DNA from: an uncultured Desulfosarcina sp.
Lineage (GTDB): Bacteria > Desulfobacterota > Desulfobacteria > Desulfobacterales > Desulfosarcinaceae
Assembly: GCA_963674945.2 (NCBI GenBank)
Contig: CAXXWQ010000003.1
Location: 1,152,001-1,216,000 of the forward strand
Reading direction: 5' to 3'
Length of the DNA stretch: 64,000 bases
In this document: positions 1-64,000 of the stretch, piece by piece
How positions within the stretch are numbered: position 1 is the stretch's first letter
Layout of the letters: every line of letters starts with the position of its first letter
The notes under the pieces: generated by a model
The model's database searches: none
The model's input: the letters and a program-made list of their open reading frames with translations, nothing else
What the model was told of the DNA's origin: nothing
Made by a program: the position numbers and the translations under genes

Positions 1-1
1 T

Positions 2-559
2 CTCGATTCCAAAAAGGAACAGGTGTCGGGTCTGATCGCCATGGAAAAGGGCAAATATCTTCCGGAAGTGGCGGTCTTCGGCAATTACAGCCTCTATGAG
101 AAAGACATTCTGGCGACCAAACTTCTTCCTGATTGGGCCGTGGGCGTCGGTGTAAACATCCCCCTCCTCGAAAGATCCGGGCGTTCCGGAAATCTCAAAG
201 CCGCCAAAAGCATGCTAAAACAGATAGACGCCTTGCAGGTTCAGGCCCGAAGCGACCTTTCCGTGCTGGTTGAAAAAAGATATCGACAGGCAGAGCAGGC
301 TCTTGAGGAGTATATGGGGCTCGGATCAAGCTTGAAACTGGCGGAAGAAACCATTGATCTGCGGGCGAAGGCATTCAGCCAGGGGCTTTCAACATCTCTT
401 GATGTGGTCGATGCTGAGATGTTTCTGGCAGGAATTAAGACCCAGAGGGCCGTAGCTGTTTACAATTATGTCGTCGCCCTGGCGAATCTCCATGCGGTCA
501 GCGGTGAACCGGAGAATTTTTTCTATTATCAAAGTGCAAAAGGAACAGAGGTACGGTAA
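2..559 (+). CDS. TolC-family outer membrane efflux protein, C-terminal part (runs off window start)
   Basis: Frame is open from base 2. OEP motifs 'VGVGVNIPLLE' and 'FSQGLSTSLDVVDAE'. Directly precedes a HlyD gene. Confidence 0.85.
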   Translation, partial: LDSKKEQVSGLIAMEKGKYLPEVAVFGNYSLYEKDILATKLLPDWAVGVGVNIPLLERSGRSGNLKAAKSMLKQIDALQVQARSDLSVLVEKRYRQAEQALEEYMGLGSSLKLAEETIDLRAKAFSQGLSTSLDVVDAEMFLAGIKTQRAVAVYNYVVALANLHAVSGEPENFFYYQSAKGTEVR

Positions 560-1536
560 TGCGTTTTTTCAAAACCTTTCTGGTTGTTATCGTTATCGTT
601 GCCGGCGTAACCTGGCTCAGCTACACCTTCTGGTATGCGTACAAACCCAAACCACTCCGATTACAGGGCCAGATAGAGGCACAGCAGTATAATATCAGTT
701 CAAAAGTAGCCGGTCGCATCGATCAGGTCTTTGTCCGCAAAGGCGATCTGGTTAAAAAAGGACAGCTTATTTTCACCATCCTCAGTCCGGAAATCGATGC
801 GAAACTGGCGCAGGCGCAGGCCGGAAAATATGCTGCCGACGCCCTTGCGGAAGAAGCCCGGATCGGGGCAAGAAAACAGCAGATTGAAGCAAGTCGTGAC
901 AAGTGGCAGCAGGCCAAGGCCGCTGCCGACCTCATGGAAAAGACCTTTCAGCGGATCGACAATCTGTATAAGGACGGTGTCGTTGCCGAGCAGAAGCGTG
1001 ATGAGGCCTATACCCAGCTCCAGGCGGCTCGTTTTGCCGCCAATGGTGCCTACCAGATGTACAAAATGACGGAAGAAGGCGCCCGCGATGAGACCAAAAA
1101 GGCGGCGGAGGGCAAAGCACGCATGGCTGCAGGGGCTGTGGCGGAAGTCGAGGTGTATGCTGCCGATACCCAAATTGAAAGCTGGCATGACGGTGAGGTT
1201 TCGCAGATCCTCCTGCAAGCCGGAGAACTGGCGCCCCAGGGATTTCCCGTTGTCACCATCATGGATATGAGCGATGGGTGGATGGTACTGCATATCCGCG
1301 AGGACCGCCTGGCAGAATTTCAAAAAGGTGCCGAATTCGATGGCACAATACCGGCCCTTGGTAACACGACCCATCGCTTTCGCGTAAGCCATGTTGCGGT
1401 CATGGGCGATTTTGCTACCTGGCGGGCCACCAATACCGATAAGGGATTTGATATGCGGAGCTTTGAAGTTGAAGCCCGACCGATCAACCCGATTGAAGGG
1501 CTACGGGCAGGCATGAGTGTACTGGTAATAAAATGA
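559..1536 (+). CDS. HlyD-family membrane fusion protein
   Basis: N-terminal TM helix, lipoyl-like half motif 'ISSKVAGRIDQVFVRKGDLVKKGQ', coiled-coil hairpin, and 'LRAGMSV' C-terminus. Confidence 0.9.
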   Translation: MRFFKTFLVVIVIVAGVTWLSYTFWYAYKPKPLRLQGQIEAQQYNISSKVAGRIDQVFVRKGDLVKKGQLIFTILSPEIDAKLAQAQAGKYAADALAEEARIGARKQQIEASRDKWQQAKAAADLMEKTFQRIDNLYKDGVVAEQKRDEAYTQLQAARFAANGAYQMYKMTEEGARDETKKAAEGKARMAAGAVAEVEVYAADTQIESWHDGEVSQILLQAGELAPQGFPVVTIMDMSDGWMVLHIREDRLAEFQKGAEFDGTIPALGNTTHRFRVSHVAVMGDFATWRATNTDKGFDMRSFEVEARPINPIEGLRAGMSVLVIK

Positions 1537-2702
1537 GGGTTCCATCCTTTTCATCTTTGCTGGCCCGGGAATTCAGGACGCTGCGGTGCGATCCCTGGCT
1601 GGTCTCCCTTGTCAGCTGGGTCCCATTACTGCTCTTTTTTATGATGTGGGCCATTTTCTCGCAGGGGATCGCTACGGATCTCCCTCTCGGCGTCGTCGAC
1701 CTGGACAAGAGCAGTATTTCCAGAGCGCTTATCCGCCATTATGATGACAGTCCTACCCTTACAACAGCATCCAATTATCCCGACGTGGGGCAGGGCGCAG
1801 CCGCACTTCGTGCCGGCAAAATCTATGGACTGGTGATCATTCCGGCAAATCTCGAAAAAAGGACGATCCTCGGTCGACCGCCACAGGTGACCGTTTTTAT
1901 CAACGGCCAGTTTTTGCTTGTAGCAAAGATCATGAATTCGGCGCTCGCCCAAGCCCAGGGGACCTTTGCGGCAAAAGTCGAAATCGCTAAGAATCTGGCA
2001 GCCGGATCACCGGTTTTTGAAATGGCGCTTTCCACCGCCATGCCCATCGGCAACCAGATAACCCCCCTTTTCAACATTAACAACAACTATGCCCAGTTCC
2101 TTGTTTCCGCCATTCTGCCTGCCATCTGGCAAATTCTGATGGTGGCGACGACCATTCTCTTTCTGGCTGCCGAACAACGAAGAGACGAATTTGGAGAGGG
2201 GTTGGGAGCTTTCCCGGCCAGCGCCCTGCTCGCTAAATTTCTGCTCTTACTCCTGCTCTTTGGCCTTCACGGCCTTATCTTTCTTACGGTGATGTATGTA
2301 TTTCTCGGATGGCCGATGCACGGTAGCTGGACCTTGCTTATCGTTGCCCAGCTTTTTACGGTGATTGCCAGTATTGGTATTGCCTCCCTGATCTTCTTTT
2401 TAACGCGAGATGTGGTCAGGGGGCTTAGCTTTGCGGCCGCCTATGCTGCACCGGGCCTTGCGTTTATGGGGGTGACATTTCCGGTTACGGATATGACGCT
2501 GCCTGCTAAATTCTGGCGCAATCTTATCCCGATAAGCCATTACGTCGAGATCCAGTTCGGACAGGTAAATTATGGTGCGCCGCTGCATTCGGCCATTCCA
2601 CAATTGCTTTATCTTGGTATTTTTCTTATCCCGCTATTGTACGTCTTCTACAAATCAAGGCAGTTAAGCGCTGTTCATGCAGATCCTGGGGTGAATCGAT
2701 GA
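1533..2702 (+). CDS. ABC-2 type transporter permease
   Basis: 'GVVDLDKSSISRALIR' periplasmic domain start plus C-terminal TM bundle. Start overlaps the upstream stop. Confidence 0.88.
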   Translation: MRVPSFSSLLAREFRTLRCDPWLVSLVSWVPLLLFFMMWAIFSQGIATDLPLGVVDLDKSSISRALIRHYDDSPTLTTASNYPDVGQGAAALRAGKIYGLVIIPANLEKRTILGRPPQVTVFINGQFLLVAKIMNSALAQAQGTFAAKVEIAKNLAAGSPVFEMALSTAMPIGNQITPLFNINNNYAQFLVSAILPAIWQILMVATTILFLAAEQRRDEFGEGLGAFPASALLAKFLLLLLLFGLHGLIFLTVMYVFLGWPMHGSWTLLIVAQLFTVIASIGIASLIFFLTRDVVRGLSFAAAYAAPGLAFMGVTFPVTDMTLPAKFWRNLIPISHYVEIQFGQVNYGAPLHSAIPQLLYLGIFLIPLLYVFYKSRQLSAVHADPGVNR

Positions 2703-3847
2703 ACTGGTGCGATATCTGCAGATATGAATGCAAAGCTGTTTTTACCAATCCCACCGTCCTGCTCACTGTCTTCGGTGGCGTACTGCTCTACACTTTTCTA
2801 TATCCGCTGCCCTACGCCAAGCAGGTCCCGAGGGATCAGCGTGTGATTGTTGTCAATCTGGATGGCAGTCAGCTCAGCCGACGGTTGGAGAGGATGGTGG
2901 ATGCGACCCCTCAGGTACAGCTGAGTGCGCGGGCTTACAGCCTTGAAGAAGCACAAAAGATATTTATCGATGAAAAAATGGCTGGCATTCTCGTTATTCC
3001 GGAAAATTTCTACCGGGATCTTCTTCAGGGCAGGCGGCCTACGATTGCCTTTGCCGGAGATGCCAGCTATTTCCTGGTTTATGGCACAGTGCTGGAAGGA
3101 CTGGCAGGCGCCGGCCAGACACTGGCCGCAGAGGTTAAGATTTCACGGATGGTCATGTCCGGCCAGGTATTGGCCCTGGCAGCGGAACAGTACAGTGCCG
3201 TAAAACTCAGCATCCGCCCGGTATTCAATATAACCATCGGATACGTAAATTATGTAATCCCGGCCGTCTTTATCCTGATCTTGCATCAAACCCTGATCAT
3301 GGGCGCAGGAATCCATAGCGGTGGACAACACGCCTTTTGTTTGATCGAGGGAAAAGTACACCGGCTTGCGGCCGCACCATGGAAACGGCTGGTGGTGCGC
3401 ACCACCCTTTTTGTTGCCATCTATTGGCTGCTTTGCATCTATTATTTTGGTTTCGGTTTCTCCTTTTACAACATTCCGCGCTTAGCAAATTGTTCCGAGC
3501 TGAATCTACTCATCCTTCCCTTTTTACTTAGTACCACCCTTCTTGGTATCAGCCTCGGGTTGCTCCTGCCGCGACGCGAACTGGTGACACTGCTGGTACT
3601 TCTCAGCTCGCTGCCGCTTATCTTCGCCTCCGGATTTATCTGGCCGGTCTCCGAAATACCCCGCCCACTTACTGCCGCCATACAAATTATTCCTGCCATT
3701 CCTGCCATCCAAGCGTTTATTGTCCTGAACCAGATGGGAGCAGCGTTTTCGGAAATTTGGCCTCTCTGGAACCAGCTCTGGTTCTGTGCGGCTATCTATG
3801 GGTGTATCGCCTGGTGGCTTCTCCACAGACAGGCAATATCTCGTTGA
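2699..3847 (+). CDS. ABC-2 type transporter permease
   Basis: 'VVNLDGSQLSRRLERM' and 'FASGFIWP' motifs; paralogue of the preceding permease. Confidence 0.88.
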   Translation: MNWCDICRYECKAVFTNPTVLLTVFGGVLLYTFLYPLPYAKQVPRDQRVIVVNLDGSQLSRRLERMVDATPQVQLSARAYSLEEAQKIFIDEKMAGILVIPENFYRDLLQGRRPTIAFAGDASYFLVYGTVLEGLAGAGQTLAAEVKISRMVMSGQVLALAAEQYSAVKLSIRPVFNITIGYVNYVIPAVFILILHQTLIMGAGIHSGGQHAFCLIEGKVHRLAAAPWKRLVVRTTLFVAIYWLLCIYYFGFGFSFYNIPRLANCSELNLLILPFLLSTTLLGISLGLLLPRRELVTLLVLLSSLPLIFASGFIWPVSEIPRPLTAAIQIIPAIPAIQAFIVLNQMGAAFSEIWPLWNQLWFCAAIYGCIAWWLLHRQAISR

Positions 3848-4020
3848 TTCCCCTCCGATTCACTTGGAATCAGAAATACACACGGCGGCAGTTCCAGACT
3901 CCGGGATGGAAGAACCGAACGGGGTGCAGAAGCGCTTCGCCGGCAGGATGGAGGATAACCTTTTGGACGAATTCGGGGACGGACAGGAAGTGGGAATTGG
4001 TGATGTATTACAGTTTGGAC

Positions 4021-4740
4021 TCATCGACGGTGAAACGTCTTTTCCTTGAGCGCTTCCCAGCGTGAGGATGCCGTTTCAGGCGAACCGGTAAGGAATCGAT
4101 GGGTCTTTTGGACACGCGGATCGAACCGCCAAAGCGGATAGGGCAATCCTCCCAACAATCGATTGAAAAAAATGGCCTCCAAAACCAGAAACAACACCGC
4201 CACGATAACGCCACCGGCTTGAACAGGTCCCTCCAGATACCCCATGGCGGCAATCAAGGCCGTCGCCGCCGCCGGTGGATGTACACATTTGAGACCTACC
4301 ATGGCGATACTGATCGACCCCATGGAAAGAGCGATAGCGATCACACTTGGCCAATTCATCGCCGCCGATGCCGCCTCCCGAAAGTCCGGGAAACATATCT
4401 GCGTCAAGGCCAGTGCCCCCAAACCGCAAAACACCGCCAACGTATGAGACATGATAAGGTGTCGGGGCGAGGCGGATTCGGACAAGGGGGTATGAAAAAG
4501 AATAAATGCCGATGGTCCCAATGGTGGAAAGAGAAGCATCAACTTTGTCAGGTAGGCCATGATGGTGATGGTGGTAAGTGCCGTCACACCCGAAAAGATC
4601 AGGTGAAGGATGGAAAAAATTTTCCGATTCCGGGGATCGTGATGCAAATATTGCAGTTGCAGCTTGGTAAAAAATGCCACCAGACGATAAAACCTGGTGT
4701 GCTGCGGTCCCGTTTGCGGATGCCGGATCACGCGCGACAC
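4021..4740 (-). CDS. HPP family membrane protein
   Basis: 'PPLGPSA' and 'CVHPPAAATAL' motifs with hydrophobic helices. Confidence 0.85.
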   Translation of the reverse strand: MSRVIRHPQTGPQHTRFYRLVAFFTKLQLQYLHHDPRNRKIFSILHLIFSGVTALTTITIMAYLTKLMLLFPPLGPSAFILFHTPLSESASPRHLIMSHTLAVFCGLGALALTQICFPDFREAASAAMNWPSVIAIALSMGSISIAMVGLKCVHPPAAATALIAAMGYLEGPVQAGGVIVAVLFLVLEAIFFNRLLGGLPYPLWRFDPRVQKTHRFLTGSPETASSRWEALKEKTFHRR

Positions 4741-5690
4741 TCCTGCCCGTCTGCTTGTGCATGGCAGATCAGTCGATCCAATGAATCGGTGGCCCTGCCA
4801 TTGGAAAGACCGAAGAGGGAGAGCATCTCACTGAAACCGGTACGTATCGTGTCAATCAATGCAATCCATTGATCCTGCGAAAGATCAAATACCCGGACGG
4901 CAGTCTCGTAGAGACGCAGACGCCGTTTGTCATCCTGCCTTAGAATGCTTTCCGACAAAGCGGCGACGGCCATTGGCACCACGATGGTATCTTCCAACGC
5001 CAGCGTCTCAATTTCCGGTATGGTGAGATTGTGCGCCCCGATGTAACAAACCAGTTCATCAGGAAATCCCCAGGATTGGACAACCCAGGCGCCGGCTTGG
5101 GCGTGGTCCCAACCGAAATGGGCTCTCTCTATTGTGGAAAGACGATCCGGGCCATTTTGCCATTGCCTGCAAATCGGCTCATAATAATCACCCCAGGCAC
5201 TCAGAAAAACCGGAATCGCCACATCCGCGATCAATGACGCCGTAAAGGCCTCATCTCCTTTGCCCTTGCGCCACGTTTCGGCAAAATTTCTCGAAAAAAA
5301 GGCTCGCAGTAGCGAATCAATCCAGAATGCCTCATGATCAAAGATTTCTCTATCGGGTCGGGGAGCGGCGTCCATAACGGCATATGCCATTACCAGTGAA
5401 CGGATCTTTTTCAGTCCCAAAAACATGACCGCCTGCTTGATTTCAGTGATGGGCGTTCTCGGGCTGTAGTAAGAGGAGTTGACCGTCTTAATCACTTTCG
5501 CGGCAATATCGGTCGTCGAAGAAATCAACTTGCCCAGTTCATCCAAATCCGGATGATTTTTGTTGATTTCGACGATAATGCGTTGAACGGCAACGGGAAG
5601 CGGTGGAATTTCGACATCTTTGAAGATGGCGTCGAAATTCCTGCCTGCCATGGCGGCATGGCGTCGCATCTGTTTGAAAAATTTCATCAT
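4728..5690 (-). CDS. HDOD domain protein
   Basis: 'IPPLP', 'IKTVNSSYY' and 'ERAHFGWDHAQAGAWVVQSWGFP' signatures. Confidence 0.85.
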   Translation of the reverse strand: MMKFFKQMRRHAAMAGRNFDAIFKDVEIPPLPVAVQRIIVEINKNHPDLDELGKLISSTTDIAAKVIKTVNSSYYSPRTPITEIKQAVMFLGLKKIRSLVMAYAVMDAAPRPDREIFDHEAFWIDSLLRAFFSRNFAETWRKGKGDEAFTASLIADVAIPVFLSAWGDYYEPICRQWQNGPDRLSTIERAHFGWDHAQAGAWVVQSWGFPDELVCYIGAHNLTIPEIETLALEDTIVVPMAVAALSESILRQDDKRRLRLYETAVRVFDLSQDQWIALIDTIRTGFSEMLSLFGLSNGRATDSLDRLICHAQADGQECRA

Positions 5691-5972
5691 CTATCCTGCC
5701 TCTTCGTGATGGACGTTACTAACCTATCGCCATTTATACGAAAACCTTTAATGGAACGTACGCCACCGAAGACATAAAGAGCCAAGTCCGGGCTTTTTCT
5801 TGATGGAATTATTGGAGAACTATCAAAATAAAAAATGCTTTGATTATTGGACAGTTTGGTTTATAGGGAAAGTTTTCTTTGTTGGGAGATCAGGGTAACA
5901 CCTGCCGAAAAAACAGCCGGTCAGCACCTTTCAGCGGCTTATGGCACGGCACAGACAAAAGAGATGGGATCC

Positions 5973-6542
5973 ATGAAAACAGAAAAAGTTGGTCAGCGTA
6001 TCCGGACATTTATGGGAAAGCAGGAGATGTCGGTGGACGTTCTTGCCGAGAAAACAGGCCTCGACGTAAGCTTTCTTACCACCGTTATCGAAGACGATGT
6101 CTATCCTTCCCTGGGGCCGCTGCTCAAAATCGCAAAGGCCCTGGATGTTCGATTGGGCACCTTCCTCGACGACCAGATCAGCAATGATCCTCTGGTGGTC
6201 CGGCGCGATGAACGCCAAAATGAACTGAGCATGCTGCGGGGCAAGGACAAGCCCGTGGCATTGAAATTTTATAGTCTGGGCAGCGGCAAGAACGATCGGC
6301 ACATGGAGCCGTTTTATGTGGAACTGCTGCCCGAATCGGAAAAGTCCAAGGACCTGTCCAGCCACGAGGGCGAAGAGTTCATCGTGGTATACGCCGGCCG
6401 GGTGGAAGTGACCTATGGCACCGAAGTCTATGTGCTGGAGCCCGGCGACAGTATCTATTACAACTCCATCGTGCCCCATTACGTGAGCTGCAAGGGGGCC
6501 CAGGCGGCATCCATTTATGCCGTTCTCTACATTCCCCGCTAA
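5973..6542 (+). CDS. XRE-family HTH/cupin transcriptional regulator
   Basis: N-terminal HTH ('PSLGPLLKIAKALDV') and C-terminal cupin ('HEGEEF', 'GDSIYYNSIVPH'). Start could be 5964. Confidence 0.88.
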   Translation: MKTEKVGQRIRTFMGKQEMSVDVLAEKTGLDVSFLTTVIEDDVYPSLGPLLKIAKALDVRLGTFLDDQISNDPLVVRRDERQNELSMLRGKDKPVALKFYSLGSGKNDRHMEPFYVELLPESEKSKDLSSHEGEEFIVVYAGRVEVTYGTEVYVLEPGDSIYYNSIVPHYVSCKGAQAASIYAVLYIPR

Positions 6543-6551
6543 GGAGGCACC

Positions 6552-8204
6552 ATGGCAACGCAGCATTTGCAGTCCCTGACATTGGGGCAGATTCTGGATC
6601 GAACCGTGGCCGCCCACGGCGACCGCGATGCACTGGTTTATGTGGACCGGGATTTCAGGCTTACCTACACTGAATTTGCGGAGGTCGTCGACCGGCTGGC
6701 CAAGGGGTTGATGGCCCTGGGAATTCAAAAAAACGAGAAAGTGGCCGTGTGGGCCACCAATATCCCTTACTGGGTGGCCCTGCAGTTCGCCACGGCCAAA
6801 ATCGGCGCCATCCTGCTCACCGTTAACACCAATTATAGAACCGCCGAGCTGGCCTACCTTCTGGAACAATCCGATACACAAACGCTTTTTCTCATCGACG
6901 GGTATCAGGACACCGATTATATCCAGACCGTCTACGATCTGGTTCCGGAGCTTAAGACCCAGGATCGCGGACATTTGGAAAGCAACAGGTTCCCGTACCT
7001 GAAACGGGTCTGTTTTCTGGGCCAGGAAAAGCACCGGGGCATGTACAGCGTTCCCGAGATCATGGCTCTTTCCGCCATGACCGGCGACGATCAATACCTG
7101 GCGCGTCAGGCCGAACTGGATCCCCATGACGTGATCAACATGCAGTATACATCCGGTACCACCGGGTTTCCCAAAGGGGTCATGCTGTCGCACTACAACA
7201 TCGGAAACAACGGCTTCTGGATCGGCGAGAACCAGCGCTTTACCGAAAAGGACCGGGTCTGCCTGCCCGTGCCGTTGTTCCACTGTTTCGGATGTGTGCT
7301 GGGAGTGCTGGCCATCGTAACCCACGGCGCGGCCATGGTGATTCTCGAGAAATTCGATCCGGTGCAGGTCATGGCCTCGGTGGAGCAGGAGCGCTGCACG
7401 GCCCTTTACGGCGTGCCAACCATGTTCATCGCCGTGCTGGAGCACAAGCTGTTCGACAAGTTTGAATTCTCTTCCCTGCGCACCGGCATCATGGCCGGTT
7501 CGCCCTGCCCGGTGCAGGTCATGCGCCAGGTCATCGACAGACTGAACATGAGTGAGGTCACCATCTGCTACGGACTGACCGAGAACTCACCGGTCATGAC
7601 CCAGACCCTGCCCGACGACGACATCCGTCGACGCACCGAGACCGTGGGGCGGGCCATGCCGGAGATCGAATTAAAGATCGTCGACCCGGAAACCGGCGAA
7701 ATCCTCCCGCCCGGCCAGCAGGGTGAAGTGTGCTGCCGGGGCTACAGTGTGATGAAGGGATATTACAAAATGACCGAGGCCACGGCAAAGGCCATCGATG
7801 AAGAGGGATGGCTGCACTCCGGCGACCTTGGAGTGATGGACGAGGACGGCTACCTGGCCATTACCGGCCGCCATAAGGATATGATCATTCGGGGCGGAGA
7901 GAACATCTACCCTCGTGAGATCGAAGAGTTTCTCTACCGGATGGACGGCATCTCCGACGTCCAGGTGGTGGGGATCCCCAGCCAGAAATACGGAGAGGAG
8001 GTCGGCGCCTTCATTATCCGCAAAACGGGGTCGGATACGACCGTCGAGGATGTGAAGGATTTTTGCCGGGGCCAGATCGCCCGCTATAAAATTCCCAAGT
8101 GGGTCACCTTCGTGGACAGCTTCCCCCTGACCGCCAGCGGTAAGATCCAGAAATACAAGCTTCAGGAGAGAGCCTCCGAATTCTTCCCTGAATCGGGAAG
8201 TTGA
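6552..8204 (+). CDS. AMP-binding acyl-CoA synthetase
   Basis: '[11 protein letters not shown]', 'YGLTE', 'SGDLG' and '[10 protein letters not shown]' motifs; AAGGAGG RBS. Confidence 0.93.
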
Positions 8205-8337
8205 TCCGGAAACGGTCTGCGCGTAGCAAATCGACGTCGTGTGGGATAACGGGCTTGCTCTTGTGTAAATCATGCATCAGGGGTAAGCTTGGCCTCATAG
8301 CATGGCTGTGTTGACAACCCTCATAAGGGAGGAGATC

Positions 8338-8781
8338 ATGGCGCAATGCATTGCCGACCGCAGGGATATCGAATTTGTTCTGTATGAACAAATAAACGCC
8401 GAACAGTTCTTCAAACACGAAAAGTTCAAGGATTTTTCCCGCAAGGCCGCCGATCTGATCGTTTCCGAAGCACGCCAGCTGGCCATAAAGGAGATTTTGC
8501 CGACCAATGCACAAGGGGATCGCGATGGCGCCCGATTTGAAAATGGTCAGGTGAAAGTGCCCGAATGCTATCACCGGGCGTTTACACATTTTGTGGAAGG
8601 TGAATGGACCGCAATGAGAAGATCGGCAAAAACAAGGAGGCGGCCTTCTACGTGGGTCAGCTGCAAACGGCGACCTATTTCATAAACGCAATCCTGCCGA
8701 TCGCCATGGGCAAATATGGACGCCATTGCCATTACCGACGGCGCTGTCGCCTCGGTCCACGATGCGTCGTTTGGGGGTTGA
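8338..8781 (+). pseudogene. Acyl-CoA dehydrogenase remnant (N-terminus joined to C-terminus by an internal deletion)
   Basis: 'MAQCIADRRDIEFVLYE...GDRDGARFENGQVKVP...EGEWTAM' jumps at ~8612 to 'EKIGKNKEAAFYVGQLQTATYF...GK', then frameshifts to 'MDAIAITDGAVASVHDASFGG*'. Confidence 0.8.
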
Positions 8782-9076
8782 GGCGCACGATTTTACCCCA
8801 ACAGAAATAATTCCTTCTCCCGGCGCAAGATCTTGTATTTTTGTGTCGATTTGATAAGTTAAAAGAAAATCATCCGCATAAACAGTTCCAGATTGCCGAT
8901 CTTTCCAATAATGCGCTTACTCCTGCGACGACTGCTTTGGTTGTAACTTCCAGATCTTGATGAAAGGTCCCTTTTGACGCTGATGTAAAATGATCGCGAC
9001 TGGCAGCATACATGATTCGTCCAAAAGAGCTACCTGTTTGTCAAAGGCAGGCCAAAAGAACTTACAAGGAGACAGC

Positions 9077-10744
9077 ATGGCAACGTTAGGAGTATCGAAC
9101 CACCTGTCGGTTTTGCCCACGGGATTTCCAACTGGACTACAATTGTTGAACAATCCGGCACTCAATAAGGGAACGGCGTTCAGCTACGAAGAGCGCGTTG
9201 CATTAGGGCTTCGCGGATTGGTTCCGCCAGGGATCAATACCATGGAGGAGCAGGTCACAAGGGTGATGGGCAACTATCACCGAAAAGAGACCGACCTGGA
9301 ACGATACATTTTTCTGGTGGCGCTGCAGGACAGGAACCAGACACTGTTTTATCGTGTGCTGTCGGAACACCTGGAAGAAATGCTGCCCATTATTTATACG
9401 CCGACGGTAGGTCTGGCCTGTCAGAAGTTCGTACACATTTTCAGAAGACCCAAAGGAATATTTGTCTCCACCAGGGACAAGGGGCACTTCTCGGATGTTT
9501 TACGGAACTGGCCCAATCGCGATGTGCGCGTCATTGTGATGACCGATGGTGAGAGAATTCTCGGGTTAGGCGATCTGGGTGCCGCGGGCATGGGGATTCC
9601 CGTGGGCAAACTGTCATTGTACACCGCCTGCGCCGGTATCCATCCAAACTGGTGTCTGCCGGTTACCATTGATGTGGGGACAAACAATGCGGATCTTCTA
9701 AAAGATCCGCTATATTTCGGGATGAAACACGAACGACTGCGAGGTGATGCCTATGATGATCTTATTGAGGAATTCATCCAGGCCGTTGATAACAATTTCC
9801 CCCACACACTCATCCAGTTCGAAGATTTCGGTAACACCAACGCCTTCCGCCTGCTCGAAAACTACCGCAACCGTATCTGCACCTTCAACGACGACATCCA
9901 GGGTACGGCAGCCGTGGCGTTGGCCGGCTTATACGCAGCCCTTCGCGTCAGTGACGCCAAACTGGCCGACCAGAAAATCCTGTTTCTTGGTGCCGGTGAG
10001 GCCGGCACGGGAATCGGCGGCCTGATCGTGGCGGCCATGATGGATGAAGGCCTTTCCCAAGCGCAAGCCCGGAGCCGCTGCTGGTATGTGGACTCACAAG
10101 GGCTCATCGTAAAAAATCGCGGAAAGTTGGCGGACCACAAAATTCCCTATGCCCATGAACACGAACATATTCCCGACTTTCTCGAAGCGGTGAAGGTGCT
10201 GAAGCCTACGGCCATAATCGGTGTAAGCGGAAAAGCGAATACATTTACCCGAAAGGTGGTGGAAACCATGGCGGCGAACAATCCAATGCCCATCATCTTT
10301 GCCCTTTCCAATCCCACCGCCAATTCGGAATGCACCGCACAGCAGGCCTACACCTGGTCCGATGGCCGGGCCTTGTTTGCCAGCGGCAGCCCTTTTGATC
10401 CGGTAGAACGCGACGGTCGGAAATTTGTACCGGGGCAGGGAAACAATGTGTATATTTTTCCCGGTATCGGATTGGGGGCGATTGCGTGCAAGGCCAACCG
10501 AATCACAAAAGACATGTTTCTCACTGCGGCCAGGACACTATCCACCTTTGTCACACCAGACGAACTTCAGCAGGGAAGGGTCTATCCATCACTTCAGAAA
10601 ATAAAAAGAATTTCTCGGGTTATTGCCATGGCGGTAGCAGAGGCGGCGTATGAGAAAAAACTGGCCGCCGCATCCAAACCGATAGACATGAAGGCGTTTA
10701 TCCGGTCCAATATGTGGGAACCGGTTTACGTCGATTATGTGTAA
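9077..10744 (+). CDS. maeA: NAD-dependent malic enzyme
   Basis: 'NKGTAF', 'TDGERILGLGDLG', 'FNDDIQGT', 'GAGEAG' and 'ALSNPT' motifs; AAGGAG RBS. Confidence 0.9.
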   Translation: MATLGVSNHLSVLPTGFPTGLQLLNNPALNKGTAFSYEERVALGLRGLVPPGINTMEEQVTRVMGNYHRKETDLERYIFLVALQDRNQTLFYRVLSEHLEEMLPIIYTPTVGLACQKFVHIFRRPKGIFVSTRDKGHFSDVLRNWPNRDVRVIVMTDGERILGLGDLGAAGMGIPVGKLSLYTACAGIHPNWCLPVTIDVGTNNADLLKDPLYFGMKHERLRGDAYDDLIEEFIQAVDNNFPHTLIQFEDFGNTNAFRLLENYRNRICTFNDDIQGTAAVALAGLYAALRVSDAKLADQKILFLGAGEAGTGIGGLIVAAMMDEGLSQAQARSRCWYVDSQGLIVKNRGKLADHKIPYAHEHEHIPDFLEAVKVLKPTAIIGVSGKANTFTRKVVETMAANNPMPIIFALSNPTANSECTAQQAYTWSDGRALFASGSPFDPVERDGRKFVPGQGNNVYIFPGIGLGAIACKANRITKDMFLTAARTLSTFVTPDELQQGRVYPSLQKIKRISRVIAMAVAEAAYEKKLAAASKPIDMKAFIRSNMWEPVYVDYV

Positions 10745-10753
10745 AAAATTGGT

Positions 10754-10960
10754 TCGTTTCTGGAAAGCATCGGTGTCTTTGATGCCGAAAAGGTGTTGGG
10801 GCTTCGCCTTGGGGAAACTTTGAGATGTGTCCATGCCCATGCAAAACCAAATGGATGCGGCACCACCCCCATGTGCGTTACCTGCGGTGCAGCCATTGCC
10901 ATGATGGCCGCCATCGAAAATAATATAATAAATCATCAATCACAGGAGCAGGACGAATGA
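10754..10960 (+). pseudogene. Fragment of a Cys-rich PAS-type sensor histidine kinase
   Basis: Not in the ORF track. Reads 'SFLESIGVFDAEKVLGLRLGETLRCVHAHAKPNGCGTTPMCVTCGAAIAM'; no start and no kinase domain. Confidence 0.6.
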
Positions 10961-11329
10961 GGGTGCATCGATCGGTATTTTCTTTTCTCATAATCATTAG
11001 CTTGGTTCTGATAACCGTATGCGGTGTACTATACCAATCCAGGGTATGGTGATACGGCTGAAGCATACTGCGCCAACCTGGATATCAATGGTGGCGGGTG
11101 GCGGTTGCCGACAGCCGATGAGTTGCGTTCGCTTGTAGACACGTCGGTGACCCCGCCAACTATCGTTGAACCCTTCTGGGATTATACCTTTGCGGACTGG
11201 TACTGGACATCCGACGCCAGTGACACGCCGTTGCATCGCATCTGTATCAATTTTGCCGGCGAACAGTACCCGATAGAAGTGGACTGTGCCGCAGCCTTGC
11301 CGTATCAGGTCAGGTGCTGCAAAGACTGA
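10957..11329 (+). pseudogene. Secreted DUF1566 (Lcl C-terminal, C-type-lectin-like) protein with a +1 frameshift
   Basis: Signal-like 'MRVHRSVFSFLIIISLVLITVCG'. Removing T11050 joins 'VW' to 'DTAEAYCANL..GGWRLPTADELRSL..WYWTS..VRCC'. Confidence 0.65.
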
Positions 11330-11421
11330 TGGATCCGGGATATGGATCAGATTCCATTTTTTCCCGAGCCATGTTATTTGGTGTCCGATTATATTCGGGA
11401 TATTCTTTTTCATTCTTTCTT

Positions 11422-12195
11422 TCAGCAATAGGCAATATTCACCAATGGCAGAAAGTTCAGGCGACAGCCGTGCCGTGTCGTCCTGGATGTTTTGGAGGAG
11501 ACGGGGGCGCCCATTAACTTTGTTTTCCACCATCTTTTCCCAGAAGGCTGGGTCGATGGAGCATCGAGCAACCCCATGGATTTGGCCCGTTTTTCCCAAT
11601 CCTTCCTGGCCAGTGCTCGTATATCCGCTACACGGTCTGATTCATCCACGATTTCCAAACCCAAAAGTGTTTCGATTACATCTTCCATCGTAACGATTCC
11701 TGACATGCCACCGAATTCGTCAACGACCAGGACGATATGCTCACGATCTTTCAGAAACCGGTTGAACAGATCCGGAATCGGAAAGTTCCCCCGGATCGTC
11801 AATACCTTGCACTCCAGAATGTGGATCGGTTCATCCTCCCTGTTTTCGACGAGTTTTGTGAGAACTTCATCTTTCAGGATCTATCCAGTGACAATGACTT
11901 TACTGTAAATGGGGGCCAGTTCCTTCCAGAAATTTGCGCCCAGGGTTTTGGGGATGAGCTCTGAAAGCACCAGGATTGCCAAGGTCATGATCACGGGAAC
12001 GAGGATGCTGGTGATAAGATGGTTGGACTCGGCCCAAATCTGGGTCGCCTGGTTGCCCACACCCAAAGCACCGACAGTATGGACGATTGTGTTCAGTGCC
12101 AAGATTGCAACGAGCGGCCGATCTATATTGTCTTTGAAAACCTGCAGCCGCCTTATTAGTGGAGCGCCCTCCTTCAGCTTGATCTGGGCGTAAGA
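11422..12195 (-). pseudogene. CNNM/hemolysin-CBS family protein remnant
   Basis: 'AILALNTIVHTVGALGVG', 'SELIPKTLG' and 'VVDEFGGMSGIVTMEDVIETLLGLEIVDE'. The 5' end is missing, there is an internal deletion after 'KELAP', and an in-frame TAG at 11881-11883. Confidence 0.85.
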
Positions 12196-12289
12196 TCAGG
12201 AAACTTGATTTCCTAATTGTTGCATATGGCAAGCAAAACATAATGTAAGTGGTTGAAAAACAGAAAGATAGGAGTCTGAATCCAGCAGG

Positions 12290-14652
12290 CCGGTAAGGTA
12301 TTGCAACCGGAAAATGAACATGGCACCTTTAACCTTATTATCTTGGCGGATAAATGAAAGGAAAAGGATGCCATGCCTCAACAGATACTACCACTTATTC
12401 CTCGCGGTGCAAGACAAATCAACGGGCTTGTCAGTGTATTTCGTGACGATACGACCTGGACCTATTTTCTATCGACCGTTCCGATTTATTCTCACAGACA
12501 AGGCGATCAACGAATGTTTCGGATGATAACAGCCCAACTGGTTGAATCCGGAGCTTGCCGCCAGATCGATATCCAAAACACATTCGGCGTATCCAAGAGC
12601 AATGTCATCCGATCCGTGAACAAACTCAGGTCCGGCGGCGCCGAGGCATTTTTCGTTCAGCGGCGGGGACGACGCGGCGGCAAGGTTTTCAAACCTGAGG
12701 TGCTTGAACAAGCCCAACGTTTACTGGATCAAGGGTGCTCGAAAAAAGATGCCGCCCTGGAACTTGGCATTAAATACGATACGTTTCGCAAAGCTATAGA
12801 TGATGGTCGGTTAATCGAATCAAGGATTGGTGAACCGTGTCTAACCAAATCAGATCGGGACATGGTCGACATGGCTGCTGCCGATGGTATGGGGACGGCT
12901 TGCAACCGAGTCGGGGAACGCATATTGGCATCATTGGGCAAAATGGTTGGTGCGCCGGTTCGTTTTGACAGATGCCTGGACGTTCCCAAAGCAGGCGTTC
13001 TTTGTGCGATACCGTCATTGGTGGCAAACGGGTTGTTTACCGGCGCAAAACAGTTCCTCGGCCAAGTCAAAGGCTATTACACGATCTTTCATGTCTTGTT
13101 GCTGCTTTCGTTTATGGCCTTATGCAGGATCAAGACGACAGAAAAAATACGAGGCCATGCTCCGGGAGAATTTGGTAAGTTATTGGGCTTGGATCGTGCA
13201 CCGGAGGTTCGCTGTTTGCGTTACAAGATGGATGCGTTGAGCGCAGACCACGGCGCGGAAAAGTGGGCCGCATACCTCGGTAAATACTGGATGGAACAGG
13301 CGCCCGAATCGGTTGGCGCGCTTTATGTTGACGGGCATGTACGTGTTTATCATGGAAAATTGACCCGACTACCGCGCCGCTACGTGTCCCGGGAACGATT
13401 GTGCATGAGGGGCATTACCGACTATTGGGTTAACGATGCGATTGGCCGACCTTTTTTTGTCGTCGAAAAGCAGATCGATCCTGGATTATTGGCGGTTTTA
13501 AGAGACGATATCGTTCCCCGGTTGTTGCAAGACGTTCCGAATCAACCCGGTTTGCAGCAACTACAAGAGAACCCATGTTTATGCCGGTTCGTTCTTGTTT
13601 TCGACAGGGAAGGATATAGTCCCGCATTCTTCAAGGAAATGTGGGATCGCCATCGAATCGGCTGCATGACGTATCATAAGCATCCTGGTGAATCATGGCC
13701 GGAGCATTGGTTCACCGAGTATGAAGTTGCGATGCCAAACAAAGAGGTGGTGAAGATGCGGCTTTGCGAAATGGGTAGTTTGGTGGGATCTGGTAAGGGT
13801 GCAACATGGATGCGACAAGTGCGAAAACTGACCGATTCCGGACACCAGACCAGCGTAATCAGCACCGCTTTCGATTTGCCGCATACTCAATTGGCAGCAC
13901 GCATGTTCAGCCGGTGGTGTCAGGAAAACTTTTTCAACTATATGATGCAACATTTTGATATCGATGTGCTTTTAGATTATGGTGTCGTTGAATTTCCTGA
14001 TACCGAACGGGTAATCAACCCCGTTTGGCGGCAATTGAATCAATCCCGTAATTCGTTGCAGAACAAGCTACGATATCGTCGTGCCTGTTTTGCCGAGATG
14101 ACCATTCACCCTGAAAATGAAGACAAACCGGTAAAGTTTAAGAAGTGGATAGAGAAAAAGGCCGAGCTGTTAGAAGAAATCGAAAAGATGGAGTATCAAC
14201 TCAGCGAGTTGAAAGAAAAACGAAAACAGACAAGTAAACACATCACGTGGGGAGAACTTGAAGCAAAAGATAAATTTTTACGTTTACAACCGGGCAGAAA
14301 ACGCCTGATGGACACGGTTCGTATGATTGCATATCGTGCAGAGACGGCAATGGTTGGGTTGCTCACGGGTCCGACGGTAAACTCGTCGGATGCACGGAGT
14401 CTTCTCCAGACACTGTTCCAGACCGAAGGCGATGTACTGCCCGATATTGAAAATCAGCAATTGAATATACGATTGCACGGCGCTTCGTTCCCAGCGGCCA
14501 ATCGGGCTCTTTGCCAACTGTTTGCGCATCTGAACAGTGCGCAGGTAAAATACCCCGGTACCGAGCTGCAAATGATATTCGAACTAAATGGCTGCAGCAC
14601 CTCAAATCATGCCGGAGGTGTCACATAGTTTTCCCGGAGATGCAGTGTTCTG
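12290..14652 (+). mobile_element. Unclassified IS-like element carrying the 751-aa transposase (ends approximate)
   Basis: Weak imperfect IR between 12302-12327 (tgcaaccggaaaatgaacatggcacc) and 14617-14644. No TSD found. Confidence 0.5.
12373..14628 (+). CDS. Large putative DDE transposase with N-terminal HTH
   Basis: Candidate catalytic motifs 'YVDGH', 'FDREGYS' and 'RWCQENFF', HTH region, and coiled-coil insertion. Confidence 0.75.
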   Translation: MPQQILPLIPRGARQINGLVSVFRDDTTWTYFLSTVPIYSHRQGDQRMFRMITAQLVESGACRQIDIQNTFGVSKSNVIRSVNKLRSGGAEAFFVQRRGRRGGKVFKPEVLEQAQRLLDQGCSKKDAALELGIKYDTFRKAIDDGRLIESRIGEPCLTKSDRDMVDMAAADGMGTACNRVGERILASLGKMVGAPVRFDRCLDVPKAGVLCAIPSLVANGLFTGAKQFLGQVKGYYTIFHVLLLLSFMALCRIKTTEKIRGHAPGEFGKLLGLDRAPEVRCLRYKMDALSADHGAEKWAAYLGKYWMEQAPESVGALYVDGHVRVYHGKLTRLPRRYVSRERLCMRGITDYWVNDAIGRPFFVVEKQIDPGLLAVLRDDIVPRLLQDVPNQPGLQQLQENPCLCRFVLVFDREGYSPAFFKEMWDRHRIGCMTYHKHPGESWPEHWFTEYEVAMPNKEVVKMRLCEMGSLVGSGKGATWMRQVRKLTDSGHQTSVISTAFDLPHTQLAARMFSRWCQENFFNYMMQHFDIDVLLDYGVVEFPDTERVINPVWRQLNQSRNSLQNKLRYRRACFAEMTIHPENEDKPVKFKKWIEKKAELLEEIEKMEYQLSELKEKRKQTSKHITWGELEAKDKFLRLQPGRKRLMDTVRMIAYRAETAMVGLLTGPTVNSSDARSLLQTLFQTEGDVLPDIENQQLNIRLHGASFPAANRALCQLFAHLNSAQVKYPGTELQMIFELNGCSTSNHAGGVT

Positions 14653-14793
14653 TACCTATATGTCAGAAGGGATTGAAAGATCAATCGGCAGAACTACTCA
14701 AATATCCTTCGGACAATAGGCAGTTTTGCCCACGGAAAAATCTCTCTATCCGTCGAAGTCGAGGTGACCATTACCCTTTGAAAGGCATCGGCA

Positions 14794-15444
14794 TTAACTA
14801 TTGACGTAATTCTGAGCAATGGCATAGCGAACCAGATCGGCGGTTCGCTTAAGATTGAGTTTAGACCGGATATTGGCATGGTGGCGATGTACCGTACGTA
14901 CACTGATACAGAGTTTTTCACTGATCTCCTGATCGGTGAGGCCTTCGGCAATCAGTTTCAGCACGTGGCGCTCTCGGGTTGTGAGAGGATCCGAGGCGGC
15001 GGGTGAAGCGCCCTGAAAGAGGGACAGGATGGTGGAAGGAAATGCTTCGAACAATCTTTTCGATAAATAGGATTTGCCTTTGCGGATGCGATCGATGGCT
15101 TCGATCAGTTCATCCGACGAATCTTCCTTGAGCAGATAGCCTTTGGCGCCTGCCGCCAGGGCCATGGTGAGAAACTCCTCTCGTTTGTGCATGCTCAACA
15201 TGAGGATATGGGTATCGGGACGGTAGGCGAGGACTTCACGGATGGCTTCGATTCCCCGCATACCCGGCATGGAAATGTCCAGAATTACCAGATTGGGGGA
15301 TAATCGCTTCACCAGCTTGAGCAGCTCCAGACCGTCGCCGGCCTCGCCGACGACCTGGAGCCCGTCCACCGATTCGATGAGGTTGCGAACGCCATCACGC
15401 ATCATGGCGTGATCGTCGGCAAGGATGATCGTGTATGTGTTCAT
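14794..15444 (-). CDS. NarL/LuxR-family response regulator
   Basis: REC domain ('LADDH', 'LDISMP', 'YLLK') plus LuxR HTH 'LTTRERHVLKLIAEG'. Confidence 0.93.
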   Translation of the reverse strand: MNTYTIILADDHAMMRDGVRNLIESVDGLQVVGEAGDGLELLKLVKRLSPNLVILDISMPGMRGIEAIREVLAYRPDTHILMLSMHKREEFLTMALAAGAKGYLLKEDSSDELIEAIDRIRKGKSYLSKRLFEAFPSTILSLFQGASPAASDPLTTRERHVLKLIAEGLTDQEISEKLCISVRTVHRHHANIRSKLNLKRTADLVRYAIAQNYVNS

Positions 15445-17258
15445 GATGGCTCCCGTGACGGGTAGGGAAAAGAGATGATCAGTCGCGTCCCTTTGCCGTA
15501 ATCACTGTCGATGGAAAAGGTTGCTCCGATCATCCGGCACCGCAGCGCCATGGCCGATAGTCCCAACCCCCGCGCGACACCTTCTTCGTCGTATCGATGC
15601 CGGTGATCGAAGCCCTTTCCATTGTCTTGTATGCGAATACAAAAGTCGTCGTTATCATGCTCTGCGGTCACTGTTACCCATGATGCCTGGGCATGCTTGG
15701 CAATATTGGTCAGAGCCTCCTGGATCACACGGAAAAGACATAGCTGCACGCTGGGCGTTTTTATCCGATCCAGTGGCGCAAGTTCCGTTTCCACCTCGAC
15801 ATGGTAATTTTCTGCAAATTCACGCATGGTCTGCCGAACGGCCGCGTGCAGCCCCAACACATCCAACGCTGCCGGCTTCAGACCATGGGCGACATCGCGG
15901 ATGTCGTTGATGATCTTGTCCATGATCGTTATCAGATGGTTGCATTTTTTCCTTAGATCCACTGCATCGGGAGGTAGGCTGTTCTGGAGGCTTTTCATGT
16001 TCAGCTTGAGCACGTTCAGGTCCTGGCCGCAACCGTCGTGAAGTTCCATGGCGATGCGCCGCAGCTCGTCTTCCTGGGCCGTCAGCAGTCGGCCGGAGAG
16101 GTTGTTGAGGGTATCGACGGTGTTGCTGAGCCTTTCCTGCAGGCGAAATCGTTGAACGGCCGTTCCCAAACGCAGCCCAACCGCTTCTATATTTTCCACG
16201 ACACGTAAAGGAAATACATTTCCCCTGCGATCTGCGGCATGAATCAGCCCGCGGATTGTGTTGTCTACCGGGATGGGAACGATCAAAACCGATTCATGGC
16301 CTTGTGCATGGCACATGTTGACCGTCTCTTCCAGTTCCTCCGTCGGCAAAGTAGCCAGAAAACGGCTGGTTTCGTTCATATAGAACGATCCTTTCGGCGT
16401 AAAATAGAACCGGTCGGGATCGGTCTCCCCCCTGATCACCGCCGTGCATACGCACCGGTCGCTCTTTTGAGAGAGCGGGTTTTTGGAATCGTAAAACACC
16501 CGGCTGAAACCGTCATGGGCATAGTAGGGGATACTTCCGTCGGGATCCAGCATTCGGATGCCGACGGCGTCGCATTTCAAGTAATGTTTAACCATATCGA
16601 CGCATCTGCGCAGCAGCACCTGTATGTTCTCGGCCGTGCCGGCGATTTCCAGACAATTCTGTTGAAGCATAAAATTCGAGGAGAGTACCGTGATTTCCGT
16701 GATATCCATCAGTGCCAGCATGTAACACGATTCATCGCCATTCCCATTGGATCGTCGTTGCATCTGGAGGCGGGCGTCGAAAAAAGAGCCGTTGGACCGT
16801 TTCATTTTTATCTCAAATGGTTCGGCCTCCTCTTGCTTCCTGCAAAGCAGCTTGTGACGATAAAACACGTCCTGGTCATCGCCATGGATAAAATCGGTGA
16901 TGCGCCGACGAGCAAGTGAACTGCGCGGTGCATCGAAAATAATGGCGGTGGCCACGTTGATGTCTCCGATGACACCATCCTGGTCGAAGGTCAGGTAGCC
17001 GATGGGGGCGAAGGTAAACAGTTCGGCATAGTTGCGGTATAGGTTCTCGTAGCGCTGTCTGGCCTCCTCGACGGCATTCTGCCGTCGTCGCAGTTCGTCG
17101 TTTTGCAGTTCCAGCTTGGTCTGGTGGATCTGAACTTCATGTATCAGGCGCAAAGTTTCTCTATCCGTCTCCGTTCCGGCGGAAAAACGTCCGACCGCGC
17201 GTTCCGCCTTGCGGCGCAGTTCGGTCCAGTGGGATTCTTCGTATGTCGTTTCTGTCAT
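15441..17258 (-). CDS. PAS/GAF sensor histidine kinase (HisKA_3, NarX-like)
   Basis: 'RIAMELHDGCGQ', 'QEALTNIAKHA', 'DNGKGF' and 'GLGL' motifs. Confidence 0.9.
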   Translation of the reverse strand: MTETTYEESHWTELRRKAERAVGRFSAGTETDRETLRLIHEVQIHQTKLELQNDELRRRQNAVEEARQRYENLYRNYAELFTFAPIGYLTFDQDGVIGDINVATAIIFDAPRSSLARRRITDFIHGDDQDVFYRHKLLCRKQEEAEPFEIKMKRSNGSFFDARLQMQRRSNGNGDESCYMLALMDITEITVLSSNFMLQQNCLEIAGTAENIQVLLRRCVDMVKHYLKCDAVGIRMLDPDGSIPYYAHDGFSRVFYDSKNPLSQKSDRCVCTAVIRGETDPDRFYFTPKGSFYMNETSRFLATLPTEELEETVNMCHAQGHESVLIVPIPVDNTIRGLIHAADRRGNVFPLRVVENIEAVGLRLGTAVQRFRLQERLSNTVDTLNNLSGRLLTAQEDELRRIAMELHDGCGQDLNVLKLNMKSLQNSLPPDAVDLRKKCNHLITIMDKIINDIRDVAHGLKPAALDVLGLHAAVRQTMREFAENYHVEVETELAPLDRIKTPSVQLCLFRVIQEALTNIAKHAQASWVTVTAEHDNDDFCIRIQDNGKGFDHRHRYDEEGVARGLGLSAMALRCRMIGATFSIDSDYGKGTRLIISFPYPSREPS

Positions 17259-17346
17259 GGCGATGCACTTCCTGTCATTGGTCTCGAATACTCATCTCCC
17301 GGCCGCCCGCAGATGCCGGGCCCGTTGTCCTGTCATGGGAACACCT

Positions 17347-20300
17347 TTACTTCGGGTCCGGTTCCACGGGCCGCTCAAAGGTTGCGAACTTGATCGGCCG
17401 GCCCTCTTCGTCCGCCAAGGTCGATGCATACACCCGGACGGTCATGGGGTCGCCGCCCTTGGGGATCCGGATCACATGGAACGGCGCCACGGTTTCACCC
17501 CGCTGGAGCCGACGGGCCACAGCCGCATAGTCGTGGCGATCCTTTTCGGCCGTCATCTCGGAAATATGCATTCGTGTGGCCTCCGCTTCCGTCCATCCGT
17601 AACAGGTTTCGGCGGTGCGGTTCCATGCCAGGACATTCCCGTCGAAATCCTGCATCGTGACGGCGTCGGTGGCGTTTTCGAATACCGCCGAGATCTGGCG
17701 CAGCATGTTCAGTTTGCGCAGATCGGTGATGTCGATAAATGCGATGGTCACCCCGTCGATGACGTTGTCTCCCGTCCGATAGGGAAAAAGGCGCATCTCG
17801 TACCACCGTTCCTTTTTGTCCTGGATTTCCAGCTTTTTCCGTTCCAGCCGCTCGATCACCTGAACCGCCAGGCCATGAATGTCGATGCCCTGGAAATGGG
17901 TCGTAATGTCACTGATGGGCCGCCCGATGTCCAGGGGGCGAAGGTTGATGATACGGGTGACCGCCGGGGTGAAGCGCCGGACACACAGGTTCAGGTTCAA
18001 AAAAAGCGTGGCGATCTCCGTGCTCTCCAAAAGATTGTTGATGTCATTGTAGGATTTGTTCAGTTCGTCGATTTTCTGCTGGTGCTCGGAGTTGACGGTC
18101 ACCAGTTCCTCGTTGGTGGACTGCAGCTCTTCCCGGGAGGTTTCCAGCTCTTCGTTGGCGCTCTGCAGTTCCTCGTTGACGGACTGCAGCTCCTCATTGG
18201 TGGCCTTGTACTCCTCGTTGGAGGTCTCCAGCTCTTCGATGGATGACTGCAAGTACTCCTTGGTGGACTTGAGTTCCTCCTCCAGCCGTTGGATTTCCTT
18301 ATGGCCCCCAGCGCTCTTGCCGGAGGTTACGGAAACGACATCTTTTTTCCCTTGTCCGTTTATGGTCTCGAAGAGAACGATCATCACCTCCATCCCGGCG
18401 ATTTTTTCCGGCATCGGCCGGATGATGATCCTTGTTCGGATCAAGCCCTGGGGTGACTTTACGGATACATCCTCGATGCGCTGCAGTTCCCTGGTCCTTA
18501 AAGCAGCGTTGAGAACACGGGTCAGTTTAAAGGAGATGCCTTCGCGGGCCATCTGCAAAAGGTTGAAGATGGCCTTTCCCCGCGGCATTTTCAAAAACCG
18601 ATCGGTATGGCCGAAAAAGTGCAGGATATTGAAATTCCGGTCGATGAGTACCCCGGGGGGAGCGTAATCCTCCAGGATGATGCGTTCCGCAACGCCGAAT
18701 ATTTCCGGACCCGCTGTCTTCCCGCGCTTGTCGTTTCCCGGATGGTATTCCCGCTGGCCCACGAAGGTCGACAGATGGTCCATGCTGTAAGGTTCCACCG
18801 GCAGCATCTCTTCGTGCCTGAAGATCTTGTGCTTCACGGAAACCGAAGTGAAATGATTCCCGAATGCGCCGATGGTTTCCGACGGCCCCAGAAACAGTTA
18901 CCCGCCGGGTTTCAGGGCATAGTGAAACATGGGCAGGACCATTTTTTGCAGTTCCGGCTTGAGGTAGATCAAAAGATTGCGGCAGCAGATCAGGTCGATT
19001 TTGGAAAACGGAGGATCCTTGATCAGGTTGTGGATGGAAAAAACGATGTTGTCACGGATGCTTTTCTTGATCTTGAAGGCATCATCCCCGCGATCGAAAT
19101 AGCGCGCCAGCCGCTGAACCGATACATCGGCGGTGATGTTGGACAGATAGATACCGTGACGTGCCACATCGATGGCATCGGCATCGATGTCGCTGGCGAA
19201 GATCTGCACCGGCAAAGCGGTGCCTGCGCGCTCCATGGCCTCGGCCAGCAGGATCGCTACGGAATATGCCTCTTCACCGCTGGAGCATCCGGCCACCCAC
19301 ACGCGGATGGCGTCGCCGCTTTTCCGGGAATGGATCAGGGGAAGCAGCGCTTTTTCCGCAAGGGTTTCAAAGGCCTCGGCATCCCTGAAAAAGTTGGTCA
19401 CGCCGATGAGCATGTCTTTGAGCAGGCGGGCCGGTTCGGCCGGATCACGCGCCACGATCTTCACGTAGTCGCCCAGCCGGTCGATCTGATGAACCGCCAT
19501 GCGACGGCCGATGCGGCGGCGGATGGTGGTGGCTTTGTAGTTGGAGAAATCGTGGCCGGTTTTGCTCCGCAGAATGGAAAAGATTCGCTTCAGCTGGCTT
19601 TCCTGTTCCCCATTCTCAACATCCGGCATCGTGGGCTTCTTGAGGTAGGGATGCTTGAGGATGGCATCGATCTTGGCGGGGATCTCTTCCGCGGGCAGGA
19701 TAAAATCGACCATGTGCGTGGCGATGGCGCTGTCCGGCATGCTCGGGTACTGGGCGTTGGCCGGCACCTGGGCAAAGGTCAAACCACCCTCGGCCTTTAT
19801 GGCTTTTATCCCCTGGGCGCCGTCACTGGCGGAACCGGACAGAATCACTCCGATGGCCTTCTCCTTCTTGGCCTCGGCCAAAGAGTGGAAAAAATGGTCG
19901 ATGGGGAGAAAGATGCCGGCGGGGGTGCGGTCCGATGTCAACCGGAAGCGGTCGTTCACCAGGGAGACATACTTTTCGGGAGGGTTCAGGTAAATAGCGC
20001 CCGGCTTGATCTTCAGGTTGCCTTTGATCTGCAGGATGGGCAGGCTGGTGGTGGGCGACAGAAGCTGGTCCATGGCGCTTTTGTATCGCGGGCTGAGGTG
20101 CTGGATCACCACGAAGGTGAGACGGCACCCGGCGGGAAGATGTGAAAACAGTTGTTTCAGGGCCTCCAATCCGCCTGCCGATGCACCGATGCCTACAACA
20201 ATTGTATCCTCCTTTGCCTTCGGCTCCGCCTCTTTCCCGGATGTCGACTCGTCAGGCCGCGCATCGGACGTCTTTTCGGTTTTCGGATGCCGTCCCTTTT

Positions 20301-20385
20301 CTTTGGAATCTTTTTTTTGCCCTCTCTTCGGCTTTGGCCCGGCTTTCGGCAATGATTTGTCGGGTGTTTTTTTGGTTCTTTCCAT
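17347..20385 (-). pseudogene. CheB-CheR-PAS fusion split by one in-frame TAA
   Basis: CheB 'GASAGG', 'QHL' and 'LSG..DG', CheR 'WVAGCSSGEEAYS', coiled coil and PAS. Reads 'KPGG*LFLGPSETIG' in frame across 18898-18900. Confidence 0.88.
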
Positions 20386-20604
20386 CGAGATTCCTTGTAT
20401 ACCCCACGAATCCGCCGGTTGATGGACGTTTGCCGTCACCTGCCGCTGGGAATCTACCTTTTATTAACTGCGGGTGATCGCCGGTGAAGTATCGGTTTGG
20501 AATTGATCAGTGCCCCTATTCAAATAGCCGCGAGGTGCGTTATGAAATGACACCTTAAAAAAAAATTATATTTACATCCGATTGATTGTGTCAACGATAA
20601 TATT

Positions 20605-20648
20605 GCGATTTTTACTCATTTTATTCGTCAAAAATGAGTAAAAATCGC
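20605..20648. promoter_or_regulatory. Perfect 18-bp inverted repeat in a divergent promoter region (probable operator)
   Basis: gcgatttttactcatttt-N8-aaaatgagtaaaaatcgc. Confidence 0.6.
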
Positions 20649-20764
20649 CATTTTCATTTCAGATGGGTTTCAGTAAAATAAACACGATCAAACGGCATCA
20701 TGACCATTTGATCCCCTGTAAGGGGTAGGTACACGAGTAAGGCCCAGGTTCGAAAGGAAAGGCG

Positions 20765-21187
20765 ATGAAAAAACGTGTTGGAATATGGATCGATGCAAAA
20801 GAGGCGCTGATCGTTACCCTCGGCGGTCCGGAAGATGCGCCCGTTTTCGAGGAAGTCCAATCGGATGTGGAGCGATATGTTCGACTTTCCGGTGGTTCGC
20901 GGACGAAGCGAACCCCGTGGGGACCGCAAAATATTTCCTCGGACAGTAAAATGCAGGCGCGCCACCAGCAGCAGCTGCGACGATTCTATCAAGCGGTCAT
21001 CAAGGCTGTCGACGGCGCTTACAAAATCATGCTCATGGGTCCCGGCGAAGCCAAACTGGGGCTGAAAAAAGAGATCGACAAAAACATTCCCCTGTCGGAA
21101 TCGTTGGTTCATATGGAAACCTGCGATAAGATGACGCAAGGACAATTAGTGGCATACATCAAAAAATTTTTCTCATCCGTTCCTTAA
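20765..21187 (+). CDS. Conserved hypothetical protein (host-attachment/eRF1 domain-2-like)
   Basis: 'VGIWID..A.IV' and 'LMGPGEAK' motifs; AAGG RBS. Confidence 0.6.
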   Translation: MKKRVGIWIDAKEALIVTLGGPEDAPVFEEVQSDVERYVRLSGGSRTKRTPWGPQNISSDSKMQARHQQQLRRFYQAVIKAVDGAYKIMLMGPGEAKLGLKKEIDKNIPLSESLVHMETCDKMTQGQLVAYIKKFFSSVP

Positions 21188-21213
21188 AAAAGAGAAGTTT
21201 TCGTAAGGAGGAC

Positions 21214-21309
21214 TCGTTGTATTCAGACCGGGTGCCTTGCACCCGGTACCAACCCGAACGATACGGCAATGGCGTGCTTTTGGATATCCGGGCTATGGAC
21301 GGATATCCA
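21214..21309. repeat. REP-like palindromic element, copy 1
   Basis: tcgttgtattca...tgcttt-tggatatccg-N9-cggatatcca; the same motif occurs at 54048-54100. Confidence 0.6.
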
Positions 21310-21434
21310 AGTCAACCGTTTTGCCGGTAGTCGCTGACGCTTTATGGGTAAAAGTACTCAAACAGTTTCGAATAAAGATGAGTTTCTTTCATAATACCGT
21401 TTGGCTATCTTTGGCCTGGAAAAACTTTTTAAAA

Positions 21435-22851
21435 TCAGTCCTGGGCAATGGTGAAGTAGATGGTTCCGCCTTCACGATCAATCAGAAGCAGCAGGACGCG
21501 ATCCCAGTTGTGCCGGTTGAAAATTTTCATAAATGTCTCCATATCGTACACCGCTTCCCGGTCGATTTCGATGACGACATCTCCCGGTTCCAGCCCGGAT
21601 TCGAAGGCTGGTGAATCTTCATCCACGTCGGTGACCAGGATACCGGTGAAACGCGTCAGGCCGACACTCTCCGCCACCTCCGGACTGATTGGCTGCAGTG
21701 TCATTCCCATGAGGGATACCGCATGCAAACTGGCTGCGGGGTCTTTCGTTTCAATCCGCTCTTCCGTGGTGATGGAAAAATGCAGGGGCTTGCCCAGACG
21801 CAGAACATCGATGGTCGCTTTCTTTCCAATGGGCATGGCAGTGGTCGAGACAGACAGGTCACGGGCATTTCGGACTTCCTGTCCATCGAAGCGGATCACC
21901 ACATCATCGCGCCGGATACCGGCTTTTTGTCCGGGTCCGTCCGTCAATACTTGGGAAACCAATGCGCCGCCGTCGCAATCGATACCAAACGCCTGCTTCA
22001 ACTCCGGCGTTATATCCTGGACCCGCACACCGAGCCATGAACGTCTCACCCTTCCCTTTCGCAGTTGCGGTAAAAGCTGTTTCGCCTGGTTGCTGGGAAT
22101 GGCGAAACTGATGCCTTGATTTCCCCCGGACTGGGAGAAAAAAGATGAATTGATGCCGACGACTTCGCCGGAAAGGTTGAGCAACGGACCGCCGCTGTTG
22201 CCAGGGTTGATGGATGCATCGGTTTGTATGAAGTTATCTTCTATTCCGAAACCGATTTGGCGATATTTTGCGCTGACGATACCGCAGGTAACCGTATCGC
22301 CCAATCCAAATGGATTGCCAATGGCCAACACCCAGTCGCCGACCTGCAGTTTGTCGGAATCGCCGAATGCCAGCGGAAGAAGTTTATCCCCGGCATGAAT
22401 CCGTATCAGGGCCGTGTCTGTCTGTGGGGTCCCGGCCCACGAGGGTGGCACTGTATCTGTGGCCGTTGCTGAGTCCAACGTCTATCTCTTCGGCGTCTTC
22501 CACAAGGTGGTTGGTGGTGAGGATAAAGCCGTCACGATCGATGATAAAGCCGGAACCGATCGTCCTCTTCGAATACGCTCTGGGAATCCCTTCCTTGAAC
22601 GAACGACCGGACATCTCGCCGGAAGTCTCCTGCATGTCGTACGGTGTACCGTCCTGATCGGATAGATCGACGGTTTTCTTGACCGCAATATTGACGACAC
22701 TGGCTCTGGTGGCGACAACCAGATTCGAAAAGGAAGTGAGCGCATGGTCCTCGGCAGTCCTGGTCCAGGCGCAAAGGATGAAAAAGAGTGTCGAAATCAG
22801 AGCGATGATAACGCTCTTGACCCTGCGACTGCCAACGAAATGAGAATTCAT
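21435..22851 (-). pseudogene. DegP/DegQ (HtrA) serine protease with a +1 frameshift
   Basis: 'GSGFII..TNHLV' in one frame; 'QTDTALI', '[15 protein letters not shown]' and two PDZ domains in the other. Extra base at ~22425. Confidence 0.88.
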
Positions 22852-23035
22852 CACACATCTCCTGAAAAACACCTGCGAAAAAAATAAGATTGTCTAAAAG
22901 GTAACACCCGGATCCAGGAAGAAACTTGAAAGATTTTCCATGCATTCGATCATCCGCAACTTCATTGAGGACTTATTTGAAATGACGGCGATGGTGTTCA
23001 TTGCCCAATACAAAAACGTATGATTGATACGTTGG

Positions 23036-23500
23036 TTATCGGCAAAGCACTTTTTCAATCTTCTTTTTAATCATCTTTATGTTGAAGGGTTTCAAAAGAA
23101 ACCCGTCTATAATATTGGAGGCCTTCAACATATCCAAAACATCTTCGTCACAATTACCGGTCATGACGATGACCTTTGTTCCGAAATGGGTCTCCTTGAT
23201 CTGATCCGCCAGTTCATAGCCGTCTATGAACGGCATGTTATAATCGGTAATCACCAGATCGTATGGCCCCTTTTTCAGAAAATTGAGGGCCATCAGCCCG
23301 TCCATTGCGGTCGTTGTCTGGTAACCGATGCGTTGCATCATTTTGGAGACCATGCCAAGAACCATGGGATCGTCATCGACGATAAGGATTCGAGGGGTGT
23401 CGGAATAAACGACAACTTCCTCGGTCACCTGATCTGCCTCGCAGTCCAATGGCACTTGCGGTCGACCTTGCTGATGTTGCGAAAATGAGTGGATCACCAC
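23036..23500 (-). CDS. Stand-alone receiver-domain protein
   Basis: 'ILIVDDD', 'TDYNMP' and 'LKPF' motifs. Confidence 0.85.
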   Translation of the reverse strand: MVIHSFSQHQQGRPQVPLDCEADQVTEEVVVYSDTPRILIVDDDPMVLGMVSKMMQRIGYQTTTAMDGLMALNFLKKGPYDLVITDYNMPFIDGYELADQIKETHFGTKVIVMTGNCDEDVLDMLKASNIIDGFLLKPFNIKMIKKKIEKVLCR

Positions 23501-23545
23501 TTGTACACCTCCTTTTCCGTTTCCGGATATGGTGGAATCAACTCT

Positions 23546-24007
23546 TCATGGTCGTTGAAGCATCCAGGGCGGAGGTCCAGCCCACCGGACCTTTTCGATG
23601 GCCTCTTTCAGCGTTTCCAACCTGAACGGCTTGACAAGCAACCCGTCGACAATCGCAGAGTTCTCGATCATATCGGCGAAGGATTTTTTCATGTAAGTGG
23701 TCATGACGATCACCCGGGTCAACGAGTATTTCCTTTTGACATGAACCGCCAGCTGGTACCCATCCATGAGCGGCATTTGATAATCGGTGATCATCAATCG
23801 ATGATCCGCCTCGCTCAGGCGGTCGAGTGCATCCAGGCCGTTTGGTGCCGTAGTGGATCGATAGCCCAGCGACCGCACCATTCCGGCAATCATATCCAAA
23901 ATGTCATGATTGTCGTCAACGACAAGAATCCGATCGCCGCTGCTCACGGCATCGATGCAATCACTGTTTCTAATGGCGGTATCAACGACCGTTGACGTTT
24001 TCATCAC
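23546..24007 (-). CDS. Stand-alone receiver-domain protein (tandem paralogue)
   Basis: 'ILVVDDN', 'TDYQMP' and 'VKPF' motifs. Confidence 0.85.
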   Translation of the reverse strand: MMKTSTVVDTAIRNSDCIDAVSSGDRILVVDDNHDILDMIAGMVRSLGYRSTTAPNGLDALDRLSEADHRLMITDYQMPLMDGYQLAVHVKRKYSLTRVIVMTTYMKKSFADMIENSAIVDGLLVKPFRLETLKEAIEKVRWAGPPPWMLQRP

Positions 24008-24466
24008 CCGTCATGTGGCGTCATTGAAATCCGTCGAGTTTTCTGTTTCTACCCAAATCATCATTGGCGTTGTTTTGTTTCCTTTTTCTGAAACCCTGTA
24101 ATCGGTCAAAGCGCCACTCAATCGGCGTCTTCTTTACTCGTTTTTAACCTGTCGCGGAACCTTGCCCGAAACCGTGAAAACACGTCGGGCGGGAGCAGTA
24201 AATATCGTTATCAATAGCGCATAAATATGGGGGGTAACAATTGGTAATACTGCTCAAATTTACACGGCACGGTAGGTAAAACTACGCAGGCTGATTGTCG
24301 TCCCGAATCGGTAAAAGTGCTTATTCAACCCGTGAAAAATAGTCAGTTATACCGATTGTTATTATTTTTTATATCGATTAGAAGCATTTCGGGTTTGCGG
24401 TTCCATTTACCGCATTTTCCGAGCTACCTGTCAATGTTGCCAATTATTTAACCAGAAGAGGAGATC

Positions 24467-24814
24467 ATGACAATGATGACAAAAGATCGATTGGAAAGAG
24501 TATTGTTTATTATGGTTGGCCTTATCATGATCGGATCGTTCGTTAACGGGTGTGCCAGCACCTCCGAAATCGCAGTGCTCCAGGAGAAAGCCGATAAGGC
24601 GTTACAGCAGTCATCACAGGCGTTGGATGAGGCCAATCAATCCAAAGATATGATAACAGATGCCAATAATCGTTCTGAAATGGCGGCCGGCAGAGCCGAG
24701 ACGGCGGCCAGTCGTGCGGAAATGGCGGCCGACAGATCCGAAAAAGCGGCCAATCGTGCGGAAACGGCAGCCGACAAGGCGGAAGCGATTTTCATGCAGA
24801 AAATGAAGAAGTAG
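24467..24814 (+). CDS. Lpp/OprI-like alanine-zipper lipoprotein
   Basis: Lipobox 'VNGC', heptad 'RAE.AA' repeats, C-terminal Lys-Lys; GAGGAG RBS. Confidence 0.8.
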   Translation: MTMMTKDRLERVLFIMVGLIMIGSFVNGCASTSEIAVLQEKADKALQQSSQALDEANQSKDMITDANNRSEMAAGRAETAASRAEMAADRSEKAANRAETAADKAEAIFMQKMKK

Positions 24815-24839
24815 TCATCGTCAGATCGCCGACGATGCA

Positions 24840-25796
24840 ATGGATACCGGTACGTTGAAAAGTAACACACGGATACTTACGAGAATCGCCGTGGTCTGTA
24901 TCGTGAAATTGCTCGTACCGTCCGTTGTGGTGCTATCGATGGCCGTCGATAATCATGCGTCGGATGAGACACTGTTTAGGGGGAGTGGCAACGCATTGAT
25001 ACCACTCCCCATCTATCTGATCGGCACAGAAAAACAGCATCGTGTCTCCCAGCAAGAGACACTGCTGGATATCGCCAGGAATTACCGTTTGGGCTTCAAT
25101 GAGATCGCTGATCTCTATCCGCAACTGGACCCCTGGTGCCCACCTCGCGGGCGTGTGCTTCGGATTCCCTCGGCCTGGATTCCGCCGGATGCAAAGCAGG
25201 CGGACATCGTGATCAACATCGCCGAATGCAGGCTCTACCTCTTTGATCGAAATGGACGGGCCACCGGAACGTTTCCCATCAGCATCGGCGGTCCTGAATC
25301 GCCGACGCCGGAAGGTGATTTCATTATCAAGACAAAGGCGTACCAACCAACCTGGACCGTGCCGCCATCCCTGACCCATAAATATCCCTTTTCCTCTTTA
25401 CCGCCGGGGCCTGGCAATCCCCTTGGTGATTACTGGCTGGGCCTTGAATCTCACTACGGCATTCACGGGACGAATTCTCCCTGGTCCATTGGCCGTGCCG
25501 TAACAAACGGATGCATCCGTCTTTACCCGGAGGATATCGCCGGCCTCTTCTCTTTGGTTTCCAGGGGAATGCGTGTACAAATCGTCTATGAACCGATCAA
25601 ATTCGCATGGATACAGGATCGTATCATTGTCGAGGTTCACCGTGATATCTATTCGAAGTTCCACAATTTCAAACAATATGGCGTTCAACGCCTCCAGCAA
25701 AAAGGACTTACAGGATTGGTCAGTATGCCAGAATATCTTCGCGCACTTGACCAAAAAAACGGCGCGATTGCCGATGTGAGTCTCTCGCCAAAATAA
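24840..25796 (+). CDS. L,D-transpeptidase (ErfK/YcfS family)
   Basis: 'TLLDIAR', 'PPGPGNPLG' and catalytic 'YGIHGTN...VTNGCIRL'. Confidence 0.9.
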   Translation: MDTGTLKSNTRILTRIAVVCIVKLLVPSVVVLSMAVDNHASDETLFRGSGNALIPLPIYLIGTEKQHRVSQQETLLDIARNYRLGFNEIADLYPQLDPWCPPRGRVLRIPSAWIPPDAKQADIVINIAECRLYLFDRNGRATGTFPISIGGPESPTPEGDFIIKTKAYQPTWTVPPSLTHKYPFSSLPPGPGNPLGDYWLGLESHYGIHGTNSPWSIGRAVTNGCIRLYPEDIAGLFSLVSRGMRVQIVYEPIKFAWIQDRIIVEVHRDIYSKFHNFKQYGVQRLQQKGLTGLVSMPEYLRALDQKNGAIADVSLSPK

Positions 25797-25836
25797 GTTC
25801 AACGCATCGTCTCGTTCATCCGGAATTTTCCAAAAA

Positions 25837-25852
25837 TGGCATGTTGCTTGCT
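25837..25852 (+). promoter_or_regulatory. Sigma-54 promoter
   Basis: TGGCATGTTGCTTGCT (GG-N10-GC), 72 bp upstream of 25924. Confidence 0.7.
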
Positions 25853-25923
25853 GATTGATTGCAGAACAAATAAGATACAAAGCAATACCATTTATTCATC
25901 TTCAACTTTCGAGCGTTCGGGCG

Positions 25924-28554
25924 ATGTTTCCAAAAAATCTGCGAACTTTATTCCGCCGCGGGAAGCGGGGCCGCCATTCGCGTGAGCAGCTTATGGCAAT
26001 ATTTCACGGCAAGTACGAAAACTTTCGAACGCTTCTGGCTTCCAATACGGAACTCTTGGAAATCATATCTGATATAGAGCAAAAACTCGAAGGGCAGACC
26101 CCGTTTGGGACCGCCTACCTCGATGCCATAGGCACAAGAACGATTTTCCATACCGCGCGCATGGTCCGTTGCCTCGAGAAGATGTCAAACAAAGCCTATC
26201 CAATACTCGAGAAAAAGCTGACCGAAATCTTCAATCATATCAAAGCGGATTCAGTCCACAAGGAAGCAAAAGTGCTCATCGGTGAACCCATGGTATTGCC
26301 TTACAGCATGATCCGGAGCGCATCGGTTCAGCTGGTGGGAGCGAAAAATGCCGCCGTTTGCGAAATCAAAAACGCCATGGATATTCCCGTCCCCAACGGA
26401 TTTGCCATTACCACCGCTGCGTTCCGACACTTTGTCCAGAGCAATGATTTGTCGGATACGATATTGCGAATGAAGCGCAAGGCCGATCTCATCGAGACGG
26501 AGACGATTCTCGAAGTCAGCAAAACAATTCAGGAGCGGATATTGTCGGCGGCCGTTCCCGACGATCTTGTTCAGGCCATTCAGCAGGCGCACACCCGATT
26601 GATGCACGAACTTACCGAAAATGGAACGCCGGTCAATGTCTCACTGCGAAGCAGCGCCATCGGCGAGGACAGTACTCTTTCTTTCGCCGGCCAATACCTG
26701 ACGGTCCTCAATGTACCGGCTTATCGCCTCGTCGATGATTATCGGCGTATCCTTGCCAGTCTCTTCTCTCCCCAGGCAATTGCCTATCGTCTCCATATGG
26801 CCATTACCTTCGAGGATGCGGTCATGGCCGTGGCATGTCAGGAGACCATCGATGCGTTGGCCAGCGGCGTGATGTATACGAGAAATCCCGTCAATCCGTC
26901 GGAGAATCGGATCATCATCGACGCGGTTTGGGGACTTGGCCCTTTTGCCGTTGATGGTATCGTCCCCCCGGATACCTATATCCTTTCTAAAGACGTTCCT
27001 TCCAGACTGATCTCAGCGACTTCGGTCCCAAAGGAAAAACAGCTGATCGCCAGCCCCGACGGACGAGTGGTGGAAGCGCCGGTCTCCTTCGATTGCCGAA
27101 AACGACCATGCCTGACCGAATCCCAGGCCGCTCTTCTGGCTGAATATGGCCTGCGGTTGGAATCGTATTTTGGCGTGCCCCAAGATGTGGAATGGGCGCT
27201 TGATCGATCTGGGCGTCTTATCATCCTGCAGTCACGGCCGCTCAGGCTGCACGGGGTGCAAACCGATCATCAAGGTCGCCCCCGTACACCGGTCGCCGGA
27301 TATAGGGTATTGATGGAAGGAGGTGAAATCGCCTGCGCGGGGATCGGATTCGGGCCGGTCTTCCATGTCACCGGACAGGCCGACTTGGCAAAATTTCCCG
27401 ATGGCGCGGTGCTGGTCAGTCCATTGGCATCGTCCGAACTCGTCATGGCAATGCCCAAGGCAAAGGCGATCGTCACCGACCTTGGAAATGTCAGCGGCCA
27501 CATGGCATCTCTGTCCCGGGAATACATGATCCCGTCCATCCTTAACCTGACAAATGCCACGGCCAAGCTTGCGCCAGGTACCGCGGTTACCGTGGATGCC
27601 ATTGCCGGCCGGATCTACGAGGGACGTGTTACGGAACTGATGGATTCCCATTACGAATCGACTGGTGTCATGGTCGACACCCCTGCCTGCCGGGATTTGC
27701 GGCGTCGTGCCGACGCGATTGTACCCCTGCATCTGACGGATCCGAGGTCTTCTGATTTCACACCGGAAAATTGCATGACCATCCATGACATCATGCGTTT
27801 CATCCACGAAAAAGCCTACGAAGAAATCTTTCATCTCGGGGACTTGATCACCGATCGGGGAAGTCTCTCCGTGCATTTGGATGCACCGTTGCCCATTGAC
27901 CTGTATATCATCGATCTTGGCGGCGGGCTCGGCATGGACGCCCCACGCATTAACAGCGTTTCTGCGGACCAGGTGACATCAGTTCCATTTTCCGCTCTGC
28001 TGAGGGGAATGCTGCACGACGGCCTGAAGAGTCTCGGGCCTCGGCCCGTTAGCCTCGGCGGTTTCTTCTCCGTGATGACCAGGCAAATGCTTGACCCGCC
28101 CAATCTGACGACGGAGCGGTTCGGTGACCGCAGCTATGCGATCATTTCCGATCGATATATGAATTTCAGTTCCCGCATCGGTTACCACTACAGCGTACTG
28201 GATAGTTATTGCGGGCAGACAACCGCCAAGAATTATATCAATTTTCAGTTCAAGGGGGGGGCGGCCGATGACAAACGGCGCAACCGCCGGGCTCGGTTGA
28301 TCGAACGTGTCCTCTCCGCTCTGGGATTTTTAAGTTCCACCACCAATGACCGGGTATCGGCCCGCATTGCCAAACAGCCCGCTTCCGTTCTAGTGGAAAA
28401 ACTCGATATGGTTGGACGCCTGTTGATTTTCACCCGACAGATGGACATGCTCATGCACAGTGATGCGCTGGTCGAAGATATGGTCAGGGCCTTCTTAAAC
28501 GGCAACTATCAGCTCAAACCCGAGACGATGCGAAAAGACAAAGACCCGACGTAA
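25924..28554 (+). CDS. PEP-synthase/PPDK-like protein (ATP-grasp plus phospho-His swivel; DVU0152-like)
   Basis: 'VGAKNA', 'LRSSAIGED..SFAGQY', 'QDVEWA', 'LQSRP' and 'SGHMASLSRE'. Lacks the full pyruvate-binding barrel. Confidence 0.82.
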   Translation: MFPKNLRTLFRRGKRGRHSREQLMAIFHGKYENFRTLLASNTELLEIISDIEQKLEGQTPFGTAYLDAIGTRTIFHTARMVRCLEKMSNKAYPILEKKLTEIFNHIKADSVHKEAKVLIGEPMVLPYSMIRSASVQLVGAKNAAVCEIKNAMDIPVPNGFAITTAAFRHFVQSNDLSDTILRMKRKADLIETETILEVSKTIQERILSAAVPDDLVQAIQQAHTRLMHELTENGTPVNVSLRSSAIGEDSTLSFAGQYLTVLNVPAYRLVDDYRRILASLFSPQAIAYRLHMAITFEDAVMAVACQETIDALASGVMYTRNPVNPSENRIIIDAVWGLGPFAVDGIVPPDTYILSKDVPSRLISATSVPKEKQLIASPDGRVVEAPVSFDCRKRPCLTESQAALLAEYGLRLESYFGVPQDVEWALDRSGRLIILQSRPLRLHGVQTDHQGRPRTPVAGYRVLMEGGEIACAGIGFGPVFHVTGQADLAKFPDGAVLVSPLASSELVMAMPKAKAIVTDLGNVSGHMASLSREYMIPSILNLTNATAKLAPGTAVTVDAIAGRIYEGRVTELMDSHYESTGVMVDTPACRDLRRRADAIVPLHLTDPRSSDFTPENCMTIHDIMRFIHEKAYEEIFHLGDLITDRGSLSVHLDAPLPIDLYIIDLGGGLGMDAPRINSVSADQVTSVPFSALLRGMLHDGLKSLGPRPVSLGGFFSVMTRQMLDPPNLTTERFGDRSYAIISDRYMNFSSRIGYHYSVLDSYCGQTTAKNYINFQFKGGAADDKRRNRRARLIERVLSALGFLSSTTNDRVSARIAKQPASVLVEKLDMVGRLLIFTRQMDMLMHSDALVEDMVRAFLNGNYQLKPETMRKDKDPT

Positions 28555-28683
28555 GGCCTCCCACCTCAGGCAAATCGGATAGTACCGCGATTCGTTCGCC
28601 TCGTTCCGGCATTCATATCTATGTACAGGTGTACTTAGCGGGGACCCCAAAGCCAACCCCTTTGGCGGTGGTGCCGGGGTCTT

Positions 28684-28920
28684 TTACTTGCAATCAGATC
28701 CCGAAAGACGCCGTATCAGCAGACGTGAGATGATTACCGTCGCCACGGCCATCGGCGGAAATGTTATAAGGAAAAATTGAGACAACGTGTCGGAATCCTG
28801 TTGGCCGATATACATGCAAATCGTCAGCTCGGCCAGCAGCGACACGTTCATGGCAAATACAACAATTCGCTGACGAACGTTGAGACGATCGTTTGGATTG
28901 ATCCGGCGAGGTTCAAACAT
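28684..28920 (-). CDS. Small two-TM hypothetical protein
   Basis: Two hydrophobic segments; last gene of the minus-strand operon. Confidence 0.6.
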   Translation of the reverse strand: MFEPRRINPNDRLNVRQRIVVFAMNVSLLAELTICMYIGQQDSDTLSQFFLITFPPMAVATVIISRLLIRRLSGSDCK

Positions 28921-29006
28921 GACAATATTCTCTTTCTGTACTTCGGCATGGTTCGGTCGCCAAGGGCGACGGATGGCAGCGCCTGGCGACCGAGCCGGGC
29001 CTTGCT

Positions 29007-29348
29007 TTACTTTTTTCTCAGGTCCTGCTTGGAGACATTCATCACACGAAGGGCTGCTTTGCCGGCGTTTTTCTTCGCCCAGGCCAGCCGCAGGATGTCA
29101 CCTGGTTCCGGATGAATGCCGATGGTGGCTTCGGAAACATCGAACACTTCTTCTTCACCGGTCGGCTCTCCATAGGGAAACGCGTCACTGAATCGGGTGT
29201 TGTAGGATTCGATGGTGATCCGTTTGCCGATTTCATCGAACTGGATGCATTTGCCCTGGCTCACCTCTGCGGCCATTGCCGGTGATTCGACAAGGTAACA
29301 TGCCATGGCGATGACAAGAAAAAGGGACAAAAAAGTGCTTTTTTTCAT
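29007..29348 (-). CDS. Exported protein, DUF4881-like
   Basis: Signal peptide, 'VSQGKCI' motif, GGAGG RBS, and context with TauE/DVU0150. Confidence 0.6.
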   Translation of the reverse strand: MKKSTFLSLFLVIAMACYLVESPAMAAEVSQGKCIQFDEIGKRITIESYNTRFSDAFPYGEPTGEEEVFDVSEATIGIHPEPGDILRLAWAKKNAGKAALRVMNVSKQDLRKK

Positions 29349-29363
29349 GTTTGTTCCTCCCGT

Positions 29364-30407
29364 CTATACCTTTACGACAATCTTTTCGTGACCTTTTTTC
29401 TCCCGCAATTCCTGGGCAGCACCTTTGAACATAATCCACATGATATAGATACAGATGATGCCGATCGTACCGAGGATCAATATGGCCGCGGGAATTTCAT
29501 ATTTGAACTGTTTAAGGATGATACTGATCATGCAGCACAGCACGGCGGAACCGAAGAGCAGGCGGATGCCATAGCCCTTGGCATATTTTGTGGCGACCGT
29601 GCCGATTTGTGCACCGATGGCGGCGCCGGTAAGCATGACGAATACGGCTACCAGTTCGATGCGGCCTTTGAGTGTGTAGGTGAAGGCACCGTACAGCCCT
29701 GAGATCATGACTTCGAAGAGATCCGTTCCCACGGCGACATGGGTGGGGGTGCCGATGAAGTAGATCAGGGCCGGCATGCGCAAAAGCCCGCCGCCGATGC
29801 CGAGGAAACCGGCAAGGACGCCGGTGGCGAAACTCACCGTGATGGGCAGCCAGGCCGAGCAGTAGATGCCCGATGCCTTAAAGTGCATCATGGGTGGAAT
29901 ATTGATTTTATGCAGGGTCTTGTACCAGGTAAACCCCTCGGTTCCCTTCTCTCCTTCTTCGAGCCCCAATCGTTTGTTTTTGACCGCCTTGGCGTAGTCG
30001 GAAAAGACCATGATAGAGATCAGCAGCAGAAAACCCACGTAGACCCATCGGACCACCGGACCGATCTGTCCGATACGTTCCAGATACATAACCAACTGAG
30101 CACCGCATTCGATGCCGGCCATGGTGCCGAAGACCATGACGATGCCGAGTTTATAATCGACATTGCCGAATTTGGAATGCCGGATCGTGGAGATCATCGA
30201 TTTGCCGGCGATGTGGGCAATGTCCGTTCCGATGGCAAAGGCCATGGGAAATCCCAAAATGTTCAGACCCGGTGTTACCATCCAGGCGCCCCCCATGCCG
30301 AAAAATCCGCCGATCACCCCCACCGAATAACCGATGAGCACCAGACCCGGCCAGAAGATATCCACGCCGGCGATGGGCATGTACATATAAAGCCAAGAAG
30401 TATCCAT
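29364..30407 (-). CDS. TauE/SafE (TSUP) family membrane transporter
   Basis: Twin 'GFFGMGG'/'GFLGIGGG' repeats and 'AIGTD'/'AVGTD'. Confidence 0.88.
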   Translation of the reverse strand: MDTSWLYMYMPIAGVDIFWPGLVLIGYSVGVIGGFFGMGGAWMVTPGLNILGFPMAFAIGTDIAHIAGKSMISTIRHSKFGNVDYKLGIVMVFGTMAGIECGAQLVMYLERIGQIGPVVRWVYVGFLLLISIMVFSDYAKAVKNKRLGLEEGEKGTEGFTWYKTLHKINIPPMMHFKASGIYCSAWLPITVSFATGVLAGFLGIGGGLLRMPALIYFIGTPTHVAVGTDLFEVMISGLYGAFTYTLKGRIELVAVFVMLTGAAIGAQIGTVATKYAKGYGIRLLFGSAVLCCMISIILKQFKYEIPAAILILGTIGIICIYIMWIMFKGAAQELREKKGHEKIVVKV

Positions 30408-30426
30408 GAAAGTGTTCCTCCTTTGA

Positions 30427-30723
30427 TCAGTGCTCGACAATTTTGCGGGATTTGAGATCAAGGCCCGTTCGGGACATGATGAAATCCATGAAAAAACCGA
30501 GGATGCATCCCATGGCCGCGGTCAACACCACGGTCCACACGGCGAACATGAAAATATTGGTGTTATACATGTCCGCGAAGTAGTGCATGACCCCCGTCAC
30601 CCTCCGGGTATCGGCCACGACGACGATATTGGTGGCTTTGTCACCACCAGCCAGAACCCATTGCGGCAGCATCCAGAACAATGCCGTCAATACTCCCCTT
30701 CGTCCATACAGTGCGACTTTCAT
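30427..30723 (-). CDS. DVU0150-family membrane protein
   Basis: 'IVVVADTR' and 'DFIMSRTGLDLKSR...EH' motifs; GAGGAGG RBS. Confidence 0.75.
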   Translation of the reverse strand: MKVALYGRRGVLTALFWMLPQWVLAGGDKATNIVVVADTRRVTGVMHYFADMYNTNIFMFAVWTVVLTAAMGCILGFFMDFIMSRTGLDLKSRKIVEH

Positions 30724-30821
30724 TATTTCGTACCTCCTCATTTTCACGGTTTCTGAAGGCACTTCAATCCTTCCTCACGGATTTCCGGCGTTCGTCTTCA
30801 TGCCTTCTCAACCGGGCTCTG

Positions 30822-30837
30822 AGCAACTGTCGTGCCA
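30822..30837 (-). promoter_or_regulatory. Sigma-54 promoter
   Basis: Minus strand TGGCACGACAGTTGCT, an exact consensus match. Confidence 0.85.
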
Positions 30838-31146
30838 GGGACAAAGGATATGTTCGGATAGAAAATCAATGGTGATCGATGATGTCGCGCTATCTCTTCA
30901 CGAATGAAAAGTGCACTGTGAAAAGCAAGGATTTGACAGCTTGTAAAAAATGCAGACAGGTGGTGAGAATCGCTTTATTGACCATGATTATATCTGATGA
31001 TTTCGGCAAAAGGATAGCGTCGCTCGCGGTTTGTCCTATTTTCCGGATGTGGGTGATGATCAGACGGGAAAACCGGTGGCTCGTATCCATCCGATCCCGA
31101 AATGGAACACGACCAACAGGATCTGCCGTCGACTGATACGAAAAAA

Positions 31147-31710
31147 CTATTTGCCCTTTTTTCTTGCCCGCCAGCCTCCGATGGGCGAATAGATCGGTTG
31201 CAGCACCTTGCTCATGTCGCGCGCCTGTTCAATCACATAGAATAAATTGGGATCGATCGAACGTACCTGGGGTAAAATCCATTTCAAATCCCTGCGCCGG
31301 CACACGATGTACAATTCATGGACCGGTCCCTTCATCCCTTCACCATGAAAAATCGTGACAGGCTGCCCCTTTCTCCTCAAATATGTTGCCATTTCAGTAC
31401 CGGCGGTACGCGTGATGACCCTCAGAATCACGGATCCGAATGCGAGCTTGCGTTCGACCATGATGCCGACGACATTGCCGGTCGCGTATCCGAAGGCGTA
31501 AAATATCACCAATACCGGCTGATCCTTGATCTGGCCGATCACCGTACTGACAACGGTAATCCAGATGGAAATTTCAAAAATTGCCAGGATAAAAGCGATA
31601 ACCGTTCGCCCCTGTACGGTCACAATCGTCCGGACCGTGCCAATGGAGACATCGCAGATCCGGGCAATAAAAACGAGCAGCCCTGTCCAAAAAATGTTGG
31701 TAGCAAGCAT
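31147..31710 (-). CDS. DUF5698/DUF2179 (UPF0316) membrane protein
   Basis: 'ARICDVSIGTVR' and 'YAFGYATGNVVGI' motifs. Confidence 0.82.
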   Translation of the reverse strand: MLATNIFWTGLLVFIARICDVSIGTVRTIVTVQGRTVIAFILAIFEISIWITVVSTVIGQIKDQPVLVIFYAFGYATGNVVGIMVERKLAFGSVILRVITRTAGTEMATYLRRKGQPVTIFHGEGMKGPVHELYIVCRRRDLKWILPQVRSIDPNLFYVIEQARDMSKVLQPIYSPIGGWRARKKGK

Positions 31711-31765
31711 TTTTCCCCATTAATAACAAAGCAATAAAAACGGTATTGGGTGATGTGCCAATTGA

Positions 31766-31781
31766 AGCAATTGCTATGCCT
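31766..31781 (-). promoter_or_regulatory. Sigma-54 promoter
   Basis: Minus strand AGGCATAGCAATTGCT. Confidence 0.65.
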
Positions 31782-31826
31782 TGAACAAGAGCCTTAAAGT
31801 AAGGCGGAATTATTCGTGAAGAACGG

Positions 31827-32054
31827 GAAAACAGACATTCGAGTTCTCTTTCTCTCAAGAAACATGACATCGAATGTCGTGAATTGACAAAAAATGTGAC
31901 TGTGGCCTGCGCTGCCCCATCCAGGTGTACCGTTTTTTTAAAATTATGTTCACATAGATGGCGATAATACCGGGTGAAAAAAAATATCACCCAATTGTTC
32001 CGTCCAAACTGTTTCATCTCAGAAAAAAAACCGGATCTTGGCAATGAAATTGCG
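31827..32054. repeat. Duplicated enhancer/sigma-54 promoter cassette, copy 1
   Basis: Collinear with 61666-61891 and of near-identical length; contains palindrome GACAT-N3-ATGTC. Confidence 0.8.
32039..32054 (+). promoter_or_regulatory. Sigma-54 promoter
   Basis: TGGCAATGAAATTGCG upstream of the RND operon. Confidence 0.75.
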
Positions 32055-32256
32055 TTACAAGAAAGCAATATTTTTTCATTTTACATAATCGCATTGCAAC
32101 GAAGACCCTCAGGATTTTACTACAGTACGTTCGATAAACGATTATATCGGAAGAATTGATGAGAAAAGAGAAGTTACATCCCCTCGCCGTTCTTATTTTC
32201 CATGGGGGGGGTAACCTGATAACGTTCATCTTACTCGCACCGCATCCGTCAAAGGT

Positions 32257-33387
32257 ATGAAAAAATCCATCATTGTAACAATTTTTGGCTTGAGCCTCCT
32301 GATCGGCGCGCTCGGCGGCATCAAATGGTTGCAAATTGGGCGGATGATCGCCCAGAGCAAGCAATACTCGCCGCCGCCCGAGACCGTCACCACGGCCGAG
32401 GTGCAGTCGACTACATGGCCGTCGGTTCTGACCGCCGTGGGGTCCCTGGAGGCGGTGGAGGGTGTGACGGTCACGGCTGAACTAACCGGAAAGGTGGTAC
32501 GCATCGCCTTCGAGCCGGGCAGCGCGGTTAAAGCCGGTGATCTGCTGGTCCAGCAGGATACGACCTCCGAGGAAGCTCAGCTGAGATCGGCCGAGGCGTC
32601 TTTGGAACTGGCTCGCCAGAACCTTGTACGCGCCAAGGAACTGCTGCCCGAAAACGTGATCACCCGATCCGACTACGACAACGTGGCAGCCGTCCATAAA
32701 CAGGCGGTGGCGCAGGTGGACGCCATCCGGGCGACCATCGCCAAAAAAACCATCCGAGCGCCGTTTGCCGGACGTCTCGGAATCAGGTTGGTCAATCTGG
32801 GCCAGACCCTCAACGACGGCGACCCCATCGTCTCTCTGCAGTCCCTGGATCCCATATTCGTCAATTTCCAGCTGCCTCAGCAGGAGGTGGCCAAAATCAA
32901 ACCCCATCTCCCCGTTACGCTCACCAGCGACGCCCTTCCCGGCCAAGTCGTAGCGGGGACCGTCACCGCCATAAATCCACAAGTGGACAGCGCCACGCGT
33001 AACATTCGCATACAAGCCACGGTTTCGAACCAAGGCGAGCGAATGCACCCCGGAATGTTCGTAAATGTTGAGGTTTTGCTGCCGGAAACCCGGACAATTC
33101 TGGTCATTCCAGCCACCGCCGTGCTTAATGCGCCTTACAGCGATTCGGTGTTCATCGTGGAGGAAAAACCCGACGACGACGGAAAACCGCCGGGCAGTTT
33201 CGTGCGCCAGCAGTTCGTTCGCCTGGGAGAGAAACGGGGCGACTATATCGCCGTCCTTTCGGGCCTTTCCGAAGGCGAAACCGTGGTGAGCACCGGCGTG
33301 TTCAAACTGCGCAACGGGCAAGCCGTGGTGGTCGACAATACCCTGGCGCCGGATTTCAAGATGGCGCCACAACCGACGGAAGAGTGA
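32257..33387 (+). CDS. RND efflux periplasmic adaptor subunit
   Basis: 'IRAPFAGRLG', 'INPQVDSATRN' and 'PGMFV' motifs. Confidence 0.92.
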   Translation: MKKSIIVTIFGLSLLIGALGGIKWLQIGRMIAQSKQYSPPPETVTTAEVQSTTWPSVLTAVGSLEAVEGVTVTAELTGKVVRIAFEPGSAVKAGDLLVQQDTTSEEAQLRSAEASLELARQNLVRAKELLPENVITRSDYDNVAAVHKQAVAQVDAIRATIAKKTIRAPFAGRLGIRLVNLGQTLNDGDPIVSLQSLDPIFVNFQLPQQEVAKIKPHLPVTLTSDALPGQVVAGTVTAINPQVDSATRNIRIQATVSNQGERMHPGMFVNVEVLLPETRTILVIPATAVLNAPYSDSVFIVEEKPDDDGKPPGSFVRQQFVRLGEKRGDYIAVLSGLSEGETVVSTGVFKLRNGQAVVVDNTLAPDFKMAPQPTEE

Positions 33388-33406
33388 CCACCGGAAGCAA
33401 CCATCC

Positions 33407-36400
33407 ATGAATATCACCGACCCGTTTATCCGCCGGCCCGTGCTCGCCCTAGTGGTCAACCTGCTGATCGTTATCGCCGGAATTCAGGCCGTGCGTTCGC
33501 TCAATGTGCGCCAGTATCCACGTAACGACAACGCCTCTGTGACGGTCACCACGGTATATGTGGGCGCCGGTGCCGAACTGGTGCGCGGGTTTGTCACAAT
33601 CCCGCTGGAGCGTGCCATCGCGGCCGCCGACGGCATCGATTACATCCAGTCCGAGAGCGCCCTGGGGCTTTCCACCATCAATGCGCGCCTGAAGCTCAAC
33701 TACGATCCCATTAAGGCCCTTTCGGAAATCAGCTCCAAGGTCGATCAGGTACGCAACGAACTTCCGCCGGAAGCCGAAGTGCCCACGATCAACATCGAAT
33801 CGGCGGACAGCCAGGTTGCCTCGGCCTACCTGAGTTTTACTTCCGACATCCTGCATCAGAACGAAATTACCGACTACCTCGTGCGCATCGTGCAACCGAG
33901 GCTGTCGGCCATCGAGGGCGTGCAGCGGGCCGATGTTCTTGGTGCACGCACCTTTGCCATGCGTATCTGGCTCAAACCCGAACGCATGGCCGCCTTCAAT
34001 ATCAGCCCCAGCCAGGTGCGCCGGGCCCTGGCGGCCAACAATTTCCTGGCGGCCGTGGGGCGTACCAAAGGGGCATTGATCCAGGTCAACCTGACGGCCA
34101 ACACGGATCTGCGCTCCGTTGAGGAATTCAAACGATTGGTGGTGCGGAAGGAAGACGGCGCCGTCATCCGTCTCGAGGACATTGCCGACGTAGTCCTCGG
34201 TGCAGAGGACTACGACACGGAGGTGCATTTCTCCGGACAGACAGCCGTTTTCATGGGCATCTGGCCACTACCCAACGCCAATTCGCTGGACGTAATCAGC
34301 CGAGTGAACAATGAGTTGGACGCCATCGCCGGGCAGCTTCCAGAAGGCCTGCATGCGAAGGTGGCCTATGACGCCACCGACTACATCCGCAATGCCATCC
34401 ACGAGATCATCAAGACACTTTCCGAAACGCTGTTGATTGTCGTTTTCATCATCTTCATGTTTCTCGGCTCCCTTCGGTCGGTGATCGTCCCCGTGGTGGC
34501 GATCCCCCTTTCTCTCATCGGCGCCGTGTTTATCATGCAGGTGATGGGCTTCACTATCAACTTGCTAACCCTGCTGGCCGTCGTGCTGTCAGTGGGTCTG
34601 GTGGTGGACGATGCCATCGTGGTGGTGGAGAATGTGGAGCGTCACATGGGCGAGGGAAAGTCGCCCATGGATGCTGCCCTGATCGGCGCGCGCGAACTGG
34701 TGGGGCCGCTGATTGCCATGACTATCACCCTTGCGGCGGTTTACGCGCCAATCGGACTGCAGGGAGGACTCACCGGATCATTGTTCCGTGAATTCGCCTT
34801 TACCCTGGCCGGTGCGGTGATCATTTCAGGAATCGTGGCATTGACCCTGTCCCCAATGATGTCCTCCAAGCTGCTGAAGCCAGGCCATTTTGAACGCGGT
34901 TTCGCCGGAAAAATATCGCGGGACTTCAAGCGCTTTACCGCCTTCTACGGCCGACTTCTCGATCATACCCTGGACGCCCGGCCGTCGGTCTACACGGTCT
35001 GGATCGTCATCAGCCTTATGACCGTTCCCATGTTCATCATGTCGCCCAAGGAATTGGCCCCGAACGAGGACCAGGGCGTGATCTTCAGCATCATCGACGC
35101 CGCGGCCAACTCCACGCTGGACCTCAACAGCCGCTATGCCGCGGCGGTCAACGACGTTTACATGAGTTTTCCGGAAACGAAATTCACCTTTCAGCTCACC
35201 TTTCCCAACTCCGGCATCGCCGGCATGGTGGTCAAATCCTGGGATGAACGGAAGACCACCGTTGCGCAGTTGCTGCCTGCGGTGCAGCACAAACTCGGGA
35301 CTATTCCCGCCGTCCGGGCTTTTGCAGTAACACCACCGGCGCTGCCGGGTGGCGGCAGTTTTCCGGTGGAATTCGTGCTGGCCTCTACGGCAGATCCGGC
35401 CGAGATCCTCGAGTTTGCCCAAAAGCTGCAACTTAAGGCCATCGAAAGCGGAATGTTCGCCTTCCCACCCACCATCGATGTCAAAATCGACCAGCCCCAA
35501 TCGGAAATCATCATCGACCGGGACAAGGCAGCCGACATGGGCCTCGATCTTCAACAGGTGGGCGGGGACATCCAGTCCATGATGGGCAGCAACTACGTGA
35601 ACCGGTTCAGTATCGCTGGTCGAAGTTATAAGGTGGTTCCCCAGATCAGCCGTGCCGACCGCATGAACCCGGAACAGTTGAACAGGATCTATGTCACCGG
35701 GCCAAACAAGCAGCTGGTAGCGCTGAGCACCATTGCCACCATCCGCAATTCAACGGTTCCACGATCCCTGAACCGTTTCCAGCAGCTAAATGCCGTAAAA
35801 ATAAGTGGCGTTGCCGTACGTCCGCTGGACGAGGCCCTGGGCTTTCTGGAAGATGAGGCCGCCAACATCCTGCCCCAGGGCTATGTCATCGATTATACGG
35901 GCGAGTCGCGCCAGCTGCGCAACGAGGGAAATACCTTCATCCAGGCCTTCGGACTGGCGGTGGTGCTGATCTTTCTCGTCCTGGCGGCCCAATTCAACAG
36001 TTTCCGGGATCCTTTCGTGATTCTGGCCGGATCGGTACCCCTGGCGATGTTCGGCGCCATGATCTTTACCTTCCTGAAAATGCCCAATCCCAACGTGCCC
36101 TTCTGGACCCACGGCTGGACCACCACCTTGAACATCTACAGCCAGGTTGGGCTGGTGACCCTGATAGGTCTGGTTTCCAAAAACGGCATCCTGATCGTGG
36201 AGTTCGCCAATGCCTTGCAGCGCCGGGGCCGAACCAAGCAAGACGCGGTGCGCGAAGCCGCCATGACCCGCCTGCGCCCGATCCTGATGACCACCGCCGC
36301 CACCATCGCCGGCCACTTTCCCTTGACCCTGGTGACCGGTGCCGGCGCTCAGGCCAGGAATTCCATCGGTCTGGTGCTGGTGGGCGGCATGGCCATAGGA

Positions 36401-36490
36401 ACGCTTTTTACCCTTTTCGTGGTGCCGTCCATCTACATGCTGGTGGCCCGGGACCATTCAAGGGATACAAGCGTGCCGGTGCAAAAATAA
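33407..36490 (+). CDS. RND efflux permease (AcrB/MexW-like)
   Basis: 'FIRRPV', 'GLVVDDAIVVVEN', 'SKNGILIVEFA' and 'RLRPILMT'. Confidence 0.95.
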   Translation: MNITDPFIRRPVLALVVNLLIVIAGIQAVRSLNVRQYPRNDNASVTVTTVYVGAGAELVRGFVTIPLERAIAAADGIDYIQSESALGLSTINARLKLNYDPIKALSEISSKVDQVRNELPPEAEVPTINIESADSQVASAYLSFTSDILHQNEITDYLVRIVQPRLSAIEGVQRADVLGARTFAMRIWLKPERMAAFNISPSQVRRALAANNFLAAVGRTKGALIQVNLTANTDLRSVEEFKRLVVRKEDGAVIRLEDIADVVLGAEDYDTEVHFSGQTAVFMGIWPLPNANSLDVISRVNNELDAIAGQLPEGLHAKVAYDATDYIRNAIHEIIKTLSETLLIVVFIIFMFLGSLRSVIVPVVAIPLSLIGAVFIMQVMGFTINLLTLLAVVLSVGLVVDDAIVVVENVERHMGEGKSPMDAALIGARELVGPLIAMTITLAAVYAPIGLQGGLTGSLFREFAFTLAGAVIISGIVALTLSPMMSSKLLKPGHFERGFAGKISRDFKRFTAFYGRLLDHTLDARPSVYTVWIVISLMTVPMFIMSPKELAPNEDQGVIFSIIDAAANSTLDLNSRYAAAVNDVYMSFPETKFTFQLTFPNSGIAGMVVKSWDERKTTVAQLLPAVQHKLGTIPAVRAFAVTPPALPGGGSFPVEFVLASTADPAEILEFAQKLQLKAIESGMFAFPPTIDVKIDQPQSEIIIDRDKAADMGLDLQQVGGDIQSMMGSNYVNRFSIAGRSYKVVPQISRADRMNPEQLNRIYVTGPNKQLVALSTIATIRNSTVPRSLNRFQQLNAVKISGVAVRPLDEALGFLEDEAANILPQGYVIDYTGESRQLRNEGNTFIQAFGLAVVLIFLVLAAQFNSFRDPFVILAGSVPLAMFGAMIFTFLKMPNPNVPFWTHGWTTTLNIYSQVGLVTLIGLVSKNGILIVEFANALQRRGRTKQDAVREAAMTRLRPILMTTAATIAGHFPLTLVTGAGAQARNSIGLVLVGGMAIGTLFTLFVVPSIYMLVARDHSRDTSVPVQK

Positions 36491-36662
36491 GACAAGACCC
36501 GAATGTGTTCGGTTGACGCAACAGATATGCCTTTTATCCTTTTGTCCCGCAACGCAATGGACGTCGCCTTGTACTGTGACATCTCTGCAGAACAGGTGAA
36601 TGAAATCGGCGTTCAGATCGAGTTTTAGGGTGACCTCCTTCAACCAAGGGAGAACATAACAG

Positions 36663-37466
36663 ATGGTTTCCCCAACCAGACCTTTAAACCCGATTGCCGT
36701 CCTCGGGGATCGCGTTCTCGCCCTGATCCGAAATCTCGGACGCTGGGCCGTTTTCTTCGCCGACGGAGTGCGCCACATCTTCACCCTGCCCTGGCAGATC
36801 GATAAGATCCTGCAGCAGGTTTATTTCATCGGTTTTCAATCCATGTCGATCATCTTGCTGACCAGCGCCTTCACCGGAATGGTTCTGGGACTGCAGGGCT
36901 ATTACACCCTTGTCAAATTCGGTTCCGAAGGCATGCTGGGCGCGGCGGTTGCCCTTTCCCTGATCCGGGAGATGGGACCGGTGTTCACGGCCATCATGGT
37001 AGTGGCCCGGGCTGGTTCCGCCATGACGGCGGAAATCGGCATCATGCGCATCTCCGAGCAAATCGACGCCTTGGAAACCATGGATATACTGCCGGTTCGA
37101 TTCCTGTTCAGTCCGCGGTTGGCGGCGGCTCTGATCAGTTTCCCCCTGCTCACCGCCCTGTTCGATGTCATCGGAATCCTGGGCGGCTATCTGACCGGTT
37201 CCCTATTGCTCGGCATCAACCCGGGAACCTATTTCGCGCGTGTCGAATCCAGCGTGGAGATTCATGACGTTTATGGCGGCTTTCTCAAAGCTGTCTGCTT
37301 CGCCGCACTGGTGACCACGATCTGCTGCTACCAGGGTTACCATACCCATCTGCGCAAAGAAGGATTCGGGGCCAAGGGGGTCGGCATGTCCACGACATCG
37401 GCGGTGGTGACGTCCTGTGTGGTCGTGCTGGTCACCGATTACATCCTGACCTCTTATTTGATATGA
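36663..37466 (+). CDS. mlaE: MlaE-family ABC permease
   Basis: 'REMGPV' and 'AEIGIMRISEQIDAL' motifs. Confidence 0.9.
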   Translation: MVSPTRPLNPIAVLGDRVLALIRNLGRWAVFFADGVRHIFTLPWQIDKILQQVYFIGFQSMSIILLTSAFTGMVLGLQGYYTLVKFGSEGMLGAAVALSLIREMGPVFTAIMVVARAGSAMTAEIGIMRISEQIDALETMDILPVRFLFSPRLAAALISFPLLTALFDVIGILGGYLTGSLLLGINPGTYFARVESSVEIHDVYGGFLKAVCFAALVTTICCYQGYHTHLRKEGFGAKGVGMSTTSAVVTSCVVVLVTDYILTSYLI

Positions 37467-38227
37467 CGGCAATGCAAACCCCTTTGATTCAATTCGACAA
37501 TGTTTATAAAGCCTTTGGCGCCAACGAGGTCCTTAAAGGGATCTTTCTGGATATCTTCGCCGGGCAGGTGACCACCATCATCGGTAAAAGCGGCATCGGC
37601 AAAAGCGTTTTGCTCAAACACATCATCGGCCTGATGGAGCCCGACAGCGGCCGTATCCTGTTCGAGGGGCTGCCTCTTACCGGGACGGACGGCAGCCGGC
37701 GCAAAACCTTCAAGGCCAAGTGCAGCTATATGTTCCAGAGCACGGCTCTGTTCGATTCCATGACCGTCGTTGAAAACATCGCCCTGCCACTCAAAGAACG
37801 ACGCCTAGCCAAGAAGACCGAAATTGCCGAACGCGTAAGAGCCAAAACGGAACAGCTGGATCTATCCGGCATCGAGAATAGCTACCCCTCCCAGCTGTCC
37901 GGTGGTATGCGCAAAAGGGTGGCGCTTGCTCGGGCTCTTGTCACCGAGCCTGAAATCGTCCTTTTCGACGAACCGACCACCGGCCTGGATCCTTTGCGAA
38001 AAAACGCCGTGCACCGAATCATCGCCGACTACCAGCAGCGCTTCGGCTTCACGGCCGTATTGGTCAGCCATGATATTCCCGATGTTCTTGGTATCTCCCA
38101 GCGCGTTGCCATGCTTGATCAGGGTCGTATCATCTTTCAGGGCAGCCGCAGGGAGATCCAGTCCAGCAGCGAGCCGGCCATAAGAGCTTTCATTCATGGC
38201 CGTTCCAATGAAGAGGAGACACCATGA
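37463..38227 (+). CDS. mlaF: MlaF-family ABC ATPase
   Basis: Walker A 'GKSGIGKS', 'LSGGMRKR' and 'DEPTTGLDP'. Confidence 0.9.
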   Translation: MTAMQTPLIQFDNVYKAFGANEVLKGIFLDIFAGQVTTIIGKSGIGKSVLLKHIIGLMEPDSGRILFEGLPLTGTDGSRRKTFKAKCSYMFQSTALFDSMTVVENIALPLKERRLAKKTEIAERVRAKTEQLDLSGIENSYPSQLSGGMRKRVALARALVTEPEIVLFDEPTTGLDPLRKNAVHRIIADYQQRFGFTAVLVSHDIPDVLGISQRVAMLDQGRIIFQGSRREIQSSSEPAIRAFIHGRSNEEETP

Positions 38228-38673
38228 AAAAAGGAATCACGGAAACCGCGGTGGGAATTTTCGTCCTCGTCGGGATACTCTGCTCAGCCTACCTTGCCCT
38301 CAAACTGGGACGCATGGAGTGGTTGGGCGACAATTACTACACCATTGAAGCCCGATTCACTTCGGTATCAGGGCTCAAAACCGGTGCTGTGGTCGAGCTG
38401 GCCGGGGTACAGGTGGGACAGGTGGCCGCCATCGACTTGGATCCCGAGTCCAACGTGGCCCGCGTCCGGCTCAAAATCCAGAACAGCGTCACTTTATATG
38501 ACGATGTCATTGCCTCGGTCAAAACAGAAGGGTTGATCGGCGACAAATATATCAAGATGACACCCGGTGGCTCGGGGCAAAGGCTTGAACCCGGTGGCAC
38601 TATCATGGACACCGAATCGGCCCTGGACATCGAGGAACTCATCAGCAACTACATCTTCGGAAAAGTCAAATAA
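38224..38673 (+). CDS. mlaD: MlaD (MCE domain) protein
   Basis: 'SGLKTGAVVELAGVQVG' and 'TEGLIGDKY' motifs. Confidence 0.9.
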   Translation: MKKGITETAVGIFVLVGILCSAYLALKLGRMEWLGDNYYTIEARFTSVSGLKTGAVVELAGVQVGQVAAIDLDPESNVARVRLKIQNSVTLYDDVIASVKTEGLIGDKYIKMTPGGSGQRLEPGGTIMDTESALDIEELISNYIFGKVK

Positions 38674-38711
38674 CGGTTTTGCACTGCGTGCGAAACAGGA
38701 GCCTCCAATTC

Positions 38712-38987
38712 ATGGCCTTGCAAAAAAAAATGAAATTATGGGTGGTCAACGTCGTATCGTTCATCGTCTTTGTGCTGCTGTCCGTCACCGGTTTAATCAA
38801 TTGGCTGGTACTGCCGCGCGGCGTTGGACGTGGATCATGGTTGATGGAAATCCGACACTTGTTGATCGATGTGCATACTTTTCTGGCCGTGGTTTTTATT
38901 CTGGTTATCGGTGCCCATCTGTGGTTACATGCGGCATACGTAAAGGCCAACCTCAACCTTTCCGGCTGGCGGAACAAGAAAGAATAA
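38712..38987 (+). CDS. DUF4405-like small His-containing membrane protein
   Basis: 'SVTG', 'DVH' and 'HLWLH' helix pattern. Confidence 0.65.
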   Translation: MALQKKMKLWVVNVVSFIVFVLLSVTGLINWLVLPRGVGRGSWLMEIRHLLIDVHTFLAVVFILVIGAHLWLHAAYVKANLNLSGWRNKKE

Positions 38988-39011
38988 ACATCCAAGCCAA
39001 GAAGTATCGTT

Positions 39012-40955
39012 ATGCAAAATATCAGATCTGATAAATTGCAGGAATATTTGAGTGAAGTACGAACGATTATCGAAACCAACCGAAAGCCGTTCGTTATATT
39101 GGATTCCAAGTATAACGTGCTTATCACCAACCAAAAATTTTTCAAAACGTTCGACGTTTCCTCAGAACAGGTTTTGGGAAGCAACTTCTACTCAATCGAC
39201 AATGGCGATTGGGATATAGAGGGGCTTCATGCCCTGATTGAAATCAATTTGCCCGGAGGCACGGCGCTGGACGATTTTGAAATCGACCACACCTTCAAAA
39301 GGTTGGGGAGAAAAATATTACGGATAAACGCACAATCTTATTACCATGCGAAGATCGGTGAACAGCTGACACTTCTTTCCATTGAAGACTTCACCAAACG
39401 AAAGCTGTTGGAAGAACAATTGAAGGAATCCGAAGAGCGCTTTCGGCGCATGTTCGAGACATCTCGGGACGGACTGATGTTGGTCAACAAGATCAGCGGA
39501 AACATTAAGTATTCGAACCAATCAATTGCAGATATGCTGGGGGTAGTCCCCGATGAAATTGTGGAAAAGTCCTTTTTCGATATCGGGATATGGGATAAAG
39601 GGATTGATTTCCCGGAAATGTTGAAGGCACTCGACGTGAATGGCTTTTTGAAGCGTCAAGCAAAACTATTGAATATACGGACGAACAGAGAATTCGATGC
39701 AGAAATATTTCTTATCGACAGGGCCGCCTTACTTCAATGCAATGTGCGCGATATCACCGAACGCGTGAAAACCGAAGAAGCGCACCATACGCTTCAAAAA
39801 CAGTTGCTGCAAGCTCAACGATTGGAGTCCATTGGAAGGTTGGCTGGTGGTATCGCTCACGATTTCAACAATATGTTATCCATCATCATGGGACACAGCG
39901 AACTGATGATCGATGAGCTTCGCATGGACCATCCTCACCGTGTTGTACTTGAAGAAGTCATAAAAGCAACATCACGGGCCAGGGACCTAACCAGGCAACT
40001 GCTGGCCTTTGGCCGCAAACAGGTTCTGGAAATAAAAAAGGAAGATATCAATGATATCATTGCCGGTTTCGAGAAGTTGATCCGAAGGGTGATCGGCGAA
40101 GATATCGAACTTAAAATATCCCTTTTATCCAAAGAGGTTGTCGTTGAAGTCGATACGACCCACATTGAACAGGTGTTAATGAACCTGGCGGTAAATGCCC
40201 GGGATGCAATGCCGGAGGGAGGTCAATTTTCAATTGAAACAGGTATTGTAAACCTGGATGCGAGTTACACGGACAGACATCCGGGTGTCAGCCCCGGTTC
40301 ATATGCCATGATCGCTGTGAGTGACACCGGTATTGGTATGGACCCGGAGACGCTGACGCAAATATTCGAACCCTTTTTTACTACAAAGGGAAAGGACAAG
40401 GGAACAGGCTTGGGGCTGGCCACATGTTACGGTATTGTCAAACAGCATGGGGGCAATATCTGGGTGTACAGCGAACCCGGACACGGAACGACTTTCAAAA
40501 TTTACCTCCCCCTTGCCACAGGATCGGCGAAAATTTCAAGGCAACAGCCTTTCGATGATGAGACAGTCGGGGGAGGTGAAACCGTGTTGGTAATCGAGGA
40601 TGACGAGTCTGTCCGCAAATTGACTTGTAAGATGCTGATGCGATTCGGTTACAGGGTAATTGAATCGAAGAACGTGACGGATGCCATTGAACGAGCCCAT
40701 AATCGCGAACCGTCCATAGACCTGGTGCTAACAGATGTGGTTATGCCCGGTTTAAAGGGGCCCGAGGTTTTTCAGCGTATTTGTGAACATCATCCTACCG
40801 CCAAGGTGCTTTACATGTCGGGATATGCAGACGATGTGATCGTACATAAGGGTATTTTGGATGATGGGGTACAATTTCTTCAAAAACCCTTTAGCCTTCA
40901 CTCACTCTTAAAAAAGGTAAAAGAGACACTGCATAAGTCTTTTAAAGGGAACTGA
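39012..40955 (+). CDS. PAS hybrid sensor kinase/response regulator
   Basis: 'GGIAHDFNN', 'NARDAM', 'GTGLGL' and C-terminal REC domain. Confidence 0.93.
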   Translation: MQNIRSDKLQEYLSEVRTIIETNRKPFVILDSKYNVLITNQKFFKTFDVSSEQVLGSNFYSIDNGDWDIEGLHALIEINLPGGTALDDFEIDHTFKRLGRKILRINAQSYYHAKIGEQLTLLSIEDFTKRKLLEEQLKESEERFRRMFETSRDGLMLVNKISGNIKYSNQSIADMLGVVPDEIVEKSFFDIGIWDKGIDFPEMLKALDVNGFLKRQAKLLNIRTNREFDAEIFLIDRAALLQCNVRDITERVKTEEAHHTLQKQLLQAQRLESIGRLAGGIAHDFNNMLSIIMGHSELMIDELRMDHPHRVVLEEVIKATSRARDLTRQLLAFGRKQVLEIKKEDINDIIAGFEKLIRRVIGEDIELKISLLSKEVVVEVDTTHIEQVLMNLAVNARDAMPEGGQFSIETGIVNLDASYTDRHPGVSPGSYAMIAVSDTGIGMDPETLTQIFEPFFTTKGKDKGTGLGLATCYGIVKQHGGNIWVYSEPGHGTTFKIYLPLATGSAKISRQQPFDDETVGGGETVLVIEDDESVRKLTCKMLMRFGYRVIESKNVTDAIERAHNREPSIDLVLTDVVMPGLKGPEVFQRICEHHPTAKVLYMSGYADDVIVHKGILDDGVQFLQKPFSLHSLLKKVKETLHKSFKGN

Positions 40956-40999
40956 GCTTGTCGTTCCTCGTCGTGGGCAATTAACATTCGAGGAAATAA

Positions 41000-41509
41000 A
41001 TGATGAATTTTCTCCTGCCGGCCATGGGGCTGGTGATTCTTTTCGCGGGCCGGCGGCTTTTCTGGCTTTTCGTCTGCGTTGCGGGGTTTGCTTCAGGCTT
41101 GCAGGCCGCGCCGCTTCTACTCGGCACTCAGCCGTTCTGGATGGTATGGGGCGTTGGCCTGGTCTGCGGTCTCATCGGTGCACTGCTGGCCTTTTTTTAC
41201 CAGAAGGCGGCCATTATCGTTGGCGGATTTCTGGCCGGGGTGTTCCTCAGCCTCCATCTGTTGCCCGTAACGACCACTGAAACGGTCGCACTGATCCGCA
41301 TTGGGTGTGGAATCGCCGGTGCCATCGCACTGTTTCTGGTTTTCGACTGGACCCTGATTGTCCTTTCGGCAATGATCGGCGCCGGTTTGGTCATCGACGG
41401 CGTGGGCCGCCCATTGCCCTATGCCCTGCTTTTCTACATCGTGCTGTGCGCCGTCGGTATCGTCGTCCAGGGCCGCTGGTTGAAGACTTCCAGAAAACAG
41501 ACACCCTGA
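41000..41509 (+). CDS. DUF4203-like membrane protein
   Basis: Gly-rich multi-TM protein; GAGG RBS. Confidence 0.65.
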   Translation: MMNFLLPAMGLVILFAGRRLFWLFVCVAGFASGLQAAPLLLGTQPFWMVWGVGLVCGLIGALLAFFYQKAAIIVGGFLAGVFLSLHLLPVTTTETVALIRIGCGIAGAIALFLVFDWTLIVLSAMIGAGLVIDGVGRPLPYALLFYIVLCAVGIVVQGRWLKTSRKQTP

Positions 41510-41699
41510 CGTGCGGATGGAGGATATGCCTCGACTTCTCATGAGAAAAACCCTGCCGCGGACATAGCCCGTCCGATCGGAGACGTTCGTTGGAAACATT
41601 GTTTCAATCCAATGGGTACCTGGCCGCAGTGCTGGGCACGTTCTTGGAAGGGAAACCATTCTGATCCTGGCGGGCTTGGCCGCCCATCAGATGGTTATG

Positions 41700-43265
41700 G
41701 TACGCATTCACAGGGTAACACCCATTGGATTAAATCCAGGAAAGGTTTGGCTCTAAATTTCGAAAATAGGAAGTAATGCACTCCACGAGAAAAGGAAAAG
41801 TCTGCTTTGCTTGTAAGCGACAGGTTTCTTTCAGTGACAATATCCGCTCAACCCAACGGTTTCCTTTCTCGCTTTGGGTGCCAAGGCTTCGTTTCCGCCA
41901 CAATACACCAAAGCGTAGCGCTCTTTCGGCACGATTGTTTGTGGGATCGACGCCCTTGTGATCCATAAACACCCATAGGTTGTTCATTTCCCGGATGATC
42001 TGCCGAGCGAGTTTTCCTGCATCCGTTTTATCGGGTTCCCAAAGGGACACGGTAAACAAGAAGAATGTATAAAAATCCGACCATTGCTTTGGGTCGGGTG
42101 GCTCTTTGGCAAACGATACCAGTTGTCTCAACCAAGCGGCGACGATTTCTCCGAAGCGACGTAAATCCGGCTTCTTTCTCTCCGCCAGAGAATCGGCCTT
42201 ACGGATTAGATGAGCCAGGCACGTCTGGCGGTGAACCCATTTTTGATACAGGCCGTAACCGTCGCTGACCAGAATGCCGTTCCAGTCCTGGATGAGTGCT
42301 TCGAAAGCCACCTTGGAGCGATGCGGGTCTATGCGATAGAAAGCAACCCGCTCGTTGACCATGGCCCACAGCCAGTGCAGATCGTTTTCTGTAAACCAGG
42401 AGGTCTCATCGATATAATTGCACCAGAAACTTCTGGCGATACCCCCGATACGTTCATACACAGGCAAAATCGCCATTGAAGTGCGGTCAACGATTTTTTG
42501 GATCGTCCCCGTAGCAATGGGAATGTCTAACACAGAGTCGCATAACTGCTTTACGTCCATTCGGCTCATCCCTTTAATACCGCTTAATTCACCAACAAAT
42601 GCGGTAAATCGGGGACCGTATCCGCTCGACAGGGCAGATGGCAGCTTGGCTTTGACAACCTTCCCGCAATTGGGGCAATCGCACTTGTGCAGAATATAGT
42701 GGCTGACTTCCATTTCGATTTTGGGAAGTTCGATCTGTTGATGGGTGTAAAAAGGCTTCATCTTTTCCTGATCGAACACCGAATGACCACAACTGCAGCA
42801 TTTTGGCATCAACGAATGTTGCTTTGTCGGCTCGAGCAGTTGTTGCTGGTGCGGTTTGTGTCCTTTTTGTCCGCCTTTGGATCGCTTGCTCTTTTTCTGT
42901 TTTCTTTTCTGCTTGCTAAAAGGCGGATCGGATGAGGGCGGTTTACTGGAATTACGAGAATTCATTTTGGTCTGGACTTCAAGTTTCTCTATGCGTTTTT
43001 CATGGGTCTCAACCCATTTTTGCATATCATGAAGCGCCTGTTCCAGATATAGGATGTAATTTCTCACCGCCTCTGGTGTCAGTTGCCAATCGAGTTCTGA
43101 AAATGGTCTTTTGAGTGCCATGAAAAGCACTCTAACATAGTTAAAAGAAAAAATCTAGATTTATTTTAAATTATTTCAGGCAGTTACGGTGCACACAATT
43201 TATGCTTTGTTTTCAATGGGTTAAAGGCCATGATGTCAGCCCTAAAATGCCCCGTGAACGGTTAC
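41700..43265 (-). mobile_element. IS66-family element (single-ORF type), 1566 bp
   Basis: Imperfect IRs GTACGCATTCACAGGG / GTAACCGTTCACGGGG; 8-bp TSD TGGTTATG at 41692-41699 and 43266-43273. Confidence 0.93.
41730..43121 (-). CDS. IS66-family transposase
   Basis: 'NSSKPPSSD', Zn-finger CxxC pairs, 'IDETSW', 'SDGY', 'QTCLAHLIR' and 'TNNRAERALR'. Confidence 0.95.
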   Translation of the reverse strand: MALKRPFSELDWQLTPEAVRNYILYLEQALHDMQKWVETHEKRIEKLEVQTKMNSRNSSKPPSSDPPFSKQKRKQKKSKRSKGGQKGHKPHQQQLLEPTKQHSLMPKCCSCGHSVFDQEKMKPFYTHQQIELPKIEMEVSHYILHKCDCPNCGKVVKAKLPSALSSGYGPRFTAFVGELSGIKGMSRMDVKQLCDSVLDIPIATGTIQKIVDRTSMAILPVYERIGGIARSFWCNYIDETSWFTENDLHWLWAMVNERVAFYRIDPHRSKVAFEALIQDWNGILVSDGYGLYQKWVHRQTCLAHLIRKADSLAERKKPDLRRFGEIVAAWLRQLVSFAKEPPDPKQWSDFYTFFLFTVSLWEPDKTDAGKLARQIIREMNNLWVFMDHKGVDPTNNRAERALRFGVLWRKRSLGTQSEKGNRWVERILSLKETCRLQAKQTFPFLVECITSYFRNLEPNLSWI

Positions 43266-43416
43266 TGGTTATGAAAGGATGTTGTTCATCCTGGTGGCCG
43301 CCGCCGGTTCCGTGGTGTGAATCGTCTCTCTTTATCGTCGAAACCGTAACCGAGTGCACCGACTGTGAATGGATAATATGATGCAGACGCAAAAAGAGAA
43401 CCGACGGGAAGCATCG

Positions 43417-45975
43417 ATGAAAACGAAGCTGACGGCATGGATGGGTCCGTTTCTCGGAGCAGTCCTGTTCTCCGTGGCCGTCTGGGTTCTGCACCGGGAA
43501 CTGGCGGCCTATCACTTCAAGGATATTGTCCATCAGATCAGCCTCATCCCCGTCTCGCGCGTGGCCGTTGCCCTGTTGTTGACCATTGTGGGCTACGGCA
43601 TCATGACCCTTTACGATCTTCTGGCCCTGCGATACCTGAAACATATGCTGGAATATGCCAAGATCGCCCTGGCCGCATTTGTCGGCGCCGCCTTCAGCAA
43701 CAACATCGGGTTCTCCATGATCGCCGGTGCGTCGGTGCGCTATCGGTTGTATACCAACTGGGGGCTCTCTTCCCTGGAAATCACCAAGGTGGTCTTTTTC
43801 TGCTCCCTGACCTTGTGGTTGGGATTTTTGAGCCTCGGCGGGGTGGTCTTTTTCCTGGTCCCCCTGACCCTGCCGGACCAGCTACATCTGCACGCTCTTT
43901 CCACTCACTTTATCGGACTATTGATGGCGCTTCCCGTGGCAGCATATCTGGTGGCGGGATTTTTTATAAAGACACCCCTGCACCTGCGCGATTGGCAACT
44001 CAACGTGCCTGGCTGGCGGACCGGTCTTCTGCAGGTTTTCGTGGGCGCGGCGGACTGGCTGCTCGCCGGCAGCGTACTGATCGCCTTGCTGCCACCGTCC
44101 GACCGTTTATCCCTGCCGCTGGTTCTGGGAATGTACCTTTTGGCCCAGTTGGCCGGACTGGTCAGCCAGGTTCCGGGGGGCGTAGGTGTGTTCGAAACGG
44201 CCTTCCTGCTCCTGATCGGCGACCGCTTGCCCGCTGAAACGGTCATGGGCGCATTGTTTACCTTCAGAATCATCTACTACCTCACCCCCCTTGCACTTTC
44301 GGCCCTGCTGCTGGGCGGCACCGAGATCCTTTTGCACCGGGAATCGGCGAAAAAGCTGGCCGCGAGTTATCATCGTTGGAGCGGCCCGTTGGTACCGCCG
44401 GTTCTGGCCTTTAGCACCTTCATCGCCGGGGCGGTCCTGCTCTTCTCCGGAGCGACTCCGGCCCTGGACTACCGTCTGGAATGGCTCAAGCAGGCGATCC
44501 CGCTTTCCCTGCTGGAAGTCTCACACCTTTCGGGCAGTATCATCGGCATGGGCCTGTTGCTGCTGGCCCGGGGACTCCAGCGCCGTCTCAACGGTGCCTA
44601 TTGGGTCACGGTAATCCTGCTGGGCGCGGGAATGGCCGCCTCCCTGTGCAAAGGCCTGGATTTCGAAGAGGCGCTTTTACTGGTGATCCTGTTGGCGGCC
44701 CTTTTGCCAAACCGGCGTTATTTTTACCGGCACACCTCCCTGCTCTACCAGCGCTTTACACCGGCCTGGATGGCAGCCATTGGTATGGTCGTCGTCGGTT
44801 CCCTCTGGCTGGGCATATTCTCTTACAAACACGTGGAATACCAGGGAGAATTATGGTGGCAATTCGCTTTTTATGCCCATGCGCCCCGTTTCCTGCGGGC
44901 CTCGGCCGGAGCCGCGGCCGTGCTGCTGCTCTTTGCCGTGGGCAGGCTGCTGCGGCCTGCCCGCCCCCGGCCCGGCCCTGTCAGTGCCGAAGATATGGAA
45001 ACCGTGGTCCGCATCGTCAAGAGCGATGCGGCAACCACCGCCAATCTGGCCCTGTTGGGAGACAAAGCATTTCTTCTCAATCCGGAAAACAGTGCCTTTA
45101 TCATGTATGCGGTGCAGGGCCGCAGCTGGGTGGCCATGGGAGATCCCGTGGGGCCCCAGGACGCTTGGCAAGAGCTGATCTGGCGGTTCCGCGAACAATC
45201 GGACCGGTTCGGCGGGTGGGCACTGTTCTATCAGGTGGCGCCGGAGGGACTGTCCTATTACCTGGATCTGGGACTCACCCTGACCAAACTGGGAGAAACC
45301 GCCCGCGTTCCGATAGACAGCTTTTCATTGGAGGGCAGCCATCGCAAGGGACTGCGATACACCCAACGCAAGATGGAAAAGGAGGGACTCTCCATGGAAG
45401 TGCTGCCCGCCGATCAAGCCATGGCGCAGTTCGATTCCCTCGAGCGGATTTCCGATGCCTGGCTGACCGAAAAAAACACACATGAAAAAGGATTCTCCCT
45501 CGGTCGTTTCAGTAGGGATTATTTACGCCATTTTGACGTGGCGATTGTCAAAAAACGCGATGCCGTCGTCGCTTTCGCAAATCTCTGGAAGGGAGCGGAC
45601 AACGCCGAACTCTCCATGGACCTGATGCGCTATGATCCAACCGCGGCACCGGGTGGCGTGATGGATTATCTTTTCATCGAACTGATGCTATGGGGCAGGG
45701 AAAAGGGGTATGGATGGTTCGATCTGGGCATGGCGCCGCTCTCCGGTCTGGCCGATCGCTCCCTGGCGCCGCTGTGGAACCGCCTGGGCGGGTTTCTATC
45801 GCGCCACGCCGGTCATTTCTACAATTTCGAGGGATTGCGCCAGTACAAGGATAAATTCGATCCGGTGTGGGAGCCACGCTATCTGGCGTCTCCCGGGGGC
45901 CTGGCACTGCCGGTGATTATTGCCCAACTGGTCCAGTTGATTTCCGGTGGAATCAAGGCAACCATCGCCAAATGA
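43417..45975 (+). CDS. mprF: Bifunctional aminoacyl-phosphatidylglycerol flippase/synthase
   Basis: Multi-TM flippase domain, 'MGDPVG', 'DLMRY', 'LGMAPLSG' and 'YNFEGLRQYKDKF'. Confidence 0.92.
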   Translation: MKTKLTAWMGPFLGAVLFSVAVWVLHRELAAYHFKDIVHQISLIPVSRVAVALLLTIVGYGIMTLYDLLALRYLKHMLEYAKIALAAFVGAAFSNNIGFSMIAGASVRYRLYTNWGLSSLEITKVVFFCSLTLWLGFLSLGGVVFFLVPLTLPDQLHLHALSTHFIGLLMALPVAAYLVAGFFIKTPLHLRDWQLNVPGWRTGLLQVFVGAADWLLAGSVLIALLPPSDRLSLPLVLGMYLLAQLAGLVSQVPGGVGVFETAFLLLIGDRLPAETVMGALFTFRIIYYLTPLALSALLLGGTEILLHRESAKKLAASYHRWSGPLVPPVLAFSTFIAGAVLLFSGATPALDYRLEWLKQAIPLSLLEVSHLSGSIIGMGLLLLARGLQRRLNGAYWVTVILLGAGMAASLCKGLDFEEALLLVILLAALLPNRRYFYRHTSLLYQRFTPAWMAAIGMVVVGSLWLGIFSYKHVEYQGELWWQFAFYAHAPRFLRASAGAAAVLLLFAVGRLLRPARPRPGPVSAEDMETVVRIVKSDAATTANLALLGDKAFLLNPENSAFIMYAVQGRSWVAMGDPVGPQDAWQELIWRFREQSDRFGGWALFYQVAPEGLSYYLDLGLTLTKLGETARVPIDSFSLEGSHRKGLRYTQRKMEKEGLSMEVLPADQAMAQFDSLERISDAWLTEKNTHEKGFSLGRFSRDYLRHFDVAIVKKRDAVVAFANLWKGADNAELSMDLMRYDPTAAPGGVMDYLFIELMLWGREKGYGWFDLGMAPLSGLADRSLAPLWNRLGGFLSRHAGHFYNFEGLRQYKDKFDPVWEPRYLASPGGLALPVIIAQLVQLISGGIKATIAK

Positions 45976-46019
45976 AATAATGGGTAATCGAGATGATGAA
46001 CAATCCAATGATTAAGTAT

Positions 46020-46153
46020 TTCTTTTTGGCGCTGGTGGCGATATCCCCGAACACCACTCCCAACGCCGCGACGGCAAGCTTGACCAGTCGGCCGTCGGTT
46101 TTGTTTGGGGACTTTTCTCCTGCGGTCTTCTCCGGATTGGGAGTATTATTCAT
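46020..46153 (-). pseudogene. kup: Kup K+ transporter, N-terminal stub
   Basis: 'LAVAALGVVFGDIATS' followed by loss of homology. Confidence 0.75.
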
Positions 46154-46625
46154 TTCGGTTCGCTGATAACTGTTTTATCAGATTCAATATCTCTTGATTG
46201 GAAGGTATATCGGCCATCGAATGGCCGTAATGCACATATCGGAGCATGCCGGATGTATCAACGAGCATCTGTGCCGGCATTCTCCCCAGCTTGAAAATTG
46301 CGACCTTCTGGCCATATAACTTCAGAACAACGTGTTCCGGGTCTGGCAGCCCGATAAACGGCAAATCTTCATTTATCCAGTATTTTTCAAATGACTCGGC
46401 ATTTTCCGGTCCAACAACAACGATTTCCGTATTCAATTTGACGAAACGTTTATAGTCCTGGCGCAACTGCGCCATATGCCTTTGGCAAAACGGTCAGAAA
46501 AAACCACGGTTCAGGACCACCAGAACATTTTTTCTCTTTCTATAATCAGAGAGTGATACGCGGTTTCCATGAAAATCCGGCAGCGTAAATTCCGGAGCAT
46601 GGGTGTTCAGTTCGACTCTGGGCAT
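46146..46625 (-). CDS. Peroxiredoxin-like (AhpC/TSA) selenoprotein, UxxC, 159 aa
   Basis: 'MPRVELNTHAPEFTLPDFHGNRVSLSDY..VLVVLNRGFF-TGA-PFCQRHMAQL'. TGA at 46496-46494 is followed by hairpin TGGCGC-AGTT-GCGCCA. Confidence 0.9.
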
Positions 46626-46859
46626 GATCGTCCCCTTTCCCTGGATGCCGTTGAAGGACCATCGTTAATGTAACAATTTCTTCGAAAAACAACCAGCATC
46701 ACAAATGGAAACCGGAACTTCTTAAAAGGAGGCAACCAACGGATCTTACGTGTACAATAAAATTTTGAAACCCTTTGCGCATCTCCTGGTGACGATTGGG
46801 ATTGTTGCAGGCCGTAAAGCCGATCATCAGAAAACCAATTGATAGGATTTGGTAGAAAA

Positions 46860-47108
46860 TTAATCGAATACAGCTAAACCACATACCGGAGACCCATAGC
46901 GTAAAATACAGTTTTTGTCTTCAGCCATCGCCTGTTGCCATTTGACTTCCGCCAGACAGATAGACCGCGGCTGATCTTCATGGAGTGTATCTGTTGTTGC
47001 CGGAGGATAGCGTAAAATCCGCATAAAAATAATGGCTCCCGGGTGAAACGGCCGGGTTGTCTCGATATATGACCCGTTCCTGCAAAAGTTACGCATAACT
47101 TCCTTCAC
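46860..47108 (-). pseudogene. Degraded PilZ-like protein
   Basis: 'RNFCRNGSYIE' and 'LAEVKW' motifs; no RxxxR N-terminus, and the C-terminal 'GLRYVV' is in another frame. Confidence 0.5.
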
Positions 47109-47198
47109 GCAACGCGCGTCGCCGCTGCTGGTATGGATGGTTAAAATTCCGGTTCTATACAGTGTAAGGAGCAGGTTGGGGAACCGAAAAATTCTAAG

Positions 47199-47214
47199 AG
47201 CAAGCCTTGTGCCA
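47199..47214 (-). promoter_or_regulatory. Sigma-54 promoter
   Basis: Minus strand TGGCACAAGGCTTGCT. Confidence 0.8.
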
Positions 47215-47384
47215 TGCTATCAGTGTAATAGTCATCGATTCATCGACGTCGGCAAATGAATTGATTGTGGATATGACTTGAACACCTTTTGCATTTCAAA
47301 AAAAAGTGATCGGATCCGGACCCGAAAGGCACAATTGCCCTGAAGGAACATTACTGGGGACAGACAGCAAAAAGCGGTAATGGT

Positions 47385-47406
47385 ATGTCCGATTTTATTC
47401 GGACAT
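47385..47406. promoter_or_regulatory. Palindromic candidate enhancer between divergent sigma-54 promoters
   Basis: ATGTCCGA-TTTTAT-TCGGACAT, with a degenerate second copy at ~47418. Confidence 0.55.
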
Positions 47407-47562
47407 CGAGACGTTATATGTCCAGTTTTATCCGAATTTTCGTTAGAGTTTTACAGACTGTAAAACTTCATGACAAGAAATCATGCTTTTCGATATTTTC
47501 ACCACGCATGTAAGGGATAAAGGAATAGCGAACCGTTGCGTTCATTTAGTACTTTCTCAAGG

Positions 47563-47578
47563 TGGCATTTTTCTTGCT
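47563..47578 (+). promoter_or_regulatory. Sigma-54 promoter
   Basis: TGGCATTTTTCTTGCT upstream of ferritin. Confidence 0.72.
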
Positions 47579-47821
47579 TTTTCTTTCCTGATTTATATAA
47601 TACGGACCTACCAAAATCATTATACGGCAGCTTTCGAGAGTCCGGAACAATAACTGCAATGCATTTCGAATCGATCTTCCCATCGTCAGATACGGTCGTG
47701 ACCGATTGTGTGGATTTCTAAACACATGGCCATTCGGATTCTCAATCAACAGCCGTTTGGATAGAGATGTCAATCACCCGACCTTATCTATTCCATCCCA
47801 AGCATTTGAAAGGAGACGCCA

Positions 47822-48379
47822 ATGATTAGCGAAAAAATGAACCAGGTCTTGAACGAGCAGATCAACCGGGAGATGTATTCGGCCTACCTGTACATGGCCA
47901 TGTCTGCCCACTGCACCCGGATTGGCCTCAAGGGGTTTGCCAACTGGTTTATGGTCCAGTACCATGAGGAAATGTTGCATGCCATGAAGATATTCGAGTA
48001 CGTCCAGCGCCAGGGCGCACGCGTCACCCTGGCCGCCATTCAGGAACCGCCTGCGGACTTCGAATCCCCTCTGGACATGTTCTCCAAGACCCTGACCCAC
48101 GAACAGTTTATCACAAAGTCCATCAACGATCTCATGGAGGTGGCCATTTCCGAAAAGGATCACGCAACCCAGATCTTTCTGGAATGGTATGTGACCGAAC
48201 AGGTGGAAGAGGAGGAGAACGACAACGATATCATCGCGCAACTCAAATTCATCAAGGACAATCCCCAGGCGCTGATGATGCTGGACCGGGAACTGGCCGG
48301 CCGTATGACCACGGTGCCCACGGATTTCAGCAAAGGCGTCCAGGCGGCCATGGATGCCGCGGCCGCACCGGCTCCTTAA
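47822..48379 (+). CDS. ftnA: Non-heme ferritin
   Basis: 'LNEQINREMYSAYLY', 'EEMLHA' and 'EQVEEE' ferroxidase residues. Confidence 0.92.
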   Translation: MISEKMNQVLNEQINREMYSAYLYMAMSAHCTRIGLKGFANWFMVQYHEEMLHAMKIFEYVQRQGARVTLAAIQEPPADFESPLDMFSKTLTHEQFITKSINDLMEVAISEKDHATQIFLEWYVTEQVEEEENDNDIIAQLKFIKDNPQALMMLDRELAGRMTTVPTDFSKGVQAAMDAAAAPAP

Positions 48380-48401
48380 TAAGGAAAAAGGGGCAACCAC
48401 G

Positions 48402-50120
48402 ATGATGCCGAAGCGGAAACGAACCGGTGTGCTTTTCCTCTTGCTGCTTTTATTTTCGGCGAGACCGTCACTTTTGGAAGCCGGCGTCGCCGACGCGCTC
48501 AATGCCGAGCATCTCTATGTATCGGGTCGTATCACCAATACCCACGGCGAGGGGATTGAGAGGGCCGTGGTGTCGGTTGCCGTGAACGGAAACGGGATGC
48601 CCGTCGAGGAAAGTGTCACGACCGATGAGAACGGCCGCTTTGAAATCAAAATGCTTTTTCCGACAGGGCGTCTGCCCGGCGCCAGGATTCTTCTGGAGGC
48701 CAGGAAGCCTTCCTATGCGCCATCCGTTCGGTTTGCATTGAGTCCCGTGCGGGCGGAGATTCGTGAACTCGGCAGCGCTGTATTTCTTGCCGAGGCGAAT
48801 TTCAGCTTGCGAAGAGTGGCCTCGCCGGCGCTCTGGGTTTCCGCCATCGTCCTGCTGATGGTTTACGTGATGATCGGGTTCGAACTGGTCCACCGTTCCC
48901 TGGCCGCCCTGGCCGGCGCCGCCCTCCTTTTGGGATGCACGTACCTCGTGGGACCCTTTTTCCCTGAATTCAGGATTATCACCTTCGAGACCGCGGCGCG
49001 GGCAGTGGATATGAATGTGATCCTTCTGCTTTTTTCCATGATGATCATCGTCGGCATCAGCGAAAGGACCGGCATGTTCCAATGGATGGCCCATCAGTGC
49101 TACCGCCTTGCCGGCGGTCGGGTGTGGCTTTTATCCGCCATGTTGATGACCGCAACGGCCGTCACCTCCGCTTTTCTGGACAATGTCACCACCATGCTGC
49201 TTATCGTCCCCGTCACACTTCAGATTGCGCAAGCCCTTGCAATCAAACCCGTTTCCCTGCTTTTGCCACAGGTGTTCGCATCCAATGTCGGCGGTACGGC
49301 CACCCTCATCGGTGATCCGCCGAATATCATGATCGGATCCTACACCGGTCTTACCTTTCTCGACTTCGGCAAGAATCTGGGACTCCCTATCCTGATCGTT
49401 TTTGGAGCCACCGTTGCCTTTTTCCTGTTCTATTACCGAAAGGACTATCGTTTTGCCGGCGCTGGCAACGGCAAACTTGCCGGCAGCTTTTCCATACTGG
49501 ACCGTCGGCTCTTGCTCCTATCGATGATTTTCCTGGCGATGACCATCTTGCTGTTTGTTTTGCACGGTACCCTCAAGATGGAACCGAGCATCGCCGCACT
49601 CATCGGTGCAGCGATGCTGCTCATCACCAGCCGGGTGAATCTGGCCGAATTGCTGGAAACCAAGATCGAATGGTCCGCCCTGGTTTTTTTTGCCGCACTC
49701 TTCACGGTCATCGCCGCGGCACAGGAGAGCGGTCTGATCCAATTGATCGCCGACGGCGTCAAATCCGTCTCCGGTGATTCCCTGGTCATCGCCGTTCTCA
49801 TGGTGTTATGGGTATCGGCCATCGCTTCCGCGATCATCGACAACATTCCCTATACGGCAACCATGCTTCCGGTTGTGGCCTATCTTTCATCCACCGTTCC
49901 GGGAGCCAGACACGGTATTCTTTGGTGGGCACTGGCCATGGGGGCCTGCCTGGGGGGAAACGGCACCATGATCGGCGCCAGCGCCAACGTGGTCACCGTA
50001 GGACTGGCCGAAAAGGCCGGCCACCGGATTACCTTCATGGCATACCTGAGAGTCTGTCTGGTCCCCATGGTGATTTCCATTGGAATCAGCACAATCTGGC
50101 TGCTGGTCATGATCCGATAA
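48402..50120 (+). CDS. ArsB/NhaD (IT superfamily) transporter with exported N-terminal beta-sandwich domain
   Basis: 'SAFLDNVTT', 'SNVGGTATLIGDPPN', 'IDNIP' and 'GGNGTMIGASAN'. Confidence 0.85.
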   Translation: MMPKRKRTGVLFLLLLLFSARPSLLEAGVADALNAEHLYVSGRITNTHGEGIERAVVSVAVNGNGMPVEESVTTDENGRFEIKMLFPTGRLPGARILLEARKPSYAPSVRFALSPVRAEIRELGSAVFLAEANFSLRRVASPALWVSAIVLLMVYVMIGFELVHRSLAALAGAALLLGCTYLVGPFFPEFRIITFETAARAVDMNVILLLFSMMIIVGISERTGMFQWMAHQCYRLAGGRVWLLSAMLMTATAVTSAFLDNVTTMLLIVPVTLQIAQALAIKPVSLLLPQVFASNVGGTATLIGDPPNIMIGSYTGLTFLDFGKNLGLPILIVFGATVAFFLFYYRKDYRFAGAGNGKLAGSFSILDRRLLLLSMIFLAMTILLFVLHGTLKMEPSIAALIGAAMLLITSRVNLAELLETKIEWSALVFFAALFTVIAAAQESGLIQLIADGVKSVSGDSLVIAVLMVLWVSAIASAIIDNIPYTATMLPVVAYLSSTVPGARHGILWWALAMGACLGGNGTMIGASANVVTVGLAEKAGHRITFMAYLRVCLVPMVISIGISTIWLLVMIR

Positions 50121-50316
50121 ACACTTCACACCCGACATGAAGGCACCAACCGAGGCCATCGCTTGAGTAAGAGAATGAAATTTCAATATTTTACTTCTTT
50201 GTTTTTTACGTTTCCCTTGGTAATTTTTATTGCACGTTTCCAAAAGCCGCCACCACTAATGGAGAAACTGTAAAAAGAAATTATTTCGATATTGTTCGGA
50301 AGATAAAGGTGATGAA

Positions 50317-50592
50317 TTGGGTTCATTGGTGATCATCAAAGAGCTGCTGACATGGCGGGCTGCCGTTGACATCCTGCTGATTACGGCACTGCTGTTCTTT
50401 TTGTACCACACATTGCTTCGCTTGGGAACATGGGCCATATTCACCGGTATTTTGCTGGCCATGGCCTTTTTTTCGTTGCCAATTTTCTCGACCACCGTGT
50501 TTTGCAAGATCATCGCACCACCGGCAATTCAACCGGTGGACAAACGCTGGCCGGATGTCCAGGTCACGGTCGAAGTTTCACCCATCCCGTGA
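50317..50592 (+). pseudogene. Probable diadenylate cyclase (CdaA/YbbR-fusion type) remnant with the catalytic core deleted
   Basis: CdaA-like TM start 'WRAAVDILLITALLFFLY' fused at ~50490 to a short C-terminal 'CKIIAPPAIQPVDKRWPDV'. No DGA/RHR motifs remain. Confidence 0.55.
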
Positions 50593-50643
50593 TTTGCGGT
50601 AAATCAAACATTTGTTGTTGTCCAACACAAAGGGAGACGAATC

Positions 50644-51090
50644 ATGTTTACGAAAATCCTTTTCCCCACCGACTTTTCAGACAATGCGCAGCGGGCGGTA
50701 GCGTATATCAAACAATTGAAGGAGGCGGGAAGCCAGGAGGTGGTGCTGCTGCACGTCATCAACCAGCGCATTATCGACGGGTTGACCCGCCATGGCGTGT
50801 TGGAAACCGACGCTGAGAAGTGGAAAAAAGGCGTCAAGGCCGTTGCCGAGGAATCCCTGGGTGAGATCGGTAATTCCTTGGAGAAAGTCGGTTTCTCGGT
50901 CAAACGCATTATCAAAACCGGTTATCCCTCGAGCGTTATTCTTGATTTTGAAAAGCAGGAGAAGCCGTCGATTATCGTCGTCGGTTCCCATGGCCGCTCG
51001 AATCTCACCGACATGCTGTTGGGATCCGTATCCGATCGGGTGATTCGAAAATCCAAGTGTCCGGTGCTGGTGGTCAAACGAGACGACTAA
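50644..51090 (+). CDS. Universal stress protein
   Basis: 'KILFPTDFS' and 'GSHGRS..LLGSVSDRV..SKCPVLVV'. Confidence 0.93.
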   Translation: MFTKILFPTDFSDNAQRAVAYIKQLKEAGSQEVVLLHVINQRIIDGLTRHGVLETDAEKWKKGVKAVAEESLGEIGNSLEKVGFSVKRIIKTGYPSSVILDFEKQEKPSIIVVGSHGRSNLTDMLLGSVSDRVIRKSKCPVLVVKRDD

Positions 51091-51095
51091 AAAAA

Positions 51096-54029
51096 ATGAA
51101 ACGCTGTATCTCACGTTGCTGTTACAAACTCGTGCTGGTTCCCTGGCTTGTGTTCGCCCTGCCATGTATCTCCTTTTCCCAGAGCCACACACCTGAATCC
51201 CTTACCGCCATGATCCGGCAGTTCAAACTCGATCCCAAAGGACCGTACAGCGCCATCGGCTGGTTCTGCCCGGACGGCACCATCCTTGCCGCCCAGCTGC
51301 GTTGCAACGGTCCGGGCGGACACCAGCATGCCGTCTTGAAACCGGCAGTAAAGCAATTGGCCGAAGCCGAAGGGCTCTATTGGGGACAGATACTTGCAGG
51401 GACACCCCATGGGGATTTCCTTGATGTCGAAAGACAATTCGACCGTCTCAAACAGTACCAGATGGAGCGGTATCTTCAACGGGTGGACGACGGATGGATA
51501 CTGCGCCAGGCCCGCTATTATCGCGGCGCCATCCAGTTCGAGGACGAATCCGCCTGGGGCGTCGAATTTTTCAAGGCGATCCTCGCAGACGATCACCTGG
51601 TGACGTCTCAGTTTTTTCTCATGCGTCAATGCGCCAGAGATATTCCCCATTTTGCCGATGACGGAAGGTGGAAGAAAATCCGTGCGGACGCCCAGGCCAT
51701 CGCAGAGGCCGAGCCCTCGTTCACCCCCCTTCGGATCAAGCTTCACGGTCAACCCGACCCCAAAGACACAAATTTGCTGGGACGTTTTCTGGCCGATCAT
51801 GACGACCTGCCTTCTCCTCTCAAAGATAAGATTCGGCAACTGATTCTCGATGTCGACGATGCCTTTGGCACCGGAAGGAATAAGGTGCTGGAAAGCTTCG
51901 CTCCACGACTTTCCAAGGAGAGCGAAAGCCTGCGGATGCTTGCCGATCTTATCAATATCATCGGCTCTTCGAAAACCGGTGAATCAAACGACAGCCGGAG
52001 AATGAGAAGAAAGGAACTGGCCGCACTCCTGGAACAACTCCGTGCGGATATCCTCATACAGGATTCTCCCGTCAAGCGATTGGCCATGTTTGACCTCTCC
52101 ACAACCGTGGAAACGGAATTGTTCATGGAGAGCGTCGCCTGGCATCCCGCCACCGTGAAGGAATTGCTTGAAAAAATCGCACTTCTGACAAAGGCTTGCA
52201 TGGGGGCCGGTTACCTGGAACAGTGGGAGTGGATGCAGGTGGCGCCGTTTCTCGCCGATCCGTCCGGAACCAATCCGATGGATCTGAAGCAGCTGACGGC
52301 CATCGGGGAGACCGCCCGCCGGATAACCGACTGGGGTGCGGCCATGGTGCGGGCCCACTACGCGGCCCTGACGAAGCGGTATCGGGAATTCGAGCCCAAG
52401 GCCGCCGGATTCATGGACGACCGGATCAGGGATTCGCTGCTTTTGCCCCTGGGTGATGCCGTCTCCCGTCTGCATGCATTGATTGCCACGTTGGGCGTCG
52501 GCTCCTCCCGAGTCATGGATCTGACCGACACCTCCGGGATTCGGGGGGTGAATCCGGGTGTCGCCACGGGCACCCTGGTAGTAATGGACAATGCCCTTCT
52601 GGATAGCGCCTGGTCTGCCAGGGATATCGTCGTGATGCGACATGCGCCGCCGGATCTCAAACCGGTGGCCGGTATCGCAACGGTCGGCGAAGGTAACATC
52701 GTCTCCCACGTTCAACTGCTGGCCCGCAACCTGGGCATTCCCAACGCCGTCATCGCCGAAGCCGACTTGGAGCGACTCCGTTCCCACGCCGGAAAAACGG
52801 TGTTTCTTGCCGTCTCTCCGGGGGGAACGGTGGTCATGAAGACGTCCGAAACCATGACTTCGGAGGAAAAATTCTTATTCGAAAGCCGCCGCCCATCCGA
52901 AGAGCGTATCCATGTGCCCATGGATCGAATCGATCTTGAACGGGTCATGCCGGTCCCCCTGGTGGAACTCACAGCATCGGATTCCGGACGTTGGTGCGGT
53001 CCCAAGGCCGCCAACCTGGGTCAACTCAAACACGATTTTCCCGACCATGTGGTCAACGGGTTCGTCATTCCCTTCGGCGTCTTTCGGCGGCATATGGATC
53101 AGACGATGCCGGAAACCGGCATCTCCTATTGGGACTTCTTGCAGCAGACCTTCGTGAACAATCCGGAGAAGAAGTTGGAATCGGCCGGTCGGGAATCCGA
53201 AATTCTGGCACGTCTCGGCTATCTTCGTCAGACAATGAATCGCATGCCCCTCATGCCGGATTTTGTGGAGGCCGTCCGATCCTGTTTCATCGATCTTTTG
53301 GGGGCGCCCATGGGACAGTTGCCGGTGTTCGTGCGTAGCGACACCAACATGGAGGACCTCAAGGACTTTACCGGTGCCGGGCTGAACCTGACCGTCTTCA
53401 ATGTCAGGGACGAAGACCGTATTTTTCAGGCCATCCGGGACGTGTGGGCATCGGCCTATTCCGAACGCAGCTTTCTCTGGCGACAGCGATTGTTGACCAA
53501 TCCGGAAGCCGTCTATCCATCCATCCTCATCATACCCTCCGTAAGGGTCGACAAATCCGGCGTGATCATCACCACCGGTCTCTCCGGCGGCTGCCCGGAC
53601 GATCTTACGGTGGCATTTTGCCGCGGTGCGGGAGGTGCCGTCGAGGGACAGATGGCCGAAACGTACCGGCTGTCACCGGGCGAACGGACGCTGCTGCTCT
53701 CTCCGGCCCGGGAAATCATGTACACCGTGCTGCCCGAAACCGGAGGCGTGGACAAGGCAATGACCGGTTTCGACAAGCCCGTTTTGAGCGAGACGGAACG
53801 GATTGCATTGCATGAGATGGCGCAAACCATCCGGCGGCGACTCGCCGAACCGCATGGCGGCGCAAACGGTCCCTGGGACATCGAGTTGGGTTTTCAGGAC
53901 GGTCGCATCTGGCTGTTTCAGGTCAGGCCGTTCGTGGCGAACAAACTGGCGAAATCAATGACCTATCTGGACAGCCTGGATCCACCCCTGCAGAACCGAA
54001 AAATCGCCATGGATATGGCCTTGCCATGA
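51096..54029 (+). CDS. Exported PPDK/PEP-synthase-family dikinase with glucan-water-dikinase-like domain order
   Basis: Signal peptide, ~480-aa helical N-domain, phospho-His 'VSHVQLLARNLGIPN', then ATP-grasp 'GPKAANL', 'VRSDTNMED..FTGAGL', 'DIELGF' and 'FQVRP'. Confidence 0.8.
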   Translation: MKRCISRCCYKLVLVPWLVFALPCISFSQSHTPESLTAMIRQFKLDPKGPYSAIGWFCPDGTILAAQLRCNGPGGHQHAVLKPAVKQLAEAEGLYWGQILAGTPHGDFLDVERQFDRLKQYQMERYLQRVDDGWILRQARYYRGAIQFEDESAWGVEFFKAILADDHLVTSQFFLMRQCARDIPHFADDGRWKKIRADAQAIAEAEPSFTPLRIKLHGQPDPKDTNLLGRFLADHDDLPSPLKDKIRQLILDVDDAFGTGRNKVLESFAPRLSKESESLRMLADLINIIGSSKTGESNDSRRMRRKELAALLEQLRADILIQDSPVKRLAMFDLSTTVETELFMESVAWHPATVKELLEKIALLTKACMGAGYLEQWEWMQVAPFLADPSGTNPMDLKQLTAIGETARRITDWGAAMVRAHYAALTKRYREFEPKAAGFMDDRIRDSLLLPLGDAVSRLHALIATLGVGSSRVMDLTDTSGIRGVNPGVATGTLVVMDNALLDSAWSARDIVVMRHAPPDLKPVAGIATVGEGNIVSHVQLLARNLGIPNAVIAEADLERLRSHAGKTVFLAVSPGGTVVMKTSETMTSEEKFLFESRRPSEERIHVPMDRIDLERVMPVPLVELTASDSGRWCGPKAANLGQLKHDFPDHVVNGFVIPFGVFRRHMDQTMPETGISYWDFLQQTFVNNPEKKLESAGRESEILARLGYLRQTMNRMPLMPDFVEAVRSCFIDLLGAPMGQLPVFVRSDTNMEDLKDFTGAGLNLTVFNVRDEDRIFQAIRDVWASAYSERSFLWRQRLLTNPEAVYPSILIIPSVRVDKSGVIITTGLSGGCPDDLTVAFCRGAGGAVEGQMAETYRLSPGERTLLLSPAREIMYTVLPETGGVDKAMTGFDKPVLSETERIALHEMAQTIRRRLAEPHGGANGPWDIELGFQDGRIWLFQVRPFVANKLAKSMTYLDSLDPPLQNRKIAMDMALP

Positions 54030-54047
54030 TCCGTCCATGACCCGGAT

Positions 54048-54100
54048 TCGTTGTATTCAAAGACCTGCTTTTGGATATCCGGCCCATGATCGGATATCCA
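54048..54100. repeat. REP-like palindromic element, copy 2
   Basis: tcgttgtattca..tgcttt-tggatatccg-N9-cggatatcca. Confidence 0.6.
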
Positions 54101-54163
54101 GACCGCCTGCTTTGCGGGTGGTCGTTGACCGGACCGGTTGCCAACCTCGAAGGAGTAGATTCC

Positions 54164-55450
54164 ATGGTGCCTGCCTTTTCCATAAATCGATACTTTTGCA
54201 CATTTTGCATTCTCTTTGCCATTTTGGTCGTCGTGGGAAACAAATTCCCGGCACATGCCTACCCCATGGATGGTTACGAGACTACCGGAATTCGCCGACT
54301 GGTCTATCTGCAGCGGGTCCAGAGCGGTCAGATCAACGGTCCCGTAAGGCCCGCCGGCGCCTTGAAGGGCATGGCGGAGATCCGGTTGAATCTGACCGAC
54401 GCCCCAAACAACCTGCTCGATAGATTGCCTTCACCGGATGTCCAACTACAGGCCCGGCTGGAGGCCCTGTTTCCAAACCGGGACGAAAGTTATTCGGTGA
54501 TGGTGCTGGACATCACCCCGGGAAAGCCCTGGCGCCTGGCCGGCCGCCAGGCCGACCGCTCCTTTTCACCGGGAAGCGTCGGAAAACTGGCCATCGCCGC
54601 CGGCATCTTCACGGAACTGGCACGTATTTTTCCCGACGATCCTTCACGGCGTCAGGCCCTGTTAAAAGAGCGCCAGGTGGCCGGCGGCCCCTGGATCCAC
54701 ACCGACAGTCACCCGGTGCCCATCTTCGATCCGGATTCCAATCAACTGACATCGAGACCGGCCGAGGAGACGGATGTCTTCTCTTTATACGAGTGGATGG
54801 ACCACATGCTTTCGGCAAGCGCCAACGCGGCGGCCAGCGTGGTGTGGAAAGAGCTGTTGCTCATGCGTCAATTCGGGCAGAATTATCCGCCGACAATGGA
54901 ATTGGAACGCCGGTTTTTCGATCAAACGCCGAAAGGGTATCTGCGGGACACGGCCATGTCCACGGTCAATGACCCATTGCGGGCCATGGGCATCGACCAG
55001 GCCCAGTGGCAGCTGGGCAGCTTTTTTACCTCGGGAGGGAAAAAACGGGTGCCGTCCGGTGGAAAGAGCTATGCAACGCCCGAAGGGTTGATGCGCTATC
55101 TGGTAGCCATGGAACAGGGCCGGATCGTGGATCCTTGGTCCAGCCTGGAGATCAAACGTCTCATGTACATGACGGCCAAACGGATCCGCTACGCCTCCTC
55201 ACCGGCGCTGAACAATGCGGCGGTGTATTACAAGTCCGGCAGTCTGTACCGCTGCAAGCCCGAACCGAATTTCAAGTGCATGAAATATCATGGGAATGTG
55301 GAAAATGTGATGAATTCCGTGGCAATCGTGGAGCAGCCGGACGGTCGCGTCTACCTGGTGACCCTCATGTCCGACGTGAGATATAAAAACTCCGCCGTGG
55401 AGCACCAGAGCCTGGCCACATTTATCGATGGAATTCTCAAATCACCATAG
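54164..55450 (+). CDS. Exported class-A beta-lactamase-fold serine hydrolase
   Basis: Signal peptide ending AHA; SxxK 'SVGK', SxN 'SAN' and 'KSG'; GAAGGAG RBS. Confidence 0.8.
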   Translation: MVPAFSINRYFCTFCILFAILVVVGNKFPAHAYPMDGYETTGIRRLVYLQRVQSGQINGPVRPAGALKGMAEIRLNLTDAPNNLLDRLPSPDVQLQARLEALFPNRDESYSVMVLDITPGKPWRLAGRQADRSFSPGSVGKLAIAAGIFTELARIFPDDPSRRQALLKERQVAGGPWIHTDSHPVPIFDPDSNQLTSRPAEETDVFSLYEWMDHMLSASANAAASVVWKELLLMRQFGQNYPPTMELERRFFDQTPKGYLRDTAMSTVNDPLRAMGIDQAQWQLGSFFTSGGKKRVPSGGKSYATPEGLMRYLVAMEQGRIVDPWSSLEIKRLMYMTAKRIRYASSPALNNAAVYYKSGSLYRCKPEPNFKCMKYHGNVENVMNSVAIVEQPDGRVYLVTLMSDVRYKNSAVEHQSLATFIDGILKSP

Positions 55451-55458
55451 ATAGCGGC

Positions 55459-58287
55459 TTACGCAATGTAGCCGAATTTTCTCAGCAGCCGACCGGCGAC
55501 AATTCGAACCGGGGGATGGGCAACGGCCATCAGTTCGGCGACAAGACCGGCATACGCATCGGATTGGAGTCGTTCGATGAGGGAAAGGGCCGTAAGTTGA
55601 AGATCTGCATCGGACTCCGGAAGCATCTGGGAAAAGGCATCGAGTTGCGAAGGGACCTGACCACCGACCCGTAAAATGGTTTGTTCGATCAGAGGGTTCA
55701 CCAACGCCGTTTCCACGATGGGAATCAAGGTATGCTTCAGATCGGCTTCCAGGAGATTGTCCAGAAACTCCACGGCATTGGCGCGAAGGTCTGGCTGGTC
55801 GCTCACCACGCCGTTATAAGCCCGGGAAATATCCCCGATGGGATATTTTAATCCCAATAGTCTGAATATCCGATCCAGGTTGACATCCAGCCTCTTTTCG
55901 ATTTTTCGGGCCAGTTCAAGGCGCAGGTGGTGAAGTGCCGGATCAGACGCCGACGAGACGTTTGTCTGATGATACAATGCGGCCAGCATGTGGATATGGC
56001 ATCGAGCTTCTTGTAAAATCGCGTGAACCACTGCTTGATGGTCGAATCGAAGATCCCTGTTATGGATGCGCATATGATAGAGAACGCGGATGATTTCGTG
56101 CCGGATACATGGATCCGTTTGATTCAGATTGTCGAGCAGCACCGCCGCGGCGGCCTGGGAGTCGAATGATTCCAGGACGTCCGGGACCAGGCACCGAATC
56201 TCATGGTCCACCAGCGGATTGGCCAGACAGTTGGCCAGCAGCGGATAGATTTCGGGACCGAACTGCCGTAAGGCTTCGCCGCAATGGCCCTTCAGATCCG
56301 GTATCTTGATTGTTTCGAGGATCATCGGCACAAAGGATTCGTGGCGGGTCTCGCCTGCTGCTTTGACGGCCGCCTTGACGACATCGGAAGCCGTATCGTG
56401 CAAAAAAACGTGTAAATAGGGAAACAGCGAGGGAATGTTGGCGGCACCGATGGCGGCAACACAGATGCGCTTTTGTACCACTGTTTGATCGGGGTTCTTC
56501 TCCAGGCAAATCTGTTTGAGCAGGCCGCCGATGACATCATGGACCCGCAAGGATTCCCGTAATCGATGATTTCGCCGGCTCTCCCTGGCGGCGCAGATCA
56601 GGGCGCCGCCGCTGATGGCCATGTCAGGGCTCTTCATGAATTCCCCCAGCATGGTCTGCCGGTTCTTGCCTCCATGCCGGAAGAGGTAGTGCATGGCTTC
56701 GGTCAAAACAGCGATGTCGCTTTCGGCACCATTATCGGCGACCAATTGGCGGACCGCCGTTTGGATCCTTTGGTCATGGTACGAATAGCCGCATTTGAGC
56801 GCCTCCAATCGGACTTCGGCAGACGGATGGCCGACCAGACGGCAAAGGCTGGGCACCAGCCGTTTGTTATGGAAATTTCGGATCATCTTCAATGTCAGAA
56901 GGATCTGCTCGACATTGTCGCCGTCCAGGACCCGGATGATGTCGCCGACGATGGAGGCGTTGGGGAGAAGTGGCGGGGCTGCCGGTTCATCCGTTTCATT
57001 TTTCTCGGTCAGCGAGAAGAGAAACGCTTCGATATAAGCCTTTCTGATCTTCGTGATGAGAAAGCACCAGAGGCCGACCAGAACGATGGTTAAAATGGCG
57101 GCCGGTCTCACCGAAAGGCCGTACAGGGCGGATATGGCCAAAAGCAGAAGGCCGCCAATACCGGTGGCCGTGCTGTCCACGATGACATCGATGAAGGTCT
57201 TGGCCTGGTTTTTGATTTCCCTGGGGACCGGTAGCATGATCAGTTCCAGGGCGGCCTTGTTGACTGAATTTTTTAGGCTGCCGTCTCCCACCTTGATAAA
57301 GATCGCCGCCCACAAGGCTGGCTGAATGAGAATCAAAACAGCCCCGACGGCAATGGTCATGGGCAGGAAAAAGAGGGAGACACCCACACCGATCATTCCC
57401 ACCACGCGGCGGGTGACGAAGACCTGAATTACCAGGGAGAACAAGTTCAGGGTGGAGAGCCAGAAGCCGAAAAAGGCGGCCAACTGGTCGGCTTCTGGGA
57501 TCTGTGACGTGGCCACCACACTGAATTGGTACTCCACCAGTTTGGCCACGATCACGCTCAGCCCAATGATTCCGGCAAGAAGGCTCAGGTGACGGGAACG
57601 GGCGATGGCCACCAGAGGATGATGGGGTTCCTTGACGGCCTGCTCCTGTTGCCGGATGCGCTGAAGATGCTGGTCGTCGATGGTGTTTTGATAGAGGCGC
57701 TTTGCCAATAGAATGCAGGTGGACAGGCAGCCGGCGCCGACGAGGATCAAGTTTTCGCTTCCCACCCAATGGGCCAGCACATTGGTCAGATACCCGCCGA
57801 AAATTCCTCCTGCAATGGCACCGGCACCGACCACGCTGAACAGGCGGCGGGCTTCCCGGGGGTTGAAGATGGTGTTGGCCAGAATCCAGAACTGGGAAAC
57901 GATGATCAGTCCGGTGATGGCGGTCCAGATGTAGAGGATGAAAACCGTGTAGGACCTGAGGGAAATCGTCAGCAGCCCCGCCCACATGAGCGTCATGGCG
58001 AAAATGGAGGCCTGCAAGGTCCTTATGATCAGCCGGAAAAAATCGATGCGGTGCAACCATTTCGAATACAATGAGAGTGCCGCGGCGGCAAATACGGACA
58101 CGGCAATGAAGGCAAAGGGAAGACGCCCCGCCCCGAAAGTGGAGAGAAAAAGGGCGTTGGTCACCGGCTTGACGATCATCAAGGTGGTGATCACCAAAAA
58201 GATATAGGCGAACATGAGGGAGACCCGCAATCCCTCGCCCTGGCGGATATCCATGGACCTGCCGATCCAGTTTTTATCGATGCGCAT
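55459..58287 (-). CDS. NTT/TLC-type (Npt1/Npt2-like) nucleotide translocase fused to HEAT repeats
   Basis: ~12 TM domain with 'IVKP', 'SQFW..AN..F.PREARRLF', 'EYQF' and 'ELIMLPVP...K..AKTFID', followed by ~500 aa of HEAT-like repeats. Confidence 0.82.
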   Translation of the reverse strand: MRIDKNWIGRSMDIRQGEGLRVSLMFAYIFLVITTLMIVKPVTNALFLSTFGAGRLPFAFIAVSVFAAAALSLYSKWLHRIDFFRLIIRTLQASIFAMTLMWAGLLTISLRSYTVFILYIWTAITGLIIVSQFWILANTIFNPREARRLFSVVGAGAIAGGIFGGYLTNVLAHWVGSENLILVGAGCLSTCILLAKRLYQNTIDDQHLQRIRQQEQAVKEPHHPLVAIARSRHLSLLAGIIGLSVIVAKLVEYQFSVVATSQIPEADQLAAFFGFWLSTLNLFSLVIQVFVTRRVVGMIGVGVSLFFLPMTIAVGAVLILIQPALWAAIFIKVGDGSLKNSVNKAALELIMLPVPREIKNQAKTFIDVIVDSTATGIGGLLLLAISALYGLSVRPAAILTIVLVGLWCFLITKIRKAYIEAFLFSLTEKNETDEPAAPPLLPNASIVGDIIRVLDGDNVEQILLTLKMIRNFHNKRLVPSLCRLVGHPSAEVRLEALKCGYSYHDQRIQTAVRQLVADNGAESDIAVLTEAMHYLFRHGGKNRQTMLGEFMKSPDMAISGGALICAARESRRNHRLRESLRVHDVIGGLLKQICLEKNPDQTVVQKRICVAAIGAANIPSLFPYLHVFLHDTASDVVKAAVKAAGETRHESFVPMILETIKIPDLKGHCGEALRQFGPEIYPLLANCLANPLVDHEIRCLVPDVLESFDSQAAAAVLLDNLNQTDPCIRHEIIRVLYHMRIHNRDLRFDHQAVVHAILQEARCHIHMLAALYHQTNVSSASDPALHHLRLELARKIEKRLDVNLDRIFRLLGLKYPIGDISRAYNGVVSDQPDLRANAVEFLDNLLEADLKHTLIPIVETALVNPLIEQTILRVGGQVPSQLDAFSQMLPESDADLQLTALSLIERLQSDAYAGLVAELMAVAHPPVRIVAGRLLRKFGYIA

Positions 58288-58372
58288 GTGTCCGATTTTC
58301 CTGTCGCTGGTAAGGGTGGGGAATATTATCCGGCAAAGCAATTTCAGCGCACACACTGCTACCAGATGAAAT

Positions 58373-58642
58373 TCACAATGAATAACTCCGGTAATAATCC
58401 CCCCCGCCCTTGACCTTCAGATTGATGGCGACGGTGGACAGCGAAACACTGGTCAGCACGGAGATGAGGCTGGCGATGCCGATGATCACCAGCGCGCGGG
58501 CCAGGCCGGCACTGCCCACCACATATCCGGTTCGCAGGAAAAGGATGATTCCCAGGATGGTTAATATGCTCGGTGTGAAAACACCTGTAAAAGTACTCAG
58601 GGTGCCGGTGGTACTGTTACCATTCGTATTTTTTTCGTCCAT
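58373..58642 (-). pseudogene. Cation-chloride cotransporter (SLC12)-like permease, N-terminal stub
   Basis: 'TFTGVFTPSILTILGIILFLR' and 'KGGGDYY', then a premature end. Confidence 0.8.
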
Positions 58643-58704
58643 AACATCACCAGTTAAAAATCACGCTCTATTGTAAAATGAACCGTTGACTCCGTTGTTT
58701 AGAA

Positions 58705-60420
58705 TCATTCCGTGATTTTCTTTTTTTTCTCTTCCATGATTTCCTTGGTATCCAAGGCGCGGTCGAAATTATTGATTTGCTCATGGGTAAGCAGCAGATC
58801 TTTCATGCCGTAGATCTGCATCCGGCAAGATTGCGTGAACAACCGGTTTACCAAAAGAAGAGATGCGATTTCCATCTCCTGTACTTTTTCCTCGGCCACG
58901 GCGGCGAGGGTGTTTTGAATAAAACGTTTATCGGCCTCTTCGATATGCACGAAAACCGTCAACAGACTCCGGTACTGGCCTTCCTTATCCGTCATGGCCA
59001 GAATCCGGCCCATATTGTGGTAAAGTTCCACCAGGCGTTTGCGAAATAATTTATACTGGGTATTCAGATAAACATTGTCCGAACCGTCGAACTCATCCAT
59101 GTTATGCCTCACGCCTTTAAAATTTTTAATTGAATTCATCATGTTACGCGAGGCATAGATCAATCGCTCCATCTCCTTGGTTTCCGTTTCCGTTACCTTT
59201 TGGACCTGTACTTTCGAATAAAATGTAAAGATGGCGGCATGTAATAGTTTGATACTCTCATAGAGTTCTTCAAGTGTATATTTCTTCTTCCTATTGTTTT
59301 CAAACGGCAAGTCCGTGTCGAATATCAGTTTTTCATCTATTCGCAGCAATCGGAGATTGTAGAGCTGGCATTCCTGCAGCAGATGACCGATTTCTTTTCG
59401 CAGCGCGGCAATCGCCGCATCGGTGATTTCGGGAGGCGTCTGGTCAAGATATACGGTCAGAATGGTTTTGTGATCCGGATAGATCCGCGTGAGCAATCGG
59501 GAAAAGAAACTCAGAAAGGGAAAAAACAGCAGTACGCCCAGCATATTGAAAAGCGTGTGGAAGAGTGCCAGTCCCATCAGGCTGTCGGATTGAATGCCCA
59601 CGAACCACCCGATTATCCTTACAAAAACAGGAAGTCCGATAAAAGCAACCGCGCCGGTGGCGGTATTGAACACCAAATGGCTTAGGCTGACTCTTTTTTT
59701 TACGGGTACTCCGCCGATGGCTCCGAGCAAAACGGTTATGGTGGTACCGATGTTGGCTCCAATGACCATAACCGCGCCGATTTCGAAGGTTATCAGCCCA
59801 CTGTGTAGCGCAGTCAATACAATGGCGATGGTGGCGGCACTGGCCTGCATCAAAGCAGTAAAAAAAGTGCCGGCCAACAGGTAAAACCAGAGCCCGTAGT
59901 CGGGCAATTGATCCAGGCTGAAGGTTTTTGCAAAGGTCTCCACGCTGCCTTTCATGAAATCCAAACCCAGAAATAGAAAACCGAAACCGATGAACAACCT
60001 CGTAACGAGAAACGGTTTGGAAGAGGGTCTGAAAAGAATCAGGCCGACGGCCCCCAATCCGATAAACGGCAGCGCCATGCTCTCGATTTTAATCTTGAAG
60101 CCAATGGTGGCGATTATCCAGGCGGTCAGGGTCGTGCCGATGTTGGAACCCATGATCACGCCGATGGCGTTTTCCATGTTCATGACGCCGGCTCCCACAA
60201 ACGCGAGTACCATGAGCGAAACCGCCGAACTGCTTTGTAGCAGCGCGGTGACAAGGGTTCCGCTGCCGATGGCCCGCAGTCTGCCGTCCGTGTAGGTCCG
60301 GATGATGCGCCTGAAAGCCCTGCCGGATAATAATTTGACCGACTCCTCGATTAAAAACATGCCGAACAGAAATATACCGAGTCCGGCCAGCATTTTCCAA
60401 AAATCGAAATCAGCCGTCAT
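58705..60420 (-). CDS. Na/Pi cotransporter family protein
   Basis: 'LQSSSA', 'GSNIGTT' and 'GANIGTT' repeats. Confidence 0.9.
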   Translation of the reverse strand: MTADFDFWKMLAGLGIFLFGMFLIEESVKLLSGRAFRRIIRTYTDGRLRAIGSGTLVTALLQSSSAVSLMVLAFVGAGVMNMENAIGVIMGSNIGTTLTAWIIATIGFKIKIESMALPFIGLGAVGLILFRPSSKPFLVTRLFIGFGFLFLGLDFMKGSVETFAKTFSLDQLPDYGLWFYLLAGTFFTALMQASAATIAIVLTALHSGLITFEIGAVMVIGANIGTTITVLLGAIGGVPVKKRVSLSHLVFNTATGAVAFIGLPVFVRIIGWFVGIQSDSLMGLALFHTLFNMLGVLLFFPFLSFFSRLLTRIYPDHKTILTVYLDQTPPEITDAAIAALRKEIGHLLQECQLYNLRLLRIDEKLIFDTDLPFENNRKKKYTLEELYESIKLLHAAIFTFYSKVQVQKVTETETKEMERLIYASRNMMNSIKNFKGVRHNMDEFDGSDNVYLNTQYKLFRKRLVELYHNMGRILAMTDKEGQYRSLLTVFVHIEEADKRFIQNTLAAVAEEKVQEMEIASLLLVNRLFTQSCRMQIYGMKDLLLTHEQINNFDRALDTKEIMEEKKKKITE

Positions 60421-60476
60421 ATTGGTACCTGCCGATCCGGTTTACATCGATTCTCATACGTCCGATTTTCCTGCCG

Positions 60477-61589
60477 CTATGGGGCGGTGGGTACAGATGA
60501 TACCGGGGAACCTGGCCCCGGCCGGCTTTGCATGAGAGCGGGCGCGGTTTCGAGCGCTTTACCCGATCCTGATTTGGGTCTGCCCGTTCGTTCCATCAGG
60601 CTGTCAATGACATCGATCAGCTGTTTCATGATTTCCTCCCCCTGGGGATCTTCGATCAGGGCCACGGCGATGTATCGTCGCCAGACCGGCCCCCATATCA
60701 ACACCGAGTCGCTGTGCCATATCTTCCAAGTACCGGATTTTCTGAACAGCGCCGCTCCCGGCACGCGTTTTTCCAACGCGCCGACGAATTTGTGATGCAA
60801 TTTGGGATCGGCCAGCATTTCCAACATCTGTCCACTCCGCTCGTGACTCACCAGCTTTCCCATGGCAAGCAGATAATAGAACCGGCAAACCTGAGTGGCG
60901 GTGGCAGCATGGGAGAGCCCTTGCATCGCTTCGGGATGGCGTTCACCCGTAGCCGCATACCGTTTTCCCACCCACAATCCACCGCCCCGTTCCGGGTTGT
61001 AGAGCCGGTATTTGGGCGATTTCAATACCTTTTCAATGTAATCGAATTCCAGGCGATCGATCATGCGGGTCGCCGCCTGATTGTCCGATTTGCTGATCAT
61101 TTGTTGCATATCGTTCAGGACCTCGGGCGTCTCCTGTATATGGCCATCTTCCAACGCATGGGCAGATGCCAGGAGTACGGCGATTTTTGGAAGGCTGGCC
61201 GCATACATCATCACCCTGCCATTGATTCGCGCGAAACGCACATTTTCCGGATCACTGATATCGACGACGCCGATGGCCATTTTCTTTTCACGAATCAGCC
61301 TTCGCCATTTGGGATCGGCTTCGACCGTTTTTTTCAGGTCGGATTCCATCCGCTTATCGACGAGGTTGTACAGGGAAATGACTTCCTTTCCACGGCGGTC
61401 ATAGGGCAAGGGGACCTTGTTTGCACAATAACCGGGGGAAACCTTCGCAACAATCACAAAAAGGACGATAAAGGTGGTCTTGATGGCTGCGTTCAATGCA
61501 ATACCGGATGACACGAATTCTTCTCTTTTCGTAATGAGACCGAAATAAAAGCATCTCGTATGAAACGTGATCATGGACTTCGTTTCCAT
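60477..61589 (-). CDS. Class-A beta-lactamase-fold serine hydrolase, probably exported (start uncertain)
   Basis: 'AASLPK', 'SDN' and 'KSG' motifs; N-terminal hydrophobic segment. Confidence 0.83.
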   Translation of the reverse strand: METKSMITFHTRCFYFGLITKREEFVSSGIALNAAIKTTFIVLFVIVAKVSPGYCANKVPLPYDRRGKEVISLYNLVDKRMESDLKKTVEADPKWRRLIREKKMAIGVVDISDPENVRFARINGRVMMYAASLPKIAVLLASAHALEDGHIQETPEVLNDMQQMISKSDNQAATRMIDRLEFDYIEKVLKSPKYRLYNPERGGGLWVGKRYAATGERHPEAMQGLSHAATATQVCRFYYLLAMGKLVSHERSGQMLEMLADPKLHHKFVGALEKRVPGAALFRKSGTWKIWHSDSVLIWGPVWRRYIAVALIEDPQGEEIMKQLIDVIDSLMERTGRPKSGSGKALETAPALMQSRPGPGSPVSSVPTAP

Positions 61590-61616
61590 TTTTCATGAAT
61601 CGTCATGTGTTTTGGT

Positions 61617-61632
61617 AGCAGTTTGTATGCCA
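61617..61632 (-). promoter_or_regulatory. Sigma-54 promoter
   Basis: Minus strand TGGCATACAAACTGCT. Confidence 0.7.
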
Positions 61633-61665
61633 TTCTAACATCCTATCATTTATCGAAAAAATTGA

Positions 61666-63680
<2,015 letters not shown>

Positions 63681-63712
63681 TACTTGATCTTCACAGACAG
63701 CCTGGCAATGAA

Positions 63713-63755
63713 AAACCATGCCTTCCGATAGATTTCGGTAGGCATGGTTTGTTTT
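63713..63755 (+). terminator. Probable intrinsic terminator after groEL
   Basis: aaaccatgcct...aggcatggttt stem followed by a T-rich tail. Confidence 0.6.
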
Positions 63756-64000
63756 GGCTACCCAATGGCCGGCTGGAAGCATAGAGCGTTCTGAATTCGG
63801 AGTTTCGAATGCAAAAAAACTTTGACAATCATAAGGATCCGAGAAAACATGAGATTGACTTGAACGATGAGCGGGCAACAACACGATAATCGCCTTGCAC
63901 CGGCCGTCATACTTGTCATCTTGTTTCTTCCAATGTAATCTCCATTTCACTCAAGGTTGATGAAATCGATTCGAAACCTACAGATAGAGGGAGAAACACA

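Follow-up and report, generated by a model that had tools for sequence, protein, structure and literature searches.

The periplasm is usually regarded as free of ATP. Lig E carries a signal peptide and consumes ATP, for which it seems to depend on an extracellular supply. The NTT translocases that have been studied so far import ATP (PMC5381601), and NTT-HEAT fusions, none of which had been assayed, were called uncharacterized in the same work (Major et al., 2017, PMC5381601). In AtNTT1, residue K527 is required for ATP binding and is thought to be important for triphosphates. EstG of Caulobacter is described as a beta-lactamase-fold periplasmic enzyme acting on glucan, and it is likened to the proteins below by that description only. 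A module combining such parts was not found in the literature searched, supplementary files aside.

The window, i.e., the whole stretch of 64,000 nt analyzed here, comes from an uncultured Desulfosarcina sp. and contains a four-gene module that is real and conserved. It consists of an exported dikinase of 977 amino acid residues (DIK, 51096..54029, + strand), two exported class-A-like serine acyl-enzymes, SH1 (54164..55450, + strand) and SH2 (60477..61589, - strand; the true start is probably 61514 or 61496), and an NTT(TLC)-HEAT fusion of 942 residues (55459..58287, - strand). DIK (+), SH1 (+), NTT-HEAT (-) and SH2 (-) were found together in 47 of the 52 GTDB loci with enough room, and SH1 came directly after DIK in 51/52. 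When 301 Bacteroidota genomes were searched, DIK, SH1, SH2 and the NTT (>830 bits) picked out the same 8 genomes, the seed genome included, whereas the next-best NTT reached 617 bits. Five loci had no adjoining NTT, and in four of these the same NTT type was present elsewhere in the genome (>1100 bits). Of four draft genomes of the G302 phylum that carried the dikinase, one pair lacked any NTT match and the other pair had distant NTT types only. In genome G308, SH1 and SH2 adjoin an NTT without HEAT repeats. The context searches that were started from the distant dikinase subfamily (alignment A6) gave close-type genes only.

The sequence-only reading had proposed a five-gene system in which a Na/Pi symporter recaptures phosphate. 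Co-occurrence bore out the dikinase, the two serine proteins and the NTT, but not the symporter, which was found in 0/80 dikinase loci and in 3/80 NTT loci, all three without DIK, SH1 and SH2. In the window it belongs to a local insertion, with one copy of a duplicated 52-bp stretch of the NTT start on either side. Copy 1 (58257..58308, - strand) is the true NTT start region, and copy 2 (60427..60478, - strand) is what is left of an NTT 5' end, immediately after the SH2 stop. Inside the insert lie an amino-acid/cation-chloride permease stub (58373..58642, - strand) and the Na/Pi cotransporter (58705..60420, - strand), neither of which is part of the module. The absence from 80 dikinase loci, together with the local insertion, rules out the five-gene system and the proposed phosphate recapture: the symporter plays no conserved part in the module.

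The DIK protein starts with a predicted Sec signal peptide (51096..51179, + strand), followed by a helical, putative acceptor domain (residues 42–480; 51180..52496, + strand), a phospho-histidine swivel domain (52506..52904, + strand) with H551 at 52707–52709 in the motif SHVQLLARN, and a C-terminal ATP-grasp domain of the PPDK_N type (residues 628–967; 52938..53957, + strand) with the motifs GPKAANL, RSDTNMEDL, GAGL, DIELG and FQVRP. The intact ATP-grasp and phospho-His motifs of an exported enzyme, as first read from the letters, were thus recovered, and the catalytic residues are kept in homologs. A hydrophobic, signal-like N-terminus was present in 114/120 close and 62/69 distant full-length dikinases, compared with 24/120 GWD-like and 5/98 PWD-like controls. 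In the N-terminal domain, a C71/C83 pair, R156, R209, R226, H230, D237, R329 and R458 are conserved. Across the homologs of the module, conservation covers the signal-like N-termini, the catalytic residues and the cysteine pairs.

DIK is exported, has its ATP-grasp at the C-terminus and carries neither a pyruvate TIM barrel nor a rifamycin domain, unlike PEP synthase and rifamycin phosphotransferase. Assignment to PEP synthase was rejected (TIGR01418, 79.8 against a cut-off of 739.75; ATP-grasp not N-terminal), as was assignment to rifamycin phosphotransferase (RPH NCBIfam, 52.7 bits for NF041857 and 34.7 bits, against cut-offs of 999 and 1700). The latter scores also bear on a detoxifying role, in which DIK would phosphorylate a glycosylated or polyhydroxy antibiotic in the periplasm, as rifamycin phosphotransferase does, while SH1 and SH2 trapped beta-lactams. 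Rifampin phosphotransferase is the closest solved ATP-grasp in the fold search and both partners have the beta-lactamase fold, but the domain order is unlike that of RPH, the deacylating Glu is absent from SH1 and SH2, no match was found among 72,556 plasmid records, and the dikinase tree separates phyla, unlike that of a mobile resistance gene. We consider such a role very improbable.

The N-terminal domain, which had no prior annotation, was compared with a PWD+GWD profile by hhalign. A match over 267 collinear columns was obtained (probability 90, E 1.7e-6, score 56.4); three nulls of 20 shuffles each peaked at scores of 23.7, 28.2 and 24.4, and a HEAT control reached 20.1. Without the 90 residues that immediately precede the His domain, the probability was still 76 (E 2e-5). 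The distant dikinase subfamily alone gave a probability of 91.7, and the close subfamily alone a weak match (probability 25, E 7.5e-4). Against the PWD profile the domain reached 75–85, and against GWD alone a non-significant 0.2–0.5. This remote match to the PWD/GWD pre-His domain includes the common motifs RDI[AP]H, KxH..PxD, D[LI]..LE and D.IR.S, and the His and ATP-grasp domains match PWD-like proteins by profile (probability 99.7, E 2e-26). With a PWD+GWD HMM, the window DIK fell outside the top 8 of the 11,449 ORFs of this genome, and with PF22973 (GWD1_pHisD) it scored 11.2 bits, under the cut-off of 27, compared with 90–95 for bacterial GWD/PWD-like controls. No starch-binding Ig or CBM domain (PF23166 or CBM) was found for 50 members among the 25/32 families listed, the predicted structure has no Ig-type domain N-terminally, and DIK does not lie in a glycogen gene cluster. 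ESM Atlas matches of 0.75–0.84, GWD clusters among them at 0.80–0.81, were all below 0.9 and serve as a lead only; whole-protein fold searches barely probed the N-terminal domain.

Since the N-terminal domain aligns remotely with PWD/GWD, the acceptor points to a glycan. The glycan-acceptor idea of the sequence-only reading gains support from this putative homology, while for peptidoglycan specifically we only infer. A protein acceptor, in a regulatory switch by which DIK phosphorylates SH1, SH2 or some other protein of the envelope, would suit a self-contained module in which SH1 is nearly always the next gene; given the putative homology of the acceptor domain to those of glucan kinases, the chance of this seems very slight indeed.

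SH1 contains S105-x-x-K108, S186-x-N188, KSG and a C331/C339 pair, and SH2 contains SLPK, SDN and KSG. As had been claimed for two SxxK/SxN/KSG proteins with export signals, the SxxK, SxN and KTG/KSG motifs were invariant in 52/52 (SH1) and 49/49 (SH2) homologs, and signal-like N-termini were kept in 69/69 and 54/54. The best solved match of SH2 was PBP-A (TLL2115; E 3e-4). At the deacylating Glu of class A enzymes, placed by motif spacing, an invariant Phe255 (SH1) or Tyr154 (SH2) was found; the Glu166-equivalent position is presumed from class A motifs rather than from structural superposition. No invariant acidic residue occurs in the corresponding omega-loop stretch of SH2.

Acyl phosphates acylate serine beta-lactamases. 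The module could be a periplasmic ATP-driven ligase, in which DIK would make an acyl-phosphate from a carboxylate (e.g., the D-Ala of a trimmed stem peptide). This would acylate the active serine of SH1 or SH2, from which the acyl group would pass to an amine or a hydroxyl. A full catalytic set without the class A deacylating Glu, the position of SH1 next after DIK in 51 of the 52 loci, and the match of the PPDK-family condensing enzymes PigC/RedH to the ATP-grasp of DIK (E 4e-18) are in keeping with this; the alignment of the acceptor domain with PWD/GWD, which are glucan kinases using hydroxyl acceptors, argues against it, and we regard a ligase as improbable.

The NTT-HEAT fusion had been recognized from sequence and was confirmed: the NTT domain matched PF03219 (29.7 bits; cut-off 21), the best Foldseek matches were the NTT1 structures 9j3n/9j3m/9j3l, a profile comparison gave E 1e-28, and HEAT repeats are fused C-terminally, as in the NTT-HEAT family. 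The residues critical in AtNTT1 were mapped through K71/E161/E301/K443 of chain 9j3j with a single offset of 84. E385 is kept in the window NTT, and K155, E245 and K527 are lost. All 43 module NTTs examined lack K155, with Ala/Ser/Gly/Thr in place of E245 and Thr/Ser in place of K527; the HEAT-less NTT of G308 has Asp and Lys at the latter two places. The pore signature of the window protein (non-cationic 43, K249, D371, T375) recurs in the module, where position 43 is non-cationic, 249 is K/R and 371 is D in 61/61 sequences, compared with R43 in 13/19 and N249 in 12/19 related NTTs of other contexts. The absence of three of the four residues needed by AtNTT1 weakens the case for ATP transport made in the sequence-only reading, so that we only infer ATP export.

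The carrier may instead be a product importer or a sensor, taking up AMP or a phosphorylated sugar or muropeptide, or signaling through HEAT, while the dikinase uses environmental or leaked ATP. The lost K155/E245/K527 and the module-specific pore (61/61) would fit, as would the sister NTT-HEAT(+cNMP) genes, which lie among histidine kinases, response regulators, phosphatases and PhoU/NaPi, and periplasm-targeted Lig E, which appears to use extracellular ATP. Extracellular ATP, however, is reported to be only nanomolar, and the HEAT-less NTT beside SH1 and SH2 in G308 argues against essential HEAT signaling. An importer or sensor is rather unlikely in our estimate.

The module spans several bacterial phyla, and its carriers include the cultured marine Flavobacteriaceae Flagellimonas, Maribacter, Aquimarina and Arenibacter. 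When 46 dikinases were placed in a rapid IQ-TREE tree (35/81 loci, without four full-length genes, were left out), Bacteroidota, Calditrichota and Thermodesulfobacteriota stayed separate, so recent inter-phylum transfer is unsupported; patchy loss fits the distribution equally well. Pairwise distance correlations among the four genes were 0.70–0.84 with kinship uncorrected, and were not counted as evidence. No viral-contig match was found. Any other neighboring gene recurred in at most 11/81 loci, and the Pfam names of 130 flanking proteins revealed no theme. MscS-like genes were seen at 11/81 loci, a count with no background comparison behind it. PPK2 adjoined DIK in only two genomes, related to each other, and in 0/160 other loci. 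Promoter and terminator scans gave results near chance. GT5 was present in 5/5 module genomes, but likewise in 12/14 controls; since OpgG/MdoG was found in 0/5 and glycoamylase in only 3/5 of the module genomes tested, no common periplasmic-glucan pathway was found.

In the reading that we prefer, with a probability of roughly 0.4, the carrier would exchange ATP from the cytoplasm for AMP from the periplasm, the dikinase would phosphorylate an envelope glycan, and SH1 and SH2 would act on the same polymer. The nucleotide that NTT-HEAT releases into the periplasm would most likely be ATP, and AMP would be taken back. As in glucan water dikinases, the beta-phosphate would travel from ATP through H551 of DIK to the hydroxyl of a sugar. 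The acceptor would be an envelope glycan that every host has; peptidoglycan or muropeptide sugars would be the most economical guess, given the penicillin-binding fold of the partners and the lack of a glycosyltransferase or uptake receptor in the module. Because the class A deacylating glutamate is absent, SH1 and SH2 may be slow acyl-transfer, esterase or peptide-binding enzymes, which may acylate or deacylate the polymer. Judged from sequence, the module suggests that bacteria may supply the periplasm with nucleotide for the phosphorylation of an envelope sugar polymer. That free-living diderms export ATP through an NTT-family carrier dedicated to this task, and so fuel a GWD/PWD-related dikinase in the periplasm that acts on a cell-wall or other envelope glycan, is a tentative and somewhat doubtful proposal.

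Because cultured Flavobacteriaceae that are open to genetics pair an exported dikinase with a nucleotide carrier of its own, a deliberate periplasmic ATP supply can be tested directly. For NTT-HEAT proteins the module offers a first concrete lead to their function, and it predicts a so far undescribed envelope phosphoglycan. The putative homology of the N-terminal domain would also carry the acceptor domain of starch dikinases over to a family of exported bacterial enzymes, a point of relevance to how GWD/PWD arose.

Every part has a known fold, and the novelty lies in the combination and the compartment. Lig E likewise combines a signal peptide with the use of ATP, but it has no dedicated carrier gene. 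PBP-A (TLL2115) and EstG have the SxxK, SxN and KSG motifs in common with SH1 and SH2, yet they are separate families; SH1 and SH2 have an aromatic residue at the deacylating position, and SH1 has specific insertions. The NTT resembles the NTT/TLC translocases (AtNTT1, CpNTT1) and the NTT-HEAT fusions of Major et al. in PF03219, structure, E385 and several TM charges; it is set apart by the lack of K155/E245/K527 and of a cNMP-binding domain, and by its tie to periplasmic enzymes instead of parasitism. Glucan water dikinases have the His domain ahead of a C-terminal ATP-grasp, as does DIK, in which the putative acceptor domain likewise comes first; DIK differs in its Sec-type signal and in its partners, SxxK proteins and an NTT. 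If true, such ATP-dependent extracytoplasmic polysaccharide phosphorylation would be the bacterial counterpart of the plastid pairing of NTT and glucan water dikinase.

The module occupies two convergent gene pairs in the window. The plus strand carries the 977-residue PPDK-family dikinase DIK (51096–54029; residues are numbered from an upstream GTG at 51057) and the serine protein SH1 (54164–55450), and the minus strand the NTT-HEAT fusion (55459–58287) and the second serine protein, SH2 (60477–61589). Each gene is present once in its own 7.08-Mb genome. DIK, SH1 and SH2 have export-type N-termini and intact catalytic residues. The closest loci are deltaproteobacterial, including one from a Desulfosarcina MAG (∼71% DNA identity). 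Between SH2 and the NTT, also on the minus strand, lie a Na/Pi cotransporter gene (58705–60420) and an 89-residue stub of a cation-chloride permease gene (58373–58642). These two are flanked by 52-bp copies of the NTT start (60427–60478 and 58257–58308), the first of which is a remnant placed directly after the SH2 stop, and in two relatives SH2 runs straight into the NTT with no intervening genes; the symporter is a local insertion. Truncated CdaA (50317–50592) and AhpC/TSA (46146–46475) genes, together with the permease stub and an IS66 transposase gene (41730–43130), mark the region as a site of insertion and decay. The window also holds an intact MprF-type aminoacyl-phosphatidylglycerol synthase gene (43369–45975) and a conventional PEP-synthase-type gene, with PPDK_N followed by the PEP-utilizer domain (25855–28554).

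Around DIK homologues in GTDB, SH1 was found in 74/80 loci, NTT in 59/80, SH2 in 56/80 and the Na/Pi symporter in 0/80. When the count was limited to loci offering 6.5 kb or more of downstream sequence, SH1 was present in 51/52, NTT in 47/52 and SH2 in 50/52, and all four genes in 47/52, in the nearly constant order DIK> SH1> <NTT <SH2; for four of the five loci without the complete set, an NTT of the same type (>1100 bits) was encoded elsewhere in the genome. Among 301 unselected Bacteroidota genomes, DIK, SH1, SH2 and an NTT scoring >830 bits occurred in the same eight, the seed among them; related genomes in this set are not independent cases. The co-occurrence of core families expected by the sequence-only reading was recovered by both searches, and its five-gene system is reduced to four, the symporter being excluded by its absence from the loci and by its insertion scar. 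A reverse search from the NTT in metagenomic loci with sufficient room detected SH2 in 40/54, SH1 in 40/55 and DIK in 32/44, and the NTT loci without module partners were mostly sister NTT-HEAT genes. DIK was found in 1/300 other genomes of the window's phylum, there with all four genes in order, and in 12/86 genomes of the class of genome G305. Of four DIK-bearing draft genomes from the phylum of G302, two lacked any NTT match and the other two had matches to distant types only, which counts against universality of the four-gene set. A PPK2 gene, which could recycle AMP/ADP, lies directly behind the dikinase gene in two related genomes (L189:9352-10092 and L190:9083-9832) and beside it in 0/160 other loci. 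MscS-type channel genes, one of them Pfam-named, lie no more than 10 kb from the module in 11/81 loci by raw count (L011, L017, L034, L035, L036, L039, L041, L042, L066, L070 and L077).

The best matches of the predicted NTT model were the solved NTT1 carriers. AtNTT1 residues were placed through alignments and counted by hand, a single offset of 84 fitting all four. The module NTTs retain E385, have a gap opposite K155, and in 43/43 carry Ala, Ser, Gly or Thr at E245 and Thr or Ser at K527; the carrier belongs to the NTT family without being a textbook member. In the accessible text of PMC3306366, AtNTT1 mutants of K155 and K527 lost nucleotide binding, and that of PMC4256464 considers K527 important for triphosphates, but NTTs of T. 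hominis in which three of these residues differ still carry ATP. The module pore is fixed (K40, K339, D371 and K/R249 in 61/61, with a non-cationic residue 43), and relatives from other contexts have R43 in 13/19 and N249 in 12. A carrier that imports a product or acts as a sensor is a somewhat unlikely alternative to ATP export. In genome G308 the NTT beside divergent SH1 and SH2 genes (L185:500-4016) is HEAT-less and carries Asp at the position of E245 and Lys at that of K527, DIK being on another contig; this single case suggests that the module depends on the carrier rather than on the HEAT tail.

Major et al. (2017; PMC5381601), in the portion available, report NTT-HEAT fusions to be widespread and not yet assayed, and make no mention there of the module partners. 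Sister NTT-HEAT genes (L085, L087, L104, L105, L107, L123, L128 and L159) mostly accompany a split cNMP-binding gene and a single-domain response regulator, and are surrounded by hybrid kinases, Omp85 barrels, metallophosphoesterases, alkaline/acid phosphatases and PhoU+NaPi; three of these loci contain a second, HEAT-less NTT. The window's own genome encodes a second, distant NTT-HEAT-cNMP fusion of 1074 residues on another contig (C1, L161:5380-11104), behind adenylate/guanylate cyclase and FGE-sulfatase genes.

Profile comparison of SH1 with SH2 (probability 84, E 8e-6) indicates that they are distant paralogues. SxxK, SxN and KSG are invariant in both, and the nearest solved relative of SH2 is PBP-A. 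The position that we take, from class A motif spacing, to be that of Glu166 is an invariant Phe or Tyr, so SH1 and SH2 are unlikely to be efficient beta-lactamases; a module that inactivates antibiotics is considered highly improbable. EstG of Caulobacter provides an example of such a fold acting on a periplasmic glucan (bioRxiv 10.1101/2022.04.12.488081, accessible part). Among five module genomes tested, MdoG was found in none and glycoamylase in three, which favours as acceptor a polymer common to all hosts, presumably peptidoglycan.

In the scheme that we prefer, with a probability of roughly 0.4, the NTT would move ATP out and AMP in, DIK would relay the beta-phosphate through H551 onto an envelope sugar, and SH1 and SH2 would perform acyl chemistry on the same polymer. 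An acyl-phosphate ligase built from the same proteins is judged improbable, and the small remainder falls to other schemes or to a wrongly assigned localisation. On thermodynamic grounds, reversal is not expected of a water dikinase whose product is a sugar phosphate, and periplasmic ATP synthesis by the module was therefore set aside. The module was undescribed in the full-text literature searched (main texts, few subscription papers), including queries combining its parts; the accessible part of bioRxiv 10.64898/2026.03.22.713542 concerns Lig E, an ATP-using enzyme with a signal peptide.

The accessible parts of PMC12892837, PMC13666283 and bioRxiv 10.64898/2026.09.25.754361 treat glucan water dikinase (GWD) and phosphoglucan water dikinase (PWD) as eukaryotic starch enzymes. 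PF22973 matches of 95–115 bits were found in 5/201 genomes of the window's phylum. These bacterial GWD-like and PWD-like genes are located at L180-L184 (genomes G169, G041, G199, G077 and G151), and in L183, the locus scanned, GH57, alpha-amylase and GT4/GT5 genes adjoin. For comparison, at least 120 bacterial GWD-like and at least 120 PWD-like relatives were collected, many JGI-named alpha-glucan or phosphoglucan, water dikinase. When 77 DIK N-domains, trimmed to end ahead of the His domain, were made into a profile and aligned with the merged PWD+GWD pre-His profile, 267 collinear columns were matched (probability 90, E 1.7e-6, score 56.4), the maxima for column- and block-shuffled templates being 23.7, 28.2 and 24.4 (20 shuffles per set) and the score of a HEAT control 20.1. 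The motifs RDI[AP]H, KxH..PxD, D[LI]..LE and D.IR.S are common to the DIK and PWD+GWD domains. The match was obtained with 76 PWD-like sequences alone (probability 75.6, E 2.4e-5), with the distant DIK subfamily alone (18 sequences; probability 91.7, E 7.6e-7) and after removal of the last 90 residues (probability 76, E 2.2e-5); it was weak with the close subfamily alone (probability 25, E 7.5e-4) and missing with the GWD profile alone (probability 0.4), and the merged HMM placed the window DIK outside the top 8 of 11,449 ORFs in its own genome. The two domains are probably remote homologues, which favours a sugar hydroxyl, whichever the sugar, as the DIK acceptor; a protein acceptor appears very improbable. 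Unlike GWD, DIK falls below the PF22973 cut-off and carries no starch-binding domain, and is therefore not a GWD; its His domain precedes the ATP-grasp, the order of the glucan water dikinases.
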